Positions 1 through 64,000 of a stretch of 64,000 nucleotides of DNA are shown one piece after another; the first letter of the stretch is position 1; the number at the start of each line of letters is the position of its first letter. The notes under the pieces are model-generated. The model had not been told where the DNA came from and searched no databases. It worked only from the letters and a program-made list of their open reading frames with translations. The stretch is from an uncultured Candidatus Binatia bacterium. GTDB taxonomy: Bacteria > Desulfobacterota > Binatia > HRBIN30. Where the stretch lies: NCBI GenBank assembly GCA_964524885.1, contig CAZGEJ010000008.1, positions 53,462 to 117,461 of the forward strand, written 5' to 3'. A program made the translations under genes and the position numbers.

Positions 1-3000
1 TCGACGTCCTTGACGAAGCCGATCCGGTCGGCGGCATGGCCGAGCAATTCGACGTCGTTGCCGCGAATGGTCGAGTCGGTGATCGTCATCGCGAGGTCTT
101 CGCGGTTGACGAGGAACTCGCAGCCGAACGGATCGCTGAAGCACGCCACCGGATCGCCGATGAGCTCGACCATCTCGTCGAGCAGCTGATCCAACGTCTC
201 CTCGAAGAAGGCCTGCAGAACCGCTTGGTCGCCCTCGGCCGCGGCCAGCTCTTCGAGGTCGAGGTCGAAGGTCAGGTCTTCGTTCTCGACGGTGATGTCG
301 ATATCGCCGGCGCGGTGCGAACTGCCCTCTTCCACGTGGGCCAGGATCTCGGCACCGGTGATCGTGACATTGAGGCCGCGGAGGAACATCGGCCCGGAAT
401 CGCCGATCGACGCATCGTTGAGCGGATCGGTGCCGGCGATGTTGCGGGTCGACAGCACGCCGGTTGAGGTGATCTCCAGGTCGACGTCGGCCTCGACGTC
501 GATTTCGCCGCCAAGCGTGAGAAGATCGCCGAAGGTCAGCTGGTCGACGATGTCGAGGGCATCATCGACGCTGTCGATCCCGAGGAAGTCGGCGATCGGC
601 GTGATCACCGACATCAGGTCGAAGTTGCCGATCGTATTGAGCACGCCGGTGACGGCGTCCAAGCCCGCGACCTGCAACAAGACGCTGAGGGAGACGCCGC
701 CGACGCTGGCGCCGAGGACGTCGTCGATATCGAGGGCGCCGATGATGTCGATCAGGTCGTCGAGGTTGAAGTCGCCGCTATCGGTCTGCAACTTGCCGCT
801 GATGACGACGTCGCCCGAGGTGGCGACGCCCTCTTTCTCGTCGGCGTCGATATCGATGTTGCCGTCGGGGATGAGGAGGTCTCCGAGTACCATGCTGCCG
901 GCGTCGGCATAGAGGGTGGCGCCGTTCTCGACGACGACGCGGCCGCCTTCGAGGTCGATGGTGCCACCGTCGGCGGTGACCGTCACGCCGTTCGGCACGG
1001 TGATCGTGCCGCCGGCGTCGAGTTCGACGTTGCCCTCGGACCCGAGGAGTTCCTCGAAGGCGAACTCTTGGAGGAACTCCACGAGTTCTTCCAGCGTGAT
1101 GGTGCGCTCGCCGGTGATGAGGCCGGCGAGGTCGAGGCTCACGTTGCTCTCGGTCGCGAGCAGGTTCGAGTTGGTCGTCAGATTGTCGCCCGCGGTACCG
1201 CGGATGTTCTCCGCCTCGACGAGAAGGCCCGCATTGATGGTGATGTCGCTGCCGGCTTCCAGCTCGATGTACCCGTCCGGAGCGTAGAGATCGGTCCTCA
1301 CCGTCAAGTCGTCGTCCGCCAGCATGCGGATGTTGCCGCCGTCGAGCGGCGCCAAATCGATCAGCACCTGGCTCAGGTTGGCGCCCGAACTGATCTGAAT
1401 GTCCTGCGCGTAGAGATTGACGTTGCTCGGGATGCTGACGTCGTTGCCGCCATGCAGGTAGACGTCGTGAGCGAAGCCGCCGCCGTCGGTGTCGACGACC
1501 GAGATCGTCCGGCCCGGGTTGATCGACAGCAGGCCGGTCGTCGTCGACACCTTGATGTCGCCATCGGTGACGATCAGGTCGATCGGCACGTTCTGTGCCA
1601 CGCCTGAAGTCCAATCGAGGCTACCGGCGTAGTACTTGAAACCCGGCGCCGCAAGGTCGATGCCGTTGCCGGCGGTAATCTTCAGCAGGGCTCCATCGTC
1701 GTCGACCGCGGGTCGCTCGACCTGCAAGGTCACGTTGCTGCCCGGATCGACCATACCGGTGCGCGCCGTCAGCGTCATGGCGCTCGGATTGCCGCCGCCA
1801 TCGGTGTCGAGGGTATCGAGGGTGATGCCGTTGGCCAGGGTGAGATTCCCGCCGGCCGTCAGCTTCATCGTGCCGTCCTTGGCGTTCAGGCTGAAGGGCA
1901 CGTCGAGGTTGACGCCCGACTCGAAGTCGATGCTGCCCGCCGTGTGAACCAGATTGGCAAGAGGCAGGCCGGTGCCACCGTAGAGGCGCAGGCGTCCGCC
2001 GTCATTGGTACGGGCCGCGGTTTCGGCTTCCAGGGTGACGCGACTGACCAGCGACAGCAAGCCGTCGGCCTCGAGCGTCAGGTTGCCCGAGTTGCCGCTA
2101 CCGTCGCTATCGAGGGTACTGAGCCTGGTGACGTCGTCGTCGAAGGTCAGGTCGCCGCCGACGACGATCGACATCGAACCGTCGGGGGTATTGAGGTTGT
2201 AGGGGACCTCCCACGCGGCGCCGGACTCGATATCCATGCTGCCGGCCTTGATCGAGGTGTTGTCGGCGGTGCTCAGGGTACCGCCAGCATGCAGGATCAG
2301 GTGGCCGCCGTCGTTGTTGCGATCGCTGCGTTCGGCCAGCACTTGCACGGCGGAGGCGAGGGTCAGATTGCCGCCGGCGTCGATGGTGAGGTCGCCGGCA
2401 TCGCCGCTACCGTCGGTGTCGCGGGTCGACAGCGTGATGCCTGTCGCCGTGGTGATGTTGCCGCCCGCCTCGATCTCGAGGTTTTTGTCGAGGGCGCTCA
2501 GGCTGAAAGGCAGGTGAATGCTGCCGGTGCCCGCATCGAACTCCATACCGCCGGCTTGCAGGTCGAGGGTGCTGGGGAACGAGATGCCCGAGGCGGAACG
2601 AAGGCGCACGTATCCACCGTCGTTGACCAGCGCCGAGTCTTCGGCATCGAGCACGGCACCGGTTTGGATCGTCACGGTGCCGCCGTTGGCGAAGAGTTCG
2701 ATGTTGCCGGCCTGCTCCTCATGGTCGTCGGTACGCAGGATCTTGCCAGCGTTGACGGTGATGTTGCCCCCGACGTCGGTCTCGATGTTGCCGTCGGAGG
2801 GGAGCAGGTCGCGCAGGAGGATGTCGGGCACGATGCCGCGCAGGCTGTCGTTGAGATCGTCGAGCCCGAGGAGGTCGAGGATCGCTTGGGCACCCGGAAT
2901 GTCCGAGGTCACGACGTCGACGCCGAGATCGGTCAGGGTGAAGAAATGGGAGGCCTCGAGAACATCGAGGAGGGTGGTGAAGCCGAGAGCATCACGCAGA

Positions 3001-6000
3001 TCGTTGAGGCTGGCACCGTTGTCGATGCCGGAGAGCCAATCGCTCAGGCTGATCTTGCCGCTGACGAGTTCGGACAGGGTCAACGAGTCCGGCAAACCGA
3101 TGAGGTCGCCGACGCCCGCTTCCTTGGCAGCCTGACCGACCAGCGAGAGGTCGAGTTCGACGTCGAGGCCGCCGTCGCGGATCAACTCACCTAGATCGAA
3201 GTCGGGGATGAGGTTGATGTAGTCGCCGACGGTGACCTCGTTGGCGATGGTGACCAGGTTGCCGTTGATGACGAGGTTGCCACCAGCCGACAGCTCCATG
3301 CTGCCGCTGTGATCGAGGAGATCGTGCAACCCGTAGACGGTGTCGCTGGCCGTCAGGTTGGCGTTGATCGTCAGGTTGCCGCCGGCGTCGAGGATGATCT
3401 GGTTGCGCGTCGTATCGATCGCGCTGCCGACCGTGACGTCGCCGTCCGCGGTGCCCTTGAAGGAGTGCCCGTCGATGTCGACCCCGGCTTGGATGACCAA
3501 GGTATCGGTGGCGTTGTCGGTGTCGTCATCGATCGTATCGATGCCGATGGCGCCCCAGACGGAGCCCCAATAGAGATCGCTGAGCGAGGGATCCGGCTCA
3601 CTTCCGTAGCCGTCGAAGCCGGCGAGCACGGTGATGTCGCCGCTGGTCGCCTGCAGATCGTTGCTGACGACGATGCCGTCGCCGGCGCGCAGGCTGATGT
3701 CGCCGCCGCGCGCGACCAGGTCGATGGGGACATTGAGGCTCGTTCCCGAACCGATGTCGATACCTTCGGCGAACAGCGTCAGGTTCGAGGGCAGCGAGAC
3801 GCCGGTGTTGCCGAAGAGCGTCACGTCGCCCGCCGGACTGCCCGGGTCCCCATCCGTATCCTCGGTCGACAGGGTCCGGCCGCTCGGCACGGTCAAGGTG
3901 CCGGCGGTGGTGATCTCCAGATCGCCGTCGGGGGTGCGCAGATCGACGGGGACGGTCCACGAAGCGCCGGTGGCGACGTTGAGGCTACCCGCCGTGATCG
4001 TCATCGTATTCGGCGTCGTCAATGCGCCCCCGGCCTGCACCGTGAGCTTGCCACCGTCATCGACGCGCCCGGTATGTTGCGTCAGCAGGCTGGTGTTGGC
4101 ACCGAAGGAAATCGCATCTCCTGCCTCCAGGGTCAGGTCGCCGGCGTTACCGCCCGCCGGATCGATGGTCGAGAGAGCGACGTTGGCGTTGACGGTGATG
4201 TCTTCGGCGGCCACGAGCTCGAGATCGCCGTCCGTCGCCGTCAAGCTGAGGGGGACGGTGAGGCTGGCACCCGATTCGATGTCGATCGCGCCCGCCGCGA
4301 ACGTCATGCTGCTTGGCAGGGTCACGCCCGAGGGGCCGTGCAGGATGACGCTGGCGCCATCACCGGCCTCGGCACTCTGATCGGCACGCAGGATCACGCC
4401 GGAGTTGACGATGACGCTGCCGCTGAAGTCGCCCGGATCATGGATCGAGATGCCCGCCCGCAGTTCGATGTTGCCGGACTGGTCGGTGTCGGTAGTATCG
4501 AGGGTCCTGCTCGAGCTGACCGTGACATTGCCGCGTCCCCAGACCTCGATGTTGCCATCGGAGGGGATCAGATCGCGGACGACCACGTGGGGGATGATGT
4601 CTTCGACGGGGATTTCGAAATCCATGCCGAAGGTATTCGTACCGTCGAAGAAGATCGAGTAGAGCGGTTCGAGAAGGTCGCGCAGCGGATCGATGGCGGC
4701 TTCGTTGAGAATGTCGACGAGGGTGCGATCGCCGAGGGCGGTGCGGGCATCATTCATCGAAGGAGTGCCCGGCAGGATGTCGCCGATGAGGTCTTCGACG
4801 GTGAACTGCCCTTCGATGAGGTCGGCGAGATTGACGCTGTCGGGCAGGTCGACGGTATCGAGGTTGCCGAGCAAGTCGAGGACGCTGTTGAGCGTATCTT
4901 CGACGCCGGTTAGGTCGACCTCGATGTCGAGATCGACGAGCTGGGCTAGGTCGTAGTCGCCATAGGCGGCGAGGTAACTCGACAGGCTGATCTCGTCGGC
5001 CGAGGTCGTCAGGTTGCCGTTGATGGTGACGGATCCTCCGGAGTCGATGTCGATGCTGCCACTCGAAACGCCCAGGTCGGTGAGACCGTGCGTGCCGTCG
5101 GAGGCGTTGAGGGTGCCGCTGATGTCGACGTTGCCGCCGGCGTCGAGGTCGATGGCATAGCGCGTGGCGGTCAGCGAGCCGTCGATGTCGAGGCCGTTAC
5201 CCGCGACCAGGGTGATGCCGGTTCCGCTCAGGTCCGCGCCCGTGCTGAGGTTGAGCGACCCCCCCGACGATGCGTACACGGAGCCATTGGTCGCCGCGAG
5301 GTCGACCGGGATGGTGAAGTCACCACTGCCGGTGGAAGCGAGGCTGAAGCTCCTGCCCCGGACGAGGCTCGTGCTCGGGATGGTGATGGACGACCCCTGG
5401 AGGGTGACCGTACCGTCGCCGGTGCTACCGTCCGAGTTCAGGGCCGACAGATCGACTCCGGTATTGAGTGTCAGGGCGCCGCCAGCGGTGACGCGAATGT
5501 CACCGTCCGGAGCCGTCAAGTCGTACGTCAGGGTCAAGGCGCCGCCCGAGGCGAGGTCGTACGAACCACCGTCGAGTGTCAGCCCCGTGCCGAGGGAAAG
5601 CGTTGCATCGGAAAGGAGGGAGATTTTGTTCCCATCGTTGGCGGCGCTGCCGTTGGCGTCGAGCGTGACGCCGTTGCCGATCGTCAGGTTTCCGACCGCA
5701 TCGAGGGTCAGGGCGCCGGCGGTACCGCCGCCATCGTCGAGGGTGGTCAGCGAGCGACCGTCGGGCACGCTCAGCGCCCCACCCACTACGATCGAGATGC
5801 CGCCGTCTTCGGCCGCCATGTCGAACGGAATCGTCAGATCGCTGGCCGAGGTGATTTGGTAAGCGCCGGCATCGATCGTCGTCGAGGCCGGCAGGGTCAG
5901 CGTGCCGCCGGCCAACAGGGCGACGGTGCCGCCGTTGTTGGCCCCGGGGCGATCCGCGTCGAGGGTGACCGATTCTTCGAGCAGGATGTGACCGCCGGCG

Positions 6001-8528
6001 GTGAGTCGGATCGAGCCGGCGGTGCCCGTCGTCGGAACGGTCGACAGCGTCACACCATCGAGAATCGCCAGGTCGCCTTTGACACTGATTTCGATGTCGC
6101 CGCTGGGGCTGAACATGTTGAAGGGGATGGTGAACCCGGCGAGCGACTCGAAGTCGAAGCTCCCGGCCACCGGGGTAAGGGTCGTCGGCGCAATCAATTC
6201 GCCGCCCGCGAGGAGCGACAGCTTGCCACCCAGGTCGGAGGTCGCGGCGTTACGCGCCACCAGATCGACGCCGCTGCCGAGAGTGAGGTCGATGCCGGCT
6301 TGCAGGGTGAGATCGTTCGAGCGACCGCCGCCGTCACTGTCGAGGGTCGACAGGTCGACGTTGTCGGACAGGGTCAGTCCCTCGGCGCTGTAGATGCGCA
6401 GGTCGCCGTCCGGCGTCGCAATGCTGTTGGTGATGGTCAACGCCCTGCCCGACTCGATGTCCAAGCTGCCGGCGTCGAGGGTGGTGGAGGACGGCAGGGT
6501 CAGTGCGCCGTCGGCGTGGATCGACACGGCGCCGCCGTCGTTGGTCGCGCTGCCGTTGGCGTCGATCGTCATGCCCGTGCCGAGGGTGAGGGCGCCCGTG
6601 GCGTCGAGAGTGATGTTGCCGGCGACGCCGCCCGCCGCGTCGACGGTGTTGACGGTCGTACCGTTGCTGAAGCTGAGGTCGCCGCGGACATGCACCTCGA
6701 TCGCACCATCGGGAGCCACGAGGTTGAACGGGATGAGCAGACTGGCGCCGGTGTCGATATCGATGCTGCCGGCGTCGAGGACGAGATTGACCGGTACGAG
6801 CAACTCGTCACCTGCGTTGAGCGTCACTTTGGCGCCGTCGTTGTTGGCACTGCCGTTGGCATCGATCGAGGCACCGGACTCGAGCGTCAGGTCGCCAGCG
6901 GCTTCGAGGCTCAGGGTGCCGGCGGTTCCCCCGGCACTATCGACCGTCGACAAGCTAGTATCGCTGGCGATCGTCAGGTTTTGGCCGCTCTTGATGGAAA
7001 TCGAACCATCCGGTGCGACCAAATCGATGGCGAAGCGCAGCGATGCGCCCGACTGGAGGGCGAACGAGCCACCTTCGAGCGTCATGTCGGCGGCGAGGTT
7101 CAAGGCATCGCCAGCCTTCAGAGTCACGGCACCGCCGTCGTTGGTCGAGGCCGAGTCGGCATCCAAGGTGGCCCCGCTGGCGATCGTCAAATCGTCACCG
7201 GCTTCGAGCGTGAGCGCACCGGCACGATCGCCGACGTTGGCGTCGGTGGTCAGCACTTGGCTGCCGCTGCCGATGGTGATGTCGTCGCCTGCCTTGAGGG
7301 TGAGGCTGCCCGCATTCTGTCCGGCGGTGGCATTGGAGGTGCGCAGGTCCGAGCCGCTGGCGACGGCGATCGAACCGGAGACGAACCACGACTCGCTGGC
7401 GCCGCCGGTATTGTAGCTCCCCGAGAGCTGCAGCAGGTCGACGTCGAGTTCGATGCCGGCGATGCCCGACACACCGGCCCCGCCGGTGAGCAGCGGCGTC
7501 GAGAAATCGAGGGAACCGCCGTTGCCGATTTGGAACGACGTATTTGCCATGGCGGCGCTGTCGACCGCCTCGACCGTGACGTTGCCGCCCGACTTCGAGC
7601 CCTTGGCGCGGGTGGCGATTTTGGCGCCGCCGCTGAGGCTGACTTCGTCCGCCTCGATGCGGATGTTGCCGCCGTCGACGGTATTGGACGCATCGCTGGC
7701 GATCGTACCGGAGACGCTGATGTCGTCCTCGGCGAGAATGACGATGTCGCCGTTCTCGACGGCGATTTGCGCGCCCGACGCGTAGCTGTTGGTGTTGACG
7801 ACGTCGGAGAAGCTCGGCGCGGTACCGGTGAAGACGGCACCCGATTGGATGGTGCCGGTGTGTTGAACGGCACCGGCATCGATGCGCACGTCGCCGATGG
7901 CGTTGACGGTACCGTCGATACGAACGACGCCGCGATCGTCGATCGGGGTGGTACCGAGCAGCACCTTACGCGCCTCGCTGTCACGCGGTGTCGTTCCGTC
8001 GAAGAAATCGTCGACGAAGTCCTTCGTCGAGGTGGCGACGGACAAGGTGCCGACGTTGACGACACCGCCGGAGCCGACGACGAAGCCGTTGGGGTTGGCG
8101 AAGTAGACGTTGCCGCCGATTTGCCCGCCCTTGATCGAATTGAGCACGCCGTGGATGTCGGTCTTTTCGTCGGTGACGATGTTGAGGAGGTTCTTGGTCG
8201 TACCTGGCAGGTGAAGATTGACCACCTTGCCGGTGTTGACGTCGAACCGGGTGAACGAGTTGAAGGCGTTGTCGCCGTTGACCGTGGTCGTCGTGACGTC
8301 GGTCACGTTGCCGGAGGTCGCGAACGAAGTGCCGGTGCGTCCGTCCGTCGCCATCGAGCCGTCGGCGCTGACGACCTGTGCCAGGGTGACGCTGCACAGG
8401 TGCGACAAGATGACGGTCGAGACCAGGGCTTGGCGGAGGATCTCGCGACGCAGGCGGCGCATGGTCCGACGCCGCCGCGCCGCTTGGCGCAATCGCAGCA
8501 ACTCTGTCGTTCGACGTCCTTCCACCAT
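1..8528 (-). CDS. Giant TpsA-like filamentous haemagglutinin family exoprotein (two-partner secretion substrate), partial; the 3' end lies beyond the window start
   Basis: Manual reverse-complement translation from ATG at 8528 gives MVEGRRTTELLRLRQAARRRRTMRRLRREILRQALVSTVILSHLCSVTLAQVV..., an extended Arg-rich signal peptide. The TPS-domain motifs follow: GDNAFNSFTRFDVNTGKVVNL, LLNIVTD, GGNVYFANPNGFVVGSGGVVNVGTLSVAT (matching NW.SFNIG / LNRV / NG.VFLINPNGI.FG / VNVG.L.AST of the haemagg_act domain). After that come long Gly/Asp/Thr/Leu-rich beta-helical repeats. The frame stays open to position 1. No listed minus-strand ORF shares this frame, and an open-ended ORF would not be reported by a stop-requiring ORF finder. 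An alternative start is the in-frame ATG at 8462 (MRRLRREI...). Confidence 0.8.
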   Translation of the reverse strand, partial: MVEGRRTTELLRLRQAARRRRTMRRLRREILRQALVSTVILSHLCSVTLAQVVSADGSMATDGRTGTSFATSGNVTDVTTTTVNGDNAFNSFTRFDVNTGKVVNLHLPGTTKNLLNIVTDEKTDIHGVLNSIKGGQIGGNVYFANPNGFVVGSGGVVNVGTLSVATSTKDFVDDFFDGTTPRDSEARKVLLGTTPIDDRGVVRIDGTVNAIGDVRIDAGAVQHTGTIQSGAVFTGTAPSFSDVVNTNSYASGAQIAVENGDIVILAEDDISVSGTIASDASNTVDGGNIRIEADEVSLSGGAKIATRAKGSKSGGNVTVEAVDSAAMANTSFQIGNGGSLDFSTPLLTGGAGVSGIAGIELDVDLLQLSGSYNTGGASESWFVSGSIAVASGSDLRTSNATAGQNAGSLTLKAGDDITIGSGSQVLTTDANVGDRAGALTLEAGDDLTIASGATLDADSASTNDGGAVTLKAGDALNLAADMTLEGGSFALQSGASLRFAIDLVAPDGSISIKSGQNLTIASDTSLSTVDSAGGTAGTLSLEAAGDLTLESGASIDANGSANNDGAKVTLNAGDELLVPVNLVLDAGSIDIDTGASLLIPFNLVAPDGAIEVHVRGDLSFSNGTTVNTVDAAGGVAGNITLDATGALTLGTGMTIDANGSATNDGGAVSIHADGALTLPSSTTLDAGSLDIESGRALTITNSIATPDGDLRIYSAEGLTLSDNVDLSTLDSDGGGRSNDLTLQAGIDLTLGSGVDLVARNAATSDLGGKLSLLAGGELIAPTTLTPVAGSFDFESLAGFTIPFNMFSPSGDIEISVKGDLAILDGVTLSTVPTTGTAGSIRLTAGGHILLEESVTLDADRPGANNGGTVALLAGGTLTLPASTTIDAGAYQITSASDLTIPFDMAAEDGGISIVVGGALSVPDGRSLTTLDDGGGTAGALTLDAVGNLTIGNGVTLDANGSAANDGNKISLLSDATLSLGTGLTLDGGSYDLASGGALTLTYDLTAPDGDIRVTAGGALTLNTGVDLSALNSDGSTGDGTVTLQGSSITIPSTSLVRGRSFSLASTGSGDFTIPVDLAATNGSVYASSGGSLNLSTGADLSGTGITLVAGNGLDIDGSLTATRYAIDLDAGGNVDISGTLNASDGTHGLTDLGVSSGSIDIDSGGSVTINGNLTTSADEISLSSYLAAYGDYDLAQLVDLDIEVDLTGVEDTLNSVLDLLGNLDTVDLPDSVNLADLIEGQFTVEDLIGDILPGTPSMNDARTALGDRTLVDILNEAAIDPLRDLLEPLYSIFFDGTNTFGMDFEIPVEDIIPHVVVRDLIPSDGNIEVWGRGNVTVSSSRTLDTTDTDQSGNIELRAGISIHDPGDFSGSVIVNSGVILRADQSAEAGDGASVILHGPSGVTLPSSMTFAAGAIDIESGASLTVPLSLTATDGDLELVAAEDITVNANVALSTIDPAGGNAGDLTLEAGDAISFGANTSLLTQHTGRVDDGGKLTVQAGGALTTPNTMTITAGSLNVATGASWTVPVDLRTPDGDLEITTAGTLTVPSGRTLSTEDTDGDPGSPAGDVTLFGNTGVSLPSNLTLFAEGIDIGSGTSLNVPIDLVARGGDISLRAGDGIVVSNDLQATSGDITVLAGFDGYGSEPDPSLSDLYWGSVWGAIGIDTIDDDTDNATDTLVIQAGVDIDGHSFKGTADGDVTVGSAIDTTRNQIILDAGGNLTINANLTASDTVYGLHDLLDHSGSMELSAGGNLVINGNLVTIANEVTVGDYINLIPDFDLGELIRDGGLDVELDLSLVGQAAKEAGVGDLIGLPDSLTLSELVSGKISLSDWLSGIDNGASLNDLRDALGFTTLLDVLEASHFFTLTDLGVDVVTSDIPGAQAILDLLGLDDLNDSLRGIVPDILLRDLLPSDGNIETDVGGNITVNAGKILRTDDHEEQAGNIELFANGGTVTIQTGAVLDAEDSALVNDGGYVRLRSASGISFPSTLDLQAGGMEFDAGTGSIHLPFSLSALDKNLEIEAGGNITTATGITLSTRDTDGSGDAGDLTIDAGGNLTLASAVQVLAERSDRNNDGGHLILHAGGTLSTADNTSIKAGSMDIESGAAWEVPYNLNTPDGSMSIVVGGDLTFDDDVTRLSTLDSDGSGNSGNLTLEADGLLSLVSRVTLEAETAARTNDGGRLRLYGGTGLPLANLVHTAGSIDFESGVNLDVPFSLNAKDGTMKLTAGGNLTLANGITLDTLDTDGGGNPSAMTLTARTGMVDPGSNVTLQVERPAVDDDGALLKITAGNGIDLAAPGFKYYAGSLDWTSGVAQNVPIDLIVTDGDIKVSTTTGLLSINPGRTISVVDTDGGGFAHDVYLHGGNDVSIPSNVNLYAQDIQISSGANLSQVLIDLAPLDGGNIRMLADDDLTVRTDLYAPDGYIELEAGSDITINAGLLVEAENIRGTAGDNLTTNSNLLATESNVSLDLAGLITGERTITLEELVEFLQEFAFEELLGSEGNVELDAGGTITVPNGVTVTADGGTIDLEGGRVVVENGATLYADAGSMVLGDLLIPDGNIDIDADEKEGVATSGDVVISGKLQTDSGDFNLDDLIDIIGALDIDDVLGASVGGVSLSVLLQVAGLDAVTGVLNTIGNFDLMSVITPIADFLGIDSVDDALDIVDQLTFGDLLTLGGEIDVEADVDLEITSTGVLSTRNIAGTDPLNDASIGDSGPMFLRGLNVTITGAEILAHVEEGSSHRAGDIDITVENEDLTFDLDLEELAAAEGDQAVLQAFFEETLDQLLDEMVELIGDPVACFSDPFGCEFLVNREDLAMTITDSTIRGNDVELLGHAADRIGFVKDV

Positions 8529-8530
8529 AG

Positions 8531-8538
8531 CCCCCCCC
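8531..8538 (-). repeat. Homopolymeric G8 tract (C8 on the plus strand) 2 nt upstream of the tpsA ATG, within or replacing the Shine-Dalgarno region
   Basis: Plus strand reads ...ccaccatag cccccccc tg...; on the minus strand this is caGGGGGGGGctATGgtg. Confidence 0.7.
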
Positions 8539-8617
8539 TGTCGCTCGATCGTCGTGCTCATGGATCCGAAATCCCGATTGGTCTTCGTCGCTAGGCTGGC
8601 GTCACGCATGATCGTCC

Positions 8618-11600
8618 TCACTCCGGATCCGTGCAGTCGACGCGGAATCGCGCCGTGCCGCGGCCGTTGAGAGCCGCTGAACACGACGGCCGCGCATCTT
8701 GGCAGAAGCCGATGCCTGCCGTCGGGCAACTCGGTGCCTCGCAGCCGTCACCATCCTCACCACCCGTCGGAGTACAAGTCGTAAAGCCCTCCTGGCCGAT
8801 GTACTCCCAGCAGCAATCGCCGAAGGTGGGGAACCCGGTCCATCCGCCGTCGGCGGCGATGCCCACCTGGTCGATGTTGTCGAGCGGGGCGTCGGCCTGG
8901 ATCCGACACGTGGTCACGGCATTGTCCGACAGATTGTCGTCGTTCGGTGTCAGGTTGAGCGTCAGGCGTCCCCCCGGCCACTCCGCCGGGTCGACCGAGC
9001 CGCCATCGCTGCTGGTGACGCTGAAGCGGTGTGTACCCTGCGGGCAGCAGATCCCTGGGCTCTGGCAGAGCCCGGAGCCGTTGCAGCGCTCGACTCCGTC
9101 ACAGGCGCGATTGTTGCTCGTGCACACGGAGCCGAACGCGTCGTTGCCGTTGCAGTCGTCCGCGTCCTCGCGGCATTGTTCGCTACAGTCCGAATCGCCG
9201 TCGACTCCGGGGCATGGATTGCCCGAGCCCACGCAGGCTCCGGCGCCATTGCACGAAGAAGTGCTGGTACAGAACAGGCCGTCATTACACGGCTTACCGC
9301 TTGGGTTGTTGCCGGTGCAGGAGTACGTTCCGCCGGTTTCGACACAGGCCTCCGTGCAGTCGGAGCTGTTGAGGCCTTCGTCGACCAGCGACTGGCACGG
9401 ATCGTTGCTGCCGACACAAATGCCGGTCGCGTTGCAGCGGTCCGTCGTCGTGCACGCCAGGCTGTCGTTGCAACTCGAGTTGAGCGGGTCGTTGCCGTTA
9501 CAGTCGTCATTCGCTTCGCGGCACTGTTCACTGCAATCGCCGTCGCCATCGGCGCCCTGGCACGGCGTGCCGGTACCGATGCAGAAGCCGTCGCCGTCGC
9601 AGCGATCGGTGGCGGTGCAGAACAAGCCATCGTTGCACGACACGTTGGCCGGGTCGTTGGTCGAGCAGTCGTCCTCCGCCTCGTTGCAGCGCTCCGAGCA
9701 GTCGCCGTCGCCATCCGGTCCTGGGCACGGATCGCCGGCATGGACGGTACAGGCACCGGCACTGCACCGGTCGGTACCGTTGCAGAAGGTACCGTCCGAG
9801 CAGTTGCTGAGATTGGCATCTTGCGCCGTACAGCTGCCGACGCCGATACAGCCATAGCCGCTGCAGGCCGTCTCGTCGGCGCACGCCTCGCTGCAATCGC
9901 TGTCCAGGTCGCCCAGCTTGAACTGATTCGCGGGCAGGTAACACGGGTCGTTCGGGTCGTCCGGGTCGCTGCCGATGATACAACGCTTGTTGCACGGATC
10001 GGCGCTGCGTACGCACGCACCCGCGCTGCACTTGTCGGCATCGCCGTTGCAGAAATCGTCGTCTCGGCAATCGAGGGCATCAGCCGACACGGCGGTGCAG
10101 CTCGACGTCGCTTCGTCGCAGGCATCTTGGCACGTCGCCGACAAGCCTACGCCGCGACCCAGCAAATCCTTGCTGTCGCCCGGACAGGGCGGCGCGCCGC
10201 CTTGGCATGTGCCGGCGACACAGAAGTCCTGCGCCACGGTGATGTCGGTGCCGTCGATCGAGAACACCTCCGAGGCGCAGGCGCGAGCGGCGCAGCGCCC
10301 ACCGTTCGGACAGTCCGCGTTGCCGGCACAAGGCTTGCCGGCGTCGGGTCCGTCGCAAACGTCGGCGCAGTTGTTGCTGCGGCAGTCCGAGTCCTGCGTG
10401 CAAGCGTTGCCGACGTCCGCGCCGGTGCAGAACAGTTGGTCGTTGCAGGGGGTGCCGTCCGGATCGGGGAAAGTGCAGGTGTTGGCGAACTCGTCACACG
10501 ACTCGCTGCAATTGATGTCGTCGTCGCCGCCATAGGCGCCGCCGTTGGGACAGGGATCGATGTTTTCGCTGACGCACAGACCGCCGGCGCAGACCTCGGT
10601 GCCGTTGCAGAACAGGCGATCGTCGCATGAGGAGCCATCCGGGTCATTGCCCGTGCAGGCATCGGCGCTTTCGTCGCACGTCTCGGAGCAGTCGGTGTCG
10701 GCATCGGGTCCGGCACACGGATCACCCGTGTGAATCGTGCAGGAGCCACCGCTGCACGTATCGTTGCCATTGCAGAAGAATCCGTCGTCGCATGGCGCCT
10801 GGTTGGCCTCGTGGCTGCAAGCGCCGAAGCCGTTGCACTCGTCGTCCGTGCACTGGTTGTCGTCGCTTTCGCAGACCTTGCCGGCAGGGGCGTAGCCGTT
10901 GTCGCGACAGCTGCCGCTGCCGTTGCAGGTGTCCTGCACGACACAGGCGCTACCCGGGTCGCCACATGGCGTTCCGGAGATTTCGAAGTTCGGGCGACAG
11001 ACCCCGGCACCGTTACACGAATCGGGGTTGTTGCATTCGGTATCCGTGCCGTCGCCGCACGTCGTACCGGCATCGACGAAGCCCTGGTCGAGACACTCGC
11101 CGGAACCGTCGCAGGTATCTTGGTTGATGCACTCGGTGCCCGTATCGCCGCAGGCCGTACCTACGGGCATGTCGTTGTCGCCGCACGCGCCGGCACCGTC
11201 GCAGGAGTCGGGTGCCGTACAGGCATTCGAGGTGGGATCGCCGCAGGTCGTGCCGGCCGACTTGAAGCCCTGATCGGCGCATTGGCCGCTGGCATCACAG
11301 GTGTCTTGGTTGGTGCACTCGGTGCCGGCGTCACCGCAATGGCTGCCTACCGTCGCGTGGTTGACGGCACAGGTACCGGAGCCGTCGCAGGTGTCGGGAT
11401 TGGTGCATTCGGTATCCGACGCATCGCCGCAGGGTGTACCGGCCGCGACGAAGCCGGCGTTGCGACATTGGCCGAAGCCGTTGCAGGTGTCCTGGACGAC
11501 GCACTCGCTGCCGGCGTCGCCGCAATCGGTGCCGCTGACGGCATGGTTGCCCTGGCAGGTACCGGCTCCGTCACAGGTGTCGGGGTTGGTACAGGCGTCG

Positions 11601-14296
11601 TCGGTAGGATCGCCGCAGGTCGTGCCAGAGGGGCGGAAGCCGTTGTCGCTACAGCTACCGCTACCGTCGCAGGTATCCTGCACGGTGCACTCGTCGCCGG
11701 CGTCGCCGCACGTCGCTCCCGACGGGGCGTCGTTGGCCAGACAAGTCCCTGCCCCATCGCAGGCGTCGGGGTTGGTGCATTCGCTGTCGAGGGCCGAGCC
11801 GCAGGTGGTTCCCGCCGAAAGGAAACCGTTGTCGACGCAGCTACCGTCACCGTTGCAGGTATCTTGCACGGTGCACTCGTCGCCGGCGTCGCCGCACGCG
11901 GTGCCCACGCTCAAGTCGTTGTCCTGGCAGGTACCGGCACCGTTACAGGTATCCTGAGCGCTGCACTCCGTCGCCGGGTCGCCGCAGGTCGTGCCGCTCA
12001 CCTTGAAGCCGTTGTCGCTGCACGCACCGGTGCCGTCGCAGGTATCTTGGTTGACGCATTCGGTGCCGGCGTCGCCGCACGAAGCTCCGGCCACGAGGTC
12101 GTTCGGCTGGCAGCTGCCCGTGCCGTCACAGGTATCCTGGCCACTGCATTCGGTCGCAGCATCACCACACGTTGTGCCGCTCGGCCGGAAGCCCTGGTCG
12201 GAGCAACTCCCCGTGCCATCGCAAATGTCCTGGACGGTGCACTCGTCCCCGGCATCGCCACACGGCGTACCATGCGAGCGAAAGCCGTTGTCCGAACAGG
12301 TGCCAGCACCGTTGCAGGTATCCTGCACGGTGCACTCGTCCCCGGCATCGCCACAGGAGGTACCGGCGGCGAGGAAACCGTTGTCAGAGCAACTGCCGGT
12401 GCCGTCGCAGGTATCCTGCACCGTGCATTCGTTGCCGGCGTCGCCGCAGGTCGTGCCCGTGGGCAAGTCATTGGGAACGCACGAGCCCGTGCCGTTGCAC
12501 GTATCCTGGCCGCTGCATTCGTTGGCTGGATCGCCGCAGGTCGTGCCGGAGGCGACGAAGCCGTTGTCGGTGCAGCGCCCCGACCCATCACAGAGGTCCT
12601 GGTTGGTGCACTCGTCCCCGGCATCGCCGCAGGTCGTGCCGGCGGAGCGATGGTTCACTTGGCAACTACCGGCGCCATCGCAGGTGTCTTGTTCGGAGCA
12701 TTCCGTCCCTGGGCTGCCGCAGCTCGAGCCGGCGGGGGCGAAGCCATTGTCGACGCAACTGCCGGTGCCGTCGCAAGTGTCGCGCAGGGTGCATTCCGTG
12801 CCCGGATCACCGCAGCCGGTACCCGGCGCCAGATCGTTGGCGAGACAGCTGCCGGCACCGTCACAGGTATCTTGCTCGGAGCACTCGGTGGCCGGATCGC
12901 CGCAGGCCGTGCCGGCGGTGGCGAAGCCATTGTCGACGCAGCTTCCCGAGCCGTCGCAGGTGTCTTGTAGCGAGCAGGCATCGGGGTCGCCGCCACAGGC
13001 GGTTCCGGCGGGCAGGTCGTTGGCGATGCAGTTGCCGTTCCCATCGCAGGTATCGGCCAGGCTGCAGCCGTTCGCCGAGGCGTCGCCGCAGGTGGTGCCG
13101 AAGGGAGCGGCCATGTTGATGCAACCGCCCGAGCCGTCGCACGCGTCGACCGTACACGGGTTGCCGTCGTCGCATTCGACGTCGGGGTTGGTGCCGACCT
13201 GCACCGGCAGGCACGCGCCGTCGGCACCGCCCGTCTTGTCGCCGACGCAGGCCATGCAGCCGGAGTCACAACGGGCATCGCAACAGACGCCATCGCTGGA
13301 GCAGATGCCGGACTGACACTGATCGTCGCTGCCGCAGGCGCGGCCGAGAGGTGCCGGCGTTTGGGTCGGCGTGGCGGAAGGCGGGGGCGAGACGAGCGGC
13401 GGCGAGGTGGCGGTCGGCGTCGGCGTCGGCACGCTCTGGTACATCGATTCGTGCAGGAAGTCGGCGCAGGTGTCGACGCTGTCACGCGTGCAACTCTGCA
13501 GACTGGTCAAGTCGTTGCCGCAGGTGTCGAGGCCCGTGCTCAGCATGCCGGTGTCGCAGCGCTTGGCGATGCCGCCGGCGAGCTTGTCGAGGACGCCGAC
13601 GTACTGCTTGTACATCGGGTTGTTGGCGGCATCGACCTGGCTGCAATCGACGCTCTCCCAGCCGGGACGCTGGCGGTCCTTGTTGAACTGGCACTTACCG
13701 CGCAGCTGCAACACCTTGACGCCGTACTTGCGCGCTTCCTTGCCGACCGCCTTCTGGCAGCTGATCGCGGCGCGATCGTCGAGACCGGCTGTCGGCGTAC
13801 CGTAAACGTCGGTGACGATGCCTTCGATGCAGGCATCGGCGAGACACTTGAGGCATTTGCCTACGTCACTGTATCGCTTCAGTTCGGGGACGAAGGCATC
13901 GCAGGGGGCGGGGCAACCGGCGAAGCCGAGCGCCGCCGGGCCGACGGGGGCGTCGGCGTCGCAGCGCGAGGTCATGCGGCTGAAGGCAGAAGCCGTCTGA
14001 CCGGCGATGGCGTCGATGCCGTCGCCGTAACCGGCGGCAACCCAGGTGCTGGGATCGGCGCAGTCGAGCGTCGGCGGTGGCGGCAGGTCACCGGCCATTT
14101 GGTCGGCGTAGCAGTCGGTGTAGACGCGCAACACTTTGTCGAAATAGGCGCCGGCGCTGCTGTTGATGGCGCGGCGGCACTTGGCGCCGCCCGAGTCGAG
14201 CTGCCCCTCCTGGGCACCCGCGAAGTAGAGGGTTCCGGCGCCGATGCCGAACGCGAGAATCAATCCGAGTCGGATCACCGTGTTGCGTGTGCGCAT
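8618..14296 (-). CDS. Secreted cysteine-rich tandem-repeat protein (1892 aa): N-terminal Cys-containing domain, Pro/Thr linker, ~21 tandem ~31-aa four-Cys repeats, then ~10 C-x-D-x-x-F-C-N-G...PC (DUF4215-like) units
   Basis: ORF with signal peptide MRTRNTVIRLGLILAFGIGAGTLYFAGAQ and GGGGG 9 nt upstream of the ATG. Repeats such as CGDPATECSEQDTCDGAGSCLANDLAPGTG recur in tandem. The C-terminal half carries CDDGFFCNGNDTCSGGSCTIHTGDPC-type units. These resemble Myxococcales cysteine-rich repeat proteins. Confidence 0.8.
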   Translation of the reverse strand: MRTRNTVIRLGLILAFGIGAGTLYFAGAQEGQLDSGGAKCRRAINSSAGAYFDKVLRVYTDCYADQMAGDLPPPPTLDCADPSTWVAAGYGDGIDAIAGQTASAFSRMTSRCDADAPVGPAALGFAGCPAPCDAFVPELKRYSDVGKCLKCLADACIEGIVTDVYGTPTAGLDDRAAISCQKAVGKEARKYGVKVLQLRGKCQFNKDRQRPGWESVDCSQVDAANNPMYKQYVGVLDKLAGGIAKRCDTGMLSTGLDTCGNDLTSLQSCTRDSVDTCADFLHESMYQSVPTPTPTATSPPLVSPPPSATPTQTPAPLGRACGSDDQCQSGICSSDGVCCDARCDSGCMACVGDKTGGADGACLPVQVGTNPDVECDDGNPCTVDACDGSGGCINMAAPFGTTCGDASANGCSLADTCDGNGNCIANDLPAGTACGGDPDACSLQDTCDGSGSCVDNGFATAGTACGDPATECSEQDTCDGAGSCLANDLAPGTGCGDPGTECTLRDTCDGTGSCVDNGFAPAGSSCGSPGTECSEQDTCDGAGSCQVNHRSAGTTCGDAGDECTNQDLCDGSGRCTDNGFVASGTTCGDPANECSGQDTCNGTGSCVPNDLPTGTTCGDAGNECTVQDTCDGTGSCSDNGFLAAGTSCGDAGDECTVQDTCNGAGTCSDNGFRSHGTPCGDAGDECTVQDICDGTGSCSDQGFRPSGTTCGDAATECSGQDTCDGTGSCQPNDLVAGASCGDAGTECVNQDTCDGTGACSDNGFKVSGTTCGDPATECSAQDTCNGAGTCQDNDLSVGTACGDAGDECTVQDTCNGDGSCVDNGFLSAGTTCGSALDSECTNPDACDGAGTCLANDAPSGATCGDAGDECTVQDTCDGSGSCSDNGFRPSGTTCGDPTDDACTNPDTCDGAGTCQGNHAVSGTDCGDAGSECVVQDTCNGFGQCRNAGFVAAGTPCGDASDTECTNPDTCDGSGTCAVNHATVGSHCGDAGTECTNQDTCDASGQCADQGFKSAGTTCGDPTSNACTAPDSCDGAGACGDNDMPVGTACGDTGTECINQDTCDGSGECLDQGFVDAGTTCGDGTDTECNNPDSCNGAGVCRPNFEISGTPCGDPGSACVVQDTCNGSGSCRDNGYAPAGKVCESDDNQCTDDECNGFGACSHEANQAPCDDGFFCNGNDTCSGGSCTIHTGDPCAGPDADTDCSETCDESADACTGNDPDGSSCDDRLFCNGTEVCAGGLCVSENIDPCPNGGAYGGDDDINCSESCDEFANTCTFPDPDGTPCNDQLFCTGADVGNACTQDSDCRSNNCADVCDGPDAGKPCAGNADCPNGGRCAARACASEVFSIDGTDITVAQDFCVAGTCQGGAPPCPGDSKDLLGRGVGLSATCQDACDEATSSCTAVSADALDCRDDDFCNGDADKCSAGACVRSADPCNKRCIIGSDPDDPNDPCYLPANQFKLGDLDSDCSEACADETACSGYGCIGVGSCTAQDANLSNCSDGTFCNGTDRCSAGACTVHAGDPCPGPDGDGDCSERCNEAEDDCSTNDPANVSCNDGLFCTATDRCDGDGFCIGTGTPCQGADGDGDCSEQCREANDDCNGNDPLNSSCNDSLACTTTDRCNATGICVGSNDPCQSLVDEGLNSSDCTEACVETGGTYSCTGNNPSGKPCNDGLFCTSTSSCNGAGACVGSGNPCPGVDGDSDCSEQCREDADDCNGNDAFGSVCTSNNRACDGVERCNGSGLCQSPGICCPQGTHRFSVTSSDGGSVDPAEWPGGRLTLNLTPNDDNLSDNAVTTCRIQADAPLDNIDQVGIAADGGWTGFPTFGDCCWEYIGQEGFTTCTPTGGEDGDGCEAPSCPTAGIGFCQDARPSCSAALNGRGTARFRVDCTDPE

Positions 14297-14510
14297 GTGC
14301 CGTTACCCCCGAGCCCGTGCATGCGAGTGCGAGCGATGACCCGCGCCAGCGGCGGCTGCCTGTTCGTCTGCGTGCTTCGTCATCGCTTCACCCTCCAGGC
14401 CGGCCGGCGCCCCTCTGCCCTGTCAACTGCCCCTTGGCGCGCGGCTGGCGGCTACTCTTCCCCAGTCTGACCGAATCGCTGCGCTACATACGAAAGTCGG
14501 AACCAAAATG

Positions 14511-14560
14511 TCCAGAGAAATCTGACGAAAATCTGACGTTCGCGATTTTGCAAAGGAATT
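14511..14560. promoter_or_regulatory. AT-rich operator-like region in a divergent intergenic region: direct repeat AAATCTGACG x2 (14518-14527, 14530-14539) and palindrome AGGAA-TTTG-TTCCT
   Basis: Local AT-rich island in a 68% GC background, between the divergent genes starting at 14296 (-) and 14828 (+). The same decamer occurs again at 54482-54491, upstream of the 54663 gene. Confidence 0.4.
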
Positions 14561-14688
14561 TGTTCCTGCGGCGCACGGTTTCCCGCCCCTCCGAAGCGTC
14601 GCCGCGCGCCTCCCCAGCCGGTCCGGACCCGCCGCAGTCCCACCCCGAGCGCCCCCCAACGGCAACCAAACGCAGGCGCCGACGCGCC

Positions 14689-14718
14689 CTAAGCCTCAGC
14701 CTCAGCCTAAGCCTAAGC
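14689..14718. repeat. Hexanucleotide microsatellite (CTAAGC/CTCAGC)x5
   Basis: ctaagc ctcagc ctcagc ctaagc ctaagc, read directly in the intergenic region. Confidence 0.9.
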
Positions 14719-14827
14719 CCTCCGGCGCCCAAGCGCCGACCCCACCAATTGTCCGCCGAGCCCCCGCTCTGGTACGGTCGATCGCACCCGGCGGTGCAGC
14801 AAGCCGCTCGGTAGCGGAGGGCTGACT

Positions 14828-15895
14828 GTGTCCCATCGTTTCGCCCGACTCTGCGTGCTCAGCATGTTGGCCGCCGTGGCCTTCATCTGGATCCGCCGTC
14901 CAGCGGTCGAGCCACCGGTGCACGTACGCGAGTTCGTCTCCGAGGCCCTGACTCTCGACGGCATCTACCGTTCGATGCGCGGGCCGACGAGCAGCCGGAC
15001 CATCCAGATCGACCCGGCCCAGCCGCCGCGCCGCATCTGGATTCGCGGCGTCGATGTCGAACCCGTTGCCGCCGACGGCTCCGTGCTGCCGGACGGCCAG
15101 CAATTCATTTGTCACGTCAATCTGTCGTATCCCGATCGCGAGTCCTGGCTACGCGATCTCGAACCCATGGAGCGCCAGGGGCGCTGGCTGCCCTTCAACC
15201 AGTTCACCTTGGTGCAAGGGCACTACTCCATCGACTTCCCCCCAGGCTTTGCCCTACCCGCCTCCTCCGATCAGCCCTTCCGCTTGCTGACGATGGCGCA
15301 AAATCAGGATCCGGCGCGCGACCCCTTCGCCCTGCACATCCGCTCGCGGCTGCGCTTCCACTACGACGACGAACTGCCTCAGCCCCCCATCCCGCTCAAC
15401 AAGCTCTCTTGGGACATCCGCGTGCCCGCCCCTTACGTTCCCGAGGTGCACGACCCGTTGCGCGCCGGCGAGAGTTGCGCCGGCGACGACCCGATCCTCG
15501 GTGCCGAGGGCACGCCGCCGGTGCTGCACTTCGCCGTACCGCCCGGCCGGCACGAGTATCGCAGCGTCGTCGACGGGGTCACCAAGATCCCGTTTCCGAC
15601 GACGGCGCACCACATTTCGGCGCACCTACACGTCTATGGGGTATCCCTCGAACTACGCGACCAGACGGCCGACCGGACCTTGTTCAAGAGTCTCGCCACG
15701 ACCAACCCGTCGGCCACCGGAATCGTCGAGATGACCCACTATTCGAGTGCCAGCGGCCTGCCGCTCGATCCGACGCACCGTTACGAGTTGATCGCCATCT
15801 ACGACAACCCGACGCCGCACGTGGTCGACGCCATGGCCGTCGTTTACATCTATTACAGAGACGTCCCGCCCGGCTCCGGCGAGCAGGCCTCGTGA
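14828..15895 (+). CDS. Hypothetical membrane-anchored protein (355 aa, N-terminal TM helix), first gene of a three-gene operon
   Basis: GTG start with GGAGGG 6 nt upstream; N-terminal hydrophobic segment LCVLSMLAAVAFIWI. The stop overlaps the next start (GTGA). Confidence 0.6.
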   Translation: MSHRFARLCVLSMLAAVAFIWIRRPAVEPPVHVREFVSEALTLDGIYRSMRGPTSSRTIQIDPAQPPRRIWIRGVDVEPVAADGSVLPDGQQFICHVNLSYPDRESWLRDLEPMERQGRWLPFNQFTLVQGHYSIDFPPGFALPASSDQPFRLLTMAQNQDPARDPFALHIRSRLRFHYDDELPQPPIPLNKLSWDIRVPAPYVPEVHDPLRAGESCAGDDPILGAEGTPPVLHFAVPPGRHEYRSVVDGVTKIPFPTTAHHISAHLHVYGVSLELRDQTADRTLFKSLATTNPSATGIVEMTHYSSASGLPLDPTHRYELIAIYDNPTPHVVDAMAVVYIYYRDVPPGSGEQAS

Positions 15896-16764
15896 GTCCT
15901 TTCAGGATCCCATGGGCGCCTGCGGTCGACGGCCCCACGGAGCGCCGCCGGCAGGTCGACGCCTTCGCCACGCTGCTGCTGGCGATCGTCGCCGTCGAGT
16001 ATTGGTCGCGTGGCATCCCGAAGTGGAACGACCTCGGCCCGCAGTACGTCGGGACCGCCGTGCTCGTCAGCGTGCTGGCGCTGCTGGGCATCGCGTGGCC
16101 GCGAACGCGCCGTAGCGTCTGCGCCGTCATCACCGGGCTGCACGTCGGCATCATCGTCGCCGAGTTTCCCGAAGCGGCGAATCACTCGTACTTGGAGGCG
16201 ACCCTCTGCGGCTTGGTGGCCCTGCTCGACGTCCGGCGCGACGAGGAGGTGGTGCTGCTGCGCGATGCGGCCCGAGTTCTCTTCGCCATCGTCTTGTTCT
16301 ACGCCGGCCTGCAGAAACTCCTGAGCGGCTACTGGTTCGCCGGGCAATACCTCGCCTTCTCCCTGGCGCGTCCGTCCTTCCAGCCCGTCCTCGCGCCGCT
16401 CCTCACGGCCGACGAATTCGCGCGTCTGACGGCCTACGGCGGCGCCGTCGGCGATGGTCCGTATCGGGTCGAGACGCCGCTTTTCCTGCTCGCCTCGAAC
16501 GCGGTCTACATCGCGGAGATGGCCTTGGCGCCGCTGTTGCTGTGGCAACGGGCGCGCGTCCTGGCGGCGCTCGCCGCGATCGCCCTGATCGTCATCATCG
16601 AAATCGCCGCGCGTGAGTTCTTCTTCGGATTGGTCTTTCTCAACCTGGCGTTGCTCTTCCTGCCGTCGTCCTGGCATGGGCGCGCCCGCTGGCCCGGCGC
16701 CGCGGCACTCGCCTACCTTCTGCTCGTGCGCCTCGGCGTCGCGCCGGCGATGGTGTTCCAGTGA
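15892..16764 (+). CDS. Polytopic integral membrane protein, unknown function (~290 aa). A weak, unverified resemblance to HTTM/SdpB-like membrane proteins
   Basis: GTG at 15892 overlaps the upstream TGA. Translation VSPFRIPWAPAVDG... contains many hydrophobic helices. It is reported in the track only as the C-terminal part of the mis-started ORF 15109..16764. Confidence 0.55.
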   Translation: MSPFRIPWAPAVDGPTERRRQVDAFATLLLAIVAVEYWSRGIPKWNDLGPQYVGTAVLVSVLALLGIAWPRTRRSVCAVITGLHVGIIVAEFPEAANHSYLEATLCGLVALLDVRRDEEVVLLRDAARVLFAIVLFYAGLQKLLSGYWFAGQYLAFSLARPSFQPVLAPLLTADEFARLTAYGGAVGDGPYRVETPLFLLASNAVYIAEMALAPLLLWQRARVLAALAAIALIVIIEIAAREFFFGLVFLNLALLFLPSSWHGRARWPGAAALAYLLLVRLGVAPAMVFQ

Positions 16765-17225
16765 CGACGGCGACGAAGCGGTGGATCGTGCGCGGCGTCT
16801 TGACGGCGGCGCTGCTCTGGCCCCTCGTGCATCTCGCCTTGGTCGCGCGCTACGACTTGAGCCGTTGGAAGCTCGCCGGCTGGGGCATGTACACCGAGCC
16901 GGGACTCAAGGACGTCGGCATGGAAGTCTACGGCCGGCGCACGGCCAACGGGACGCTGGAAATCCTCACCGAGATCGACGCGGTCCTGCGCCGGGAGGCC
17001 GACGAATTCCTGTACGATTATCGCTGGTTGCGCCGCCTGACCCAGCCCGACTCGTTCGTCGCCGCCATCGCCGCGGCGCGTCCCGAGTGGCAACGGATCG
17101 AGGTCCATGTCTTCCGTCCCTATCTGGACGCGGCCAGCGGCATCGTCGAACGCTCGCAGGTGCGTTACCTCTACGACCGAGACCACGACGGGATACGACT
17201 GTCGGCGGTCGAGGAAGTCCATTGA
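16761..17225 (+). CDS. Hypothetical protein (154 aa) with an N-terminal TM helix, third gene of the operon
   Basis: GTG start overlaps the TGA of the previous gene (GTGA); hydrophobic segment WIVRGVLTAALLWPLVHLALV. Confidence 0.5.
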   Translation: MTTATKRWIVRGVLTAALLWPLVHLALVARYDLSRWKLAGWGMYTEPGLKDVGMEVYGRRTANGTLEILTEIDAVLRREADEFLYDYRWLRRLTQPDSFVAAIAAARPEWQRIEVHVFRPYLDAASGIVERSQVRYLYDRDHDGIRLSAVEEVH

Positions 17226-17417
17226 GCCGGCGGCACGGCCCGCGGATGATTTGACCCGCGAAACCCATGCGCTAGGGTGCCGACGGACTTTGGGGTACGC
17301 GATCCATGCCCACGGAGGAGAGAGGAACGCGCCGGCCGGCCACGGCCCGCGCAGGCGGTGGTGGGCGTCAGGGCACGCGTGGCCCGACGCGGCGCACCGT
17401 CCGCTTCCACGACTGAC

Positions 17418-19376
17418 ATGCAAGCAAGCGAACCGTCGACTCCCGCGTCGACCGAGAACACTTCCGGCCATCACGGCCACGGCGAGGCGCACGGGCACAC
17501 GCCGCACGGGCCGACGCTAGCGCTCGCACTCGGCGCGTTGGGCGTCGTCTACGGCGACATCGGCACCTCGCCCCTCTACACGGTGCGCGAGTGTTTCATC
17601 GGCCCGCACGCCGTGCCGATCAATCCGGACAACATTCTCGGCATCCTGTCGCTGGTGTTCTGGTCGATGACCGTACTCGTCTCGATCAAGTACCTGAGTT
17701 TCGTCATGCGCGCCGACAACGAGGGCGAAGGCGGGGTCATGGCGTTGCTGGCGCTGGTCATTCCGGCGGGCAACGACCCGACGCCGCGGCGGTCGCGACT
17801 CATCCTCGTTGGGCTGTTCGGTTCCGCGCTGCTCTACGGCGACGGCGTGATCACACCGGCGATTTCGGTGCTTTCGGCGGTCGAGGGACTGAGCGTCGCT
17901 ACCCACACGCTCGAGCCCTTGGTCATGCCGATCGCCTTCGTGATCTTGATCGGCTTGTTCTCGGTGCAGAAACGCGGCACGGCCGGCCTCGGCACCATCT
18001 TCGGGCCGGCGATGCTCGCGTGGTTCATCACCATCGGCATTCTTGGTCTGCACTCGATCCTGACCCAGGCTCACGGCGAGATTTCGGTCTTGCAGGCTCT
18101 TTATCCGTGGCACGCTCTCACCTTCTTCATCGACAACGGCGTGCACGGCTTCCTCATCCTCGGGTCGGTCGTTCTGTGCGTCACCGGCGGCGAGGCGCTC
18201 TACGCCGACATGGGGCATTTCGGCGCCCGACCGATCCGACTCGCTTGGTACACGGTCGCCCTACCCGGCCTGCTGTTGAACTACTTCGGCCAGGGGGCGC
18301 TCCTGCTCGCCGAGGGCAGTGCGGTGCGCAACCCCTTCTTCGAGTTGGCGCCGGCCTGGGCCCTGTATCCGCTCGTCGGCCTGTCGACGTTGGCGACGAT
18401 CATCGCCTCGCAAGCCCTCATCTCCGGCGCCTTCTCGCTGACCCAGCAGGCGACCCAGCTCGGCTACTTGCCGCGCTTCAACATCATCCACACCTCCGGC
18501 CAAGCCGCCGGCCAAATCTACATCCCCGAAGTCAACGCCGCCCTCATGGTGATGTGCCTGCTGCTGGTGTTGGGCTTTCAGAACTCGAGCAATCTCGCCA
18601 GTGCCTACGGCATTGCCGTCACCATCACCATGGCGGTGACCACCGTGCTGTTTTACGTCTTGGCACGTGACCAATGGCGCTGGCCCAAACTGCCCACACT
18701 GGCGATCGTCACTCTCTTTCTCGTCTTCGAACTCGCCTTCCTCGCCGCCAATCTCGTCAAGGTGGTGGCGGGTGGTTGGTTCCCTCTGCTGGTCGGCTTG
18801 ATCGTCTTCACGGTACTGACCACCTGGAAGCGCGGCCGCTCCGAGGTCGCCCTCCTGCTCAGCCGTGCCGGCTTGCCGCTCGATGCCTTCCTCGCCGACG
18901 TCGAAATCAATCGCCCGCACCGGGTCGAGGGCACCGCGGTGGTCATGACCTCCAACCCCGAGGGCGTGCCGCCGGTGTTGCTGCATCATTTCAAGCACAA
19001 CAAGACGCTGCACAAACGCGTCGCCCTGGTGTCGATCCTCTCCGAAAAGCGTCCGGAAGTGCCCGATCGGGAGAAGGTCGCCGTCACCGAACTCGGCCAC
19101 GGCTTTTTCCGCGTCGTCGCCCGCTTCGGCTTCATGGAAACGCCGCGCATCCGCCACGTCTTGCGCCTATGCCAAGCCCACGGGCATGCCTTCGACATGA
19201 TGCAGACGACGTTCTTCCTCGGCCGCGAAACGTTGCTCTCGACCGGCAAGTCGAAGATGGCGCGCTGGCGCAAGCGCCTCTACTCCTTGCTGGCGCGCAA
19301 CGCGCCGTCGGCCGCCTCCTTCTTCGACATTCCGCCGAACCGCGTCGTCGAACTGGGCACGCAGCTCGAACTGTAA
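17418..19376 (+). CDS. kup: KUP/HAK/KT family potassium uptake transporter
   Basis: Translation MQASEPSTP...GALGVVYGDIGTSPLYTVRECF... carries the Kup signature GVVYGDIGTSPLY. It has 12 TM-like segments and a cytoplasmic C-terminal domain. Confidence 0.9.
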   Translation: MQASEPSTPASTENTSGHHGHGEAHGHTPHGPTLALALGALGVVYGDIGTSPLYTVRECFIGPHAVPINPDNILGILSLVFWSMTVLVSIKYLSFVMRADNEGEGGVMALLALVIPAGNDPTPRRSRLILVGLFGSALLYGDGVITPAISVLSAVEGLSVATHTLEPLVMPIAFVILIGLFSVQKRGTAGLGTIFGPAMLAWFITIGILGLHSILTQAHGEISVLQALYPWHALTFFIDNGVHGFLILGSVVLCVTGGEALYADMGHFGARPIRLAWYTVALPGLLLNYFGQGALLLAEGSAVRNPFFELAPAWALYPLVGLSTLATIIASQALISGAFSLTQQATQLGYLPRFNIIHTSGQAAGQIYIPEVNAALMVMCLLLVLGFQNSSNLASAYGIAVTITMAVTTVLFYVLARDQWRWPKLPTLAIVTLFLVFELAFLAANLVKVVAGGWFPLLVGLIVFTVLTTWKRGRSEVALLLSRAGLPLDAFLADVEINRPHRVEGTAVVMTSNPEGVPPVLLHHFKHNKTLHKRVALVSILSEKRPEVPDREKVAVTELGHGFFRVVARFGFMETPRIRHVLRLCQAHGHAFDMMQTTFFLGRETLLSTGKSKMARWRKRLYSLLARNAPSAASFFDIPPNRVVELGTQLEL

Positions 19377-19440
19377 GGCGCGGCTTCCAGCCGACACCGC
19401 TCCTGAGGTATCGAACCGCATGGAAGATGAGGAGATCGTC

Positions 19441-20481
19441 ATGCATCGCTACATCCGCTCGATCGGGCTCCGCCTCGCGCTCGCGCTCTCCCTCTGGGTC
19501 GGCAGCGGTACGCCGGCGTGGGCCGTCGCCGCCGACCTCGGCGAACTACTCCCGGCTCTCGGCTTCGACCAGGACGACGCCGACGACCTGCTCTCGGGCA
19601 AGGTACTCGCCGGAGAACTGACCGAAGGTGGCGGCAAGGAGTTGGCGATCACCCTCGCTCTCTTCGTCAAGGCCCCCCCGAGCAAGATCGCGCACGCCGT
19701 CCGCGACGGCGAGACGCTGCACGCCTCGCGCGACGTACTCGGCACAGCGACGCTCACCGACGCTGCAACCGCCGCCGCCGCATTGGCCAAGATCTCCTTG
19801 CCCGACAAGGAAGTGGTGGCTCTCTCGCAAGCCGAAGCCGGCTCCGACTTCAACCTCTCCAGCGACGAGATCGCCGCCCTGCGCGCGGCAGCCGCAGGGA
19901 AGTCTGCCAAGGAAGTGGCCACCGACGCCAACCTGCGCGCCGCGGTCGCCGATGCCTACCGCAAGGCCTTGGCGCAGCGCCTCGCGGCCTACCAGGCACG
20001 CGGCGTCGCCGGTATCGCCGCCTACGATCGCGGCGGCAGTCGCTCGCAACCATCCGACGAACTCGCCGGCGCCCTCGGCCGCGACGCCGTCCTGCGGCAA
20101 CGCCAGCCGGAAGTGTACGCCGCATTGGAATCGTTCCCGAAGAAACCTCTCGCCGGCGCCGAACATCAGTTCCTCGGCCTGTTGCAGGACGCCAACGGCC
20201 GTCCGGCCATGGTGCTGTCACATCGGATGTTCGTCGATCTGCCGCACGGAGCCCTGCTGGCCGAGCGACAATTCTTCGTCGGCCATTCGTACAACTCATT
20301 GCAAGTCTTGATCGGTGTCATCCCCGTCGACGGCGGTTCCGTGGTGTTCTATCGCAACCGCACCTTCACCGACCAGGTCACCGGCTTCGGCGGCGCGGCC
20401 AAGCGCGGCATCGGCGAGACGATGATGCGCGACGCCATCTCGGCCAAGCTCGAAGCGATTCGCAGCAAGGTCTTCGAATGA
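19441..20481 (+). CDS. Secreted hypothetical protein (signal peptide MHRYIRSIGLRLALALSLWVGSGTPAWA)
   Basis: ORF with GAGGAG 7 nt upstream of the ATG at 19441; an alternative start is 19420. Confidence 0.55.
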   Translation: MHRYIRSIGLRLALALSLWVGSGTPAWAVAADLGELLPALGFDQDDADDLLSGKVLAGELTEGGGKELAITLALFVKAPPSKIAHAVRDGETLHASRDVLGTATLTDAATAAAALAKISLPDKEVVALSQAEAGSDFNLSSDEIAALRAAAAGKSAKEVATDANLRAAVADAYRKALAQRLAAYQARGVAGIAAYDRGGSRSQPSDELAGALGRDAVLRQRQPEVYAALESFPKKPLAGAEHQFLGLLQDANGRPAMVLSHRMFVDLPHGALLAERQFFVGHSYNSLQVLIGVIPVDGGSVVFYRNRTFTDQVTGFGGAAKRGIGETMMRDAISAKLEAIRSKVFE

Positions 20482-20525
20482 CCCGCCGCCAGCAGCGGCA
20501 ATCACCGCAGGACAAGGAGGGCAAG

Positions 20526-21548
20526 ATGCGCCACGGTTGGATGATCGCCGCCATCGCTGGGCTCATGCTCGGCATCACGGGAACCGCGCAGGCGCAGCAA
20601 CTGAGTCACTATCTGCCGGGCCTTCCCAACTCGAACGACCTCTTCCTGCCACCGGAAGAGGCGGGTGAACTCGTCTATCTTCAGTACAACGTCTATTACC
20701 GCCCCGCAGCCTTGCGCAACGGCGACGGCAAAGAGATCGACGAGATCACCTTCACGCCCCGCTTCGGCAACCCGCGCACGGTCGACCTCGATCTCGACAT
20801 CGATCTCGTCTACATCGTGCCCACCATGGTCTGGGCACCGGACGTCCCCGTCCTCGGCGGTCGTTATGCCGCCTATGTCGCCCTGCCCGTCGGCCACCCC
20901 TCGATCAACGCCGGCGTCGAGTCGGCCCTCGGCTTCGGCCGCAACATCGACGAGTCCTCCTGGGGCGTGGGCGACATGTTCATCCAACCGCTCTGGTTCA
21001 TGTGGACCTTCCCGCGCCAGGGACGCCGCCCGACCCTCGATGTGACGGCAGGCTACGGCTTCGACGCACCCACCGGACGATACGAGGCCGGCGCCGCCGA
21101 CAACACCGGACTCGGCTTCTGGGAGCATCAATTCCAGTCGGCCCTGCGTCTGCGCGTCGACGAGCGCATCGGCCTCAATGCCTTCGTCGCCCACACCTTC
21201 GAAGTCGGCCACAACAAGGAAGACGCCGACATCCGACCCGGCGCCCACTATACGACCAACTGGGGCTTCGGACGGCAGTTCGCCGAGGGCTGGTTGGAGA
21301 CCGCCGTGCTCGGCTACCACTCCTTCCAGATCACCGAGGACTCCGGCTCCGACGTCCTCGCTCGCACCAAAGACGACCTCGATCAGGTCCACGGGATCGG
21401 CGCCCAACTGGGCGTTCCGAAGCTGGGCCTGTCGGTCAAGTACTTCCGCGAGTTCTGTGCCCAATCGCGCTTCGAAGGGGATCTCGTCACGTTCACCTTC
21501 GCTCTGCCTCTCGAGTTGCTGGCGCAGAAAGTCGGGCTCGACCTTTGA
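20526..21548 (+). CDS. Putative outer-membrane beta-barrel protein (transporter / MetA-pathway-like family)
   Basis: Signal peptide MRHGWMIAAIAGLMLGITGTAQAQQ with AGGAGGG upstream. It has alternating amphipathic beta-strand composition and many aromatic residues. The family assignment is from recollection, not a database search. Confidence 0.45.
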   Translation: MRHGWMIAAIAGLMLGITGTAQAQQLSHYLPGLPNSNDLFLPPEEAGELVYLQYNVYYRPAALRNGDGKEIDEITFTPRFGNPRTVDLDLDIDLVYIVPTMVWAPDVPVLGGRYAAYVALPVGHPSINAGVESALGFGRNIDESSWGVGDMFIQPLWFMWTFPRQGRRPTLDVTAGYGFDAPTGRYEAGAADNTGLGFWEHQFQSALRLRVDERIGLNAFVAHTFEVGHNKEDADIRPGAHYTTNWGFGRQFAEGWLETAVLGYHSFQITEDSGSDVLARTKDDLDQVHGIGAQLGVPKLGLSVKYFREFCAQSRFEGDLVTFTFALPLELLAQKVGLDL

Positions 21549-21592
21549 GGCACCCCTGCGCGCCGGCCGTGCCGCGGCGAGGCCGGCCAGGC

Positions 21593-23812
21593 GTGACCCG
21601 TCTCGCGGTCGCGGCGCTGCTCGCCTTCGCCGCGGCAGCCCATGCCGACACCGGGTTCGTCGACGAGTCGACCTGCGCCTCCTGCCATGCAACCGCCGCC
21701 GCCGCTTGGGCCGGCTCGCACCACGATCTCGCCATGCAGGAGGCCTCCGCGTCGACCGTGCGCGGAGCCTTCCACGGCTCGGAGGTGACATACGCAGGCG
21801 TCACCTCGCGCTTCAGCCAGCGCGACGGGCGCTTCTTCGTGCGCACCGACGGCGCCGACGGCCAACTCGCCGAATTCGCCATCAGCGCCGCCTTCGGGGT
21901 CGAACCCTTGCAGCAATATCTGGTGGATTTCGCCGACGGGCGAAAACAACCCCTGCCCCTCGCCTGGGATACCGCCGCGCGCCGCTGGTTCCACCTGTAT
22001 CCCGACGAATCGGTCGACTTCCGCGACGAGTTGCACTGGACCAAGCCGGCACAGAACTGGAATCACATGTGCGGCGAGTGCCACGCCACCGGCTATCGCA
22101 AGAACTACGACGCCGGCAAGGATCGCTTCGCCACCGCCGCCGCACGCTTCGACGTCGGCTGCCAGGCTTGCCACGGCCCCGCTGCGCGTCATCTGGAGTG
22201 GGCCAAGTCCGTCACGCCCGACGCCGCGCCTCGCCCACGCGACGTGGTACGACGGGGTTTCGACGTCGACCTGAGCGACGGCGACCGCCAACTCGAGGTG
22301 TGCGCCCAGTGCCACGCCCGCCGCGCCCGGCTGAGCGACGACGTCCGCTTCGACGCGCCGCTGCTCGACGCCCACCTGCCGGCCCTGTTGACCGAAGACC
22401 TTTATACCGCCGACGGCCAGATCCTCGGCGAGGTGTTCGAGTACGGATCGTTTCTCCAAAGCCGTATGCATGCCAAAGGCGTGCGTTGCAGCGACTGCCA
22501 CGAGCCGCATTCGACCCGCGTCCGCGCACCGGGGAACGCGCTGTGCGTCACATGCCACAACCCGACGGCCCCGGCCGCCGGCGCACACGTCGACACGAGC
22601 GGCTTGCTGCGCAAGACGTACGACGCGCCGGAGCACCATTTCCATCAGCCAGGCACGCCGGGCGCGCGATGCGTCGACTGCCACGCGCCGCCGCGCACCT
22701 ACATGGTCGTCGACCCGCGCCACGATCACAGCTTCCGCGTGCCGCGCCCGGATCTTTCGGTCAGCCTCGGCACGCCCAACGCCTGCCAGGGCTGTCATGC
22801 GGACAAGCCCGCTCCGTGGGCCGTCGAGCAGATCGAACGACGCTTCGGCACCCAACGCCGCCAACAACCCCATTTCGGCTCGACGCTGGCCGCCGGACGA
22901 CGTGGCCAACCGGGTGCGGCGGCGGCGCTGGCCGGCTTGATCGCCGACACGAGCCAACCCGGCATCGTGCGAGCCACCGCGCTCGAAGTCTTCACGGCCT
23001 ATCCGGGTCGGCCGTTGCTCGAAGCCCTGGCGCGCGCGACACGCGACGGCGACGCGCTCGTGCGGCGCACTGCCGCGACGGCCCACGAATCGCTGCCGCC
23101 CGAGATGCGCCGAGCGGCGCTCGAACCGCTGTTGAGCGACCCGACGCGTGCCGTGCGCATCGAAGCGGCACGCCTGCTGGCGCCCGTCGCCGCCGGGTTG
23201 GCGCCGGACGCTGCGGCGAAACAGGCGCGCGCCATCGCCGAACTCGAAGCGGTTTTCGCCCGCAACGCCGACCGGGCCGACGGCCTGACCAACCAGGGCA
23301 ACCTCGCCGTGGCCCGCAACGATGCAGCCGCGGCGGAGCGTTTGTTTGAGCAAGCCATCCGGCGCGACCCCCATTTCGTGCCGGCCTACGTCAATCTCGC
23401 CGACCTCTACCGCGCCACCGGACGTGAACCACAAGCCGAGAGCACGCTGCGCGCCGGCCTGGCCGTCGTGCCGCAAGCACCGGCGCTACACGAGACTCTC
23501 GGCCTCGCCTTGGTGCGCCAAGGCAGGAAAAACGAGGCCTTGCAGGAGTTCACCGCCGCCGTGAATGCGGCGCCGGAGGAGTCTCGCCTGGCGTATGTGT
23601 ACGCCTTGTCGCTCGACGACGCCGGCCGCCGCGCCGAGGCCATCGCGGTGCTCGAAACCGCCGACGCCCGGAGGAGCGACCGCGACATCCTTTTGGCGCT
23701 GGCAGCGTATGCGCGCGATGCCGGCGATACCGCCGCGATGGCGCGGCATCTCCAATCCCTGGCGGCCATCAACCCGCACGATCCCGCCGTCGCTCCCGCG
23801 GCACCACGCTGA
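21593..23812 (+). CDS. Multiheme cytochrome c (8 CXXCH motifs) fused to C-terminal TPR repeats
   Basis: GTG start followed by signal peptide VTRLAVAALLAFAAAAHA. Haem-binding motifs: CASCH, CGECH, CQACH, CAQCH, CSDCH, CVTCH, CVDCH, CQGCH. The C-terminal half has TPR-like repeats (RADGLTNQGNLAVARNDAAAAERLFEQAIRRDPHFVPAYVNLADLY...). Confidence 0.8.
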   Translation: MTRLAVAALLAFAAAAHADTGFVDESTCASCHATAAAAWAGSHHDLAMQEASASTVRGAFHGSEVTYAGVTSRFSQRDGRFFVRTDGADGQLAEFAISAAFGVEPLQQYLVDFADGRKQPLPLAWDTAARRWFHLYPDESVDFRDELHWTKPAQNWNHMCGECHATGYRKNYDAGKDRFATAAARFDVGCQACHGPAARHLEWAKSVTPDAAPRPRDVVRRGFDVDLSDGDRQLEVCAQCHARRARLSDDVRFDAPLLDAHLPALLTEDLYTADGQILGEVFEYGSFLQSRMHAKGVRCSDCHEPHSTRVRAPGNALCVTCHNPTAPAAGAHVDTSGLLRKTYDAPEHHFHQPGTPGARCVDCHAPPRTYMVVDPRHDHSFRVPRPDLSVSLGTPNACQGCHADKPAPWAVEQIERRFGTQRRQQPHFGSTLAAGRRGQPGAAAALAGLIADTSQPGIVRATALEVFTAYPGRPLLEALARATRDGDALVRRTAATAHESLPPEMRRAALEPLLSDPTRAVRIEAARLLAPVAAGLAPDAAAKQARAIAELEAVFARNADRADGLTNQGNLAVARNDAAAAERLFEQAIRRDPHFVPAYVNLADLYRATGREPQAESTLRAGLAVVPQAPALHETLGLALVRQGRKNEALQEFTAAVNAAPEESRLAYVYALSLDDAGRRAEAIAVLETADARRSDRDILLALAAYARDAGDTAAMARHLQSLAAINPHDPAVAPAAPR

Positions 23813-23851
23813 GTCGCGCCGACGCGAGCGACGAGACGGGCGTCGGGCGCG

Positions 23852-24154
23852 TCAGCCGCGCGACGCGAGCACGTGCTCGCGGTGCAACAAGTAGAGCAAG
23901 GCGCCGATGCTGCCGAGACCGAGCGTGGCGGCGACGTAGGGCGGCGCGGCGATGCCTTGCTCGCGGGCATCGCGCACCATCCACACGAGAAACAACATCA
24001 GCGCGATGACCAAATCGAAGAACACCTGCATGCCCATCGTGTTGGCGAAGTGGTAGGCGAAAAGCGCCACGAGACCGTGGTAGTAGAGCGCGTGAGCGGT
24101 CAACCCGAGGAACGCGACGAGCACGCCCGTCAACGCAAGTTGCTTGGCATTCAT
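23852..24154 (-). CDS. Small hydrophobic membrane protein (100 aa), unknown function
   Basis: ORF MNAKQLALTGVLVAFLGLTAHALYY... with three predicted TM helices. Confidence 0.45.
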   Translation of the reverse strand: MNAKQLALTGVLVAFLGLTAHALYYHGLVALFAYHFANTMGMQVFFDLVIALMLFLVWMVRDAREQGIAAPPYVAATLGLGSIGALLYLLHREHVLASRG

Positions 24155-24333
24155 GGAACCCTCCTGATGCGGACAGCGTCCGCGCTGGCGTTTGGCGCGG
24201 CTTCACTCCAAGCCGCGTGCCATCCCGGCGCATGCGGCACGTTCGGCCGCCGACGACTGCGGCGACGTAGCCACGTTGCCGCGGGGCAACACGCGTTGCG
24301 CCGCCGCAACACGCTGGCCGCCGACTTGCGGCT

Positions 24334-25412
24334 GTGGATCGGCTTGCCGACAATGTGCCGCATGGTTCGAAAGTTGCGTCACCCTCGGGTCGAACCGCGA
24401 TGGAGATACCCGTGACCGCTGCCCCGTCCGCCACTGCACCCCTTCCCACGACCGATCGAGCCACTGGGCCGCGCTGGCGCTGGTGGGGCGTCGTCGCCGG
24501 GATCGCGTCCGGACTCTTCGACACCTTCGGGTTGCGCGCCCTCGGCGTGTCCCTCGAGGTCAACGGCAACGACGTGATGCCGGCGGTCGCCCTGTTCTTC
24601 GCCAGTTCGTTCGCCCTGCTCGGCTTTCTCCTCGGTTATCTCGTCGAGCAACGACGCAGCGAACGCGCCATGGCCGATGTCGTACACCGGCAGCTCGCCG
24701 ACCTGGCGGCACTACGCGACCGGCTGGCCCAGAGCGAGAAGCTCGCAGCCCTCGGCCAACTGGCGGCGGCCATCGCGCACGAAGTGCGCAATCCTCTCGG
24801 CGTCATTCGCTCGGCGGCACAAGGCATCGGCGAATCCCTCACCTCGGACGATCGCGACACGCGCCGAGCCTGCGCCTTCATCACCGACGAGATCGATCGC
24901 CTCAACGGCGTCATCACCGCCCTGCTCGCCTTCGCCCGCCCCCTGAAGCTCGACCGCCGACCGACCTCGGTCGCCGCCATGCTCGAACGGGCGACCCAAC
25001 TCGTGGCCCGCGAACTCGCCGGCAGAACGCTCGAGCTACGCGCGCACCCTCCCCACGATGCGCTGGCGATCGAAGCCGACGCCGACCTCGCCACCCAAGC
25101 TCTCGTCGACCTCTTGCTCAATGCGGCCGCCGTCAGCCCGCCCGGCGCCGATATCGAGGTCGACACCCGCGTCGAACTCGACGCGGTGACCATCGCCGTC
25201 GTCGATCACGGTCCCGGCGTGCCCGTGGAACTGCGGGAGCGCATCTTCGAACCCTTCTTCACCACCAAGCCCGAAGGCACCGGGCTCGGCCTTGCCGTGG
25301 CGCGACAGATCGCCGTAGCGCATGGCGGACGCCTCTGCGTCGAAGCGGCTGCCGCCGGCGGTAGCCGCTTCAGCCTGGTCTTGCCGCGAGCCAGCGCCGC
25401 CCTGGTGCCCGC

Positions 25413-25416
<4 letters not shown>
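24334..25416 (+). CDS. Sensor histidine kinase (TM segments, HisKA, HATPase_c)
   Basis: H-box AAIAHEVRNPLGVI and G-boxes DHGPGVP...GTGLGLAV. A likely alternative start is the ATG at 24400 (MEIPVT). The stop overlaps the downstream start (ATGA). Confidence 0.8.
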
Positions 25417-26756
<1,340 letters not shown>

Positions 26757-26770
26757 ACCGACGCCGCGGT

Positions 26771-27598
26771 TCAGGAACGCCGGGCGCGCGCCACCATGCG
26801 ATCGGCGAGTGCATTGGTGAGACGACGCGGCAGCAACTTCTGCAACCACCAGGCGAAACGGGCGCGCCGGCCCGGGATGATCAGAAACTGTCCACGCTCG
26901 AGGCGGTCGATCATGTAACGGCAGCCCGCATCGAGGTCGACCACGCCGGCGAACAACTTCATCGCCGCCGTCTCCGGCGGGCGATCGCGCCGCTCGGACC
27001 GTGCCATCGGCGTGTCGATCTCGGGCGGACAGATCAGGCTCACCGCGATGCCGCGGGGTCGGCATTCGGTCCGCAGCACGCTACCCAACCCGACGACGGC
27101 ATGCTTCGACGCGGCGTAGCCGGCCTGACCATAGGCGGTGGTCAGGCCGGCGAGAGAAGCGACGAGGGCCAGATGCGAACCCGCCTGCATGTGCGGCAAT
27201 ACGGCAGCCGCCAAGTGGCGCGTACCGAATACGTTGATCCGCACCATGTCCTCGAACCGCTGCGCCGGAAATTCGAGAAACGGGCGCGAGAACCCGCCGA
27301 CGCCGGCGGCGTGGAAGACCACCCGCGGCGGACCGAGGTCGCCGACGACCCGTTCGACCGCAACGGCCAAGCCGGCGGCGTCGGTGACGTCGACGATTTC
27401 CGTCAGCACGACCTGCGCCGCGGAGCGCCGGTTCGCTTCGATCGCCGCCACGACCGCAGCATCGAAATGGCGGTCGAACAATGACAGCGATGCACCCCGA
27501 CCGGCATAGAGTTCGGCCACGCGACGCCCGATGCCGCTACCGGCGCCGGTGACGAGGACGTGATCCCAGCTGGCGCCCGACATGCGACTCACCCGCAT
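26771..27598 (-). CDS. Short-chain dehydrogenase/reductase (SDR)
   Basis: TGAGSGIG Rossmann motif and a YxxxK catalytic motif (YAASK); overlaps the upstream regulator gene by 10 bp. Confidence 0.8.
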   Translation of the reverse strand: MRVSRMSGASWDHVLVTGAGSGIGRRVAELYAGRGASLSLFDRHFDAAVVAAIEANRRSAAQVVLTEIVDVTDAAGLAVAVERVVGDLGPPRVVFHAAGVGGFSRPFLEFPAQRFEDMVRINVFGTRHLAAAVLPHMQAGSHLALVASLAGLTTAYGQAGYAASKHAVVGLGSVLRTECRPRGIAVSLICPPEIDTPMARSERRDRPPETAAMKLFAGVVDLDAGCRYMIDRLERGQFLIIPGRRARFAWWLQKLLPRRLTNALADRMVARARRS

Positions 27599-30525
27599 AG
27601 AGCGGCGTGCAGCGCAGCGATTCGTTGCCGGGCGCGCTCGACGTCGACGCCCGCCGGTCCGGACGGATGCGCGGCCAAGCTCGCCTCGAGGTCGGCCAGC
27701 GCCGGCCCGACTTCGCCGCGTCGTTGGCGCTCGTAGGCAAGCGAGGTGGAGGCCCGCAGATGGAGGAGTCGGGAGCCTTGTTGCTCGGCGATGTCACAAG
27801 CCCGGCGGTACGCGTGTTCGGCCGCAGTCGGTTGCTGGCGTCGCCGCGGTCGCGAGCCGTGCGCCAGGATGTCGCCGTGCAACCTCCAGAACTCGACCAG
27901 CAGGTGCGCTTCGCCGCCCTGCTCGCAGGCGGCGAGGCTGGCGTCGACGATGGCGGCGGCCGCAGCGACGTCCCCACCGAGGAGGAACGTCTCGGCGAGC
28001 ACCTGCCGGTGGTTCAGCAGGTTCTCGGCGTCGACGCGGTCCTGCAGTGATGTCAGAACTTGCTGCATCCTCGCCGTCACCGCGCCCGACGGGTGCTCCA
28101 GCCACTCCCGGTAGAGACGATAGAATTCGACCCGCAGCTCGAAGTAGGCGAGATCGTGGCGCCGACAGTGGGCGTTGGCGAGATGATACAACTCGTCCAA
28201 GAGTGTACGACTGCGCTGCAAAATCACCGCGTGCAACGAGACGACGATGACGGCCGCATAACCCCACGGGAGGTCGACGGCGGCGGCCAGCTGCACAGCG
28301 CGACGCACCGAGTCCTCGGCAGCGGCGTACTCCCCCAGGTGAGCCAGCGCGATCGAGCGCCAGGCCTCGGACTCGGCCACGGGGTCGACGTGAATCGGTA
28401 CACCTGCCGCGGCGGGAAAGCCCTGGGCCCTCTCGATGCTCTCGAGACTGGCGCGGAACTCCCCCTTGCCGATGTGCAAGCGAGCGGCGCGGATATGGCT
28501 GTAGAAATGCAACCCCTCCTGCACCGGAGCATCGGCGATCACGTCGAGGAGGCGGTCGACGATCGGCTGGGTTGCGTCGATCCGACCCAGATCGAGGGTG
28601 ACCGAGCTGATACCGAGCAAGGCGCGCACCCGCTCGCGCACCGCCCCCGCCGCCTTGGCGTGCGTCTCGGCATCGGCGAACGCCTGCGCCACGGCCGGGT
28701 GGGCGAACCCGTGGAGGCCGGCCAAGACGTTGCCGAGGGTAAGTAGAACGCGGGCCCGTCGCAGCTCGATACCGTCCATCTCGCCGACGAGGTCGAGATG
28801 GGTCTGGGCCCGCTGCAGCGAGCGCAGAGCTTCGTGGTAATCACAGCGGCCCATGGCGACGAGGGCCGCCTGCTCGCGATAGGTTGCGGCGCGATCATGA
28901 TCGAGCGCCGCCTCGAAGTGCATCGCCAGACGCAGTGCCCCTTCACCCGGCCGTTGGGCATAGAGTCGCTCGAGGTGGCGTCCGATGCGCTCGTGCAGGC
29001 GTCGCCGTTGCGACGGAGCGATGCGGCTGTAGACGGCGCGCTGATACAGGACGTGAGTGAAGCGGAAGACCTCGTCGCCTTCGGCGGCGCCGCTGCGCGT
29101 GCCGACGCCGAGGCGCAGGTAGGCGCCGCGCTGCACGACTCCGTAACCGAGATCACCCAGCGCGTCGGGATCGACGTCGAGGGCAGCGCTCAGCAAATCG
29201 AGCGTCGCCTCGTCCCCCGCTACGCTCGTGGCCTCGAGGAAGCGCAGCATTTCGGGTGACAAGCCACTCAGCTGGAGTTCGATGAGGTCGCGTAGATCCT
29301 CGGGCAAGCGCGGTACGAATCGATCGAGGTCACTGGCCAGTTTCCAACCACCGGCGTCGGGGCGTAGCCATCCCTCTTGCCGCAGCTGGTCACAAACGGC
29401 GCGTACGAACAACGGATTGCCGCCGCAGTGCCGACCGACGGGCTCGGCGAGGCGCATGCCGAGATCCTCATCCCCGAGCAGGTGCCCGAGACAGGCGCCC
29501 ACTTCAGCGACACTGAAGGCCGCCAGCGGGAGCACTTCGACGCTCTCGCGGCGCCGCAACTGCGCCGCCATCGGCACGATGGAATGGCCGTGCACGAGAG
29601 CGTCGACGGGCCGATAGGTGCCGATGAGCAGCAAGCGCGCCGGCGCCGTGCTCTGGCACAGCACGGGCAGCAGTTCGACCGTGGCCGTATCGGACCAGTG
29701 CAGGTCTTCGAGGACGAGAATCAGAGGCAAGTCCCGCGTCAGCGCCGCCATCAAGGCATCGGCTTCGCGCACCAGTCGTTGGCCGCCCTCGCCGATGAGC
29801 GAGCGTGCCAGCACGGCTTGCTCCGACGGGCGCAGGAGCCACGGCATTTGGGCCAGCCATCCCGGCGCATGCCGCCGGGCCGCATCCTCGACCAAGGCGC
29901 GGCGCGAGCCGAGCGACAACTCGCCGAGCGCCCGCAGCAGCGGGGCATAGGTTTCCGTGCTCCCATGGGACTCGATGCACGGCGCGCGCGCCACGATCGC
30001 ATCGGCGGCACCGACGAGAAACTGATCGACCAACGTCGTCTTGCCGCCGCCCGGTTCTCCGGTGATGAAGACGGCTCGGCGTTCACCCGCCTTCGCCGCC
30101 GCCAGCGCCGCGTCGAGCCGGGCCAGTTCATGGGCACGTCCGACGAAGCCCAGGACCGCGCTCGGCGGCGGCGATCGCAGGCTGGTGTCGCCGACCTCGG
30201 CGAGAAAGCGGTAGCCGCGCCGCGGCACCGTTTCGATGAAGCGGCGTCCATCGCGACCGTCGTCGAGCAGGCGGCGCAGCTCGCCGACGACGTTGGTCAT
30301 GGCGTTCGGCGTCACCGCCGTATCGCCCCAGACCGCGTCGTGCAGTTCCTCCGACGTCACCAGCCGACCGCAGTGGGCGACCAAGTACCGCAGCAGCGCC
30401 AACACCTTCGGGCGCAACGGCAGGTCCAGTTCGCCGCGTCGCAGACGGCCCTCCACCATGTTGAGCTCGAAGGGGCCGAAGGTGACGATCGCTGCTGCCG
30501 CAGCCATGGGTTCGAGTGGACTCAT
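27589..30525 (-). CDS. Large transcriptional regulator: OmpR/CadC-type winged-helix DNA-binding domain plus AAA/STAND-like ATPase plus TPR region
   Basis: N-terminal FGPFELNMVEGRLRRGELDLPLRPKVLALLRYLV...VPRRGYRF (trans_reg_C). Walker A GEPGGGKTTL. A long helical TPR-like C-terminus. The start is taken at MSPLEP (30525) rather than the ORF's upstream ATG at 30663. Confidence 0.7.
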   Translation of the reverse strand: MSPLEPMAAAAAIVTFGPFELNMVEGRLRRGELDLPLRPKVLALLRYLVAHCGRLVTSEELHDAVWGDTAVTPNAMTNVVGELRRLLDDGRDGRRFIETVPRRGYRFLAEVGDTSLRSPPPSAVLGFVGRAHELARLDAALAAAKAGERRAVFITGEPGGGKTTLVDQFLVGAADAIVARAPCIESHGSTETYAPLLRALGELSLGSRRALVEDAARRHAPGWLAQMPWLLRPSEQAVLARSLIGEGGQRLVREADALMAALTRDLPLILVLEDLHWSDTATVELLPVLCQSTAPARLLLIGTYRPVDALVHGHSIVPMAAQLRRRESVEVLPLAAFSVAEVGACLGHLLGDEDLGMRLAEPVGRHCGGNPLFVRAVCDQLRQEGWLRPDAGGWKLASDLDRFVPRLPEDLRDLIELQLSGLSPEMLRFLEATSVAGDEATLDLLSAALDVDPDALGDLGYGVVQRGAYLRLGVGTRSGAAEGDEVFRFTHVLYQRAVYSRIAPSQRRRLHERIGRHLERLYAQRPGEGALRLAMHFEAALDHDRAATYREQAALVAMGRCDYHEALRSLQRAQTHLDLVGEMDGIELRRARVLLTLGNVLAGLHGFAHPAVAQAFADAETHAKAAGAVRERVRALLGISSVTLDLGRIDATQPIVDRLLDVIADAPVQEGLHFYSHIRAARLHIGKGEFRASLESIERAQGFPAAAGVPIHVDPVAESEAWRSIALAHLGEYAAAEDSVRRAVQLAAAVDLPWGYAAVIVVSLHAVILQRSRTLLDELYHLANAHCRRHDLAYFELRVEFYRLYREWLEHPSGAVTARMQQVLTSLQDRVDAENLLNHRQVLAETFLLGGDVAAAAAIVDASLAACEQGGEAHLLVEFWRLHGDILAHGSRPRRRQQPTAAEHAYRRACDIAEQQGSRLLHLRASTSLAYERQRRGEVGPALADLEASLAAHPSGPAGVDVERARQRIAALHAALCG

Positions 30526-30682
30526 CGCACCACGCCCGCCCTTACCACAGAGCGGACGAGCGCTTCGACCCTTCGCCAACGAAAACTCCCGCCGCGAGCA
30601 CGCGCGGGCTGCGGCTCGACAGCAACCGCCGTATGCGCCAAAAGCAGGCTTCGCCTCGTACACGACACCGGGAGGAACGGAG

Positions 30683-31144
30683 ATGGAAGTCAGTCAGGAA
30701 CTGCGCGCCAAGTGGATCCAAGCACTGGAGAAGGGCATCCCCTTCGTCGAGCGCACGGGCATCGAGGTGCTGGCGCTGGAGCCGCGTTACGTGAAGATGA
30801 AGCTCCCGTTCGCCCCCAACGTGAATCACGTCGGCATGATGTACGCGGGGGCCCTCTTCACCCTCGCCGAGTTGCCGGGCGGCGCCATCTTCCTCTCGTC
30901 GTTCGACGCCCGAAAGTTCTACCCCATCGTGCGCGACATGCAGATCCGCTTCCTCAAGCCGGCCCTGACCGACGTCACCGTAGAAGTCCGGCTGAGCGAG
31001 GAGGAGGCACGCGACATCGCGGCGCGCGCCGAGGCCGAGGGCAAGGCCAACTACGAATGGAAGTGCGAACTCAAGGACGCCAACGGGGAGATCGTCGCGG
31101 TCACCACCAACCAGTACCAGATGCGGCGGCATCCGGGGCGGTGA
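30683..31144 (+). CDS. Hotdog-fold thioesterase-like protein (PaaI/YiiD_C-like)
   Basis: GGAGG 8 nt upstream of the ATG. Motif NHVGMMYAGALFTLAELPGGAIF resembles the PaaI-type N..G..HGG..A.LAD core. About 154 aa. Confidence 0.55.
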   Translation: MEVSQELRAKWIQALEKGIPFVERTGIEVLALEPRYVKMKLPFAPNVNHVGMMYAGALFTLAELPGGAIFLSSFDARKFYPIVRDMQIRFLKPALTDVTVEVRLSEEEARDIAARAEAEGKANYEWKCELKDANGEIVAVTTNQYQMRRHPGR

Positions 31145-31146
31145 AG

Positions 31147-31188
31147 GCTGAGGCTTAGGCTGAGGCTTAGGCTGAGGCTGAGGCTTGG
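31147..31188. repeat. Hexanucleotide microsatellite (GCTGAG/GCTTAG)x7, inverted relative to the array at 14689
   Basis: gctgag gcttag gctgag gcttag gctgag gctgag gcttgg, immediately after the thioesterase stop codon. Confidence 0.9.
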
Positions 31189-31262
31189 GGGGAATTCCTA
31201 GAGCTGGGACGGATGGGACTCGGCTTGGCTCGATGCCGACCTTTCGGCGGCGGACGGGCGGC

Positions 31263-31278
31263 TGGCGCGCGGCTTGCA
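31263..31278 (+). promoter_or_regulatory. Candidate sigma-54 (-24/-12) promoter TGGCGC-N5-TTGCA upstream of the 31353 gene
   Basis: cTGGCGCgcggcTTGCAa with correct GG-N10-GC spacing, about 75 bp upstream of the ATG at 31353. An NtrC-type activator is encoded at 25413. Confidence 0.5.
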
Positions 31279-31352
31279 AACGGTTGGCGTAGTCCAGTGT
31301 GCCCGCGGAGACGCGGTCGTCTTGCGTGCTCCGCCACGGGAAGGAGTCCGCC

Positions 31353-33236
31353 ATGCACGCCAAGCACCGCTTCGCCTTGGCCGCCGCCGTACTCGCCGCG
31401 GCCGCCCCCGCCGGCGCCGTCGAACTCGATAGTTCCGGCGACATCACCCTCGGCGTTCGGACTTACGTCAACAGCCGCATCGGCACCGAGAACACCGACC
31501 GCGACGTCAGCTACGTGCGCAACGCCAACGGCGACCTCGTCCTCAATAGCGAAGGCTACCCGATCCCGGCCCAGCGCAGCCAAACGTTCCCCTACTCCTC
31601 CGCCGGCCACTTGCGGCAGAACCGCTTCTTCATCGAAGCCGAGCTACGACACGACCTCGATCGCCTCGTCGAGAAAGGGGTCGGCCCGTTCAGCCTCATC
31701 CGCCGCCTGCCCGTGCGGGTGCGCAACCTGCGGTACGGCGTGACCTACCGCGGCGAGTTCGACGGCATCTACGACTGGGGCCCGAGCGAGTACCGCAATG
31801 CCTGGACGGCGGACCAGTTCCTCACGTCGCAGGGCGACAGCCTGCCGGTCAACCCATCGAACCCCGGCGTGCCGCCCGGCGCACCAATCTGCTCGACCTT
31901 CCCTTCCGACGACCGCTGCCGGCGCATCGTCGACGTGCCCGAGGGTCGGCGTGAGCTACGCGACGACGCGGTACACCGTTCGCGTCTCTTTCAGGCGTAC
32001 GTCGACGCCGAGGTCGGCAGCAACTTTTGGTTCCGCTTTGGGCGCCAGATCGTCGCTTGGGGCGAGACCGACAGCTTCCGCCTGCTCGACAACATCAACC
32101 CCACCGACAGTAGCTTCGGCGGCTTCCTCGTCCCCCTCGACGAGCGGCGCGTGCCGCTCGACATGCTGCGGGTCCAATACCGCCTCGGCGAGATCGGGCC
32201 CCTCTACGAAATCTTCCTCGAAGGCTACGTCGCCATCGACGATCGGGTCGGCTACGACCCGGGCGTACCCAAAGGGTCGCCGTGGGCTCTGCCCAACGGC
32301 GGCGAGCCGAGCCCCCTCAGCTTGACCTTGATCGAGAGTCCGTCCCGCACCTTCGAAGACGCACGCGGCGGCGGACGCTTGGTGTTCAATGCCGGCGACG
32401 CGACCTACTCGATCGCCCACTACTACACCTATCTCGATCGGCCGGTGGTGCAGGTGTTCACCAACCCCGAAGGCGGCTTCCCGACCAAGACGTGGCCGGA
32501 CGGCTACTCGACACACTACCTGCTGACCCCCGAACGCACGCAGATCACCGGTGCGACCACCACCTTCCCGATTCCGATGAACGTGGCCCGCTTCCTGCGG
32601 CTCAGCGGTCAACCGATCGTGCGTAGCGAGTTCGCCTACTTCAACGACGAACCGCGCTATCGCCAATCGGAAATCGACCCGTTCGTCGTCTACCGCTCTC
32701 CCGGCAAGCCTACCTACGGCCGCCGTCGCGTCGGCGACTCGCTCAATCTCGTCCTCGGCCTCGACTTGAACCAATTCATCCGGCCGCTGAACCCGATCCA
32801 ATCCTTCTTCATCTCGACGCAGTTCTTCTACAAGCACCTCATCGGCGCTGCCGAGTCGGGCCCGCTCGACTTCGGCCGCTTCCGCGTGGAGGAACGCGAG
32901 GTTCTGCCCGTGCCGCAATACTTCACCCAGGGCTTCGGCCTCGACAGCAACTACGCCACCGAGCCGGTGTTCGTACGCGAGCCGGAGGATCAGTTCCTGC
33001 AAACGCTGCTCATCAGCACCAGCTACATGAGCAGCCAAGTGAATCCGCAACTCACCATGTTCTACGACTGGGGCGGCGCTTTCGTGCTGCAGCCCGCCGT
33101 CACCTTGGTCTACGACCCGTTCCGCATCACCCTCGACTACACGTTCGTCAACGCCGGCACTCTGAAGGGTGGCAGCAGCGTCAGCCTGCTGCGCGACCGC
33201 GACAACGTGCAGATTCGCTTCGAGTACGTCATCTGA
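31353..33236 (+). CDS. Putative outer-membrane protein (DUF1302-like, unverified), 627 aa
   Basis: Signal peptide MHAKHRFALAAAVLAAAAPAGA with GGAAGGAG upstream; the residue composition is rich in beta-strand-forming and aromatic residues. Confidence 0.5.
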   Translation: MHAKHRFALAAAVLAAAAPAGAVELDSSGDITLGVRTYVNSRIGTENTDRDVSYVRNANGDLVLNSEGYPIPAQRSQTFPYSSAGHLRQNRFFIEAELRHDLDRLVEKGVGPFSLIRRLPVRVRNLRYGVTYRGEFDGIYDWGPSEYRNAWTADQFLTSQGDSLPVNPSNPGVPPGAPICSTFPSDDRCRRIVDVPEGRRELRDDAVHRSRLFQAYVDAEVGSNFWFRFGRQIVAWGETDSFRLLDNINPTDSSFGGFLVPLDERRVPLDMLRVQYRLGEIGPLYEIFLEGYVAIDDRVGYDPGVPKGSPWALPNGGEPSPLSLTLIESPSRTFEDARGGGRLVFNAGDATYSIAHYYTYLDRPVVQVFTNPEGGFPTKTWPDGYSTHYLLTPERTQITGATTTFPIPMNVARFLRLSGQPIVRSEFAYFNDEPRYRQSEIDPFVVYRSPGKPTYGRRRVGDSLNLVLGLDLNQFIRPLNPIQSFFISTQFFYKHLIGAAESGPLDFGRFRVEEREVLPVPQYFTQGFGLDSNYATEPVFVREPEDQFLQTLLISTSYMSSQVNPQLTMFYDWGGAFVLQPAVTLVYDPFRITLDYTFVNAGTLKGGSSVSLLRDRDNVQIRFEYVI

Positions 33237-33333
33237 CTCGGCCGGCGGCGAGCCGCACTCTTGCACGGGCTTCAGGCTCGCCGTCGCCACTGGGTCTGGC
33301 AGCCCGCACGCGACAGGAGTATGCAGCGTCGCC

Positions 33334-35493
<2,160 letters not shown>

Positions 35494-35530
35494 CGCTTCC
35501 CGCCTGCCTGGAAACACGGTTACGGCGAAG

Positions 35531-36994
35531 TCATGCCGCGCCGTGCCGTATCCGCCCGAGGCGTCGCAGCGCCGACCGGGCCGCCCACCAGCCGCACATC
35601 CCGTGAACACCACCTCCGGGCGGCGTCGCCGCCGAGCAGAGAAACAACCGTGGGTGGGGTGTCGCGTAGGGGTCGAGCCGCGCCACCGGACGGGTCCACA
35701 GTTGCCACACATCGGCGACCCCGCCGGTGATCGCACCGCCCAGGTAATTCGGGTTGTAGCGTTCGAAGTCGGCCGGGCTCATCGCGTGCCGCGCGAGGAT
35801 CCGGTCGCGAAAGCCGGGGGCAAAACGTTCGACCTGTGCTTCGATCGCCGCACGCATGTCCACGGTCGAGGCATGCGGCACATGGCAGTAGGCATACCCC
35901 GTATGGCAACCGGCCGGAGCGCGCGTCGCGTCGATTTCGCTCTGTTGGCACAAGATCAGAAACGGGCGCGCCGCATGTTGCCCGGTGTACATGGCGCGCT
36001 CGGAGTCGGCGATCTCTTCCAAGGTGCCGCCGACGTGTACCGTCGACGCCTCGCGACAGGCGGGATCGCGCCAGGGGATCGGCCCGTCGAGGGCCCAGTC
36101 GAGCTTGAACACACCGGGTCCGTAGCGGTAGCGCGCCAAGCGCCGGCGATACCTCGTCGGCAGTGCGTCGCCGGCGATCGCGACCAGTTGCGCCGGAGAG
36201 GTATCGAACAAGACCACGCGCGCTTCGGGTAGTTCATCCAACGTCCGGATGCGGCGACCAGTCTCGATTCGTCCACCGAGTTGGCGCAGATGCGATGCCA
36301 GGGCGCGCGCGATCGCCATCGACCCACCCTCGGCGACCGGCCAGTCGACGACGTGCGCCGTCAGGGCAAAGATCACGCCAATCGCCGCCGAGAGCGGTTG
36401 GCTCAGCGGCAGGATCGAATGCGCCGCGCAGCCGGCAAACAAGGCGCGGGCCCGCGGTTCGCGAAAGCAAAGACGCGCCAAGCGATTGGCCGACCACATG
36501 GAGCGCATGCCGAAGCGCGCCAGCAGCCAAGGTCGATCCGGAAACCGTAGCGGCGCCATCGCATCGGCAAGCAGCGCCTCGGCATCCTCCACCAAAGGTT
36601 CGAGAAGGGCACGCCAGGCCCTACCGTCGCGCCCGATTCCTTCACCGGTCACGTCGAGCGATCGACGCAACAGCACCGCCGGTTGATCGTCGAGCGGATG
36701 CGCCACGGAGGCCTCGGGAAACCGCCAGACGAGCCCATGGTCCGCCAGCGGTAGCGTCTTCCAATACGGCGACAACACCCCCATCGGGTGCACGGCCGAG
36801 CAGACGTCGTGCACGAAACCAGGCAAGGTCAGGGTCGCGCTGCGCATACCGCCGCCGACCTCGTCGTGCGCCTCGACGACGAGTACCGACACCCCGGCCT
36901 CCGCCAAGGCGATCGCCGCCGTCAGTCCGTTCGGTCCGGAGCCGACGACGACGGCTTCTGGATCACGACTCGGCACGCGCCGCCAGTCCCGCAT
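35531..36994 (-). CDS. FAD/NAD(P)-dependent oxidoreductase (phytoene desaturase / amine oxidase superfamily)
   Basis: N-terminal dinucleotide-binding motif VVVGSGPNGLTAAIALAEAGVSVLVVE; about 490 aa; start taken at MRDW. Confidence 0.65.
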   Translation of the reverse strand: MRDWRRVPSRDPEAVVVGSGPNGLTAAIALAEAGVSVLVVEAHDEVGGGMRSATLTLPGFVHDVCSAVHPMGVLSPYWKTLPLADHGLVWRFPEASVAHPLDDQPAVLLRRSLDVTGEGIGRDGRAWRALLEPLVEDAEALLADAMAPLRFPDRPWLLARFGMRSMWSANRLARLCFREPRARALFAGCAAHSILPLSQPLSAAIGVIFALTAHVVDWPVAEGGSMAIARALASHLRQLGGRIETGRRIRTLDELPEARVVLFDTSPAQLVAIAGDALPTRYRRRLARYRYGPGVFKLDWALDGPIPWRDPACREASTVHVGGTLEEIADSERAMYTGQHAARPFLILCQQSEIDATRAPAGCHTGYAYCHVPHASTVDMRAAIEAQVERFAPGFRDRILARHAMSPADFERYNPNYLGGAITGGVADVWQLWTRPVARLDPYATPHPRLFLCSAATPPGGGVHGMCGWWAARSALRRLGRIRHGAA

Positions 36995-38711
36995 GCTGCG
37001 AGTTGCCTCGTCCGCGCGCCAACGCAGCGGCGTACTCGCCCGTCGGCCACGGTTGCACCTCGCGCATGCGACGCAGGTCGGTGACACCTTGCGCGACCAT
37101 TCCAGTCGCTGCGTCGACGACGCGCCAATCCATGGTGTGGCCGAACAGCGCCTGCGACTCGATCATCACGACTCGCAACTCCCCCGGCTCGAAGTGGCAC
37201 TGCGCCTGAACCGCCTCGAGGAGTTGCGTATCGTTGAGGTGGCCGTCGCCGAAGTTCCAACCGAGCACCATGCCGCCGACGACTTCGCCCTCGTGCCACT
37301 CGTACGCGTCGATGTCGTCGACGGCACGCGGCAGAGCTTCGAGCAGCGGTCGACCCTCGAAGTGGAGGAATCGGTGCGCCATGGCGAGCGTCGTCGCCAT
37401 CTCGACCGCAACCGGATCGCCAAGTACCGCCTGGAGTTGTTCGCGAAAGGTACCGGCAGCCTTGACCAGAGCCTTGAACTTGTCGGCACTGCCCCGGCGC
37501 ACGAGCCAGATGTTGTAGGGCCAATTGCCGGCGTAATAGCGCATCGACAGAAGGAACGAGACGCGCGCCGGAAAGAAGTTGCCGACGAGAGGCACCAGGA
37601 ACGAGCAGAACAGCAGAAACGCCGCGAGCCCCGGCATCGACAGAACCGCCGACGGCGACACCTCCGGATGGATGCCGAAGAGGAAGACGCCACCGTAAAT
37701 CATCAAGATGTTCCACTCGATCGGCATGCCGCTCGGGTTGTTGATGGCGATGAACCCGTGAAAACACGTCATGACCACGAGAATGATCGCGGTGATCTCA
37801 GGCTGTCCGCCGGCGAGTACCAGCACCAACGGAATGGCGTATTCGGTAGCCGTTCCCATGTGCGCCATGAATGCGGCGAATCGTGACGGACGGAGGTCGT
37901 GCGGATAGTCGACGTACAGCTTCTGCTTCAGCCAAGGCGGGAAGAAGGGCCCATTGGTCATCATCACCATGATCACCGACGGGAAATGGGAATTCAGCTT
38001 CGACGTCGCGGCCCAGAACCAAATCGCGCACCACAACACCTTGCAACCGGCGAGCCAGAGATCGTCGGCGGGCGCTACCGTGAGGCATACCAACGCCACC
38101 CAGTAGTGCTCGGCACGAGCGGTCAGGAAGAGCATCTTGTCGAGGACACCCAGGGCGGGGATGAGCAGCGCGACCGGCCAGAGGTGGGCTGGCGTGACCT
38201 CGGGGGCGAGCAAGCCGCGCAACAGAAGCACTTGAAGCGCCGCATACGTGGCGACATCGAGCCAGCCGCGGCGGAAGTCGCCGATCCAGGGCGCTCCGGG
38301 AAAGAGAGGCAGTTTGGTCGTACCCGGACGCAGGAAATGCAGAAAGCCGCCGAGCGGCGGGTTGAGGCGAGCATTCATCGGCCCCATACCGCAGCCGAAT
38401 CCGAGCAACTCGTAAAAGATCGACCAGAGGATCGCCTTGTGGAAGGCCGTCGCGCTGAAGGCCCAAGCGGAGGGTGAGGCGAGGCCGGGGTATCCGGCCG
38501 AGAACGACACGCAGAACGCCCAGCCGCCGATGTACAGCAGGAAGTACTTGGCCCAGTACAGAGCCATGACGACGAGCGGCGTCGGGTGGGCCTGGGCAGC
38601 AAACGAGCGGCAGACGAGTTCGACTCGTTCCGGAAACGGCGCCGCCAGCAGTCGGGACGGCTCGTAGGGCGGCAGATCGCCATACCCCGGCCGCTTCGAA
38701 TCGTCAGTCAT
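36963..38711 (-). CDS. Large polytopic integral membrane protein of unknown function (582 aa)
   Basis: ORF with more than 10 predicted TM helices (e.g. LVVMALYWAKYFLLYIGGWAFCVSF) and a soluble C-terminal ~130 aa. Confidence 0.55.
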   Translation of the reverse strand: MTDDSKRPGYGDLPPYEPSRLLAAPFPERVELVCRSFAAQAHPTPLVVMALYWAKYFLLYIGGWAFCVSFSAGYPGLASPSAWAFSATAFHKAILWSIFYELLGFGCGMGPMNARLNPPLGGFLHFLRPGTTKLPLFPGAPWIGDFRRGWLDVATYAALQVLLLRGLLAPEVTPAHLWPVALLIPALGVLDKMLFLTARAEHYWVALVCLTVAPADDLWLAGCKVLWCAIWFWAATSKLNSHFPSVIMVMMTNGPFFPPWLKQKLYVDYPHDLRPSRFAAFMAHMGTATEYAIPLVLVLAGGQPEITAIILVVMTCFHGFIAINNPSGMPIEWNILMIYGGVFLFGIHPEVSPSAVLSMPGLAAFLLFCSFLVPLVGNFFPARVSFLLSMRYYAGNWPYNIWLVRRGSADKFKALVKAAGTFREQLQAVLGDPVAVEMATTLAMAHRFLHFEGRPLLEALPRAVDDIDAYEWHEGEVVGGMVLGWNFGDGHLNDTQLLEAVQAQCHFEPGELRVVMIESQALFGHTMDWRVVDAATGMVAQGVTDLRRMREVQPWPTGEYAAALARGRGNSQHAGLAARAES

Positions 38712-38883
38712 GATGACTACCGGCCTCCACCGCGTGGATCGATGCGAGTCTCACCCATCCTACCCCCATCAGCATCCGCCATGCCTCCGGCATCGCCGGA
38801 CCATAGAAGCGACGGCGACGTGCCGTCAACCTCGTTCGTACGGAGCCGACTTCGCGCCCGAACTCGAGTGATCGCCGGAAGTC

Positions 38884-41547
38884 TCAGCCCGGCGCAGCGG
38901 GGGCCACGGGCATCCGGTCGGCGGGTCGCGACTCGGGTAGACGCACGCGAAAGGTCGAGCCGACACCGGGAGTGCTCTCCAACGAGATCGCACCACCGAG
39001 AATTTCGAGAAAGCGCTTGACGATGTGCAGACCGAGCCCGGCGCCACCGTAGCGTTCGCTGATGTGCGGAGCCGCCTGGGTGAAGGGCTCGAAGATCCGC
39101 TGCTGCAACTCGGGGGCGATGCCGATGCCCGTATCGGCAACCGAGATTTCGACCCCGCCGTCGTATCGCGTCGCGCGCACCGTGATGCCGCCGACTTCGG
39201 TGAACTTGGCTGCATTGGCGATCAAGCTGCGCAGCACGACGTGCAGTTTGTCCTCGTCGGTCCAGACATCGAGGCCGCTTTCCCAGGCGAAGTCCAGCCG
39301 TAGACCACGGTCACCCCAGGCCTCCTCCGACTCCGTCCGCAGACGCGCCAACAACTTGCCGACGTCGAAGCGGGCGCGGCGGATCTCGACGCGTCCCGCT
39401 TCGAGCCGGCTCAGGTCGAGGGTATCGTTCACCAGCATGAGCAGTTGGCGCGCGTAATGCGTCAGACGGTCGACGATCTCGCGTTGCTCGACATTGAGTG
39501 GCCCGAGGTCCTCGTCGCGCAACAAGTCCTGATAGCCGATGATGACGTTCAGCGGCGTGCGCAACTCGTGCGACATGTTGGCGACGAAATTCGACTTGAT
39601 TTGATTGGCCTTCTCCAGCTCGGCCATCAGGCGAGTGTTGTGCAAGGCCAGCGAAGCCAGATGCGCCATGCCGCGGGCCATGCGGTGTTGCTGCAGGCTG
39701 AACGGCTGCGTCGGCGACCGAAATCCAGCCGAGAGCGTACCGATGATCTGTCCACCGCGGCGCAACGCGGTGAACAGACCGGCGTGAATGCCGTAGGCCT
39801 GTTGCAACCCCGGCGGTAGCAGGTTGGAGTTCATCCACGGCGATATCTCGATCGAGTCCGTCGCCTCGGACGCGGTCAGCATGTCGGCGAGCATCGATCG
39901 GTCGATCGGCACCACCCTCAGTCGCTCCCATTGTTCGGGAGTGTCGCCGTCCTGCGCTACCGGCACGAACGCCGTACCCTCCGGATTCGCCAGATACACA
40001 TGGCTGACGTCGACTTGCAGAGCGCGCCGGGTATGGCGACAGAGTTCCTCGAGCATGTGCGGCTGGTCCAGCGACCCGATGAGCGTCTGCCCCAATTCCG
40101 CCAGCGTCGAGAACAGCTGCGATTGTTGGTCGCGTTCGGTGAGCATGCGCCATCGCTGCATCGCGACACTCGCGAGGTGCGTCGCATGGTCGAGGATTTC
40201 GAACCAACCCTCCGATGGACGTCCGGGCGTGTGGGCATAACAGGCGAAGGTCCCGAGCAACTCGCCGCTGGGCGCGAGGATCGGACGCGAACAGCAGGCG
40301 GCAATGTCGAACTTCAGGGCGAGATCGCGGTATTCCGCCCAATCCGGATCCGTCGCTACGTTCTCCGTCACGACCACGCGGCGCCACGTCGCCGCGCTGC
40401 CGCAGGTGCCGTTGCCTGCACGGACTTCGAGGCCATCAATGGCCTGCAGAAAGGCTTCGGGCATGCGCGGCGCCGCACCGTGGAACAGCTTGGTCCCGTC
40501 CTCCGACGCGCGCAGGATCGAGGTCCGCAACTCCGGCTGGAGACGCTCGATGAATTCGCAGATCGAATGGAGTTGCTCGCCTAGCGGCGTGTCGCTGGCG
40601 ATCTGCTCGAGGACCCGCCGCTCGCCCTCCAGAAGGATCAGGTTGCGTTGCTCCGTGCTGGTTTCGCGCACCGTCACCTGCACACAGCGCGATTCGCGAA
40701 ACAGCAGCGGTGCGGCCGTCACCGACGCTGGAAACCAGCCGCCGTCGACGATGAAGTGCAACGAAAATGCGGGGGCATGCGACGAACCGAACGCTCCCGC
40801 GAGGAGGTAGGCGTCGAAAGGCACTCGATTGGCCTCGGCCACGAGCGACGTCGCCGCCCGCCCCAGCAGAGCCGCGGGGTCGTCCTCGCCGAGCAGCCGC
40901 GCAAACCGAGCGTTGACGAAGACGATGGTGCCGCGATCGCAGACGAACATGCCGTCCGGACTCGAATCGAGCAGGTTGCGCAACTGTTGCTCGGACTGCT
41001 CGAGGAGCCGAGCCTGGCGGCTAACGTTCCGCTGGCCTCGCGCCAGCAGTTGCGAACCCATCGCCGCCAACAACGCCGCCAGCGGGGGCAACGACCATTG
41101 ATGCACCAGTAGCGGCCCCGGACGATCGAGACTGAACAACGTCAGGAGGTAGGCCGCGAGTTCGACGGCACTCGTCACGCGTTGCACCCCCACCGGCCAG
41201 GGCACGAGCAATGCCGACCCGAGCCACTTGAGACTCAGGATGAAGCCCGTGCCCGAAATCGTCGCGTTGGGTGCATACGACATGCCGGCGATGACGAGCA
41301 TGCTCCACACCAGGTCGCTGACGACGAGGAGCGCCATCGGGCGCACGACGTTCCGCTGATGCAACGCCAGGGCCAGGGCCGGGATACCAATCGCCGCGAG
41401 GTAGTACGGTATCTCCAGATGGGTGTGGCCGGGTCGAAGCAGGTCGGCCGCCGCGTAGATCACGCTGCCGAGCACCAGCACCGCCAGCGCCCGCGGTAAC
41501 GCCCGACGCAACCCTTCCGTCGGCTCCATCGTCGGATCGAAACCCAT
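38884..41547 (-). CDS. Hybrid PAS/GAF-domain sensor histidine kinase (887 aa)
   Basis: N-terminal TM helices, PAS/GAF regions, H-box [18 protein letters not shown] and HATPase_c (DTGIGIAPE...[11 protein letters not shown]). Confidence 0.8.
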
Positions 41548-41568
41548 CGCTGCGCCTCGGCCTGCCGC

Positions 41569-42249
41569 CTACCCCAACGCCGGTGACATCACCGCAATCG
41601 TTTCGGGGAGTTGCGCCAATCGCGACAGAATCGGCCCTGCTCCTTCGAGCTCGTCGCGATAGCCGTAGCCATAGTCACAACCGACGAACGCCGTGCCGAC
41701 CCCCTGCGCCGCCTCGACGTCGCTGGCTCGGTCGCCGACCATGACCACTTCGTGCGGCGCCAAGCCGTAGCGCCGCAGATACGCATCCAGCAGCGCCACC
41801 TTGGCGCGCGGGTGGTCGACGTCGTTGGCTTCGAGGGCGACGAAGAACGACGCGAGGTCGTGCCGCCGCAACACCGCCTCGACATACGGACGTCTTCCAT
41901 TGGAGGCGACGCCGAGCTGCAGACCGGCCTGACGCAAGCGCTCTAAGGTTTCGACGACCTCGGGATAGAGTTCGCCCTCGCCACGCTCGACGTGTGCGCA
42001 AATGACGGCCAGGGTGACGTCGAACATTACGGCCAGCGCCTCGGGCCCGACATCGGGGAAAAGCCGCGCCAGAATGACCGGCACCGGCCAGCCGACGTGA
42101 TCGAGGATCTCCCGCGTCGTCGGCACGTAGGGAAAGGAACCCGGGCGTCGCTCGTTGGCGAGGGCGATCGCCTCACGGTAGGCCTCGCCGAGAAACGGCT
42201 CGGCCGAGTACAGCACGCCGTCGAGATCGAAAGCGACGAAGCGGATCAT
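41569..42249 (-). CDS. HAD-superfamily hydrolase (phosphatase-like)
   Basis: Motif I FDLDGVL at the N-terminus (MIRFVAFDLDGVLY) and motif III/IV VGDRASDVEAAQ. The start is taken at MIRF, not the ORF's upstream ATG. Confidence 0.75.
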   Translation of the reverse strand: MIRFVAFDLDGVLYSAEPFLGEAYREAIALANERRPGSFPYVPTTREILDHVGWPVPVILARLFPDVGPEALAVMFDVTLAVICAHVERGEGELYPEVVETLERLRQAGLQLGVASNGRRPYVEAVLRRHDLASFFVALEANDVDHPRAKVALLDAYLRRYGLAPHEVVMVGDRASDVEAAQGVGTAFVGCDYGYGYRDELEGAGPILSRLAQLPETIAVMSPALG

Positions 42250-42262
42250 CCTGTCGCCTGCC

Positions 42263-42938
42263 TCAACACCACGACTGCTGCCCGACGGGTCGCTCGAGCA
42301 GTTCACGCACGTTGGCCTCGATGATGCGGTAGCCGACATTGCCCGTGAGCCGCTGGCGTCCCTCGTTGAAGATCAGCGTCGGGCTGGCGCGCACGTCGTG
42401 TTCGCGCACCAACTCGAGATCGCTCGCCAACTGCGCGTGCGCTTCGCCCGATTCCAGGCGGCTTTCGATCGCATCCACCGGCAGCCCTACCTCGGCGACG
42501 AGTTCGCGCAGCGCCGCGTGCCGGCCGACGTCGACGAGATCACGGAAAAAAGCTTCGCGGATACGCCAGGCGAGCCGCTCACTGCTGCCGGCCCAGCGCT
42601 CCGGGTCGGTCCGTTCGAAGGCGCGCGCGGCGCACAGAACCAGGTGCGCTGGCATCGACGAACGGGGGCGGTGCTCCTGCCACACGTCGGGGTGCACCGG
42701 CACGTGGCCGAACTGCTCGACGATGCCGCGCACGTGCGCCGCGTAGCCGGCGAAGCCGCCACGCTCGGCCCACGCCTTGGACAACTTGGCCTCGGCGGCG
42801 CCAAAGACCTGCACGAAGCGGTAGTCGAGATCCACCGCCTCGGCGAAGGTGCGCTTCAGCTCGTCGAGGCGCACCTGCGAGACATAGGCCCAGACGCACA
42901 GCACATCGGAAAAGTGGAGAATGCCGATTGCCCCCATG
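42263..42938 (-). CDS. DsbA-family thiol:disulfide oxidoreductase (FrnE / 2-hydroxychromene-2-carboxylate isomerase-like)
   Basis: Only the C-terminal 225 codons of track ORF 42263..43618 are genuine (MGAIGILHFSDVLCVWAYV...SPTLIFNEG). The upstream part of that ORF is antisense to ccmA. Confidence 0.65.
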
Positions 42939-43030
42939 CCGCCACCGCTAGCGAGGCTCAGGCGCCAGCGCAAGCGTAAAGACGAGCGTCGCGCGTTGCG
43001 CTGCCGGCTTCGGTTCGCTCTATTGCGCCC

Positions 43031-43780
43031 GTGTCGCTCTCGGAACACCCCTCGCCCCCGGTGGTCGCGGCGCGCGGCTTGATCCGCCGCTTCGGCACGG
43101 TGCAGGCGCTCGACGGTCTCAACCTCGACATCGCCGCCGGCGAGGTCGTGGCGCTGTTCGGCCCCAACGGCGCCGGCAAGAGCACGCTGCTGCGCCTGCT
43201 GGCGACGCTGGTGCGACCCACCGCCGGCGAACTCTCCCTGTTCGGCAGCACCAAGGGCCACGCCGCCCTGCGCCGGCGTATCGGTTTCGTCGGCCACAAG
43301 AGCTTCCTCTACCCCGACCTGAGCCCGATCGAGAACCTCGAATTTTACGCCCGCCTCTTCGGCGTCGCCGACCCGGCGGCGCGGGCCCGCGCCGGCCTCG
43401 AAGCGGTCGGCGTCCGCGGCTGGGCCCATCGCCCGGTCCGCACCCTGTCGCAGGGCATGGAACAACGCTGCGCCATCGCCCGCGCCTTCGTACACGACCC
43501 GGACCTCTTGCTGCTCGACGAGCCGTTCAGCGGCCTCGACGCCGACGGCGTCGCCATGCTGCAGGGCCTGTTGGTCGAGGCGCGCCGCGCCGGCAGGACG
43601 GTGGTGCTGTCGACCCACGACCGCGCCAGTGGCCTAGCCTCGAGCACCCGCGCCGTGCTGCTCTCACGCGGCAAGGTGGCCTGGGACGGCCCCCCCGTGG
43701 ATGACGCGACGAGCGCCTTCGCGCAGGCCCACGCCCAGGTCTTCGTGCGCGCCGCCGCCGAGGCCCGGAGATCGGCATGA
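43031..43780 (+). CDS. ccmA: Cytochrome c biogenesis haem exporter ATP-binding protein CcmA
   Basis: Walker A GPNGAGKST, ABC signature LSQGMEQR, Walker B LLLLDEP; followed by ccmB, ccmC and ccmD with overlapping ATGA junctions. Confidence 0.85.
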   Translation: MSLSEHPSPPVVAARGLIRRFGTVQALDGLNLDIAAGEVVALFGPNGAGKSTLLRLLATLVRPTAGELSLFGSTKGHAALRRRIGFVGHKSFLYPDLSPIENLEFYARLFGVADPAARARAGLEAVGVRGWAHRPVRTLSQGMEQRCAIARAFVHDPDLLLLDEPFSGLDADGVAMLQGLLVEARRAGRTVVLSTHDRASGLASSTRAVLLSRGKVAWDGPPVDDATSAFAQAHAQVFVRAAAEARRSA

Positions 43781-44445
43781 AGGCGATCCTCACCCTGGCG
43801 CGCAAGGATCTGGCCATCGAGCTGCGCACCAAGGAAACCCTCGCCGGCCTGTTGTTGATGGGCGTGCTGACGTTGCTCGTCCTCAGCTTCGCCTTCGATC
43901 CGACGAGCGAGTTGCGCCCGGCCGCGGCCCCTGGGGCACTGTGGGTGGCCGTCACCTTCGCCGGCGTGCTCGGGCTCGGTCGCTCGTTCCTCACCGAGCG
44001 CGAGAACGACTGTCTGATGGGTCTGCTGCTGAGCCCGATCGACCGCGGCAACATCTATCTCGCCAAGGTGCTGTCCAACTTCGCCATGATGTCCCTCGCG
44101 CAAGTCGGTATCGTCCCGGTGTTCGTGCTGTTCTTCGACGTCGACCCGTCGGCCGGCTGGCTCGGCGTGTTGTTGGCCGTCGGCCTGGGCCTGCTCGGCA
44201 TGGCGGCGCTGGGCTCGCTGTTCGCCGCCATCACGGTGCGGACGCGGGCGCGCGAGATTCTCCTGCCCCTCGTCATGCTGCCGCTGCTGGTGCCGTTGTT
44301 CATCGGCGGCGTCAGCGTCACCACCCGCTCGCTGGCCGGGCGGGCGTTGGCCGACGTGGCGCCTTGGCTGAACAGCATGCTGGCGTTCGACATCGGCTTT
44401 CTGGTCGTCGGCTGGATCCTGTTCGAGTTCGCCGTCGAAGACTGA
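43777..44445 (+). CDS. ccmB: Haem exporter protein CcmB
   Basis: A 222-aa, six-TM protein in the canonical position between ccmA and ccmC. Confidence 0.85.
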   Translation: MKAILTLARKDLAIELRTKETLAGLLLMGVLTLLVLSFAFDPTSELRPAAAPGALWVAVTFAGVLGLGRSFLTERENDCLMGLLLSPIDRGNIYLAKVLSNFAMMSLAQVGIVPVFVLFFDVDPSAGWLGVLLAVGLGLLGMAALGSLFAAITVRTRAREILLPLVMLPLLVPLFIGGVSVTTRSLAGRALADVAPWLNSMLAFDIGFLVVGWILFEFAVED

Positions 44446-44498
44446 GGCGCGCCGGCCCGACTGGTGCGGGCGGGTCTTTGTTGCTAGCTGAAGGAGCT

Positions 44499-45182
44499 AT
44501 GAAGCGTTGGTTCGATGCGCTACATCCGTGGCTCACCCTCATCGGCATGAGCGCCGCGATCTACGCGGTGTTCGTCTACGTGCCGACCGACGAAGCCCAA
44601 GGGGTGATCCAGCGCATCTTCTACTTCCACGTGCCGCTGGCGATCATGACGTATTGCTCGATCGCCGCGGTCGCCTTGGGCAGCATCCTCTACCTCTGGC
44701 GCGAGGAACGCCGCTGGGACCGGCTGGCGCATGCCGGCGCCGAGCTGGGGGTGCTGTTCTGTTCGTTGGTGTTGATCACCGGGCCGATCTGGGCCAAACC
44801 GATCTGGGGCACGTGGTGGAGTTGGGACGCGCGCCTGACGGCGACCCTCATCCTCTGGCTGATCTACGCCGCCTATCTGATGCTGCGCAGCGTCGCCCCC
44901 GGGCCGCAGGGCGCGCGGTATGCGGCGATCCTGGGCATCGTCGGCGCCTTCGACGTGCCGGTCATCAACCGCGCCGTCTATTGGTGGCGCACCATTCATC
45001 CCGCCGTCATCCAAAACCGCGAAGGCGGCACCGGCCTCGCCGACCCGGCGATGCAGCTGACCTTCGGCCTCTGCATGGGCGCTTTCTTCCTGCTCTTCCT
45101 GTGGCTGCTGTGGCTGCGCACCGAGAGCCTGCGCCTACAAGACGACATCGAAGACCTGCGCCAGGAGGTGTTGCACGCATGA
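44499..45182 (+). CDS. ccmC: Haem exporter protein CcmC
   Basis: AAGGAG RBS; WWD domain WGTWWSWDARLT; the real start is internal to track ORF 43701..45182. Confidence 0.85.
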   Translation: MKRWFDALHPWLTLIGMSAAIYAVFVYVPTDEAQGVIQRIFYFHVPLAIMTYCSIAAVALGSILYLWREERRWDRLAHAGAELGVLFCSLVLITGPIWAKPIWGTWWSWDARLTATLILWLIYAAYLMLRSVAPGPQGARYAAILGIVGAFDVPVINRAVYWWRTIHPAVIQNREGGTGLADPAMQLTFGLCMGAFFLLFLWLLWLRTESLRLQDDIEDLRQEVLHA

Positions 45183-45340
45183 AGAACCTCAACTTCCTCT
45201 TCGCCGCCTACACCGCCGTGTGGGTCATGCTGTTCGTCTACATCGCCTCGCTGGCGCGCCGGAATCGTTCGCTGCAGGACGAGATCGACGAGTTGCGCCG
45301 CCTGGTCGAGGATCGGTCGAGCGAATCCGCGCCGCGCTGA
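45179..45340 (+). CDS. ccmD: Haem exporter protein CcmD (53 aa)
   Basis: MKNLNFLFAAYTAVWVMLFVYIASLARR..., a small single-TM protein overlapping the ccmC stop codon. Confidence 0.75.
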   Translation: MKNLNFLFAAYTAVWVMLFVYIASLARRNRSLQDEIDELRRLVEDRSSESAPR

Positions 45341-45354
45341 AACGAGCCGTCGCC

Positions 45355-45546
45355 ATGCCGCGCAGCGTGCCCTGCCCCACCTGTCGCCAGGCCGCGGACT
45401 GGGACGACAATCCGTATCGTCCGTTCTGCTCGCAGCGGTGCCGATTGCTCGATCTCGGCAACTGGACCGAAGAGCGCTATCGCATCGCCGGAGCACCGGT
45501 CGAACCGACCGAGTCACCCGACGACCCGGACGATACCCTGCACTGA
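45355..45546 (+). CDS. yacG: DNA gyrase inhibitor YacG (zinc-finger)
   Basis: VPCPTCRQAADWDDNPYRPFCSQRCRLLDLGNWTEERYRI matches the YacG C4 zinc-ribbon consensus. Confidence 0.8.
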   Translation: MPRSVPCPTCRQAADWDDNPYRPFCSQRCRLLDLGNWTEERYRIAGAPVEPTESPDDPDDTLH

Positions 45547-46343
45547 TGGCCATTCACCCGACCGCCGTCGTCGACCCGCGTGCCTCGATCGATCCGACCG
45601 TCGACATCGGCCCGTACGTCGTCGTCGACGGACCGGTCGAGATAGGACCGCGCACCAAGGTCGCGGCGCACGCCGTGCTGTGCGGCCCGACCCGCATCGG
45701 TGCCGACAACCAGATCCACATGGGCGCGGTGTTGGGCAATACGCCGCAAGACCGCGGCTTCGACGGCAGCGACAGTTATCTCGTGGTGGGCGATCGCAAT
45801 CTGGTGCGCGAGTACGTCACCATCCACCGCGGCACGCAGCCGGGCAGCACGACGCGCATCGGCGACGACAACCTGTTCATGGCGACGTCGCACATCGCCC
45901 ACAACTGCACCGTCGGCAACGGCGTGACTCTGGCCAACGGCGCTGTCGTCGGCGGTCACGCGACGTTGGAGGATCGTGTCTTCTTGTCGGGCAACTGTGC
46001 CGTGCACCAGCACGTGCGCGTCGGGACCTTCGCTTTCCTGCGTGGTCTGAGCGCGGCCGACAAGGACGTGCCGCCGTTCTGCATCATCGACGAGATCAAC
46101 GTCGTGCGCGCGCTCAACCGCGTCGGGTTGCTGCGCGCGGGCTTCGATCGCCGGCGTGTCAACGCGCTGCGCCGTGCCTTCCGCATCCTGTTCCAGCGCC
46201 GCCGCAACCTGAAGCTCGCCCTGGCCGAAGTCGAGGCGGAGCCGGTGACCGACGACGTGCAACGGCTGATCGACTTCATCCGCGCCAGCCGCCGCGGCGT
46301 CTGCGTCGGCCCGGCCCACCCGGCGCCGGGCGCGGCGGAGTGA
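45546..46343 (+). CDS. lpxA: UDP-N-acetylglucosamine O-acyltransferase LpxA
   Basis: MAIHPTAVVDPRASIDPTVDIGPYVVVDGPVEIG... with left-handed beta-helix hexapeptide repeats and the typical LpxA C-terminal helical domain. The ATG overlaps the yacG stop codon. Confidence 0.9.
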   Translation: MAIHPTAVVDPRASIDPTVDIGPYVVVDGPVEIGPRTKVAAHAVLCGPTRIGADNQIHMGAVLGNTPQDRGFDGSDSYLVVGDRNLVREYVTIHRGTQPGSTTRIGDDNLFMATSHIAHNCTVGNGVTLANGAVVGGHATLEDRVFLSGNCAVHQHVRVGTFAFLRGLSAADKDVPPFCIIDEINVVRALNRVGLLRAGFDRRRVNALRRAFRILFQRRRNLKLALAEVEAEPVTDDVQRLIDFIRASRRGVCVGPAHPAPGAAE

Positions 46344-46358
46344 AAGCGGCGGCGCGCT

Positions 46359-46468
46359 TCAATCCACCGGTTCGAGGCGGGCGAACTTGAGAATGAGTTT
46401 GCGGATGCCGACCGAGCGGAACTGCACGGTCGCCTTACGCTGATCGCCGCTACCCTCGAAGCCGCGCA
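46359..46468 (-). pseudogene. Duplicated 3'-terminal fragment of uvrD (last ~35 codons), non-functional
   Basis: Encodes ...GFEGSGDQRKATVQFRSVGIRKLILKFARLEPVD, identical to the C-terminus of the intact uvrD at 47695. Homology ends at 46468. Confidence 0.7.
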
Positions 46469-46572
46469 GGCACGCCAACACGTCGATCTCGAACACCCGC
46501 CGCAACAACATGCCCACGCCACATGGCGCGGGCATGTTGACGTTGTCCAGCAACACCCATATCTGCGGGCAT

Positions 46573-46839
46573 ATGAAGACGACGATTGAGCTGCCGGACG
46601 CACTCTTCCATCGAGCGAAGGTGTTGGCGGCGCAGCGGAAGACGACGTTGAAGCAATTGGTGGTCGAAGGGTTGGAGCGGGTAACGGCCGGCCCCGCGCC
46701 AACCGCCAGCGCCAAACTGACACGCGAGCAGAAGCGCTATTTCGCCATCGACGCAGATGGCGTTCCCGTCCTCAAAAAGCGCACTGACGGGATCAGCAAC
46801 GACATGGTGAACCGCATGCGCGACGAACTCGGAATCTGA
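46573..46839 (+). CDS. vapB: Type II toxin-antitoxin VapB-family antitoxin
   Basis: MKTTIELPDALFHRAKVLAAQRKTTLKQLVVEGLERV...; the stop overlaps the vapC start (TGATG). Confidence 0.75.
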   Translation: MKTTIELPDALFHRAKVLAAQRKTTLKQLVVEGLERVTAGPAPTASAKLTREQKRYFAIDADGVPVLKKRTDGISNDMVNRMRDELGI

Positions 46840-47237
46840 TGCACCTGCTCGATGTCAACGTGCTGATCGCGCGGGCCGACGCGAGCCATCCGCATCACGA
46901 CGCAGCAGCACAATGGATGAGGCGGCATGCTTCATCCGGCTGGGCCACGTGTCCACTGACGGAAAACGGCATGCTGCGCATTCTTGGCCAAGCGGCCTAC
47001 CCCGGTGGCACAGGGAGTCCGGACGGTGCTTTGGTCAGCTTGAGGAGCATCCTCGCGATTCCCGGCCATCGCTTCTTGGCCGACGATTTCTCTTTGCCCG
47101 ATGGCATTCCTTCTCTCCGCGGGGCTACCTCCAGCCAATTGACGGATCTTTACCTCTTGGCGTTGGCCGTGAGGCATGGAGCGCGATTCTTGACGCTCGA
47201 CCTCGGATCAATCCCGCGATGGTCCCTGGTGGAGTGA
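46839..47237 (+). CDS. vapC: Type II toxin VapC (PIN-domain ribonuclease)
   Basis: MHLLDVNVLIARADASHPHH... with the PIN acidic residues; LTDLYLLALAVRHGARFLTLD. Confidence 0.8.
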   Translation: MHLLDVNVLIARADASHPHHDAAAQWMRRHASSGWATCPLTENGMLRILGQAAYPGGTGSPDGALVSLRSILAIPGHRFLADDFSLPDGIPSLRGATSSQLTDLYLLALAVRHGARFLTLDLGSIPRWSLVE

Positions 47238-47292
47238 CGGCATACGTACAGATCAACGCGTAACCCGCGCACCAACGAGGGACGGATCACAT

Positions 47293-47679
47293 CGCCGCAA
47301 GACCGCGGCTTCGACGGCCTTGTCGGGCAACTGTGCCGTGCACCAGCACGTGCGCATCGGGACCTTCGCTTTCCTGCGTGGTCTGAGCGCGGCCGACAAG
47401 GACGTGCCGCCGTTCTGCATCATCGACGAGATCAACGTCGTGCGCGCGCTCAACCGCGTCGGGTTGCTGCGCGCGGGCTTCGATCGCCGGCGTGTCAACG
47501 CGCTGCGCCGTGCCTTCCGCATCCTGTTCCAGCGCCGCCGCAACCTGAAGCTCGCCCTGGCCGAAGTCGAGGCGGAGCCGGTGACCGACGACGTGCAACG
47601 GCTGATCGACTTCATCCGCGCCAGCCGCCGCGGCGTCTGCGTCGGCCCGGCCCACCCGGCGCCGGGCGCGGCGGAGTGA
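47293..47679 (+). pseudogene. Duplicated, internally deleted 3' fragment of lpxA
   Basis: 47293-47318 matches lpxA 45733-45758, then jumps to 45983 onward (a 224-bp deletion). It encodes ...SGNCAVHQHVRIGTFAFLRG...GAAE with a V-to-I substitution relative to the intact copy. Confidence 0.75.
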
Positions 47680-47694
47680 AAGCGGCGGCGCGCT

Positions 47695-49938
<2,244 letters not shown>

Positions 49939-50130
49939 CCCACCACACTCCTTTCACCGTCGACACGGGCACGGTTGGGTAGCAGGTTCGGCGCGAGCGC
50001 GACAGCCCCGCAGGTGACGCGCCGTCAGGGCGGCAACAAATGCCTTGATTTCGGAACGGGACCAAAGGCAAAGGAACAGGACGCTCCCCGACGGAGACGG
50101 ATGGGGGGAGGAGGGGACGGCGGGCGAAGC

Positions 50131-50991
50131 ATGGCTGCAGCGACGGGTTTGACCATACGATTCTGGGGGGTACGCGGGAGTTTCCCGGTGCCCGGTCCGA
50201 GTTGCGCCGAAGTCGGCGGCAACTCCTCGTGCGTCGAGGTGGAGGCCGGCGGCCAACGCATCATCTTCGACGCCGGCACCGGGCTGATCGGCCTCGGGGC
50301 GCGCCTGATTCGCCGCGGCAAGCCGCATCCGCTGCACCTGTTCCTCAGCCACCTCCACTACGACCACATCGAGGGCATCCGCTTCTTCAAGCCGCTGTAC
50401 CGCCCGGCGTGGGCGTGCACGATCTACGGACCGGACAGCCGGCGGCCGGACCTGGCGGAGTTGCTGACGCAGAACATGTCGGGGCGCTTCTTCCCGGTCG
50501 ATTTCCGCAAGCTGCCGGCGCAAGTGACGGTGCGCCCGTTGGGCAAGAGCGACACGGTGGTGCTGCCCGGCAGCCCTGAGGTGCGCATCGAGACGGAGTA
50601 CAGCGCGGCGCATCCGACCTTCGGCGTGCAGTTCTACCGATTGACCTGCGGCCGGCGTTCGATCGTTTATGCCACCGACGTCGAGGCGCCCAAGGGTGGT
50701 TTCGACGAAGTGGTGCGCTTCGCCAAAGGGGCCGACGTGTTGATCCACGACGCCCAGTACACGGACCAAGAGTATTTCCGCGAGGTGGACAACCGACAGG
50801 GGTGGGGTCACAGCACCGTGCGCATGGCGGCGGAAGCGGCCCGCGCCGCCGAGGTGGGGCAACTGGTGTTGTACCACCACGACCCGACGCGCACGGACAC
50901 GCAGATGCCGCCGCTCCTCAAGCTGGCGACGAAGATCTTCCCCAACACGATCCTGGCCCGCGAAGGCCTGAGCGTCCGCCTACGAGCGTGA
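50131..50991 (+). CDS. MBL-fold metallo-hydrolase
   Basis: HLHYDH motif (LSHLHYDHIEG) with an upstream GGAGGAGGGG. It is the genuine C-terminal part of track ORF 48925..50991; an alternative start is 50101. Confidence 0.7.
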   Translation: MAAATGLTIRFWGVRGSFPVPGPSCAEVGGNSSCVEVEAGGQRIIFDAGTGLIGLGARLIRRGKPHPLHLFLSHLHYDHIEGIRFFKPLYRPAWACTIYGPDSRRPDLAELLTQNMSGRFFPVDFRKLPAQVTVRPLGKSDTVVLPGSPEVRIETEYSAAHPTFGVQFYRLTCGRRSIVYATDVEAPKGGFDEVVRFAKGADVLIHDAQYTDQEYFREVDNRQGWGHSTVRMAAEAARAAEVGQLVLYHHDPTRTDTQMPPLLKLATKIFPNTILAREGLSVRLRA

Positions 50992-51027
50992 GCGCGCCTG
51001 CCATGGCGGCGTGAGCGTCGTTGGTGA

Positions 51028-51189
51028 GGTCGGCGACGCGAAACGAGGCTAGTGCGGCTAGGCGACGCTCGTCAGCCTCTGCTGGTGATCTTGGTCGGCG
51101 GTAGCACCAAACAACGTCAGTCCGACGCGATCGCCGCGGCGCTGGAGTGTTGGCAGGACTATCGGAGAAGAAAGAAGCGGGAGATGTAG
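51028..51189 (+). pseudogene. 3' remnant (~53 codons) of an HI1419-type addiction-module killer (RelE/HigB-like) gene; the 5' part is absent
   Basis: The frame ending in TAG at 51187 translates as ...ARQPLLVILVGGSTKQRQSDAIAAALECWQDY, matching the conserved C-terminus of TIGR02683-type killers (..LIILLCGGDKSTQ..DI..A..L...). It has no start codon and abuts the MBL hydrolase stop codon. Confidence 0.5.
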
Positions 51190-51191
51190 AG

Positions 51192-51515
51192 ATGGCACTG
51201 ACGCGAGATTTTCGCGACACCGTTCTCGAGCGGGCGCAGAGCGAACCGGCCTACCGGCGCGGCCTTCTGACCCGCGGGGTGGCGTTCATGGTGAGCGGTG
51301 ATGCGGAGGACCGCGCTGTCGGCCGGGCGCTGATCCGCTACTACATCAACGCGACGATCGGTTTCCAGCGACTCGGCGACGACCTCGGGTGCAAACCGCA
51401 GAGCTTGATGCGGATGTTCAGCAGCACCGGCACCCCCCGGCTCAACAGCCTCGCCGATGTCGTTCACCGCCTGCAGGAGCACGAAGGCATCCACCTCGAG
51501 GTTGCCGCGAAGTGA
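51192..51515 (+). CDS. Addiction-module antidote protein, HI1420 / HigA-like family (DNA-binding)
   Basis: MALTRDFRDTVLERAQSEPAYRRGLL...KPQSLMRMFSSTGTPRLNSLADVVHRLQEHEGIHLEV matches the TIGR02684-type antidote pattern (..SRESLYRALS.NGNPRLDTLLKVL.ALGL.L.V). Confidence 0.65.
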   Translation: MALTRDFRDTVLERAQSEPAYRRGLLTRGVAFMVSGDAEDRAVGRALIRYYINATIGFQRLGDDLGCKPQSLMRMFSSTGTPRLNSLADVVHRLQEHEGIHLEVAAK

Positions 51516-51747
51516 CGTTCAACGATTACCGTCGGTGCTCGAGGTGCATGAAGGTGGCCAGCCACCCAATTGCTGCCGAGGACCCCAGACACTCCCGACA
51601 GTGTCGTGAAGTGTAAGTGTCTTGCTTGTCCTACATTGCGCACAAAGGTAACGCCTAGCCGATAGTACGCCGTAGCGAGCTGTGGTAGGCGGGAGAGCCT
51701 TGGTCCAAGGGAACGAAGTCGCTCGCAGATCCTGGGGCCGCGTCGTA

Positions 51748-52206
51748 ATGGTCGTGCTTGGTTCCTGCATGTCGGTCCTGGCGTCCTGTGATTCCGCCAG
51801 TTCACCAAGCTCGGCAGCGCCGACAGCAAGTCCGAGCGCGACAGTAGCCGGAGTACACTCGCCGACCGCAAGCCCTGGCGCAACTTCGACAATGACGCCC
51901 GATCCAACACCAACACCCACCCATTCCCCGCCTTCGTTCGAGGTGTGCTTGGCAGCAAAGGCAAGGAATCGAGAAGACTGTCTTCGGAGCGGGGGCCAGT
52001 GGACTCGCAATTCAACATTCACCGACATCTGCGTCTGCCCGACCGGAGAAGGCGACGTTCCTTGCGAAAGCAACGCTCAGTGCCTGGCGGGCTGCGTTGC
52101 TTCTGCTCGGCGCGATTGTGTAGGCGTCTCGTTCTTTTGCGCCTCGCAAGCGCCGCTCGTAGGCTGCTTCTGCAGCCCTGGGGAGCGATTCGTTATTTGC
52201 GATTGA
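51748..52206 (+). CDS. Cys-rich lipoprotein (lipobox VLASC), unknown function
   Basis: MVVLGSCMSVLASCDSASSPSS... followed by a Thr/Pro/Ser linker and a Cys-rich C-terminal domain; it lies in a lower-GC stretch. Confidence 0.5.
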   Translation: MVVLGSCMSVLASCDSASSPSSAAPTASPSATVAGVHSPTASPGATSTMTPDPTPTPTHSPPSFEVCLAAKARNREDCLRSGGQWTRNSTFTDICVCPTGEGDVPCESNAQCLAGCVASARRDCVGVSFFCASQAPLVGCFCSPGERFVICD

Positions 52207-52230
52207 TTTCAAAACGGGGTAGCGTAACGC

Positions 52231-52256
52231 CAAGTGCTCGATAGGTTTCGAGAAAT
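52231..52256 (+). repeat. 26-bp direct repeat, copy 1 (CCAAGTGCTCGATAGGTTTCGAGAAA); copy 2 is at 54099-54124
   Basis: The two copies differ at 2 positions (cgatAGgttt versus cgatGAgttt) and flank a 1.85-kb segment. Confidence 0.8.
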
Positions 52257-52446
52257 GATCCTGCCGGACGTCAACGTCCTCGTGCACGATTACAACTCCA
52301 ACCTTCCGGCCGCCACTTCACGAACCTGCAGGCGGCGCTCAAGGTCGCGGCGCGCATCCGCTTCGCCTGGCGAAGCAGTTTCGAACGAGTGTGAAGGCAT
52401 CAGGTACCAATGGAACCTGCGCGGCGAAGGTTTCGGGCTCCCGTAG
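52234..52446 (+). pseudogene. Possible degraded vapC-like (PIN) toxin remnant
   Basis: Starts MILPDVNVLVHDYNSN (a PIN N-terminus-like sequence) and then loses coherence. It is preceded by an 11-nt spacer after a ...PSAR* mini-ORF end, which is the typical antitoxin-stop/toxin-start geometry. Confidence 0.3.
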
Positions 52447-53180
52447 TTGTATTCCTGGGGCTGGCAGCAATCGCCTCGGGGATGGCGGCGATCTATACGC
52501 TCCGATTCCCGGTGTACTTGTGGTTGAGCCATCTGTGGAGCGAGTCAGGGGCACGCGCTGCCGTGGGGTATGCCGCGATTGAAGCACCGAACATCGAAGC
52601 GGAATCGTTGTACGTATACGATTCGTTCCCGTATCCTCGCGTTGACATTACGAATCCGCGTTTCCAGCTCGGCGTGGTCGAATCGCCTGCTCTGTCCGGA
52701 CAGACGCCGGTGGAGATCGCTGTCAACCGCGCAAAGGCCTATCTGCGGGCGATCGCTCCGGAGATCGGACTCGCGCCGTTCGAGAGCTTGCGCGAAGTAT
52801 CCGTCTCCGCAGGGGCGCCGCCCTACAACTTCGTGGTCGTGCTCCAGCGGACGGTGGATGGTATCGATGTCGAGGGTGCGACTGCAATCGTCACGATCGG
52901 GCCGAACGACGAGGTCACAGGAGTCGTTGTCGCCCTGGTCAGACTGGATGACTCGGTCGCGTTGATTACCAGTGAGAGTGGTCTGAGCAAGAGCTCGATC
53001 GTTCGAGGAATGGCGTGGCTCACGGGTCAGTCGCCTGAAAGTATGTGGTGCGAGCGATACTTATCGGTGCAGGCACCGCATCTCCGGTGGAGGGTTACGT
53101 TCGGGCTGGAGGTCGTCACTGTAGATGCGATCACGGGTGCCTTCATTAGCTACGAACTGGGTCCGGGGTTCCTTCCGTAG
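52410..53180 (+). CDS. Hypothetical secreted or membrane-anchored protein (256 aa)
   Basis: ORF with an N-terminal hydrophobic segment VVVFLGLAAIASGMAAIYTL; no recognisable motif. Confidence 0.4.
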   Translation: MEPARRRFRAPVVVFLGLAAIASGMAAIYTLRFPVYLWLSHLWSESGARAAVGYAAIEAPNIEAESLYVYDSFPYPRVDITNPRFQLGVVESPALSGQTPVEIAVNRAKAYLRAIAPEIGLAPFESLREVSVSAGAPPYNFVVVLQRTVDGIDVEGATAIVTIGPNDEVTGVVVALVRLDDSVALITSESGLSKSSIVRGMAWLTGQSPESMWCERYLSVQAPHLRWRVTFGLEVVTVDAITGAFISYELGPGFLP

Positions 53181-53398
53181 CTTCAACAGGGGTGGCTGGA
53201 CAGTCCGAGCATCGGACGTAGTCCTCGCAGAAGTGGTCGATGCTGCCGTGATGGCGTCGGCTGCCGTGTTCGGTGCGCAAGGAGCTACTGCCGCGATCAT
53301 GCTACGTCCGACAAATTCCGTTCCCGGCGGAAACGCAGCTTGTACGGGCTGTCGGCCCAGTCTTCAGAGAGCCGGACAACGATCGCGACCACCCGCCA

Positions 53399-53701
53399 TC
53401 ATGCCGCCTCGGTCCGTTTCAGCGGCTTGATGTCGAGGATCGTCCGGGCGCTCGGCAGCGTCTTGAGATCATAGGCGGCCTGAAGGTTCAGCCAGAACTC
53501 GGCGCTACCGCCGAAATAGCGAGCGAGGCGGGCGGCGGTATCAGCCGTGACAGCGCGCCGCCCGAGCACGATGTCATTGATTCGCGACGCCGGCACCCGC
53601 AGCGCCATCGCCAGCGCGTGCGGGCTCATCTGCAGCGGCACCAGAAAGTCCTCGCGGAGAATCTCTCCGGGATGAATCGGACGCATACGATTTGTGGGCA
53701 T
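53399..53701 (-). CDS. higA: HigA antitoxin (XRE-family HTH)
   Basis: MPTNRMRPIHPGEILREDFLVPLQMS...INDIVLGRRAVTADTAARLARYFGGSAEFWLNLQAAYDL is the canonical HigA sequence; the start is taken at MPTN. Confidence 0.85.
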   Translation of the reverse strand: MPTNRMRPIHPGEILREDFLVPLQMSPHALAMALRVPASRINDIVLGRRAVTADTAARLARYFGGSAEFWLNLQAAYDLKTLPSARTILDIKPLKRTEAA

Positions 53702-53715
53702 GGTGTTCTCCCTCC

Positions 53716-53991
53716 TCAATGGTAATCCACGATCTCGACGTCCTCCGCGGCATCGGTCCAGCGGAAGCAAATCCGCCATTGATCGTTGATGCGGATGCTC
53801 CACTGGCCCTCCCGATCACCGGAGAGCTTCTCCAGTCGGTTGCCCGGCGGCGCGCGCAGATCACCGAGCTGGGTGGCCGCATCCAGCGCTTGGAGCCTGC
53901 GTTCGGCGACCGACCGAAACGCGCGAAATCGGGCAGGACACTTGCCGCCGTAGAGCGCCTCGGTGTCCTTGCCCCGGAAGGTCTTGATCAC
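53716..53991 (-). CDS. higB: HigB toxin (RelE/ParE superfamily plasmid-maintenance killer)
   Basis: VIKTFRGKDTEALYGGK...LDAATQLGDLRAPPGNRLEKLSGDREGQWSIRINDQWRICFRWTDAAEDVEIVDYH matches HigB. A GTG start is assumed; an in-frame ATG at 54075 would add 28 aa. Confidence 0.8.
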   Translation of the reverse strand: MIKTFRGKDTEALYGGKCPARFRAFRSVAERRLQALDAATQLGDLRAPPGNRLEKLSGDREGQWSIRINDQWRICFRWTDAAEDVEIVDYH

Positions 53992-54098
53992 GCCGGGAAG
54001 GTATACCGCGTTGCGGTAAGTGTCTAGCGGTATGCACGCGGGGGAGGGGTCAGGGTACGCGACGCAGGAGCGCATCCAATGGCGAATCGGGGTGGCAC

Positions 54099-54124
54099 CA
54101 CTCCAAGTGCTCGATGAGTTTCGA
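54099..54124 (+). repeat. 26-bp direct repeat, copy 2 (CCAAGTGCTCGATGAGTTTCGAGAAA)
   Basis: See copy 1. It is also preceded by a short ORF ending ...PSAR* (MANRGGTTPSAR*). Confidence 0.8.
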
Positions 54125-54662
54125 GAAAGGCGCGTGCCGGGGCTTGCGTTTGAGCTTGGGGGCGCGTTTCCGGGGGCGAAATGGCGGCGCAAGGTCCGCG
54201 GCGGTGGGGTGAATTCGCCGTGTCGGTGATCAGCGGGGCGAACGAGGTCGGTGCAGCGGCGTTCGACCATGGCGGTGCTCCGTGCCTGCGTCCAGCGTAC
54301 GACGTTCCCTTCTGATGCTGCCAAGGCGGACTCGGCGAAATCTAAGGCTCCTGGCTGCCACTGCGACTGTGCGCAGCGGAATGCGCGGCGCTTCGCGGCC
54401 GACGCTCGCTGCGAAGCCATCGGCTCGGGTCGACGCTCATCGGCGGCGAGAGCGCGTGCCGATGTTCTGGGTTGATCTTTTAAATCTGACGTGCGAGCAG
54501 TCCTCCTGAAGTATCTTGTAAGAAAAACTGATTCGGTCGCACGTCTTGCCGACGTGTTGCCCTAACGACAGGGCCTCCGCGGGGGAGGTCAGGCGCATCA
54601 CCGACGAAGCGCGTAGTCATCGGTTCCCGGCGACCACATCGCTTCGTAAAGGGAGGGATTCC

Positions 54663-57600
54663 GTGACCTCGACCCGAAACCTACTCTTCTTCTGGTTGCT
54701 GCTGGCCGCCGCTGCCCCCGCCTACGCAACGAGCTACACCTGGACCGCCGGAGGATTCGTCTCCGGGTCCGCAACCGTGTGGAGCAATCCCGCCAATTGG
54801 AACCCCAACGGCGTACCTGGACCCGGAGATGATGTCGTCATCGACGCCACCATCACCTCGGAGAACGTCTATCTCGACGTCAACGTCACCGTCCGCAACT
54901 ACACCCAGAGCGGACTCAACTTGTACGCAGATGGGAACCTCACCACGACCGGAACCCTGACGTGGCTGGGAGGCCAGATGCAGCGGGCCGGGCTCGCCAC
55001 CGGCGACATCAACGCCAACGGCCCGGTCCTCATCAGCGGCAGCGCATCCAAGATCCTCGGCCGCACATTCAATTGTAATGCCGGAGCGACGTGGACCGGT
55101 TCCGGCGACATCTTTCTCGGGCAGAACGTCGACAACGCAGTGCTCAACATCGCTGCTGGCACCGTCTTTGAGATCCGAGGTGATGCCACGTTCAAGGGCT
55201 CGCTGCTGAGCAACGGCAAGACGGGAACCATCAACAACGCCGGCACCTTGCGCAAGACGACCGCTACCGGGATCACCAAGGTGGAGTCACCGGTCGTCTT
55301 CAACAATACCGGCGCGACCGACATTCAGTCGGGAACCTTGGATCTGACCACCAACGCCACCTACAGCACCGGCACCTTCGGCGCCACGGGCGGCGGGGTG
55401 GTCGGCTTCAGCACCGGTACCCACACCATCCAACCGCCGGCGGCGTTCAATGGCAATACGCTGGTCAACGGCGCGACGGTGAGTTTCACCGGCACTTCGA
55501 ATGCCGTCGGCAGCCTGAGCGTTTCCTCGGGCACGCTGAACCTCAACACGACCGGCACCCTAACCGCCACGAGCATCGCGCCGGCCGGTGGCACGACGAA
55601 TTTCATCGGACCCGTCAACGCCGGGACCGTCAACGCGAGTGCCGGCACTTCGGCGATTACCGGTGCGCTCACCGCCGCGAACCTACAGCTGAGCGGCACC
55701 GCTACGGTCAACTTCACGGCGAGCACTCCAGCCCTGACAGACGTCAGCCTCTCGGGCGGAACTCTCACCTTCGATACCAGCGGCACTGCAGTCGCCGTCG
55801 GCAGCCTCACCCAAAGCGGCGGCACGCTGCAGGGCGCTGACGACGTCAACGTCACCGGTGCACTCAGCTATTCGGCAGGCACGATGGGCGGCACCGGCGC
55901 CACCAACGCCAACGGCGCGTGGTCGCTCAGCGGCACCGGAACCAAGACTCTTCGTCGTACCCTCAACAGCAATGCCGATGCGACTTGGATGAACGACGGC
56001 ACGCTGACCCTCGGAAACGGCGCGGTCGGCGGCGTGCTCAACATCGCCAACGGCACCACCTTCGACGCTCAGGGCAACGGGTCTTTCGCACTCGGAGCCA
56101 CCAGCGCCACGATCAACAACAGCGGTACCTTCCAGAAGAGCGTCGGTTCCGGCACCACCACGGTCGGCACGTCCGTCGTCTTCAACAACACCGGTGCCGT
56201 CGACGTCCAGACAGGCACCTTGTCGATCGGCTCCCCCGGAAATACCTATTCCGGAACCTTCGACGCCACCGGCGCGCAGTTGCGCCTCACCGCTGGCACG
56301 CACAACTTCGGCGGCGCGGCCTCGGTGACCGGTGGCCTGACCGTCGCTGGCGCGACCGTCAACTTCAACGGCACAGGCGCCACTCTCGGCAGCGTGACCG
56401 TCAGCAGCGGTACCCTCAACGTCTCGCCGAGCAGCGCCGTGGCCATCAGCAGCGTGAGCGTCTTGGGCGGTACGGCAAACTTCACGACGGCTGGGACGAC
56501 CATCGACAGCATCGGCATCACCAACGGAACCCTGAATCTCAGCACTTCGACCGCAACCAGCGCCACCAGCCTGACGATGAGCGGCGGAACACTGTCCGGC
56601 TCCGCCACTCTCCATGTATCCGGAGCGTTGGCTTGGTCTGGCGGCCTCATGAGCGGCACCGGCACGACCAACGCCAACGGGGCCTGGACCATGAGCGGTG
56701 TCGGGTCCAAGAGTCTTGGGCGAACGTTGAACAGCAATGCATCCGCCATCTGGACCGGGAGCGGCCCACTGGCTTTCAACGGCGGCGTGCTCAACATCGC
56801 GAGCGGCACGGTCCTCGACACCCAGGGCGACGCATCTATCTCGTTTAGCGCCGTGAGCGCTACCGTAAACAACAGCGGAACGTTCCAGAAATCGGGGGGC
56901 ACCGGCACCACCGCCGTCAACGCCAACGTCGTCTTCAACAATGGCGGCGTGGTGGACGCGCAAACCGGCACGATCACTTTCGGCAGCGGCGGCGGAACGC
57001 ATACCGGCTCCTTCGACGGTACCGGCGCGACCCTCAGCTTCACCGCCGGTACTCACACCTTCAGCGGCAATGCATCGGTGAGTGCCGCCAACTTCAGCGG
57101 CGCTACCGCCAACTTCACCGGTACCAGCGCGACTCTGAGCGCCATCACGCTCAGCGGCGGTACGGTGAACTTCAGCACCAGCAGTCCGTCGGTGAGCATC
57201 GCCGGATTGACGCAGAGCGGTGGGACGCTGAACGGGGCCGACGACGTCAACGTGAGCGGTGCGCTGTCGTGGACCGGCGGGACGATGAGTGGTACCGGCG
57301 CGACGAACGCCAACGGTACGCTCTCGATCTCCACGAGCACGGCGAAGATCCTGGGGCGTACCCTGAACAGCAACGGCACGGGAACATCGGGCACCTCGGT
57401 AAACCTTGGATTCAGCAGCGGCACCCTCAACATCGCGAGCGCGACGACGTTTACCGCGGATGCCGCGAGTTGGACTCTCGCGTCGACGGGCGGCACGGTG
57501 AACAACGCGGGAACCTTCATCAAGTCGACGGCGGGTGGCGCTGCGACGCTGACGTTCGCGTCCGGGATTGCCTTCCACAACAGCGGAACGGTGGATGTAC

Positions 57601-60242
57601 AAAGCGGCTCGCTAACGCTCCCCACCAGCGGCACGCACTCCGGTTCATTCGATGCCACCGGAGCGATGGTCACGTTCAGCGGCGGCACTCATACCTTCAC
57701 GGGCGGGAACGCGCTCACGGGCAGCTCGACGTTCAGCGGCGCCACGGCGAACTTCAACGGAACGACCTCGACCCTCGAAACCGTAACGCTCAGCAGCGGG
57801 ACCCTGCAAGGTTCGGGGACGGTAGACATTGGAACATTGACCTGGAGCGGCGGCACGATGGCCGGCACCGGTGTCACGAATGTGAACACTGCGTCGACGA
57901 TCAACGGCAGTGCGAGCAAAACTCTCGCTCGAACGCTGAACAGCAAAGGCACCGGCAACTTCACGCAAGGCAGCCTGGTGTTCGGCAGCAGCGGTGTCGG
58001 TGGCGTGCTCAACATTGCGGCGGGTACGACATTCAGTGTTTCCGGCGCACAGTTTCCGTCCCCATCGATCAGCCTCGGCGCGGTCAGCGGGGTGATCAAC
58101 AACGCCGGTTCGTTCGTCAAGTCGAATACGTCCGGCAGCGTGGCGATCGGTGCTGGTGTCGCGTTCAACAACAGCGGCACGGTCGACGTGGATGCCTCCG
58201 GTCTCATCCTGAGCGGCGGCGGCACCCATGCAGGATCCTTCGATGCTACGGGCCGGACCATCGAGTTCAACGGCGGGACCCATACCTTCACCGGGAGCGG
58301 CACTGTGATCGGCGGCGTCACCTTCACCAATAGCGGAACCTTCGACTTCACGGGCAGCGGGGCGACGCTCGGCAACGTCACCCTCAACAGCGGTACGGTG
58401 AGCCTCAACACCAGCAGCCCCACCGTCAGCGCCGCAAGCTGGATCCACAACGGCGGGACTCTCCAGGGCGCCAATCACCTGACGCTGAGCGGTGCGCTGA
58501 CCTGGTATGGTGGCTCGATCGTGGGTGGCGCGGATCTCACGGTCAACGGGGCTGCCACCATCGCCTTTTCGACGACGCTGGCGCGCAGGCTCAACGTCAA
58601 CGGGCCGGGCGGCACGCTCTCTCACACCCTCACCATGGGCGTCGGCGGCGTCGGCGGCGAACTCCATATCGGACCGGCCGGGGTACTCGTGGTTCAAGGT
58701 ACCACCGGGTCGATCAACTTCGGGGACACCAGCGCCGCAATCCACAATGCCGGCGTGCTCCAGCGCAGCAACGATACAGGCACGACCACCGTCGGCCCAG
58801 GGGTGACCTTCGAGAATTCCGGCACCGTTACCGCGACGCTCGGCACCCTGAACGTCGGCGGCGCGTACTCGCAGACGGCGGGGACGACCAGCATCAACGG
58901 TGGCTCCATCGTCGCGACGGGTCCCGTGAACGTGCAGGGCGGAACGATCGCGGGCTCCGGATCGCTGACGATGGACGTCGTCAATAGCGGCGGCACGCTG
59001 AGCCCCGGTGCATCACCAGGCTTGCTCACGTCGACCGGCGGTTACGGCCAAGGCACTGCTGCGACATACACGGTCGAGATCGGCGGCCTCATCGCGGGAA
59101 CGGAGTTTGACCAGACGACGTGGACTGCTCCCGTCACTCTCGACGGTACTCTCAACGTGAGCGTGATTTCGCCGTTCGTGCCAAACGCCGGCGACACCTT
59201 CGAGATCATGACCTTCCCGTCGCGCACGGGTACCTTTGCCACGGTCAACGGATTGATCGTCGGCAACGGCAAGGGCTTCACTCTCGACTATGGGGCCACC
59301 GCACTGAGGTTGACGACCATCGAAGAGATCTGTGGCGACTCGACCGACAACGACGGCGATACTTTGATCGATTGCCTCGATCCTAAATGCGCCGATGCGC
59401 TCTACTGCGTTGGGACCGCCACCCCGACGCAGACGCCGACTCCGACCATCACAGAGACCCCGACGCATACCGCGACCGTGACCCCGACCGAGGCCGCGAC
59501 GGCGACGCAAACGGCCACCGAGACGCCAACGGAGACGGCGACGCACACCGCGACGTCGACGCCGACCGAAACGCCGACCCCATCAGCGACCGACACCCCG
59601 ACAGCCGCGCCGACCGATACCGCGACTCTGACACCGTCTGCTTCTCCGACCGCGTCTGCTTCGCCGACACCGGCGGTCGGAACGAGCTGCCCTGCGGCGC
59701 CCGTGACCTGTCGCGACGGCGGCAAGGGATCGGTCGCGCTGAGCTACGATTCCGATCCCACAAAGCGCAAGTTTTCGTGGAAGTGGGGGAAAGGTCTGCT
59801 GACGAGCGAACAAGCGGATTTCGGCAATCCGGTGAGCGGAACACCGCGCTACACTCTCTGCCTCTACGACGAGAGTGCCGATATCCCTACGCTGGCGATG
59901 GAGCTCGAAGTGGACGCTCAGGGTACTTGCGACGACAAGCCGTGTTGGAAGCTAGTTTCCGACAAGGGCTGGGCTTACAAGAGCAAGAGCGGCAACGGCA
60001 GTGGAGTGCTGAAGGTCGCCTTCAAGGGTGGCGACGCCGGCAAACCTTCGCTGCGGGTATCCGCGAAGGGCGCGAGCCTGCCGCTGCCGACGCCGCTCAG
60101 CGGTAGCGAGTCCTTGGACCTCGACAGCAACGTCATCGTGCAGTGGCACGTCAGCGCCCCGGCCGGTTGCTGGCAGAGCGAATTCTCCCTCACGGGCGTG
60201 AAGAAGAACGACGGGGAAGACTTCAAAGCGGTCGCGCCGTAA
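54663..60242 (+). CDS. Large secreted beta-helix-like repeat protein (1859 aa): five ~290-aa tandem repeats, a CxDxDxDGD metal-binding-like Cys motif, a Thr/Pro linker and a C-terminal Cys-containing domain
   Basis: GTG start with GGGAGGG upstream and signal peptide LLFFWLLLAAAAPAYA. The repeated block is ...GTGxTNANGxWxxSGxGxKxLxRTLNSNAxAxWxxxGxLxxGNGAVGGVLNIAxGTxF...NNSGTFQKSxGxGTT.... Then comes EEICGDSTDNDGDTLIDCLDPKC, followed by (TPTxT)n. Confidence 0.75.
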   Translation: MTSTRNLLFFWLLLAAAAPAYATSYTWTAGGFVSGSATVWSNPANWNPNGVPGPGDDVVIDATITSENVYLDVNVTVRNYTQSGLNLYADGNLTTTGTLTWLGGQMQRAGLATGDINANGPVLISGSASKILGRTFNCNAGATWTGSGDIFLGQNVDNAVLNIAAGTVFEIRGDATFKGSLLSNGKTGTINNAGTLRKTTATGITKVESPVVFNNTGATDIQSGTLDLTTNATYSTGTFGATGGGVVGFSTGTHTIQPPAAFNGNTLVNGATVSFTGTSNAVGSLSVSSGTLNLNTTGTLTATSIAPAGGTTNFIGPVNAGTVNASAGTSAITGALTAANLQLSGTATVNFTASTPALTDVSLSGGTLTFDTSGTAVAVGSLTQSGGTLQGADDVNVTGALSYSAGTMGGTGATNANGAWSLSGTGTKTLRRTLNSNADATWMNDGTLTLGNGAVGGVLNIANGTTFDAQGNGSFALGATSATINNSGTFQKSVGSGTTTVGTSVVFNNTGAVDVQTGTLSIGSPGNTYSGTFDATGAQLRLTAGTHNFGGAASVTGGLTVAGATVNFNGTGATLGSVTVSSGTLNVSPSSAVAISSVSVLGGTANFTTAGTTIDSIGITNGTLNLSTSTATSATSLTMSGGTLSGSATLHVSGALAWSGGLMSGTGTTNANGAWTMSGVGSKSLGRTLNSNASAIWTGSGPLAFNGGVLNIASGTVLDTQGDASISFSAVSATVNNSGTFQKSGGTGTTAVNANVVFNNGGVVDAQTGTITFGSGGGTHTGSFDGTGATLSFTAGTHTFSGNASVSAANFSGATANFTGTSATLSAITLSGGTVNFSTSSPSVSIAGLTQSGGTLNGADDVNVSGALSWTGGTMSGTGATNANGTLSISTSTAKILGRTLNSNGTGTSGTSVNLGFSSGTLNIASATTFTADAASWTLASTGGTVNNAGTFIKSTAGGAATLTFASGIAFHNSGTVDVQSGSLTLPTSGTHSGSFDATGAMVTFSGGTHTFTGGNALTGSSTFSGATANFNGTTSTLETVTLSSGTLQGSGTVDIGTLTWSGGTMAGTGVTNVNTASTINGSASKTLARTLNSKGTGNFTQGSLVFGSSGVGGVLNIAAGTTFSVSGAQFPSPSISLGAVSGVINNAGSFVKSNTSGSVAIGAGVAFNNSGTVDVDASGLILSGGGTHAGSFDATGRTIEFNGGTHTFTGSGTVIGGVTFTNSGTFDFTGSGATLGNVTLNSGTVSLNTSSPTVSAASWIHNGGTLQGANHLTLSGALTWYGGSIVGGADLTVNGAATIAFSTTLARRLNVNGPGGTLSHTLTMGVGGVGGELHIGPAGVLVVQGTTGSINFGDTSAAIHNAGVLQRSNDTGTTTVGPGVTFENSGTVTATLGTLNVGGAYSQTAGTTSINGGSIVATGPVNVQGGTIAGSGSLTMDVVNSGGTLSPGASPGLLTSTGGYGQGTAATYTVEIGGLIAGTEFDQTTWTAPVTLDGTLNVSVISPFVPNAGDTFEIMTFPSRTGTFATVNGLIVGNGKGFTLDYGATALRLTTIEEICGDSTDNDGDTLIDCLDPKCADALYCVGTATPTQTPTPTITETPTHTATVTPTEAATATQTATETPTETATHTATSTPTETPTPSATDTPTAAPTDTATLTPSASPTASASPTPAVGTSCPAAPVTCRDGGKGSVALSYDSDPTKRKFSWKWGKGLLTSEQADFGNPVSGTPRYTLCLYDESADIPTLAMELEVDAQGTCDDKPCWKLVSDKGWAYKSKSGNGSGVLKVAFKGGDAGKPSLRVSAKGASLPLPTPLSGSESLDLDSNVIVQWHVSAPAGCWQSEFSLTGVKKNDGEDFKAVAP

Positions 60243-60458
60243 CCGCCGGCTTCGACCGGCGAGGCTGTCGGCGTTCCAACAGCAAGCTTTTGCCGCTGAT
60301 GCACGCGGATGGACTGCCGGACCTCGATCAGAAGTTCCCAATCGTGGTAGTCGAGGAAGGCCTCGCAACAGAGGCGGCCCCCGCGTCGGCAGCGTCGGCC
60401 GTGCGACGCCGGGGCCGGCCCTGTTCGTGGGGCCGGCCCGCGGCCGAGCCATCTCGGG

Positions 60459-61540
60459 TCATAGGCTGGCGACGGAGTACTGCCGGTACTGCGTGGCGCA
60501 GACGCTCGTTCCCGCCAGACAGACCGTGACGGAGAAGTCCACCACGTCGGCCTCGTAGAGCTGGAAGTCCGCCGCCGAAGTCGTGTTCCCGTTCGCGTTG
60601 GCGGCCAGCAGGAAGTCCGGGCATCCCGTGTTCGTCCCCGACGTGCATGTCCAAAAGTACTGCAGCGGCTGGCCGCAACCGCTGAGCGAGGCCCCCGCAT
60701 CCAGGTGCAGGAGCTGCGGCAGGCGAATGCCGGAGGCGGGAGTGAGAGAGGCCGCCACGCCGCAGGTGCAGACCGTCGGCTCCCCACTGCAGTCCCACCC
60801 AGGCTCGCTGCCGCAGGAGGCCGAGCACCCGTCGTCCGGATCGATGTTGTCGTCGTCGCACAGCTCGGTGCCGCGGACCAGTCCGTCGCCGCAGATGGGC
60901 GAACAGACCGACGGGCCGCTGCCCACCGGGCAGGTCCAGCCGGTCTCGCGCACGCAGTCCGACGCGCAGCCGTCGCCGTCACTGGCATCGCCGTCGTCGC
61001 ACTGCTCGTCGCTGGCGACGATGCCGTCGGAGCATGTGGACAGGCAGCTCGACGGCTCGCCGGCGCAATCGTAGCCCGTCTCGGGCGCACACGATGCCGA
61101 GCAGCCGTCGCCGGAGGCTGGGTCGCCGTCGTCGCAGTCTTCCGACGGCGCGATCACGCCGTCGCCACACACGCGGGCCACGTCGTCGCCGACCAGCGAC
61201 GAGCATTCGCCGAGATACGTGTCCACGGTAGTGGCGTCGCCGTTCACCGCGCAGGCCCCCGACGCTTCCGCCTTCGCGAACGCATTGAAGAACTTCTGCT
61301 CGGCCTTTGCCACACAGGCCGCGTCGACGCTCGTGCCGGCCAGTGCCGCTTTAGCGCGGCACTTCGCGATGGACGCGAAACGCTTGCCACTGGCGTTCAG
61401 CTTCGCGGCTACGCAACGGGCGGCTGCGCTCGGCGCGGCTGAGACCGACTTCAACGGCATCGTGAACAGTTGCGCGGACAGCACCGCGCCGCACATCGCG
61501 GCCACCTTGGCCGCGAACTTGATTCGCGTGGAATTCATCG
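60459..61540 (-). CDS. Secreted Myxococcus-type cysteine-rich repeat protein (360 aa)
   Basis: Start at MNSTRIKFAAKVAAMCGAVLSAQ (signal peptide). Three tandem repeats follow: CGDGVIAPSEDCDDGDPASGDGCSASCAPETGYDC, CSDGIVASDEQCDDGDASDGDGCASDCVRETGWTC and CGDGLVRGTELCDDDNIDPDDGCSASCGSEPGWDC. Confidence 0.7.
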
Positions 61541-61836
61541 AAGTGCCCCCTTCTCGATCCGATTTCGGGAAAACACGCAAGGCAGCGTCGGCGACGCCGC
61601 GGTCCGATCCCTGGACCGCACCTGCTGCCCGGTCCGCCGGCGCCGCGATGGGCGGCGTGGCTGCACGTTTCCTTCCGGCCCTGGCGAAGGCGGAGTTCAG
61701 CATCCCGGGCGAGCCGTGTCGAGAGCCGATCGACGGCGCATCCCTGCCGGCCCCCGGACCGTTGCGCCGCCACGCACGGCGGCGCGCCCCCATCACCGCG
61801 TGCAGCAACCCGCGGGGCACGCTACGTTCCGGCCCC

Positions 61837-62598
61837 ATGAGCGAAGAGGTTCCCGTCCACCACATGTCCTCGTTCGATGGCGCATCCCTCGCGTGGCGCG
61901 AAGTCGGGGAGGGTCGCCCCGTGCTCATGCTGCACGGGCTGTTCAGCCACGCCGCCCTGAACTGGCTGAACTTCGGCACGGCCGGCGTGCTGGCCGACGC
62001 CGGCTTCCGCGCGATCCTGCCCGACTTCCGCGGCCACGGGCACAGCGACTCCCCTCGCGACGCCGCGGCCTGGCCGGCCGACGTGCTGGCGCGCGACATC
62101 GAGCACCTCGTGGCGCACCTCGGCCTCGGCGACTTCGACCTCGCCGGCTATTCGCTGGGCGCCCGCACGGCGGTACGCCTGGTGGTGCGCGGCCTTGCGC
62201 CGCGGCGCCTCGTGCTGTCCGGCATGGGCACGGAAGGCATCGTGCACTCGGGCGCGCGGGTCGAGTTCTTCCTGCGCGCCATCGCGACGCGCCACACCGC
62301 GAAGCCTGGCACGCCGGAATGGCTGGCCGGGCAGTTCCTGAAGAGCAACGGTGTGGATCCGGATGCCGCCACTTGCCTGCTGCGCTCGCTGGTGCAGACG
62401 AAGGTGGAGGAGCTGGCGGCCATCACCACGCCGACGCTCGTGCTCTGCGGCAAGGACGACCGCGACAACGGATCGGGCGCCGAGCTGGCGAAGCTCCTTC
62501 GCGACGGCCGCTTCGTCGAGGTGCCCGGCAACCATATGACGGTGCCCACCAGGCGCGACTTCGCGCTGGCCATCCGCGACTTCCTGAGCGAACCGTAG
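61837..62598 (+). CDS. Alpha/beta-fold hydrolase
   Basis: PVLMLHGLFSH (HG oxyanion motif) and the nucleophile elbow GYSLGAR; about 253 aa; the real start is internal to track ORF 61219..62598. Confidence 0.75.
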   Translation: MSEEVPVHHMSSFDGASLAWREVGEGRPVLMLHGLFSHAALNWLNFGTAGVLADAGFRAILPDFRGHGHSDSPRDAAAWPADVLARDIEHLVAHLGLGDFDLAGYSLGARTAVRLVVRGLAPRRLVLSGMGTEGIVHSGARVEFFLRAIATRHTAKPGTPEWLAGQFLKSNGVDPDAATCLLRSLVQTKVEELAAITTPTLVLCGKDDRDNGSGAELAKLLRDGRFVEVPGNHMTVPTRRDFALAIRDFLSEP

Positions 62599-62767
62599 AC
62601 CAGCGAGCGGGGCAGCGAGCGCAATGGCCTTCGTTTTGGGGCAGTTGACGGCAATGAGTTAGGCGGCAGCTGCCATTGCAAATGTTGTAGACCGTCTTGT
62701 GGTAATCGCGTGCGGCGGTGCGACACCCGACCGGGTCGAGCGCCCGAAACCAGTCTTCCGTTGGCCC

Positions 62768-63010
62768 GGGAACCGATTCGACATCGCAAAACCGTTCGTC
62801 CGTTGAGCGGAGAACCGATTTGGCATGACAAAACCGTTCTTCCGTTGAACCGAAAACCGATTTGAGATGGCAAAATCGTTCCTCGGTTGAACCGAAAACC
62901 GATTTGCACTCGCAAAACCGTTCATCCGTTCACCCGCCGATCGGTTTGGCACTGCAAAACCGATCGCCGGATGAACCCGCGAACGGATTCGGAGGTGCGA
63001 ACCGGTTCTC
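62768..63010. repeat. Degenerate tandem array of six ~41-42-bp units containing AACCG(A)TT half-sites phased every ~20-21 bp
   Basis: Units: aaccgattcgacatcgcaaaaccgttcgtccgttgagcggag / aaccgatttggcatgacaaaaccgttcttccgttgaaccgaa / aaccgatttgagatggcaaaatcgttcctcggttgaaccgaa / aaccgatttgcactcgcaaaaccgttcatccgttcacccgcc / two further degenerate units. It lies in a lower-GC convergent intergenic region. Confidence 0.85.
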
Positions 63011-63278
63011 GTGCGACTCGCCGTTGGCTCTGGGCAGGCGCAGCTGCGGTCACGGGAAAGGATTCACCGCGGAGATTTCGGGCACGGAGTCGATCGGGGG
63101 AATGTCGTTGAGCCGCCGGGCGCGCGATGGTGGGCACTTTCTCGCGCCACGTGGATCTTGCGCTGCACCGGGCTCGCCGAGTGCAACTCGGCGCTCCGGT
63201 GGACACACGCTAGGTGCAATGAAGTGCTCGCGTTCGCTCGCGATGCGGCGCGGCGCTTCGGAGATGGGTGATGCGGCT

Positions 63279-64000
63279 TTACTCGCTGATGAGGACGAGG
63301 TCGTCGCGGTGGATGATTTCGTCGGTACGGCGATAGCCCAGCGCCGGCTCGATCTCGGCTGAACGCAGGCCCTTGATGCGCTCCAACTCCACGGCGCTGT
63401 AGGTCACCAGACCACGCGCCAGCTCACGACCCTCGGCGTCGACACAACGCACGCAGGCGCCATCGTCGAAGCGTCCTTCGACCCGCACCACTCCCGACGG
63501 CAACAGGCTGCGGCCGCCGCGCAATACGGCTTCCACCGCGCCGGCGTCGAGCACCAGCGTACCGCTCGGCTTCAACGTATACGCGATCCAATGCTTGCGG
63601 CGCGCCAGACGGTCGCCGTCGGGCAAAAACAAGGTGCCGGTCTCGACGTCGGCGTCGAAGACTCGCTGCAATACCCCCGGCGTCATACCGTCGGCGATGA
63701 CCGTGGCGATGCCGGCGGCGGCGGCCTTGCCCGCGGCGGCAAACTTCGAGGCCATGCCGCCGGTGCCGACCGCGCTGCGCCCCTGCATGTCGTAGCCGCC
63801 GCCGGCTCGCTCTTCCGCAGTCACCAAGGTCACCAATGCGGCGTCGGCGTGCTCACGCGGGTTCTTGGTGTAGAGGCCGGCGACGTCGCTCAACAGCACC
63901 AACAGATCGGCCTCGACCAAGCCGGCGATCAGCGCCGACAAGTTGTCGTTGTCGCCGAAGTTGAGCAGCTCCTTGGTGACGACCGTGTCGTTTTCGTTGG
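63279..64000 (-). CDS. proB: Glutamate 5-kinase ProB, partial (C-terminal kinase part plus PUA domain); the N-terminus lies beyond the window end
   Basis: ...NFGDNDNLSALIAGLVEADLLVLLSDVAGLYTKNP... and the C-terminal PUA domain (GVVRVEGRFDDGACVRCVDAEGRELARGLV). Confidence 0.85.
   Translation of the reverse strand, partial: NENDTVVTKELLNFGDNDNLSALIAGLVEADLLVLLSDVAGLYTKNPREHADAALVTLVTAEERAGGGYDMQGRSAVGTGGMASKFAAAGKAAAAGIATVIADGMTPGVLQRVFDADVETGTLFLPDGDRLARRKHWIAYTLKPSGTLVLDAGAVEAVLRGGRSLLPSGVVRVEGRFDDGACVRCVDAEGRELARGLVTYSAVELERIKGLRSAEIEPALGYRRTDEIIHRDDLVLISE

Follow-up and report, generated by a model that had tools for sequence, protein, structure and literature searches.

The left end of the 64-kb window (the entire stretch of DNA analyzed here) raises the question of what kind of protein is encoded by a very long minus-strand frame that is cut by the edge of the sequence, how this protein leaves the cell, and if it might deliver a toxin. 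Our analysis suggests, with a probability of about 0.8, that it is a giant secreted TpsA-type passenger of the type Vb pathway, which is fiber-like and combines an LktA-like N-domain with an atypical repeat body.

Delineation of the giant gene

Translation of the minus strand from position 8528 to position 1 yielded 2,842 codons without a single in-frame stop, with the frame exiting the window at its left edge. This bears out the first-pass annotation, which had described the largest gene of the window as spanning over 2840 codons and being cut by that edge, and had noted its absence from the ORF list. Its frame is indeed not among the listed ORFs, because the ORF tool omits those running off an end; a list that drops edge-spanning frames misses the largest gene of the window. 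The stop-to-stop frame extends upstream to 8747 and contains in-frame ATGs at 8609, 8561 and 8528. The last of these is most likely the start codon, because the length and sequence of the N-terminus then match those of the closest relative, P0027 (see below), and the 3' end lies beyond the left window edge. The other two ATGs fall in the spacer that separates the gene from the stop codon (8618-8620) of an upstream gene for a Cys-rich protein (Table 1), as does a G-rich run directly before 8528. A weak and uninformative consensus scan recovered no promoter-like or terminator-like site in this spacer.

The GC content of the frame at codon positions 1, 2 and 3 is 0.63, 0.47 and 0.86, respectively, which is a coding signature for a genome of 66% GC. 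The ORFs overlapping it, at 5088-8594, 3309-4913, 1944-3194 and 6394-7416 on the plus strand and at 778-1614 and 7250-8065 on the minus strand, show permutations of this pattern, and the three longest on the plus strand have no Pfam match. They are shadow-frame artefacts, as had been proposed earlier for the long plus-strand ORFs over 36-8594. This corrects the gene map, in that about ten long overlapping ORFs at the left end are shadow frames and should stay unannotated.

Given that high-GC DNA yields long spurious ORFs, such as the 1,168-aa shadow ORF at 5088-8594, and that several relatives of the giant gene look fragmented, one might suspect that this gene too is a chance frame in GC-rich DNA, a decaying pseudogene or a repeat assembly chimera. 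However, it is open over 8.5 kb with a strong coding signature in GC3, its TPS domain is conserved, and its N-terminus is intact and matches P0027. Furthermore, assembly collapse or expansion is unlikely, since its repeat units are 26-49% identical at the protein level and the gene contains no long DNA tandem repeats. We consider a non-functional or artefactual ORF to be extremely improbable.

Table 1. Coordinates of the giant gene, the segments of its product and the adjoining upstream region (all on the minus strand)
Feature	Residues	Window positions	Strand	Evidence or composition
TpsA-type giant gene, visible 5' part		1..8528	-	Open frame, GC signature, match to P0027
Presumed extended Sec signal peptide	1-50	8379..8528	-	Composition, alignment with P0027, AF2 helix
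TPS secretion domain	60-303	7620..8351	-	PF05860, NF012204, TIGR01901, AF2, Foldseek
NPNG motif, within FANPNG (aa 143-148)	145-148	8085..8096	-	Motif search, alignment A1
Repeat array 1	366-1184	4977..7433	-	Chunk BLAST, iterated repeat HMM
Acidic linker 1	1185-1315	4584..4976	-	16% Asp, 17% Leu; unmatched by repeat HMM
Repeat array 2	1316-1762	3243..4583	-	Repeat HMM, AF2
Acidic linker 2	1763-1905	2814..3242	-	15% Asp, 21% Leu
Repeat array 3	1906-2578	795..2813	-	Repeat HMM
Acidic linker 3	2579-2665	534..794	-	18% Asp, 16% Leu
Onset of LktA-like family body ('VLSTRNIAG...GDSG...' module)	2666-2842	3..533	-	BLASTP
Spacer, stop of Cys-rich gene to ATG at 8528		8529..8617	-	89 bp; sequence read
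Cys-rich (11.6% Cys) secreted repeat protein	1,892 aa	8618..14296	-	Translation, signal-peptide-like N-terminus

The N-terminal secretion domain

The protein begins with an Arg-rich extension (26% Arg and a net charge of +10 over the first 50 residues) followed by a hydrophobic core (ALVSTVILSHLCSVTLAQ), both of which are also kept in P0027 as seen in an alignment of the two. The AF2 model represents residues 5-45 as one long helix. Judged by eye, this segment is presumed to be an extended Sec signal peptide, and the protein has no Pfam match to the ESPR (PF13018).

The first-pass annotation had recognized a TPS secretion domain downstream of this region from four motifs, all of which are present: NAFNSF (aa 87-92), LLNIV (aa 114-118), GGNVYFANPNGFVVG (aa 138-152) and VNVGTLSVAT (aa 157-166). 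The Pfam search that it had suggested for the first 300 residues recovered PF05860 at aa 60-303 above threshold (45.1 bits against a gathering score of 33.5, E 1.6e-11), the sole Pfam family matched in the giant protein at E<=0.01. Among the NCBIfam models, NF012204 (adhes_FxxPxG) has its core match at aa 76-222 (nt 7863-8303) with 150.5 bits against a cut-off of 60, while TIGR01901 scores 44.4 bits against 29.1. The core of the domain (aa 60-230) is modeled by AF2 with pLDDT >90, and the top 22 matches of this model in a Foldseek search of the PDB are all TpsA secretion domains (HMW1, HxuA, EtpA, FHA and HpmA). A single-sequence phmmer search of PDB sequences with the N-terminus gave no meaningful match, and the profile of its family, built from an alignment of 22 sequences (A1), detects the solved TpsA proteins EtpA (3e-10), HxuA and HMW1 in these sequences. 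The alignment also revealed an invariant G148 and a nearly invariant P146, which belong to the NPNG motif, a conserved beta-turn motif of TPS domains with a role in folding and secretion (PMC5422565). Sequence, profile and predicted fold agree in identifying the N-terminus as a genuine TPS secretion domain.

The predicted beta-helical TPS fold (Foldseek E 9e-7 to 2e-3, probability 1.00), the NPNG motif and a long repetitive passenger, likewise predicted to be beta-helical, are shared with FHA/FhaB of Bordetella (1RWR), HMW1 of H. influenzae (2ODL), EtpA of ETEC (8CPK/8VBA) and HxuA (4I84). Yet the giant protein is just 14-16% identical to them and lacks both the NPNL motif of the FHA subfamily and the haemagglutinin repeats of Pfam; there is no adjacent tpsB in view, and acidic linkers segment its body. 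We found 26 homologs of its N-terminus, many of them named 'leukotoxin LktA family filamentous adhesin', and the profile match to NF012204 places the domain in this LktA-family N-domain class rather than in the CdiA class.

Architecture of the passenger body

Three arrays of ~100-aa beta-coil repeats, together with acidic Asp/Leu-rich linkers, occupy residues ~366-2665. They form an insertion that separates the TPS domain from the usual body of the family, whose start lies at aa ~2666. A self-BLAST of the whole protein returned the identity match only; the repeats emerged when it was compared in chunks, with the offsets in array 1 being multiples of ~100 aa, and an iterated repeat HMM scored 76-100 bits per unit in that array. 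There are ~14-15 well-formed units plus degenerate copies, for a total of 28 repeat-model matches. Six full units lie at aa 461-1045 of array 1 with degenerate ones on either side, approximately three at aa 1388-1632 of array 2, and four to five at aa 1968-2454 of array 3, the latter two arrays also containing degenerate units. AF2 predicts beta-coils at aa ~1330-1480 with pLDDT 85-97 (80-97 for the repeats); one unit corresponds to about four rungs of ~25 aa. Linkers 1 and 2 are paralogs offset by ~585 aa, and linker 1 is modeled as low-confidence helices (pLDDT 31-53); the acidic linkers are probably helical or flexible. In a fold search with the repeat-linker model, even the best match was not significant (E 0.099), and the weak matches were mostly to beta-helix proteins. 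Homology searches with the linker module (aa ~1110-1380) recovered no database homolog.

Among 1.84 billion representatives, this body is shared by only one protein, P0027 from a MAG of Terriglobales (Acidobacteriota; contig DASPMH010000322.1, locus L004), which is also the closest relative overall. It is likewise cut by the contig end, leaving 1,798 aa visible. The two are 50% identical in the TPS region and 32-36% identical over the repeat arrays, array 3 being the only region of the body with a database relative. Both have the NF012204 N-domain and, as far as they are visible, lack LktA_tand_53 repeats, and no TpsB is found in the 10 kb upstream of P0027.

Past the third linker, BLASTP aligned aa 2670-2840 to aa 394-547 of L038, a full-length relative (32% identity, E 8e-10), and to aa 401-463 of another relative, L066. 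Weak library-wide matches (P0029-P0032) fall on the same stretch, aa 2666-2842. In typical relatives the 'VLSTRNIAG...GDSG...' module comes directly after the TPS domain, at aa ~400-550. Thus the last visible ~170 aa of the giant protein align with the post-TPS module of LktA-family members.

Relationship to the leukotoxin family

We detected 145 related stretches in GTDB genomes, from which 80 loci were kept with 10-kb flanks; as the genes exceed the flank, nearly all of these show the upstream side only. The frame is open past >3,500 aa in 43 of the 80, and giant genes (>3,600 aa) with the LktA-like class of N-domain occur across diverse diderm phyla, with the family being spread through free-living environmental lineages. 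L038 is an intact member of 3,667 aa, in which NF012206, the model of the 53-aa LktA_tand_53 repeats, matches in 17 stretches (295 bits). By analogy, the giant protein would have a total length of ~5,500-6,000 aa if its unseen part resembles typical relatives of >3,600 aa, and the part beyond the window is probably half or more of it. A 50-mer taken at the left edge had no exact match among the genome and metagenome contigs searched, and two complete proteins of the window likewise had no identical counterpart.

The namesake of this class, LktA of Fusobacterium necrophorum (NF012204 and NF012206), is a giant toxin secreted by a type Vb system encoded by lktBAC (bioRxiv 10.1101/534297; PMC11350119). 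A secreted cytolysin or leukotoxin acting in the same manner is suggested by the NF012204 score, by the giant size and by the name carried by the homologs. However, the secretion domain is all that the two have in common in this respect: NF012206 finds no match in the visible 2,842 aa, even though its repeats are present in the typical relative L038, and an insertion of ~2,300 aa, made up of acidic linkers and arrays of an unrelated ~100-aa repeat, comes after the TPS domain. There is also no lktB-like gene upstream, the position that it directly occupies in the lktBAC order being taken here by the Cys-rich repeat gene. The giant gene has an environmental, high-GC context and toxicity is unlikely, and for a family of free-living environmental lineages an action on leukocytes is implausible; NCBI's own name for the class is 'filamentous adhesin'. 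We regard a leukotoxin as very unlikely.

The question of a C-terminal toxin

TpsA-type proteins of the CdiA/BcpA kind also combine an N-terminal TPS domain with very large size, and the first-pass annotation had raised the possibility of a C-terminal polymorphic toxin. The C-terminus, in which a pretoxin motif would be expected, lies outside the window, and the C-termini of the relatives diverge past ~2,600 aa, which is compatible with variable ends of the type expected if the protein were a contact-dependent toxin-delivery system with a downstream immunity gene. Nevertheless, the visible 2,842 aa do not support this proposal. They have no Pfam match to Fil_haemagg or Fil_haemagg_2 (the FHA-1 and FHA-2 repeats; PF05594, PF13332), PT-VENN, DUF637 or any toxin domain, and contain neither another pretoxin motif nor a VENN, ELYN, NEALV or similar sequence. 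Its TPS domain falls into another subclass, namely that of NF012204; cdiB is not found upstream, and no cdiI is in view, its place being downstream of the gene and outside the window; and L038, the one intact relative inspected over its full length, has no Pfam toxin domain. Toxin delivery of the CdiA type is hence, in our estimate, quite unlikely.

Genomic neighborhood and the search for a TpsB

A cognate TpsB, an Omp85 protein of the ShlB/FhaC type with POTRA_2, usually shares the operon of its TpsA. Neither a Pfam search of the called genes nor a scan of all ORFs with a TpsB HMM specific to the family, at E<=100 and with filters off, found one in the 64-kb window, which includes 55 kb upstream of the giant gene. 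With none encoded in the window, the 'two-partner' label derives from the TPS domain alone. An outer-membrane protein that we considered as a substitute, with DUF1302 (31299-33236), was rejected as it shows no POTRA or ShlB signal. Among the relatives, a gene for a ShlB/POTRA_2 TpsB adjoins that of the TpsA in 11 of the 80 loci, and other loci have OmpH/Skp, OmpA or two-component genes in its place. These 11 loci link the LktA-like family to TpsB, and because they are only 11 of 80, a missing adjacent tpsB is no ground for rejecting TpsA calls in this class. Furthermore, unlinked arrangements of tpsA and tpsB are known, and some TpsB proteins serve more than one TpsA (PMC5422565).

Directly upstream, on the same strand and 89 bp away, is the gene for the Cys-rich protein, which shows a tandem period of 93 bp (31 aa). 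This protein has no match in Pfam, NCBIfam or the PDB, and a homology search with its first 330 aa found no homolog. The gene may be co-transcribed with the giant gene. It is missing from all 80 loci of the relatives, including L004, and so the adjacency of the two is not conserved.

These observations bear on the idea of an orphan TPS-domain protein that lacks a dedicated TpsB, and uses a shared or promiscuous Omp85 or else forms an undescribed two-protein surface system with the Cys-rich protein. The missing TpsB in the 55 kb upstream, its presence beside a mere 11 of 80 relatives, the known sharing of TpsB proteins, and the proximity of the Cys-rich gene with no terminator-like site in between would fit such an arrangement. 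However, the downstream side is outside the view both in the window and at nearly all relatives, which makes a downstream or distant tpsB the simpler reading, and the Cys-rich protein stands beside none of the relatives. We find the orphan arrangement highly improbable. A bolder version would be an undescribed segmented beta-helix fiber, in which the orphan ~100-aa repeats are joined by acidic Asp/Leu hinges, the gene forms an operon with that of the orphan 1,892-aa Cys-rich protein rather than with a TpsB, and the TPS domain is borrowed for export through an unlinked or shared outer-membrane transporter. If true, the locus would be a new two-giant-protein surface system, but we judge this unlikely.

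A gene for a regulator with wHTH and STAND modules (27589-30663) was considered as a conserved partner, given that L004 also has wHTH and STAND-ATPase regulators nearby. L004 differs in having two of them directly upstream, as opposed to ~19 kb away in the window, and no Cys-rich neighbor. With 29% identity over 584 aa and a distance of 19 kb, we leave the regulator as a lead and not as a part of the system.

Proposed secretion pathway and implications

We return to the preferred reading of a type Vb passenger. By analogy with the family, we infer that the Arg-rich extended signal peptide would direct the protein to Sec export, after which the periplasmic POTRA domains of an Omp85-type TpsB, encoded outside the window, would recognize the TPS domain (aa ~60-303) with its NPNG turn. 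The passenger would then be threaded out and fold progressively into a long right-handed beta-helical fiber. Its role is most likely that of a non-enzymatic surface or extracellular fiber of an environmental high-GC diderm, serving as an adhesin or in aggregation or matrix formation; it is from the class and the predicted fold only that we infer the adhesin function.

Apart from its unusual repeat body, the giant gene is of an ordinary kind, belonging to the well-known two-partner-secretion type, and a specialist on secretion systems would find nothing surprising here. With it, the LktA-like TPS class gains a divergent member of very large size; the name 'leukotoxin' is misleading for this class, since the giant fiber proteins that make it up are mostly environmental. 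It also shows that the passenger attached to a TPS secretion module can have a body for which public data offer almost no relatives.

An open reading frame at the left edge of the window

Translation of the minus strand gave 2,842 stop-free codons from position 8528 to base 1, bearing out the first-pass annotation's proposal of a large gene at this edge. The stop-to-stop frame reaches 8747 and contains in-frame ATGs at 8609, 8561 and 8528. The first 50 residues read from the last of these are Arg-rich (26% Arg) and give way to a hydrophobic core; they can be aligned to the closest relative's N-terminus, and the ATG at 8528 is therefore favoured as the start. The frame is absent from the ORF list and, since the lister leaves out any ORF reaching past an end of its input, the reason earlier offered for the gene being hidden is correct. 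In this window of ~66% GC, the GC content of the giant frame at codon positions 1/2/3 is 0.63/0.47/0.86, and each of the long ORFs overlapping it (two are given in the Table) displays a permutation of these values, as expected of shadow frames of one real gene. Pfam searches with the three longest plus-strand ORFs over the gene recovered no match, and the dismissal of the overlapping plus-strand ORFs as antisense artefacts holds.

The N-terminal secretion domain

A Pfam search detected the two-partner secretion (TPS) domain PF05860 at aa 60–303 (45.1 bits; gathering score 33.5), the sole Pfam family in the visible 2,842 aa. A far stronger and more specific match in NCBIfam was to NF012204 (adhes_FxxPxG, "leukotoxin LktA family filamentous adhesin"; 150.5 bits, cut-off 60), and TIGR01901 also matched the N-terminus. 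Searches with the N-terminal 420 aa recovered 26 homologs with identities of up to 53%, many of which carry this same LktA family name at NCBI. The hallmark TPS positions are kept across their alignment, and the profile derived from it detects the solved TpsA proteins EtpA (3e-10), HxuA (3e-5) and HMW1 (1e-4). All four motifs quoted in the first-pass annotation were found: NAFNSF (aa 87–92), LLNIV (aa 114–118), GGNVYFANPNGFVVG (aa 138–152) and VNVGTLSVAT (aa 157–166). The NPNG turn, known to be crucial for folding and secretion of the TPS domain (PMC5422565), lies within FANPNG at aa 143–148. The AlphaFold2 model of the N-terminus, with pLDDT >90 over aa 60–230, agrees with the domain assignment; the 22 highest-ranking PDB structures in a Foldseek search with it are without exception secretion domains of TpsA proteins (HMW1, HxuA, EtpA, FHA and HpmA). 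The frame and the TPS domain are both borne out, and the main interpretation stands: it is likely, at roughly four chances in five, that the frame is the 5' portion of a TpsA-type gene for a giant exoprotein with a TPS domain.

A repetitive body with paralogous linkers

Chunk-wise BLAST and iterated HMM searches revealed that the body of the protein is built of a diverged ~100-aa repeat with the consensus SATNDGGKVTLNAGGGLTLPSTLTLDAGSIDIESGASLTVPIDLAAPDGDIEIEAGGDLTISSGLTLSTLDTDGGTAGNLTLEAGGNL, in which about four ~25-aa rungs can be discerned by eye. The copies share 26–49% mutual identity and fall into three arrays, with three linkers that are mutually paralogous (see Table). The giant gene shows no long tandem repeats at the DNA level, so its arrays go back to old duplications rather than to misassembly. 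An AlphaFold2 model of aa 1040–1480 rendered the repeat parts as confident β-coils (pLDDT 80–97) and the linker as low-confidence helices (pLDDT 31–53). Fold matches to this model were non-significant, and the list comprised mostly right-handed β-helix proteins.

Table. Segments of the giant protein (aa) and ORFs of the window (nucleotides)
Feature	Position	Strand	Characteristics
Array 1	aa 366–1184		six full units at aa 461–1045
Linker 1	aa 1185–1315		16% Asp, 17% Leu
Array 2	aa 1316–1762		about three full units
Linker 2	aa 1763–1905		15% Asp, 21% Leu
Array 3	aa 1906–2578		four to five full units
Linker 3	aa 2579–2665		18% Asp, 16% Leu
Overlapping ORF	5088–8594	+	GC1/2/3 = 0.85/0.53/0.60
Overlapping ORF	6394–7416	+	GC1/2/3 = 0.54/0.60/0.85
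Cys-rich gene	8618–14296	-	1,892-aa repeat protein, 11.6% Cys (about 220 Cys)
ORF	14828–15895	+	coding-like GC3, no Pfam match
ORF	15109–16764	+	sole match sub-threshold HTTM (23.1 bits, cut-off 27.7)
Kup potassium transporter	17277–19376		
Multihaem cytochrome c protein	21002–23812	+	936 aa; Cytochrome_C7, Paired_CXXCH_1 and Cytochrome_C554 motifs, C-terminal TPR repeats
STAND-type regulator	27589–30663	-	wHTH (Trans_reg_C) + AAA_16, ~19 kb from the TpsA gene
DsbA-like protein	42263–43618		
Cytochrome c assembly protein	43701–45182		
Second giant ORF	54546–60242	+	1,898 aa, coding-like GC1/2/3 = 0.52/0.61/0.81

Relatives and the position of the repeat body

A survey of one genome per GTDB species uncovered 145 stretches that code for proteins related to the TPS region, of which the best 80, with 33–52% identity to it, were analysed. 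Their hosts are Beta-, Gamma- and Alphaproteobacteria and Desulfobacterota, and further Negativicutes, Limnochordia, Halanaerobiales, Omnitrophota, Planctomycetota, Elusimicrobiota and Acidobacteriota. In 43 of these best 80 loci the frame is still open >3,500 aa past the start, where the 10-kb flank ends, and one locus (L038) holds an intact gene of 3,667 aa; thus gigantism is the norm in the LktA-like TPS class. The L038 protein combines NF012204 with 17 stretches of the 53-aa repeat NF012206 (LktA_tand_53), and a Pfam search of it returned no domain at all. No NF012206 repeats were found by NCBIfam in the visible 2,842 aa of the window protein. At several related loci, including L002, L003, L015, L022 and L044, the giant genes seem to be broken up, the ORF that encodes the TPS domain being ~500–570 aa long. 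Very large ORFs follow downstream in L002 (2,491 and 1,119+ aa) and L003 (3,648+ aa), and in L003 an integrase/transposase-like gene (HTH_38 + rve) is inserted after the TPS part. Such fragmentation may reflect decay of the genes, insertion of IS elements, or frameshifts arising when long repetitive genes are sequenced.

Residues 2670–2840 of the window protein align to aa 394–547 of the L038 protein and aa 401–463 of that of another relative (L066), in both of which this stretch is the module directly after the TPS domain. From this match, the arrays and linkers, ~2,300 aa in all, seem to have been inserted after the secretion domain and ahead of the body usual in the family. Were the remainder like that of typical relatives, the full-length protein would span an inferred ~5,500–6,000 aa. 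The sole relative with the inserted body is that of a Terriglobales (Acidobacteriota) MAG (L004); its TPS region is 50% identical to that of the window protein and its arrays 32–36%. An exhaustive HMMER search with aa 1900–2842 against 1.84 billion representative proteins yielded six matches at E≤0.001, of which one was strong (P0027) and proved identical to the L004 protein. Searches with the linker module alone detected no homologs.

The TpsB partner and upstream genes

No ShlB, POTRA_2 or Omp85 domains, as would mark the TpsB transporter, were found among the called genes of the remaining 55 kb of the window. Clustering of the ORFs upstream of the relatives' giant genes recovered an adjoining TpsB (ShlB + POTRA_2), and a family HMM built from these proteins located a TpsB next to the giant gene in 11 of the best 80 loci, directly upstream on the same strand in 10 and ~2 kb upstream on the opposite strand in the other (L045). 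This HMM detected no TpsB in L004, nor in the window, even when the latter was searched unfiltered at E≤100. As the giant genes extend beyond the flanks, what lies downstream of them is out of view at almost all loci. The simplest explanation is still a tpsB located downstream or at a distance; tpsA and tpsB are known to occur unlinked, and TpsB proteins to be shared (PMC5422565). The giant passenger would then be exported by a TpsB encoded elsewhere.

Other genes that recur upstream in the relatives encode hybrid histidine kinases (19 loci), LuxR-type response regulators (11), OmpA-family proteins (6) and BTAD/AAA_16/TPR regulators (4, not counting L004), and an OmpH/Skp chaperone gene lies immediately upstream in at least 5, and also in L001 and L003. 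The kinases, LuxR-type regulators, OmpA-family proteins and OmpH/Skp were noted as commoner upstream in this class than TpsB. The Skp adjacency could point to a dedicated periplasmic chaperone serving giant passengers. Two wHTH + AAA_16 STAND-type regulators (3697–7305 and 6639–9848, both on the minus strand) lie directly upstream of the TpsA gene in L004, and one of them shares 29% identity over 584 aa with the STAND-type regulator of the window. Such wHTH/BTAD + AAA_16 proteins may be a regulator class for LktA-like TPS genes.

The Cys-rich neighbour and other genes of the window

Directly upstream of the TpsA gene lies the Cys-rich gene, whose putatively secreted product has a signal-peptide-like N-terminus and a Pro/Thr-rich linker, followed by about 30 copies of a 31-aa unit of the form CGDxxxECxxQDTCDGxGxC and then by other Cys-rich repeats. 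It has no match in Pfam, NCBIfam or the PDB, its first 330 aa retrieved no homologs, and no counterpart was found near the relatives at the 80 loci. The gene lies on the same strand, 89 bp separate its end from the ATG at 8528, and a weak consensus scan showed no terminator-like site in between. Co-transcription is possible; conservation lends no support to a functional link. The Cys-rich protein is itself a giant orphan. The interval between this gene and the Kup transporter (14297–17276) holds ORFs without clear annotation. The second giant ORF encodes a signal-peptide-like segment, ~150-aa Gly/Thr/Ser/Ala-rich repeats, a linker rich in Pro and Thr and, at the C-terminus, a domain with Cys residues; it has no Pfam match, shows a sub-threshold match to NF033662 ('acidic double-disulfide repeat') at aa 1593–1621, and is probably another large surface protein.

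Function of the giant protein

The suggestion that the C-terminus could carry a polymorphic toxin found no support: neither FHA-1/FHA-2 repeats, nor a PT-VENN or related motif, nor a toxin domain was detected in the visible 2,842 aa, and the intact L038 relative has no Pfam toxin domain. CdiA, to which no visible part of the window protein bears a resemblance, also differs from it in the subclass of its N-domain. The leukotoxin LktA family is named after LktA of F. necrophorum, a type Vb-secreted toxin from lktBAC (bioRxiv 10.1101/534297, PMC11350119), with which the visible window protein has the secretion domain alone in common. A C-terminal effector, which would lie beyond the window edge, is not favoured. 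The protein is most likely a secreted or surface β-helical fibre, such as an adhesin or matrix protein, a role that is less certain than the TpsA assignment itself. It is a divergent addition to the known TpsA kind, with a nearly orphan passenger body and no tpsB in view. While unsurprising to the specialist, this result is useful for annotation and as a case of passenger diversity.

Follow-up and report, generated by a model that had tools for sequence, protein, structure and literature searches.

The fhaB gene of Bordetella pertussis contains a G10 tract, and its G9 and G11 alleles bring in stop codons (PMC7446907). In the 67% GC genomes of Bordetella, C/G tracts exceed chance only when they are longer than 8 (PMC1891110). 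A homopolymer located 144 bp upstream of espR in Mycobacterium tuberculosis changes 5'-UTR folding and translation (PMC11898584).

The tract compared here with these systems lies in a window of 64 kb at 66% GC, the window being the whole stretch of DNA that was analyzed. It is a G8 homopolymer on the minus strand (8531..8538; C8 on the plus strand) and the sole G8/C8 run in the window. At the tract, the plus strand has the sequence ...CCACCATAGCCCCCCCCTGTCG... and the minus strand caGGGGGGGGctATGGTGGAAGGA; on the minus strand the order is G8 (8531-8538), CT (8530-8529) and ATG (8528-8526). Reading of the window confirmed the 8-nt G tract 2 nt from an ATG that was reported in a preliminary description, in which the strand of the feature (minus) was omitted. 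The minus-strand sequence before the adhesin gene is caGGGGGGGGctATG. A co-oriented gene for a secreted Cys-rich repeat protein of 1,892 aa lies upstream (8618..14296, minus strand), its TGA stop (8620-8618) being separated by 89 nt from ATG 8528 and by 155 nt from ATG 8462. A G7 run is present inside the TpsA CDS (5259..5265, minus strand; TCG GGG GGG TCG, approximately codon 1088), and further tracts of G7 size, usable as controls, are found at 19673-19679 and 43690-43696.

The gene that follows the tract is a giant ORF of at least 2,842 codons (1..8528, minus strand, GC3 0.86), which leaves the window at its left end. The encoded protein matches PF05860 (TPS) with 46.3 bits (cutoff 33.5; residues 87-330 as numbered from ATG 8609), NF012204 ('leukotoxin LktA family filamentous adhesin') with 150.5 bits (cutoff 60) and TIGR01901 with 44.4 bits. 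The TPS secretion domain (7620..8351, minus strand) includes an NPNG motif in the context VYFANPNGF. With PF05860 and NF012204 both above their cutoffs, the earlier assignment of the gene to the TpsA type holds, and by its domain content the product is a TpsA exoprotein, a filamentous adhesin of the LktA family. Translation and homologue alignment place a classical n-h-c signal peptide, with the end TLA|QV, at 8379..8462 (minus strand). This Sec signal peptide, ...RRLRREILRQALVSTVILSHLCSVTLAQ, judged without a dedicated predictor, precedes the TPS domain and aligns with homologue presequences, its end with their ...SHLSTITLAQQ and ...THLSSILVAQQ. No TpsB, POTRA or ShlB match was found among the ORFs scanned from 8.6 to 64 kb, the region downstream of tpsA being outside the window, and no adjacent TpsB was found in the DNA around the homologue loci L006-L008.

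The adhesin frame is open upstream as far as 8747 and contains ATGs at 8609, 8561, 8528 and 8462, a GTG at 8525 and TTGs at 8501 and 8492. What was earlier called the start codon, ATG 8528, is one good candidate; in view of several in-frame alternatives it is not the sole or established start. It is directly followed by GTG 8525-8523, and these two candidate starts served by the tract (8523..8528, minus strand) lie 2 nt (ATG) and 5 nt (GTG) from the 3' end of G8. The anti-Shine-Dalgarno (anti-SD) sequence was assumed to be the canonical CCUCC (the window has no 16S rRNA gene). The predicted duplex has -10.7 kcal/mol for ATG 8528 and -10.8 kcal/mol for GTG 8525, and the affinity of G8 belongs to the top 1% of 1,410 ATG contexts in the window. 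Elsewhere, -8.3 is predicted for ATG 8609 (top 5%) and -5.0 for ATG 8462 (29th percentile); confident gene starts in the window have -10.0 (the Cys-rich gene, with a G5 run), -12.3 (UvrD) and -9.3 (DUF3556). The gap to ATG 8528 is shorter than the usual SD spacing of about 4-9 nt, a point against such a role of the tract. As the gap is only 2 nt, pairing must use the 5' part of G8, which leaves a spacer of 4-5 nt to the start. The proposal that the tract is, or overlaps with, the ribosome-binding site gains support from the predicted -10.7 kcal/mol, a value resembling those of the confident gene starts.

G8 is tentatively read, from the modeled pairing, as an ordinary G-rich SD for a start at 8528/8525, with a rough probability of 45%. 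It would be an SD-like element located where a short spacer separates two co-oriented giant secreted-protein genes, most likely recruiting ribosomes to ATG 8528 or the adjacent GTG 8525, which would be the start actually used. The TpsA pre-protein would then bear as signal sequence the Arg-rich presequence of 51 aa that results from a start at 8528. The anti-SD may pair in several registers along the homopolymer, with a constant distance between the 3' edge of the tract and the start, and one G gained or lost should therefore hardly alter initiation. For G7, G8 and G9 the predicted duplexes have -9.9, -10.7 and -10.8 kcal/mol, respectively, and the predicted accessibility of both starts is the same; accessibility and MFE stay constant over the range G5 to G10. 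Because the predictions for G7, G8 and G9 are nearly equal, a tract serving as SD would buffer changes of +/-1, and such variants would be expected to be phenotypically near-neutral. G8 is probably mutable like any G8, yet would not be built as an on/off switch.

Codon usage points to the alternative in-frame ATG at 8460..8462 (minus strand; MRRLRREILRQALVSTVILSHLCSVTLAQ...), which is without SD and where codon adaptation rises sharply. The CAI is 0.34 for 8528-8463, below that of 99.8% of the 22-codon windows in the real genes of the window, versus 0.83 for 8462-8397. Codon log-odds change from -0.48 before ATG 8462 to +0.76 bits per codon after it, and GC3 from 0.64 to 0.91. A poor CAI over 8528-8463 with a jump exactly at 8462 is the pattern of a non-coding leader, and it speaks against the tract as SD. 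G8 may then be an inert chance run in such a leader, 69-76 nt upstream of a start at ATG 8462 (MRRLRREILRQ...), with ATG 8528 fortuitous. This explanation, ranked second after that of G8 as SD, is possible but rather doubtful. The sharp boundary in CAI, GC3 and log-odds argues for it, and the product started at 8462 has a textbook Sec signal peptide of 29 aa, resembling that of the homologue P0131 (MRRNSRRRRDLLHLAVV..., 31 aa). Also in agreement with it, GGG-GGG encodes only 1 of the 124 Gly-Gly pairs in the genes of the window, a rarity that fits G-runs tolerated mainly outside coding sequence. The missing SD of ATG 8462 counts against it, since strong ones precede the closest homologues as well as most of the stand-alone genes in the window.

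The homologues of the adhesin bear on the same choice. HMMER alignments start at query residues 40-47, which is 3-10 residues upstream of M50 (ATG 8462) and does not favor a start there, and no alignment among the 150 best homologues extends further upstream than residue 40. All three closest homologues have a strong SD before the ATG, namely GGAGG (L007), AGGAGG (L008) and G6 (L006, 3 nt upstream of the ATG); the closest reads cgtGGGGGGcacATG at its called start. The presequences of the closest homologues comprise 54 and 46 aa, and two of the three are similarly long and Arg-rich. L007 leaves no doubt about its start (a stop lies two codons before it and no other start is available), which gives a presequence of 46 aa with an Arg-rich n-region of rare codons. 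Long n-regions of this kind are thus proven to be translated in the adhesin family, where a long, poorly codon-adapted presequence is therefore normal, contrary to what a silent leader ending at 8462 would suggest. Codon usage, which favors 8462, was for this reason weakened and not retained as a decisive test of the start. Family presequences have a median length of 39 (90th percentile, 58); measured in this way, starts at 8528 and 8462 give 57 and 35, both within range, and a start at 8609 gives 84, at the extreme tail. The G6 run of L006 was rejected as orthologous conservation, protein similarity to the adhesin being confined to the first ~430 aa; the resemblance is probably one of convergent SD usage. 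In the 400 nt preceding the mature N-terminus, G/C runs of at least 6 occur in 4 of 80 family loci and runs of at least 7 in none of the 80. The density of 5' G/C runs in the family (0.13 per kb) is not enriched over that elsewhere (0.12 per kb), and five further homologue loci have no G/C run near the start.

The number of tracts expected by chance was determined from 100 dinucleotide-preserving shuffles of the 64-kb window at 66% GC. One G8/C8 run was observed versus a mean of 2.97 expected, with at least one in 88 of the 100 shuffles, and five G7 matches were observed versus 10.7 expected. G8 is neither longer nor more frequent than chance, and G/C runs in the window appear, if anything, depleted. 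An expectation of about three such runs per 64 kb is also what a tract without function in a leader would call for. The tract had been proposed as a slipped-strand phase-variation switch; with a tract at chance level, near-neutral predictions for G7 and G9 and no excess in the 80 family loci, this idea is unsupported rather than refuted. Protein-pattern scans of genome and metagenome contigs found no relatives of the N-terminal 600 aa of the adhesin, an exact DNA pattern with a gap for a tract of variable length had no match in metagenome contigs, and exact-protein look-ups with the product of the upstream gene and with the UvrD of the window (P0009) gave no contig and hence no second copy of the locus. 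This UvrD forms a single-member cluster, and its next relative is 73% identical; the closest relatives that bear a name, from a Candidatus Binatia MAG and from Geothermobacter, share only ~60-61% identity with it.

A frameshift could arise only if translation started at 8609 or 8561, the least supported scenario. G8 would then be an in-frame switch resembling that of fhaB, coding for Gly-Gly in the presequence, with G7 and G9 leading to truncation. ATG 8609-8607 is preceded by GGAG (8624-8621) and GAGGA (8619-8615) with a 5-nt spacer (8607..8624, minus strand), a good SD at the above -8.3 kcal/mol, and the open frame from 8747 would allow its use. From this start G8 forms codons 24-26 (Q-G-G-A) of the CDS, G7 leads to a stop at codon 102 and G9 to one at codon 210, and the G10 tract of fhaB is a precedent (PMC7446907). 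Such a switch is nevertheless very improbable. The 84-residue presequence exceeds the 90th percentile of the family and includes the region upstream of residue 40 to which the best 150 homologues do not align; an ESPR domain was not detected in the adhesin; CAI is 0.42-0.43, with rare codon usage in GGG-GGG-GCT; and the SD of 8609 lies within a predicted stem of 11 bp. Starts at 8528 or 8462 would still be possible after a frameshift and would give a complete pre-protein; as translation can restart downstream of the tract, there is no clean OFF state. A hidden frameshift or assembly error was considered and rejected, as both remaining frames have stops and no usable start upstream of the tract, for which reason G7 or G9 would not give a better N-terminus.

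The tract may also be a graded leader element, its length altering 5'-UTR folding, mRNA stability or transcription. High-GC precedents are the G7 tract of glpK and the homopolymer upstream of espR (PMC11898584), HMW1A of the TpsA family is governed by a repeat in its 5'-UTR (PMC12721329), and G8 does sit in the leader of a surface-protein gene. An element of this kind is improbable here in the light of the constant predictions of start accessibility and MFE from G5 to G10, an unexceptional leader fold (z = -0.93), the lack of a sigma-70-like promoter across the tract, the unenriched 5' G/C runs of the family and a tract that is not over-represented in the window; in addition, the source bacterium is apparently environmental and uncultured, and not a host-restricted pathogen. 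Further models were rejected. Neither a sigma-70-like promoter nor an intrinsic terminator was found in 8300-9000, as a promoter-spacer model would need; visual inspection gave no acceptable -35 at 16-18 nt for the TATGGT that follows the tract, and no match to a sigma-54 GG-N10-GC pattern. A structured leader or riboswitch is countered by the absence of Rfam matches in the window and by the same fold z-score, and a G-quadruplex by GG runs only after G8, hence not four G3 tracts. That G8 is a mutable tract tuning initiation of the giant TpsA adhesin, or the choice among 8609, 8528 and 8462, is judged quite unlikely.

A true switch would mean that homopolymer phase variation of TpsA proteins, known in Bordetella, Neisseria and Haemophilus, also occurs in an environmental lineage with large genomes, in an unusual version located at the ribosome-binding site; tuning of initiation would represent a contingency locus acting at that site in a bacterium other than the host-adapted pathogens from which such loci are known. 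On present evidence, the locus poses a routine annotation point, namely which of three ATGs starts the gene, plus a G-rich SD. The useful outcome is negative: at 66% GC, chance alone should place a G8 beside an ATG several times per 100 kb, and flagging such a tract as a contingency locus requires population data.

In comparison with the known systems, fhaB is likewise a TpsA gene (FHA) with poly-G in a bacterium of ~67% GC (PMC7446907; PMC1891110 Table 1), but its G10 is found ~1.08 kb into the CDS, and mixed G9/G10/G11 populations are documented, whereas the present tract has 8 nt, is located at or before the start, was read in one sequence and would shift the frame only with the least likely of the starts. 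The hmw1A/hmw2A genes of Haemophilus influenzae share a repeat upstream of a two-partner-secreted adhesin gene (PMC12721329); there, a 7-nt unit repeated at least 11 times forms a long hairpin processed by RNase III, whereas G8 is one homopolymer of 8 nt for which no significant structure is predicted. The glpK G7 and espR tracts of M. tuberculosis are G tracts of 7-8 nt in a high-GC genome as well (PMC11898584), and differ in their recurrent independent indels across thousands of isolates, while the predicted folding around G8 is insensitive to length. The poly-C tracts of Bordetella fim2, fim3 and fimX are C/G homopolymers upstream of surface-protein genes at high GC (PMC1891110), but comprise 7-22 nt, overlap experimentally defined promoters and act via promoter geometry; no promoter-like site extends across G8. 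From canonical SD sites, including G-run variants with G-U wobble to CCUCC, G8 differs in being a pure homopolymer that ends 2 nt from the candidate ATG. Like them it is purine/G-rich and located directly upstream of an ATG/GTG, and its predicted affinity is within the range of the genes of the window and of the homologue starts.

The minus strand carries an eight-G homopolymer (G8) at 8531-8538, followed by CT (8530-8529), a candidate start ATG (8528-8526) and, directly after it, a GTG (8525-8523). The plus strand at 8520-8545 reads TTCCACCATAGCCCCCCCCTGTCGCT; its reverse complement is caGGGGGGGGctATG, and the G tract next to an ATG in the preliminary description was correct, with the strand left unstated. 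From ATG 8528 the frame is open to window position 1 (at least 2,842 codons, GC3 0.86). The gene is fairly labeled tpsA, as its product carries the TPS secretion domain (PF05860; 46.3 bits, cutoff 33.5) and matches NF012204 ('leukotoxin LktA family filamentous adhesin'; 150.5 bits, cutoff 60) and TIGR01901. The ORFs scanned across the other 55 kb of the window (8.6-64 kb) include no TpsB/Omp85-type transporter gene, the downstream side of tpsA lying outside the window, and no TpsB was seen next to tpsA in the DNA examined at three homologue loci (L006-L008). A G7 run is located inside the tpsA coding sequence (5259-5265, minus strand; TCG GGG GGG TCG, approximately codon 1088); a slip there, unlike one in G8, would certainly cause a frameshift.

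The Cys-rich gene (8618-14296, minus strand; TGA stop at 8620-8618) encodes a secreted repeat protein of 1,892 aa, largely made of tandem units of about 40 aa (CGDxxxECxxQDTCDGxGxC) and without Pfam or NCBIfam match. It immediately precedes tpsA in the same orientation, so the two genes may be co-transcribed. A predicted 11-bp stem at 8562-8630 (minus strand; GGAUCCGGAGU / AUUUCGGAUCC) contains two BamHI-type palindromes and encloses both the stop of the Cys-rich gene and ATG 8609 together with its Shine-Dalgarno (SD) sequence; lacking a U-tail, it was rejected as a classical terminator. A second giant ORF (54546-60242, plus strand; 1,898 aa) shows no sequence relationship with the Cys-rich protein and has no Pfam match, only a sub-threshold one to NF033662 ('acidic double-disulfide repeat'; 30.2 bits, cutoff 41). 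Two of the closest TpsA homologue genes, both from a Terriglobales MAG (L007, 1694-7749; L008, 1863-6407), are divergent from AAA_16 + Trans_reg_C regulator gene pairs. The same domain pair occurs in a 1,024-aa protein of the window (27589-30663, minus strand), about 19 kb from tpsA, and the association of TpsA genes with such regulators may be recurrent.

The tpsA frame is open upstream to 8747, overlapping the 3' end of the Cys-rich gene. In-frame start candidates on the minus strand are ATG 8609, ATG 8561, ATG 8528, GTG 8525, TTG 8501, TTG 8492 and ATG 8462. Duplex energies computed against the canonical anti-SD sequence were -8.3 kcal/mol for ATG 8609 (GGAGtGAGGA, 5-nt spacer), -4.1 for ATG 8561, -10.7 for ATG 8528, -10.8 for GTG 8525 and -5.0 for ATG 8462. 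Of the window's 1,410 ATG contexts, just 1% match the predicted affinity at ATG 8528. Energies for the confident genes of the window range from -9 to -12, with a G5 run as the SD of the Cys-rich gene. Codon usage, on its own, favours a start at 8462. The 22 codons at 8528-8463 have a CAI of 0.34, below 99.8% of same-size windows in the real genes, and a GC3 of 0.64; CAI is 0.43 for 8609-8562 and 0.42 for 8561-8529, and from 8462 onward it is 0.83, with a GC3 of 0.91. Elsewhere in the window, a C7 run (43690-43696, plus strand) lies 4 nt before ATG 43701, where a cytochrome-c-assembly-like ORF has its first ATG; codon usage marks roughly the first 66 codons of this ORF as non-coding, so its true start is probably further downstream.

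An exhaustive HMMER search with the tpsA product found 2,326 relatives. In query numbering from ATG 8609 (M28 = ATG 8528, M50 = ATG 8462), none of the best 150 of these aligned upstream of residue 40, and many alignments start just short of M50, at residues 42-48. Presequences measure 54, 46 and 31 aa in the three closest relatives (44-49% identity); that of the tpsA product would be 51 aa from 8528 or 29 aa from 8462. Across 135 relatives the median presequence length is 39 (interquartile range 30-47, 90th percentile 58); measured likewise, tpsA would have 35 from 8462, 57 from 8528 and 84 from 8609. The start of the homologue with the 46-aa presequence (L007) is unambiguous: a stop lies two codons before it, the SD is GGAGG and the gene offers no other start. 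Its Arg-rich n-region is nevertheless full of rare codons, so poor codon adaptation says little against such a region being translated. ATG 8462 also has no SD, which speaks against a start there, as all three closest relatives have a strong one. In the closest homologue, P0129 (4,022 aa, locus L006), the SD is cgtGGGGGGcacATG, laid out as at G8 in the window, with a G6 run (4233-4238) 3 nt upstream of the called ATG; a G6/C6 pair is also found 114-124 nt upstream. The translation start of tpsA is tentatively placed at 8528/8525, a start at 8462 being a serious but doubtful candidate and one at 8609/8561 improbable. The choice of ATG 8528 in the preliminary description is thus plausible from its anti-SD pairing and a presequence within the family range, but unproven, with codon usage pointing to 8462.

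The best explanation, to which we assign a probability of roughly 0.45, is that G8 would be an ordinary G-rich SD element of ATG 8528 or GTG 8525. A homopolymer would offer sliding registers, with the 3' edge of the tract fixed relative to the start codon. Predicted anti-SD energies change little among tract variants (G7 -9.9, G8 -10.7, G9 -10.8 kcal/mol), and the probability, predicted in silico, that each start region is unpaired stays the same from G4 to G12; a one-base slip would thus be buffered if translation starts at 8528/8525. Were 8462 the start, G8 would lie 69-76 nt upstream and could be a functionless G-run in the leader, the main rival reading and a somewhat less likely one. The leader around G8 has no sigma-70-like promoter, terminator or Rfam match, its folding is unremarkable (z = -0.93), and tract length had no effect in the same in silico variants. 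Only from 8609/8561, the least supported start, does the arrangement resemble the classical frameshift design, with G8 within codons 24-26 (CAG GGG GGG GCT), G7 leading to a stop at codon 102 and G9 to one at codon 210. This would be unusual coding, GGG-GGG accounting for one of the 124 Gly-Gly pairs in the genes of the window, and after a frameshift ribosomes starting at 8528 or 8462, downstream of G8, could still make the complete pre-protein. Taken together, the phase-variable readings of G8 are improbable.

The tract is not statistically remarkable at the GC content of the window (62-71%). One G8/C8 was observed against a mean of 2.97 in dinucleotide-preserving shuffles, 88 of 100 of which contained at least one. 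G7 matches numbered 5 against 10.7 expected, so G/C runs appear depleted; besides the one within tpsA, G7/C7 tracts lie at 19673-19679 and 43690-43696. At the G8 rate of the shuffles, a multi-megabase genome would hold roughly a hundred G8 tracts or more, which cannot all be contingency loci. A Markov analysis of Bordetella, with similar GC, found C/G tracts above chance only when longer than 8 (PMC1891110). Nor are such runs enriched at the gene starts of this family. Species-representative genomes yielded 80 loci of the family; in the 400 nt preceding the mature N-terminus, four of them carry a G/C run of at least 6 and none a run of at least 7. Run density is 0.13 per kb there versus 0.12 per kb over the remainder of these loci. 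Runs are also absent near the start in five other homologue loci. The likeness of the P0129 G6 to G8 was rejected as an orthologous variable tract, because similarity between the two proteins ends after about 430 aa; it probably results from GC-rich genomes using similar SDs. The genome and metagenome collections held no close relatives of the tpsA product, and the metagenome collection no exact DNA match to the G8 flanks for tract lengths of 5 to 12; the UvrD encoded in the window has one identical entry, and its next relative is 73% identical. Adhesin genes of the further homologues P0002 and P0003 (L001 3425-8914, L002 2777-8266, L005 924-4270) appear broken by frameshifts, through assembly errors or real indels, as they have out-of-frame-looking tails followed by abutting ORFs; no homopolymer of at least 6 is located at the break in L001 or L002.

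The proposal of a slipped-strand switch is unsupported, though not refuted: G8 shows neither excess length nor recurrence in relatives and, from the better-supported starts, no predicted effect of a one-base change. Homopolymer phase variation in TpsA and other adhesin genes is itself real. A G10 tract lies within the coding sequence of B. pertussis fhaB, about 1.08 kb from its start, and clinical isolates contain G9/G10/G11 mixtures (PMC7446907; PMC1891110); in H. influenzae, a 5'-UTR heptamer repeat tunes hmw1A (PMC12721329). In M. tuberculosis, whose genome is high in GC, recurrent variation affects a G7 in glpK as well as a tract lying 144 bp upstream of espR; the espR tract alters 5'-UTR folding and translation (PMC11898584). 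Given such precedents, G8 could in principle be mutable enough.

Follow-up and report, generated by a model that had tools for sequence, protein, structure and literature searches.

A conserved tandem repeat beside the putative promoter of a giant-protein operon in a Candidatus Binatia bacterium shares its unit with winged-helix-linked arrays of archaea and bacteria

Genes and repeats at the locus

The window, i.e., the whole 64,000-nt stretch of DNA that was analysed (GCA_964524885.1, CAZGEJ010000008.1:53462-117461, from an uncultured Candidatus Binatia bacterium), has a measured GC content of 66.5%, which differs from the 68% given for the genome in the initial annotation. A direct scan confirmed that the 10-mer AAATCTGACG occurs in the window as an exact match three times, always on the plus strand. 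The first two copies (14518-14527 and 14529-14538) form a perfect tandem (TRF: period 11, match 100%) and are denoted as site 1, and the third copy (54482-54491) is denoted as site 2. Dinucleotide shuffles of the whole window contained a mean of 0.04 copies, with three copies in none of the 100 shuffles, and a first-order Markov model predicted 0.006 copies for the intergenic part (4.35 kb) and 0.07 for the coding part; these figures concern a word chosen post hoc, in a window where 25 AT-rich 10-mers occur at least three times. Because the shuffle and Markov figures are similar to it, the earlier estimate of ~0.1 chance copies was of the right order of magnitude.

The gene context also agreed with the earlier description (Table 1). 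Site 1 lies in a 531-bp gap between the minus-strand gene for a 1892-aa Cys-rich protein and a plus-strand operon of three genes, which is followed by a gene for a Kup potassium transporter. Homologues of the Cys-rich protein are found mainly in Myxococcota. The open reading frame beyond it encodes a two-partner-secretion (TPS) domain (Pfam, E = 1.5e-11). In the related contig L003, a 1891-aa orthologue of the Cys-rich protein occupies the equivalent position, and the gene at the position of the TPS-domain frame, which we assume to be its orthologue, was called as 10,665 aa. Site 2 precedes the gene for a 1859-aa beta-helix protein, whose start is most likely the GTG at 54663. Rfam and tRNA scans of the window gave no matches.

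Table 1 Features of the window that bear on the two repeat sites
Feature	Position	Strand	Remarks
Open reading frame of >2915 aa	3..8747	-	Open frame that runs off the window's left end; GC3 0.86
1892-aa Cys-rich repeat protein	8618..14296	-	First large gene downstream of the array; ORF, GC3 profile
26-codon uORF	14304..14384	-	Shine-Dalgarno GGAGGGTG; start, frame and stop kept in L005 and L003
Conserved leader, putative -10 to uORF	14385..14484	-	First 58 nt: 51/58 vs L003
GAYTTTCG + TATGTA, -10-like	14485..14498	-	12/14 vs L003, 14/14 vs L005
TC + TGGACA, -35-like hexamer	14509..14516	-	2 nt after the array; 8/8 in window, L005 and L003
Tandem array of two 11-nt units (site 1)	14517..14538	-	Minus-strand reading CGTCAGATTTT CGTCAGATTTC, i.e., plus-strand AAATCTGACG twice
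Promoter-distal conserved 25 nt	14539..14563	-	Minus-strand AAATTCCTTTGCAAAATCGCGAA; 19/25 vs L003, 22/25 vs L005
Palindrome AGGAATTTGTTCCT	14554..14567		Sole AGGAA-N4-TTCCT in the window; right arm not conserved
TTGTCC-N18-TACGGT, promoter-like	14749..14778	+	~50 nt before the three-gene operon (14828-17225)
Three-gene operon	14828-15895, ~15892-16764, 16761-17225	+	Second gene with faint HTTM match; ORFs, GC3
higA, higB	53399-53701, 53716-53991	-	Toxin-antitoxin pair flanking site 2
Lone perfect unit (site 2)	54481..54491	-	Minus-strand CGTCAGATTTA, plus-strand AAATCTGACG; between higB and the 1859-aa gene
1859-aa beta-helix protein gene	54663-60242	+	GTG start behind a strong Shine-Dalgarno sequence

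Conservation of the tandem repeat at site 1

A phylogenetic footprint was built from the 355-aa protein, for which 14 homologues were on record and the contigs of six were taken. Only the two closest, with 94% (contigs L004 and L005) and 79% (L003) identity, were syntenic with the giant gene upstream; the more distant homologues (L006-L009) were not syntenic and lacked the motif. The footprint thus comprises three lineages, two of them close. At 4-fold degenerate sites of the flanking genes, the window was 0.58-0.60 identical to L003 and 0.74 identical to L005.

The intergenic alignment contained one near-invariant block at ~14402-14563, and the remaining spacer was diverged or deleted. At the promoter-distal edge of the block, identity drops abruptly just past GGAATTT. 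Within the block, the 10-mer cores of the two units were identical to those of L003 at 20 of 20 positions, with differences confined to the 11th position of each unit, and identical to those of L005 at 19 of 20, the single change being at position 6 of one unit. The 11-bp spacing also holds in both. At the neutral rate, 20 identical core positions would arise with a chance of 0.6^20 ~ 4e-5. Because the cores are fully conserved in L003 while 4-fold degenerate sites are conserved at only 0.58-0.60, the comparison supports selection on the array, and the tandem pair at site 1 is regarded as a selected cis-element.

The adjacent palindrome, which the initial annotation had made part of the operator, behaves differently. 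At its position L005 and L004 read AGGAATTTGCGCGT and L003 reads AGGAATTTTCACTC, i.e., the right arm is replaced by GCGCGT and TCACTC, respectively. With the right arm different in both related lineages, an inverted-repeat operator AGGAA-N4-TTCCT was rejected, and the palindrome is apparently a coincidence of this strain that is separate from the operator.

Putative promoter, leader and uORF

Read on the minus strand, the array is followed by a -35-like TGGACA and, after 18 nt, by a -10-like TATGTA. The first 10 nt of this spacer (14499-14508) match L003 at 5 of 10 positions, which is the neutral level. Because a conserved hexamer, a diverged half of the spacer and a second conserved region follow one another, site 1 carries what appears to be a promoter signature, and the repeats would lie directly upstream of a minus-strand promoter. 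The assignment of TATGTA as the -10 element is tentative: it does not have the usual T at position 6, and GACATT (GACAAT in L003), 8 nt past the last heptamer, is an alternative. A sigma-70 promoter scan made no call on either strand at site 1, where the window's elements stayed below the scan thresholds.

Other promoter classes were examined by eye. A sigma-54 promoter was rejected: on neither strand is the TTGCA at 14548 preceded by a GG at a distance of 10 nt, and in TGGCGC-N5-TGGCG (14435-14450), which is on the wrong side relative to the array, the -12 is poor (GGGC in L003). An ECF promoter (GGAAC-N16-TCTGA) was also rejected, since the GGAAC at 14499 is kept in neither L005 nor L003.

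The putative promoter would be followed by a conserved leader of ~95 nt that ends at the uORF. Within the leader, a third, degenerate unit occurs at 14464-14473 (GGTCAGACTG). A structured RNA leader or riboswitch found no support, as the leader had no Rfam match, its fold was less stable than those of shuffled sequences (z-score +2.05), and none of the 29 predicted pairs showed compensatory change. The uORF encodes 26 aa in L005 and, through an in-frame 3-nt deletion, 25 aa in L003; its stop is located 8 nt ahead of the ATG of the 1892-aa gene.

On the plus strand, the promoter-like element before the three-gene operon has its parts CAATTGTC and TCTGGTACGGT invariant among the window, L005 and L003, with a spacer that is variable in sequence and constant in length. 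The array is unlikely to be part of a plus-strand promoter, because this conserved element of the operon itself lies 230 bp from the array. We therefore infer that the array belongs to the minus-strand promoter of the giant proteins.

Occurrence of the unit in other genomes

One genome per species was scanned with the pattern AAATNTGACGNAAATCTGACG (19 specified bases, 1.2e12 positions), and 28 loci were found compared with ~4 expected by chance according to our own estimate. The archaeal hits were in Woesearchaeota, Nanoarchaeota, Altiarchaeota, and one alkane-oxidising archaeon. The bacterial hits were in Nitrospirae, Ignavibacteria, Omnitrophota, Latescibacterota, Firmicutes, cyanobacteria, Planctomycetes, Mesorhizobium, and a delta-proteobacterial MAG with 72% GC. 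A metagenome scan, in which a non-G was required at position 11, added 46 loci, and a viral collection added one. After removal of duplicates, the 75 loci represented 68 distinct arrays, of which 41 had three or more copies of the unit; since the scans required at least two phased units, every array has two copies or more (two in 27 arrays, three in 32, four in five, six in one, eight in one, and nine in two). The period was strictly 11 bp in all 68.

In a matrix made from 197 units, positions 1-10 were fixed at 90-98% and position 11 was free, and the window's relatives vary likewise. The two units of site 1 have the sequence CGTCAGATTT, the 11-bp period and the free 11th position of these arrays. 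They scored 21.6 and 20.3 bits on the matrix, and the dimer scored 41.9 compared with a shuffle maximum of 18.6. The 10-mer unit is thus common to archaea and many bacterial phyla, base for base, which was an unexpected result. We found no paper that mentions the unit, and literature string searches matched primers and adapters only.

The arrays share a neighbour on one side. In 35 of the 75 loci (33 of the 68 distinct arrays), the C-terminus of a winged-helix protein is encoded directly upstream of the array on the same strand, upstream being defined in the orientation where the unit reads CGTCAGATTT; the opposite strand or orientation was never seen among the 75 loci. These C-termini have the motif ...(V/I)(T/S)RDTANRDL..L...LI.R.G.G....Y..... 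The stop codon of the winged-helix gene is at most 9 nt from the first unit in 27 of the 33 distinct cases: in 26 the array begins 2-9 nt past the stop, and in the 27th it overlaps the gene end by 7 nt. Full-length array-linked proteins combine AlbA_2/Schlafen and HATPase_c_4 domains with the winged helix-turn-helix (wHTH), with a deaminase N-terminus in one of them. For the wHTH itself, weak matches to HTH_24, MarR, TrmB, and DeoR were obtained. The only solved relative is PDB 3lmm, an uncharacterised structural-genomics protein. A literature search found no DNA site for COG2865/AlbA_2/HATPase_c_4 proteins and no description of the gene-plus-array module.

On the far side of the arrays, the genes are heterogeneous and encode a TIR protein, an AAA ATPase, endonuclease V, AsnA, a glycosyltransferase, kinases, and several large secreted proteins (the latter behind the arrays of L014, L018/L034, L021, and L037). 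BLAST clustering revealed no second recurrent family of neighbours.

At two independent loci, the array stands directly before a near-consensus promoter. In L014, the 72% GC delta-proteobacterial MAG, the sequence reads CGTCAGATTTC CGTCAAATTTG G TTGACC-N18-CATAAT (sigma-70-type call, 10/12); the -35 begins 1 nt after the array, which lies between divergent genes for a GAF-GGDEF protein and a secreted protein. In L036 (Mesorhizobium), it reads CGTCAGATTTT CGTCATATTTC GT TTGACA-N16-AATAAT (sigma-70-type call, 11/12), with TTGACA 2-3 nt past the array and the stop of a DeoR-family gene 2 nt before it. The TC TGGACA-N18-TATGTA of the window is in the matching register. The protein downstream in L014 has no homology with the giant proteins of the window, and because of this the likeness of the two loci is not one of orthology. 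With only two units apiece, L014 and L036 could belong to the ~4 chance hits, though their position against strong promoters argues otherwise. The orientation is not uniform, as in L025 both the gene and an extended -10 are located on the opposite side.

Proposed function of site 1

We consider it probable that site 1 is a two-repeat winged-helix operator on the promoter of the giant proteins. The operator (14517-14538) would consist of two direct CGTCAGATTT repeats, spaced 11 bp or one helical turn apart and placed against the -35 element. A winged-helix factor would most likely occupy both units head-to-tail as a tandem dimer and, once bound, would either activate or block RNA polymerase at the minus-strand promoter. 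This promoter would in turn drive the leader, the 26-aa uORF, the 1892-aa Cys-rich protein, and the giant TPS-domain protein. Protein binding at site 1, the identity of the protein, the sign of the regulation, and the transcription start are all what we infer from these arrangements. Repeats on one helix face with an 11-bp period, a core of ~7 bp and an A/T-rich spacer, located at ~-38 to -60, are typical of head-to-tail winged-helix binding, as in PhoB/OmpR, the SARPs, and some DeoR-family repressors.

The linkage of the unit to winged-helix genes in half of the arrays is the strongest indication of the kind of protein that would read it. No such gene was found near site 1: when all frames of the window were searched with a profile of the array-type wHTH, no hit was obtained (best E = 0.85), and neither a remnant nor a pseudogene of a wHTH gene lies beside site 1 or site 2. 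An array-type wHTH gene is likewise absent next to the array of L014. Motif identity alone would link site 1 to the winged-helix-associated arrays. Because the identical unit adjoins winged-helix genes in about half of the arrays, the reader of the window's site probably carries a related DNA-binding domain and is encoded elsewhere in the genome. The window itself encodes a 1024-aa CadC/PhoB-like winged-helix protein (Trans_reg_C and AAA_16, 27589-30663), an NtrC-type activator, and several kinases. All of these are possible candidates, and the CadC/PhoB-like protein and an unlinked COG2865-type protein are the candidate winged-helix readers of site 1.

A wider reading is more tentative, and we regard it only as a possibility. 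Here CGTCAGATTT repeated every 11 bp might be the cognate site of the C-terminal wHTH of a widely transferred Schlafen/AlbA_2-HATPase_c_4 family, conserved from DPANN and other archaea to at least 12 bacterial phyla at a place 2-9 nt past the regulator's stop. In bacteria with large genomes (the source of the window, L014, the Planctomycetes L018/L034, and L021), the same site might have been recruited, without its regulator gene beside it, to a position next to the -35 of promoters for large secreted proteins.

To our knowledge, almost nothing has been learned about how Myxococcota control their giant adhesin-like and two-partner-secretion proteins. Site 1 offers a precise, conserved and mutable 22-bp target together with a promoter model for one giant-protein operon. 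Operators in front of operons are commonplace; the cross-domain unit and its Schlafen-like linkage are the unexpected part. The arrays that share the 10-mer are physically linked to an uncharacterised Schlafen-like ATPase/wHTH family and give a handle on what those proteins bind. The array unit could also serve as a motif for predicting Schlafen-like wHTH regulons across genomes.

Site 2 and alternative explanations

The initial annotation had regarded AAATCTGACG and the palindrome as an operator common to both giant loci and read by one dedicated regulator. At site 1 the operator part of this proposal stands, since conservation makes the function of the site clear and the tandem pair appears tied to the minus-strand giant-protein promoter. 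In favour of a shared operator, site 2 is a third perfect copy that falls between genes, the GTG 181 bp downstream of it belongs to the one further giant secreted-protein gene that the window encodes, and arrays precede large secreted proteins in the four cases named above. Site 2 scored 21.2 bits on the 197-unit matrix (shuffled windows: mean maximum 15.4, overall maximum 21.6) and no other such monomer occurs outside site 1; the three matches that rank next are in coding DNA. The low number of copies expected by chance (0.04 for the window, 0.006 for its intergenic part) keeps site 2 plausible as a regulatory site.

However, the missing partner and the orientation count against it. Site 2 stands alone, since the 11-mers on either side of it agree with the unit at only 0-1 of 10 positions, whereas every characterised array has at least two phased units, as the scans required. 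By the orientation of site 1, L014, L036, and the winged-helix-linked arrays, it points away from the 1859-aa gene and toward higBA, ~490 nt off, and a sigma-70 scan found no promoter-like element on either side. The two intergenic regions aligned best, in a local alignment, over the 14-nt match AAATCTGACGT-CG, and its score of 23 was reached by 76 of 300 shuffles, so that the homology beyond this match was not significant. The only other contigs covering site 2 were seven found via HigA, each with 100% identity to the window. No record was obtained for HigB or for the 1859-aa protein, and no homologue of the latter exceeded 43% identity among the listed proteins, which are at most ~1050 aa and from which orthologues may escape. 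We regard a functional site 2 as possible rather than probable; it may be a weak site or a chance occurrence.

The dedication of the regulator fared worse. A dedicated giant-protein regulator is not indicated, because the 68 diverse arrays adjoin unrelated genes, from TIR proteins to glycosyltransferases, and the wide spread of the tandem unit appears to contradict it. With the palindrome not conserved either, a shared operator for both giant loci is doubtful.

Arrays of this kind might instead mark junctions of recombination or insertion, serve as loading sites like iterons or centromeres, or be RNA elements in the 3' UTR of Schlafen-like genes, the pair in the window being a relic or a site of that kind. 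The placement 2-9 nt past a stop codon and the heterogeneous genes downstream do resemble a cassette boundary, some arrays reach 8-9 degenerate copies, and two cyanobacterial arrays adjoin tRNA genes. However, neither inverted units nor a second inverted array occurred systematically in the 75 loci, and the test for a transposon-end pattern was negative. A BLAST search of plasmid and phage collections with a 4-unit array, a query that the low-complexity filter may have masked, gave no match, and only one viral contig carries an array. Moreover, the arrays of the window, L014, and L036 are in promoter register rather than at the 3' end of a gene, and the array of the window was inherited at one syntenic place in three lineages. 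We consider such a non-regulatory origin improbable.

It is more improbable still that the repeats are core promoter elements. In the plus-strand form of this explanation, CTGACG with its A-rich, UP-like flank would be a duplicated -35 that serves the three-gene operon and, at site 2, the 1859-aa gene; in the minus-strand form, the phased T-tracts would be a UP element or bent DNA. CTGACG matches TTGACA at 4 of 6 positions, each of the two sites is followed after 17 nt by an A2/T6 hexamer (GAATTT at 14556, AAGTAT at 54509), and conservation at site 1 stops just past the first of them. The ATTT tracts are phased by 11 bp, at ~-40 and ~-51. However, no sigma-70-like call was made on either strand at either site, and the candidate -10 hexamers match at only 2-3 of 6 positions. 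With a separate element for the operon 230 bp downstream that is both a better candidate and conserved, a plus-strand sigma-70 core element was rejected. For either a UP element or a -35, an exactly conserved CGTCAG core, with its G/C bases, across phyla, including archaea with different promoters, would be unexpected.

Chance or neutral slippage, which would leave a pair without function, is barely credible: there are two copies only and many AT-rich 10-mers recur in the window, but both units were kept across 26-42% neutral divergence with changes only at the 11th position and at one core position in L005, and the identical unit forms arrays in 68 unrelated places.

Comparison with known operators

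The operator proposed for site 1 resembles the (CGTCAGATTTN)n arrays located 3' of the AlbA_2/Schlafen, HATPase_c_4 and wHTH genes (COG2865-type). The 10-mer unit is identical, and the 11-bp period, the free 11th position and the next gene downstream of CGTCAGATTT are shared. However, the window has no such gene beside its array and two units where three are common, and its array lies in a divergent promoter region, whereas theirs lie 2-9 nt past a stop.

The pho box of Escherichia coli PhoB, CTGTCAT-N4-CTGTCAT, is an operator of the OmpR/PhoB family. Site 1 resembles it in having direct repeats with an 11-bp period, a core of ~7 bp (CGTCAGA compared with CTGTCAT, both with GTCA) and a 4-nt A/T-rich spacer, and by analogy in its place at or against the -35 region and a head-to-tail winged-helix mode of binding. 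The array of L029 lies directly downstream of an operon for an OmpR-family regulator and a kinase, and the CadC/PhoB-like protein of the window is of a similar kind. However, the core of site 1 differs, and its array abuts the -35 hexamer instead of taking its place. Site 1 also has no linked cognate response regulator, and most other arrays are linked to a different class of winged helix.

Streptomyces antibiotic regulatory proteins (SARPs) bind heptamers repeated every 11 bp on one helix face, just upstream of the -10. The alternative -10 of the window, 8 nt past the last heptamer, would have the spacing of SARP promoters. However, no BTAD-containing SARP was identified, and the hexamer behind the array is clearly a -35 in L014 and L036, with a normal -10 16-18 nt further.

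Operators of the DeoR family can be tandem direct repeats, e.g., the 11-mer repeats of Bacillus subtilis IolR. The recognition helices differ (RDTANRDL in the array-linked proteins, PQTIRKDL in the DeoR family), and no DeoR-family gene lies near site 1. The array-linked C-terminal domain nevertheless has weak matches to HTH_DeoR, besides those to HTH_24 and MarR, and the order of DeoR-family gene, array and near-consensus promoter in L036 is a repressor-like layout. Repression would fit the near-consensus promoters of L014 and L036, whereas activation would fit the weak hexamers of the window.

Tandem arrays and an adjoining gene family

Loci L010-L084, which carry tandem arrays of the site-1 unit with an 11-bp period, were recovered from genome, metagenome, and viral scans. 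Among these loci, (CGTCAGATTTN)2-9 arrays start 2-9 nt past the stop codon of genes of the AlbA_2/Schlafen-HATPase_c_4-wHTH (winged helix) family, and array and adjoining gene are co-oriented in every case. This layout is present in archaea and many bacterial phyla, and several of the loci have a second gene of the same family beyond the array. In two cyanobacterial loci (L015 4591-4623 and L075 13726-13758), the array and the 3' terminus of a tRNA gene are ~30 nt apart; such a terminus is a typical integration hotspot.

Within the window, the 1024-aa protein with a CadC/PhoB-type winged helix, encoded 13 kb from site 1 (the tandem pair of 11-nt units), is a candidate for a regulator that binds direct repeats.

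Features of the window and example arrays at other loci
Feature	Location	Strand	Remarks
Open frame with TPS secretion domain	window 3-8747	-	extends past window edge, hence absent from the ORF listing
Upstream ORF (uORF), 26 codons	window 14304-14384	-	strong Shine-Dalgarno sequence
Hexamer microsatellite	window 14688-14719 and 31145-31185		(CCTMAG)n on + strand, reverse complement (AGGCTK)n
1024-aa protein	window 27589-30663	-	N-terminal CadC/PhoB-type winged helix, then AAA_16, long C-terminal region
Full LpxA-like gene	window 45438-46343
Small ORF and PIN-domain toxin	window 46510-47237		after LpxA-like gene
Isolated second LpxA C-terminal domain	window 47320-47679		after PIN-domain toxin
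42-bp tandem repeat	window 62757-62977		4-5 copies, ~80% identity, consensus TCCGTTGAACCGAAAACCGATTTGACATCGCAAAACCGTTCA
Example arrays	L013 7350-7382; L016 1068-1100; L037 2702-2745		CGTCAGATTT orientation

Leader of the 1892-aa gene

The leader of the 1892-aa gene contains a conserved, degenerate third copy of the unit (14464-14473, GGTCAGACTG on the minus strand). The adjoining 9-mer GACCGAATC is found again, inverted, at 54530-54538, 48 bp from the lone unit of site 2, with an overall alignment score that is not significant. Further downstream, the stop codon of the uORF is separated by 8 nt from the ATG of the 1892-aa gene. The start, frame, and stop of the uORF are all retained in the syntenic relatives L005 (26 aa) and L003 (25 aa, with a 3-nt in-frame deletion), while the peptide sequence drifts; the uORF may act as a translationally coupled leader peptide. 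L003 (1-3944) also carries a presumed orthologue of the TPS-domain frame, called as a 10,665-aa protein.

A possible variable island, a probable insertion, and repeats

The region at 51000-55000 has a GC content of 0.60-0.64, compared with ~0.67 in the remainder of the window, and contains higBA and an FTP-propeptide protein immediately upstream of the 1859-aa gene, for which no close relative on record was found. Because of its lower GC and this gene content, the region may be a variable island. The arrangement at 45438-47679 looks like a toxin-antitoxin insertion in which the 3' end of lpxA was duplicated.

One hexamer microsatellite occurs in two separate intergenic regions. Its copy at 14688-14719 is missing in L005 and L003, and the short-read contigs L001 and L002 from the same strain start exactly at this copy. 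The 42-bp repeat lies in a 680-bp intergenic region (61% GC), with a hydrolase gene on one side and a glutamate-5-kinase-like gene on the other.

Follow-up and report, generated by a model that had tools for sequence, protein, structure and literature searches.

Intergenic G-rich tandem repeats have been described in Xanthomonas, as (GGGAATC)n, and in Nostoc, as GGGGAYT (STRR heptamers), by Rehm et al. 2015 (PMC4692102). The placement of these repeats follows a rule in which the repeat either overlaps a stop codon or is at most 50 bp away from one, with its G-rich strand as the sense strand, or else lies upstream with that strand as the antisense strand, and is nearer to its 5′ neighbouring ORF; positions between divergent genes are under-represented (PMC4692102). 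These strand-biased repeats are the closest described kind to two short hexanucleotide arrays, A and B, found in the window, which is the whole 64-kb stretch of DNA analysed here. Like the Xanthomonas and Nostoc repeats, arrays A and B have tandem units of 6-7 nt in a handful of copies and are non-coding, with the G-rich strand biased to the sense strand near a stop codon and closer to the 5′ ORF; in both cases there is no tie to mobile elements or surface genes, variation between close relatives is strong, and function is unproven. Unlike those repeats, the arrays in the window are built from a hexamer with GG rather than GGG or GGGG, one position of which alternates between G and T, they are predicted to form G.U hairpins and no stable G-quadruplex, and array A is located between divergent genes.

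Long simple sequence repeats of prokaryotic genomes (units of 5-11 nt) were reportedly the subject of work by Mrazek, Guo and Shah (PNAS 2007), and the arrays resemble them in being non-coding, slippage-prone, present in free-living bacteria and lineage-specific in motif; that work is not known to describe the (GGCTKA) motif, or the placement of this motif at stop codons, specifically. REP sequences (REP/BIME, enterobacteria) are imperfect palindromes of about 35 nt, with folding on either strand and a transposase of their own (RAYT). The arrays share with REP/BIME a location between co-oriented genes just past a stop codon and a possible transcript stem-loop, but they are tandem hexamers whose predicted folding is via G.U pairs on one strand only. 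With the Hin/Gin/Cin-type switches, shufflons and the fim switch they have in common only the inverted identity at two ends of a block. In contrast to those systems, the 16-kb block in the window consists of genes for housekeeping and regulation with no invertase or integrase, its ends are simple hexamers without a crossover core, no orientation switch or promoter logic was seen, and one "end" is missing in relatives with the same gene order.

Two inverted hexanucleotide arrays are located in intergenic DNA

Array A (14689..14718) consists of five hexamer units, which read CTAAGC CTCAGC CTCAGC CTAAGC CTAAGC on the plus strand and GCTTAG GCTTAG GCTGAG GCTGAG GCTTAG on the G-rich (minus) strand. 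Array B (31147..31188, plus strand) has six perfect GCTKAG units at 31147-31182 (K = G,T,G,T,G,G; GCTGAG GCTTAG GCTGAG GCTTAG GCTGAG GCTGAG), followed by a degenerate GCTTGG up to 31188 and then a G run; of the seven units counted in the sequence-only reading of this DNA, six are therefore perfect and the seventh is degenerate. Both arrays were detected by TRF, array B additionally with a 12-nt period (96% match). A scan with a three-unit pattern, allowing up to 2 mismatches, matched at arrays A and B only and gave 0 matches in 100 shuffles, and GCTTAG/CTAAGC hexamers, five in the whole 64 kb, occur nowhere outside the two arrays. The arrays are real and far above chance expectation. Their presence as an inverted pair, noticed earlier from the letters, was confirmed by the sequence, TRF and the pattern scan, and the same scan bore out the statement that the window holds no other arrays of this kind. 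As in G-rich SSRs, the tandem 6-nt units are non-coding and present in at least 4 copies. The number of nucleotides per unit is divisible by 3, and the mixed T/G units place TAG and TGA in two frames on the G strand, as can be seen directly in the sequence.

The earlier description of both arrays as intergenic was correct. Array A is located in the divergent spacer between a gene for a 1892-aa Cys-rich protein on its left (8618-14296, minus strand) and a gene for a 355-aa protein on its right (14828-15895, plus strand), with the start of the former, at 14296, 392 nt away and that of the latter, at 14828, 109 nt away. Array B lies between a DUF4442/YiiD_C thioesterase gene (30683-31144, plus strand; Pfam match, ribosome-binding site at the start at 30683) and a DUF1302 gene (31353-33236, plus strand); it adjoins the TGA stop codon of the thioesterase gene (31142..31144, plus strand), beginning 2 nt past it, and is 165 nt upstream of the DUF1302 gene, with its G-rich strand being the sense strand for both. 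The exact 153-aa thioesterase product was called on three Logan contigs, and protein look-ups for the thioesterase and the sigma-54 activator gave matches with corrected starts and none with ORF-maximal starts. Overall, the placement agrees with that of the Xanthomonas and Nostoc repeats; array A is antisense and upstream of the 355-aa gene, an orientation that fits at a distance that exceeds 50 bp, and the G3-4 tracts of those repeats are replaced by GG only in arrays A and B. The gene content previously given for the 16.4-kb block between the arrays was also correct: besides a three-gene operon, Kup, and a porin and multihaem cytochrome, the block encodes a sigma-54 activator together with a histidine kinase, as well as an SDR, a regulator of the AAA16 type and the thioesterase.

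The block has the same orientation in all contigs compared

Seven same-organism Logan contigs from four sequencing runs (ERR3494947, -51, -54 and -59) were collinear with the window wherever they matched it. Array B was unchanged in contig L247 (ERR3494959), which crosses it normally, and no difference in unit number was seen in array B between the MAG and ERR3494959; the visible 29 nt of array A were identical in two runs (L244 and L245). Several contigs break at the arrays: L244 and L245 start at 14690, inside array A, L246 ends at 31180, L243 starts at 31154, and L248 diverges past 31183. These breaks may reflect alleles of different unit number. L248 is 100% identical to the window at 30542-31183 and then runs on for 510 nt without a counterpart in the window; the GC of this part is 66.7% and its GC3 0.87, the same as in the genes of the window. 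For the full-length protein of this foreign part, the protein collection gave no relative above 61%, and its gene is therefore not on the annotated MAG. The exit of L248 from array B implies at least one further array copy, or a rearrangement at the array; a third copy is suggested by the behaviour of the k = 31 assembly graph together with one possibly chimeric contig.

A concatenated query (the 355-aa protein plus the thioesterase) matched only orthologues of the former, so that array A is the one compared in relatives. From two related lineages, four contigs (L249-L252) were collinear with the window and had no array of 2 or more units, and the left block boundary was crossed by L250, L251 and L252, all in window order. 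The sequence-only reading had proposed comparing the orientation of the block in related lineages, and no opposite orientation was found among the seven same-organism contigs and the four contigs of relatives. The 16.4-kb block is ordinary chromosomal DNA of fixed orientation. Cytochrome homologues on L119 and L120 (60-66% identity) were also considered for the orientation comparison and were rejected, having no synteny in common with the window and no arrays.

Array A was missing from the alignable orthologous spacer in L251 and L252 (86% nucleotide identity) and in L250 (about 77%), while the promoter-like and start-proximal flanking parts of the spacer were conserved in all three. The relatives with 86% identity come from SRR23086380, -87 and -98. 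Because it is absent from the orthologous spacer at these two distances, array A is a young, lineage-specific gain. The repeats in the window are young and dispensable, and the finding is of little consequence for this stretch.

Only the G-rich strand is predicted to fold

In folding predictions, the G strand folded with -9.6 to -18.3 kcal/mol, three of the four arrays having z-scores between -2.1 and -2.3, whereas the C strand reached -0.9 to -3.0 kcal/mol (z > +1); the G-rich strand alone is predicted to fold, into G.U hairpins. The z-score of the array A hairpin was -0.45. No G-quadruplex was predicted for array A or B by ViennaRNA with G-quadruplexes allowed, and a G-quadruplex reading of these arrays, which have GG tracts only, was dropped; ViennaRNA does predict G-quadruplexes for the adjacent (GGGGCU)n arrays of a Gemmatimonadales MAG. 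Array A is enclosed by an imperfect inverted repeat, GGCGCCGA ... TCCGGCGCC (14673..14729), and on the minus strand it is located in the loop region of a long predicted hairpin, followed by GCGTTTGGTT; the wider region around 14673..14729 is not unusual, with a z-score of -0.15.

One weak terminator-like site was found beside array A, at 14689-14674 on the minus strand. Consensus promoter and terminator scans gave nothing at array B, where there is no U tract, and no sigma-70-like promoter overlapping array A or B. A candidate sigma-54-type motif, TGGCGC-N5-TTGCA, is located at 31263-31278, 75 nt downstream of array B; the window has 4 matches to this motif versus 0.21 expected. The arrays are not placed as phase-variation repeats would be, with array B after a stop codon, units that are a multiple of 3, and no overlapping promoter.

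Similar arrays recur at stop codons in other bacteria

Stretches of (GCTKAG)4 numbered more than 117 among the matches listed, across many phyla and with the source genome not among them, and (TKAGGC)n arrays starting at the stop codons of real genes were found in at least 10 unrelated bacteria. The Gemmatimonadales MAG has five arrays of exactly five units that start 0-8 nt from the upstream stop codon, and 4 of the 5 upstream genes are Pfam-supported (UbiE, M24 peptidase, YchF, CoaX). Among further array-upstream ORFs tested, 8/10 were Pfam-supported genes ending 0-12 nt from the array. Adjacency to stop codons is partly built into the unit, since a G strand with TGA and TAG in two frames ends any ORF that enters those frames. 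The alternative offered in the sequence-only reading, a dispersed intergenic repeat family, is supported in part, by this recurrence beside stop codons, by the contig breaks and by L248; two copies were counted in the 64 kb of the source genome analysed. The metagenome scan for mixed arrays was dominated by long (TTAGGC/TGAGGC/TTAGGG)n arrays of GC-rich marine contigs, which look like eukaryotic intron or telomere-type repeats. The scan of viral sequences gave two matches, both irrelevant, and a literature search on the repeat sequence or the run accessions returned nothing relevant.

Discussion

Arrays A and B probably belong, each independently, to one class of short hexanucleotide microsatellites that are non-coding and formed by replication slippage, (GGCTKA)n (K = G or T); the two are unpaired and do not bound a mobile or invertible unit. 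Such arrays would arise and persist by replication slippage within unconstrained intergenic DNA, an origin to which the 12-nt sub-period of array B points. In each case the 5′ end of the G-rich strand is directed toward the nearest gene, at the stop of the thioesterase gene for array B and at the start of the 355-aa gene for array A, and the opposite orientation of the two would then follow from local gene context and not from pairing. More copies would be expected elsewhere in the source genome. Any effect would most likely be exerted via the folding strand, by a G.U-rich hairpin in the transcript just past the stop, comparable to a REP-type 3′ structure. The published placement rule is, however, fitted only loosely by array A, which is between divergent genes and 109 nt from the nearest. 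Hexamer arrays beginning exactly at the stop codons of conserved genes, which recur in unrelated phyla and show a strong strand bias, extend the heptamer pattern of Xanthomonas and Nostoc to a motif without G-quadruplex potential, and if the bias reflects selection rather than built-in stops, it would indicate a general, still unexplained role of G-strand repeats at bacterial gene ends.

It is unlikely, though worth stating, that the arrays are cis-elements under selection and not neutral repeats, acting through post-stop transcript structure (protection of the upstream mRNA, transcription pausing or termination, or insulation of translation via stops in two frames) or, at array B, as an upstream element for sigma-54. 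The recurrence of stop-codon placement with the G strand as sense in at least ten unrelated genomes would fit such a role, as would folding confined to the G strand, the TAG and TGA that mixed T/G units supply in two frames, and the excess of sigma-54-type motifs, one of them near array B; a like bias has been published for the Xanthomonas and Nostoc repeats, although a regulatory role was likewise not found by the authors of that closest case (PMC4692102). Against this, array A is absent in close relatives in which the flanking genes and promoter-like sequence are conserved, and can therefore be dispensed with in them, the z-scores of the hairpins reach only about -2 and are lower still in magnitude for array A, array B has neither a U tract nor a recognised terminator and no predicted G-quadruplex, and the adjacency to stop codons is in part a property of the unit. 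A broader version of this idea has still slimmer prospects: that (TKAGGC)n arrays are undescribed cross-phylum post-stop-codon elements, seeded at the stop codon and providing stops in two frames, which fold on the sense strand only or run into G-quadruplex-forming (GGGGCT)n in some lineages and are under selection for shaping mRNA 3′ ends or for insulating neighbouring genes, with a side effect as portable homologies that cause rearrangements such as the L248 junction. A coding function is hardly conceivable. Open frames are present, as PKPQPQPKPKP at array A (plus strand) and PKPQPQPKPQPKPQP at array B (minus strand), which could be read as proline-rich PKPQ repeats on the C-rich strand (cf. 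TonB-like linkers), or the arrays as a readthrough C-terminal RLRL extension, and many pure (GCTGAG)n arrays of other genomes may be coding, being crossed by long open frames (AE, PQ, AS). The frame at array B, however, runs antisense to the Pfam-supported thioesterase gene, and that at array A has no start codon in the stretch, as judged by eye from the translation, and corresponds to no listed ORF of at least 100 aa, so that the PKPQ reading was dropped; no gene was called at the arrays by gene callers on four independent contigs, and the absence of array A in relatives also counts against coding. Rfam gave no match at the arrays, with one chance lncRNA match only at a permissive threshold. 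Arrays A and B are non-coding.

The sequence-only reading had suggested that the arrays may mediate inversion of the block. An invertible 16.4-kb segment would recombine at the two arrays, by RecA-dependent exchange or a dedicated invertase, and its operons would flip relative to the surroundings. The arrays are indeed inverted relative to each other, and the assembly breaks at both would also be produced by an inversion polymorphism. Their alignment, however, covers the hexamers only (33 nt at 94%, of which at most 24 nt in a row are exact), and the flanking sequences are not homologous; a match of this length is at the lower limit for RecA-dependent exchange. Pfam scans of the genes at 8.6-35.5 kb, which take in the block and its flanks, and of other long ORFs of the window turned up no site-specific recombinase or invertase, no tRNA gene was found, and GC skew tracks gene strand with no second break at 31 kb. 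Inversion predicts the junction ...GACGCGCC-(CTMAGC)n-CTTCACCGCCCCGGATG, at which the left flank of array A runs on into the thioesterase end in reverse complement, and a second junction in which the reverse complement of 14719-14760 is followed by the array and then GCTTGGGGGGAATTCC. All junctions seen had the reference arrangement, to the right of array A in L244 and L245, to the left of array B in L246, L247 and L248, and to the right of array B in L243 and L247, and the sole aberrant junction, in L248, enters DNA outside the window instead of the predicted inverted partner. Gene order is unchanged in all contigs compared, and relatives that have no array A keep it both across the left boundary and within the block. 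An invertible segment is very improbable and already largely refuted, and the data do not support reading these separate microsatellites as the ends of one. There is also a small chance that array B is a hot spot of structural variation, at which the DNA past the thioesterase gene has, in part of the population, been replaced through homologous exchange among dispersed arrays; the arrays would then serve as portable short homologies for rearrangement generally, and not for inversion of this block. The switch of L248 at 31183 into non-window DNA of matching GC and GC3, with a gene that is off the annotated MAG, is consistent with such an exchange, and by k = 31 graph logic the breakpoints of L243 and L246, from another run, would fit a second sequence with the 33-mer 31151-31183. 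L248 is nevertheless equally explained by a de Bruijn-graph mis-join via a common 30-mer at low coverage, and L247, from a third run, passes through array B normally. Short-read metagenome assemblies break or are mis-joined at these hexamer arrays, a point that bears on the quality of MAGs; here, 4 of the 14 same-organism contig ends fell inside the 72 nt of the two arrays.

Sequence and gene context of the arrays

Array A (14689-14718), as read directly from the sequence, consists of the hexamers CTAAGC, CTCAGC, CTCAGC, CTAAGC and CTAAGC, and array B (31147-31188) of GCTGAG, GCTTAG, GCTGAG, GCTTAG, GCTGAG and GCTGAG (31147-31182), followed by one degenerate unit, GCTTGG, and a run of Gs. The positions reported in the sequence-only reading agree with this and with TRF, which detects both arrays and an additional 12-nt period in B (96% match); its count of five units in A stands, whereas the seven units counted in B are six perfect units and one degenerate. 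A pattern scan (three units, up to two mismatches) matched at A and B only, with no match in 100 shuffles, confirming that these are the only such arrays in the window, and every GCTTAG/CTAAGC hexamer of the 64 kb lies within one or the other.

The gene map, based on Pfam scans and gene calls on public contigs, places array A in a spacer between divergent genes, those of a 1892-aa Cys-rich repeat protein (8618-14296, minus strand) and a three-gene operon (355 aa, HTTM-like, 154 aa; 14828-17225, plus strand). The operon is followed by Kup (17277-19376, +), an unknown gene (19648-20481, +), a MetA-type porin (20478-21548, +), a 739-aa multihaem cytochrome with TPR (about 21593-23812, +), DUF2834 (23852-24154, -), a histidine kinase and sigma-54 activator (24334-26756, +; activator gene 25413-26756), an SDR (26771-27598, -), an AAA16/winged-helix regulator (ORF 27589-30663, -) and a DUF4442 thioesterase (30683-31144, +). 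Array B begins 2 nt past the thioesterase stop codon, between co-oriented genes, the next being DUF1302 (31353-33236, +). UvrD, LpxA, CcmB and ProB are among the chromosomal housekeeping genes of the window, in which neither tRNA nor recombinase genes were found. Named cytochrome homologues hint, weakly, at an uncultured gammaproteobacterium close to Steroidobacter and Povalibacter.

Related lineages and contigs of the same organism

Relatives were found via a cytochrome cluster mate (93% identity) and proteins orthologous to the 355-aa one (94% and 78%), giving four contigs of two related lineages. All are collinear with the window: L249 over 18070-26076 (88.7% DNA identity), L251 over 14402-17559 and L252 over 14159-16343 (both 86%), and L250 over 4678-14561 and 14954-18220 (78% and 74%). 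Two or more tandem GCTKAG units were found in none of the four. In the spacer alignment the promoter-like part (about 14400-14570) is conserved, as is the part adjoining the 355-aa gene in the 86% relatives, and array A, which sits in a central 170 nt (14570-14740) that is hypervariable relative to L250, L251 and L252, is missing. Since it is missing from a spacer with conserved parts, array A is, on these alignments, a young gain of the window's lineage and not an ancestral boundary. The AT-richer promoter-like part also contains an 11-nt direct repeat, AAATCTGACGA, present twice at 14518-14538; it is almost invariant in the 86% and 77% DNA-identity relatives and is therefore probably a regulator binding site.

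Exact-protein look-ups yielded seven short-read contigs of the same organism from four runs, all collinear with the window and 100% identical to it where matching. Four of their 14 ends lie inside the arrays (72 nt): in array A, L244 and L245 both begin at 14690, and in array B, L243 begins at 31154 and L246 stops at 31180. L247 spans array B with the unit number seen in the window, and so gives no sign of the repeat-length polymorphism raised in the sequence-only reading. L248 (Logan ERR3494951_27271) matches 30542-31183 and switches within array B to 510 nt absent from the window (L248 643-1152; GC 66.7%, GC3 0.87, as in window genes). This foreign part is the 5′ portion of a secreted-protein gene beginning MRIRDFAVGAMAAV, with a best database relative 61% identical and no Pfam match. 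We infer that, in a k = 31 graph, these break points would arise from a second sequence that has the 33-mer 31151-31183 in common with the window. Either one or more additional arrays of identical unit order would then exist, or a true recombinant at B.

Similar arrays in other genomes

Intergenic G-rich heptamer repeats have been described in Xanthomonas and Nostoc; they are dispersed, mainly non-coding, under-represented between divergent genes and variable among close relatives, with no mobile-element linkage and no demonstrated function (Rehm et al. 2015, PMC4692102). Array B agrees with their placement rules. Array A follows the orientation rule (G strand antisense to the nearest gene; closer to its 5′ neighbour) but lies 109 nt from the nearest gene and between divergent genes. 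Both arrays differ from this class in their hexamer unit, GG tracts and one position alternating between G and T.

A (GCTKAG)4 scan of one genome per species returned at least 117 stretches in many phyla. Among the matches listed, the majority are pure (GCTGAG)n, many within long open frames (AE, PQ or AS repeats), where they may be coding, and few arrays mix G and T units. The best example of mixing is one Gemmatimonadales MAG (CAVSJO010000006.1), with five arrays of exactly five units, written (TKAGGC)5-6 from the start of the spacers ( L078 680-781, 2324-2389 and 3742-3848; L013 3315-3427; L096 6943-6981), each starting within 8 nt of an upstream stop codon. Four of the five upstream genes are Pfam-supported (UbiE, M24 peptidase, YchF, CoaX) and one is unnamed; all arrays except that in the CoaX spacer run on into (GGGGCT)n. 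Among further upstream ORFs tested, 8 of 10 are Pfam-supported, end within 12 nt of the array and have the G strand as sense (Peptococcaceae, Anaerophaga (two), an alphaproteobacterium, Reyranellaceae, Pseudomonas, Massilia and Tropicimonas). Array B fits this pattern, in which stop-codon adjacency is partly automatic because the unit itself carries TGA and TAG in two frames.

Marine metagenomes (L121-L240; Ga0209302, Ga0115005-13, Ga0163111 and others) contain hundreds of long (TTAGGC/TGAGGC/TTAGGG/CTAGGC)n arrays, on contigs of 60-70% GC, often starting directly after ...CCTGGTTAG and some adjoining CCCTAA repeats; they resemble intron or telomere-type repeats of a eukaryotic (haptophyte-like) kind, not bacterial ones.

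Origin of the arrays

The arrays are probably two independent, recent, slippage-type intergenic microsatellites of the recurrent (GGCTKA)n kind, whose opposite orientation would be set by local gene context. The sequence-only reading had offered, as one of two possibilities, that they are endpoints of an invertible 16.4-kb block, which is very improbable: the inverted match of 33 nt at 94% (longest exact run 24 nt, read from the alignment) is confined to the hexamers, with no similarity in the 100-nt flanks; Pfam scans found no invertase or integrase genes within or beside the block; and GC skew tracks gene strand without a break at 31 kb. The predicted inversion junction matches none of those seen in same-organism contigs, and L250, L251 and L252 cross the left boundary arranged as in the window, without array A. 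A real rearrangement at B is suggested by L248, which couples the thioesterase gene and array to sequence without a window counterpart; however, an assembly mis-join via the shared 33-mer is equally compatible with the contig data, and we consider a real rearrangement improbable.

That the arrays are coding is almost certainly wrong. Frames through them (PKPQ, LSLS, RLRL) either run antisense to the thioesterase gene, which has Pfam support, or show no start codon in the translation; no genes are called at either array on public contigs, and an Rfam search of both gave no match. A selected cis-role, through a G-strand hairpin where a gene ends or, in the case of B, as an element 5′ of a sigma-54-type promoter (31263-31278), is possible but unlikely. 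In predicted folds of the G-rich strand, with G.U self-pairing, B reaches -18.3 kcal/mol, A reaches -9.6 and two Gemmatimonadales arrays reach -15.2 and -13.6, with z-scores of about -2 but -0.45 for A, and the C-rich strand is predicted to be nearly unstructured (-0.9 to -3.0 kcal/mol, z > +1). Neither A nor B is predicted to form G-quadruplexes, which are strongly predicted for (GGGGCU)n tracts in the Gemmatimonadales MAG; B was found to overlap neither an intrinsic terminator nor a sigma-70-like promoter, and conservation gives the cis-role no support.

Other motifs and repeats in the window

The sigma-54-type motif (TGGCGC-N5-TTGCA, plus strand) lies 75 nt downstream of array B and 75 nt 5′ of the DUF1302 start codon. 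TGGCNC-N5-TTGCW has four window matches versus 0.21 expected, the others being at 16526, 38042(-) and 41360(-). Two giant repeat-protein ORFs have no Pfam match: the Cys-rich 8618-14296 (1892 aa, 93/186-nt tandem repeats) and 54546-60242 (+; 1898 aa, low-complexity repeats of 6/12/18 nt). In the 78% relative L250 (1-9628), the gene called after the Cys-rich one is 10,665 residues long. About five tandem 42-nt units (TCCGTTGAACCGAAAACCGATTTGACATCGCAAAACCGTTCA) at 62757-62977, between a convergent hydrolase gene (61219-62598, +) and ProB-PUA (63279-63941, -), look like an iteron-like or binding-site array.
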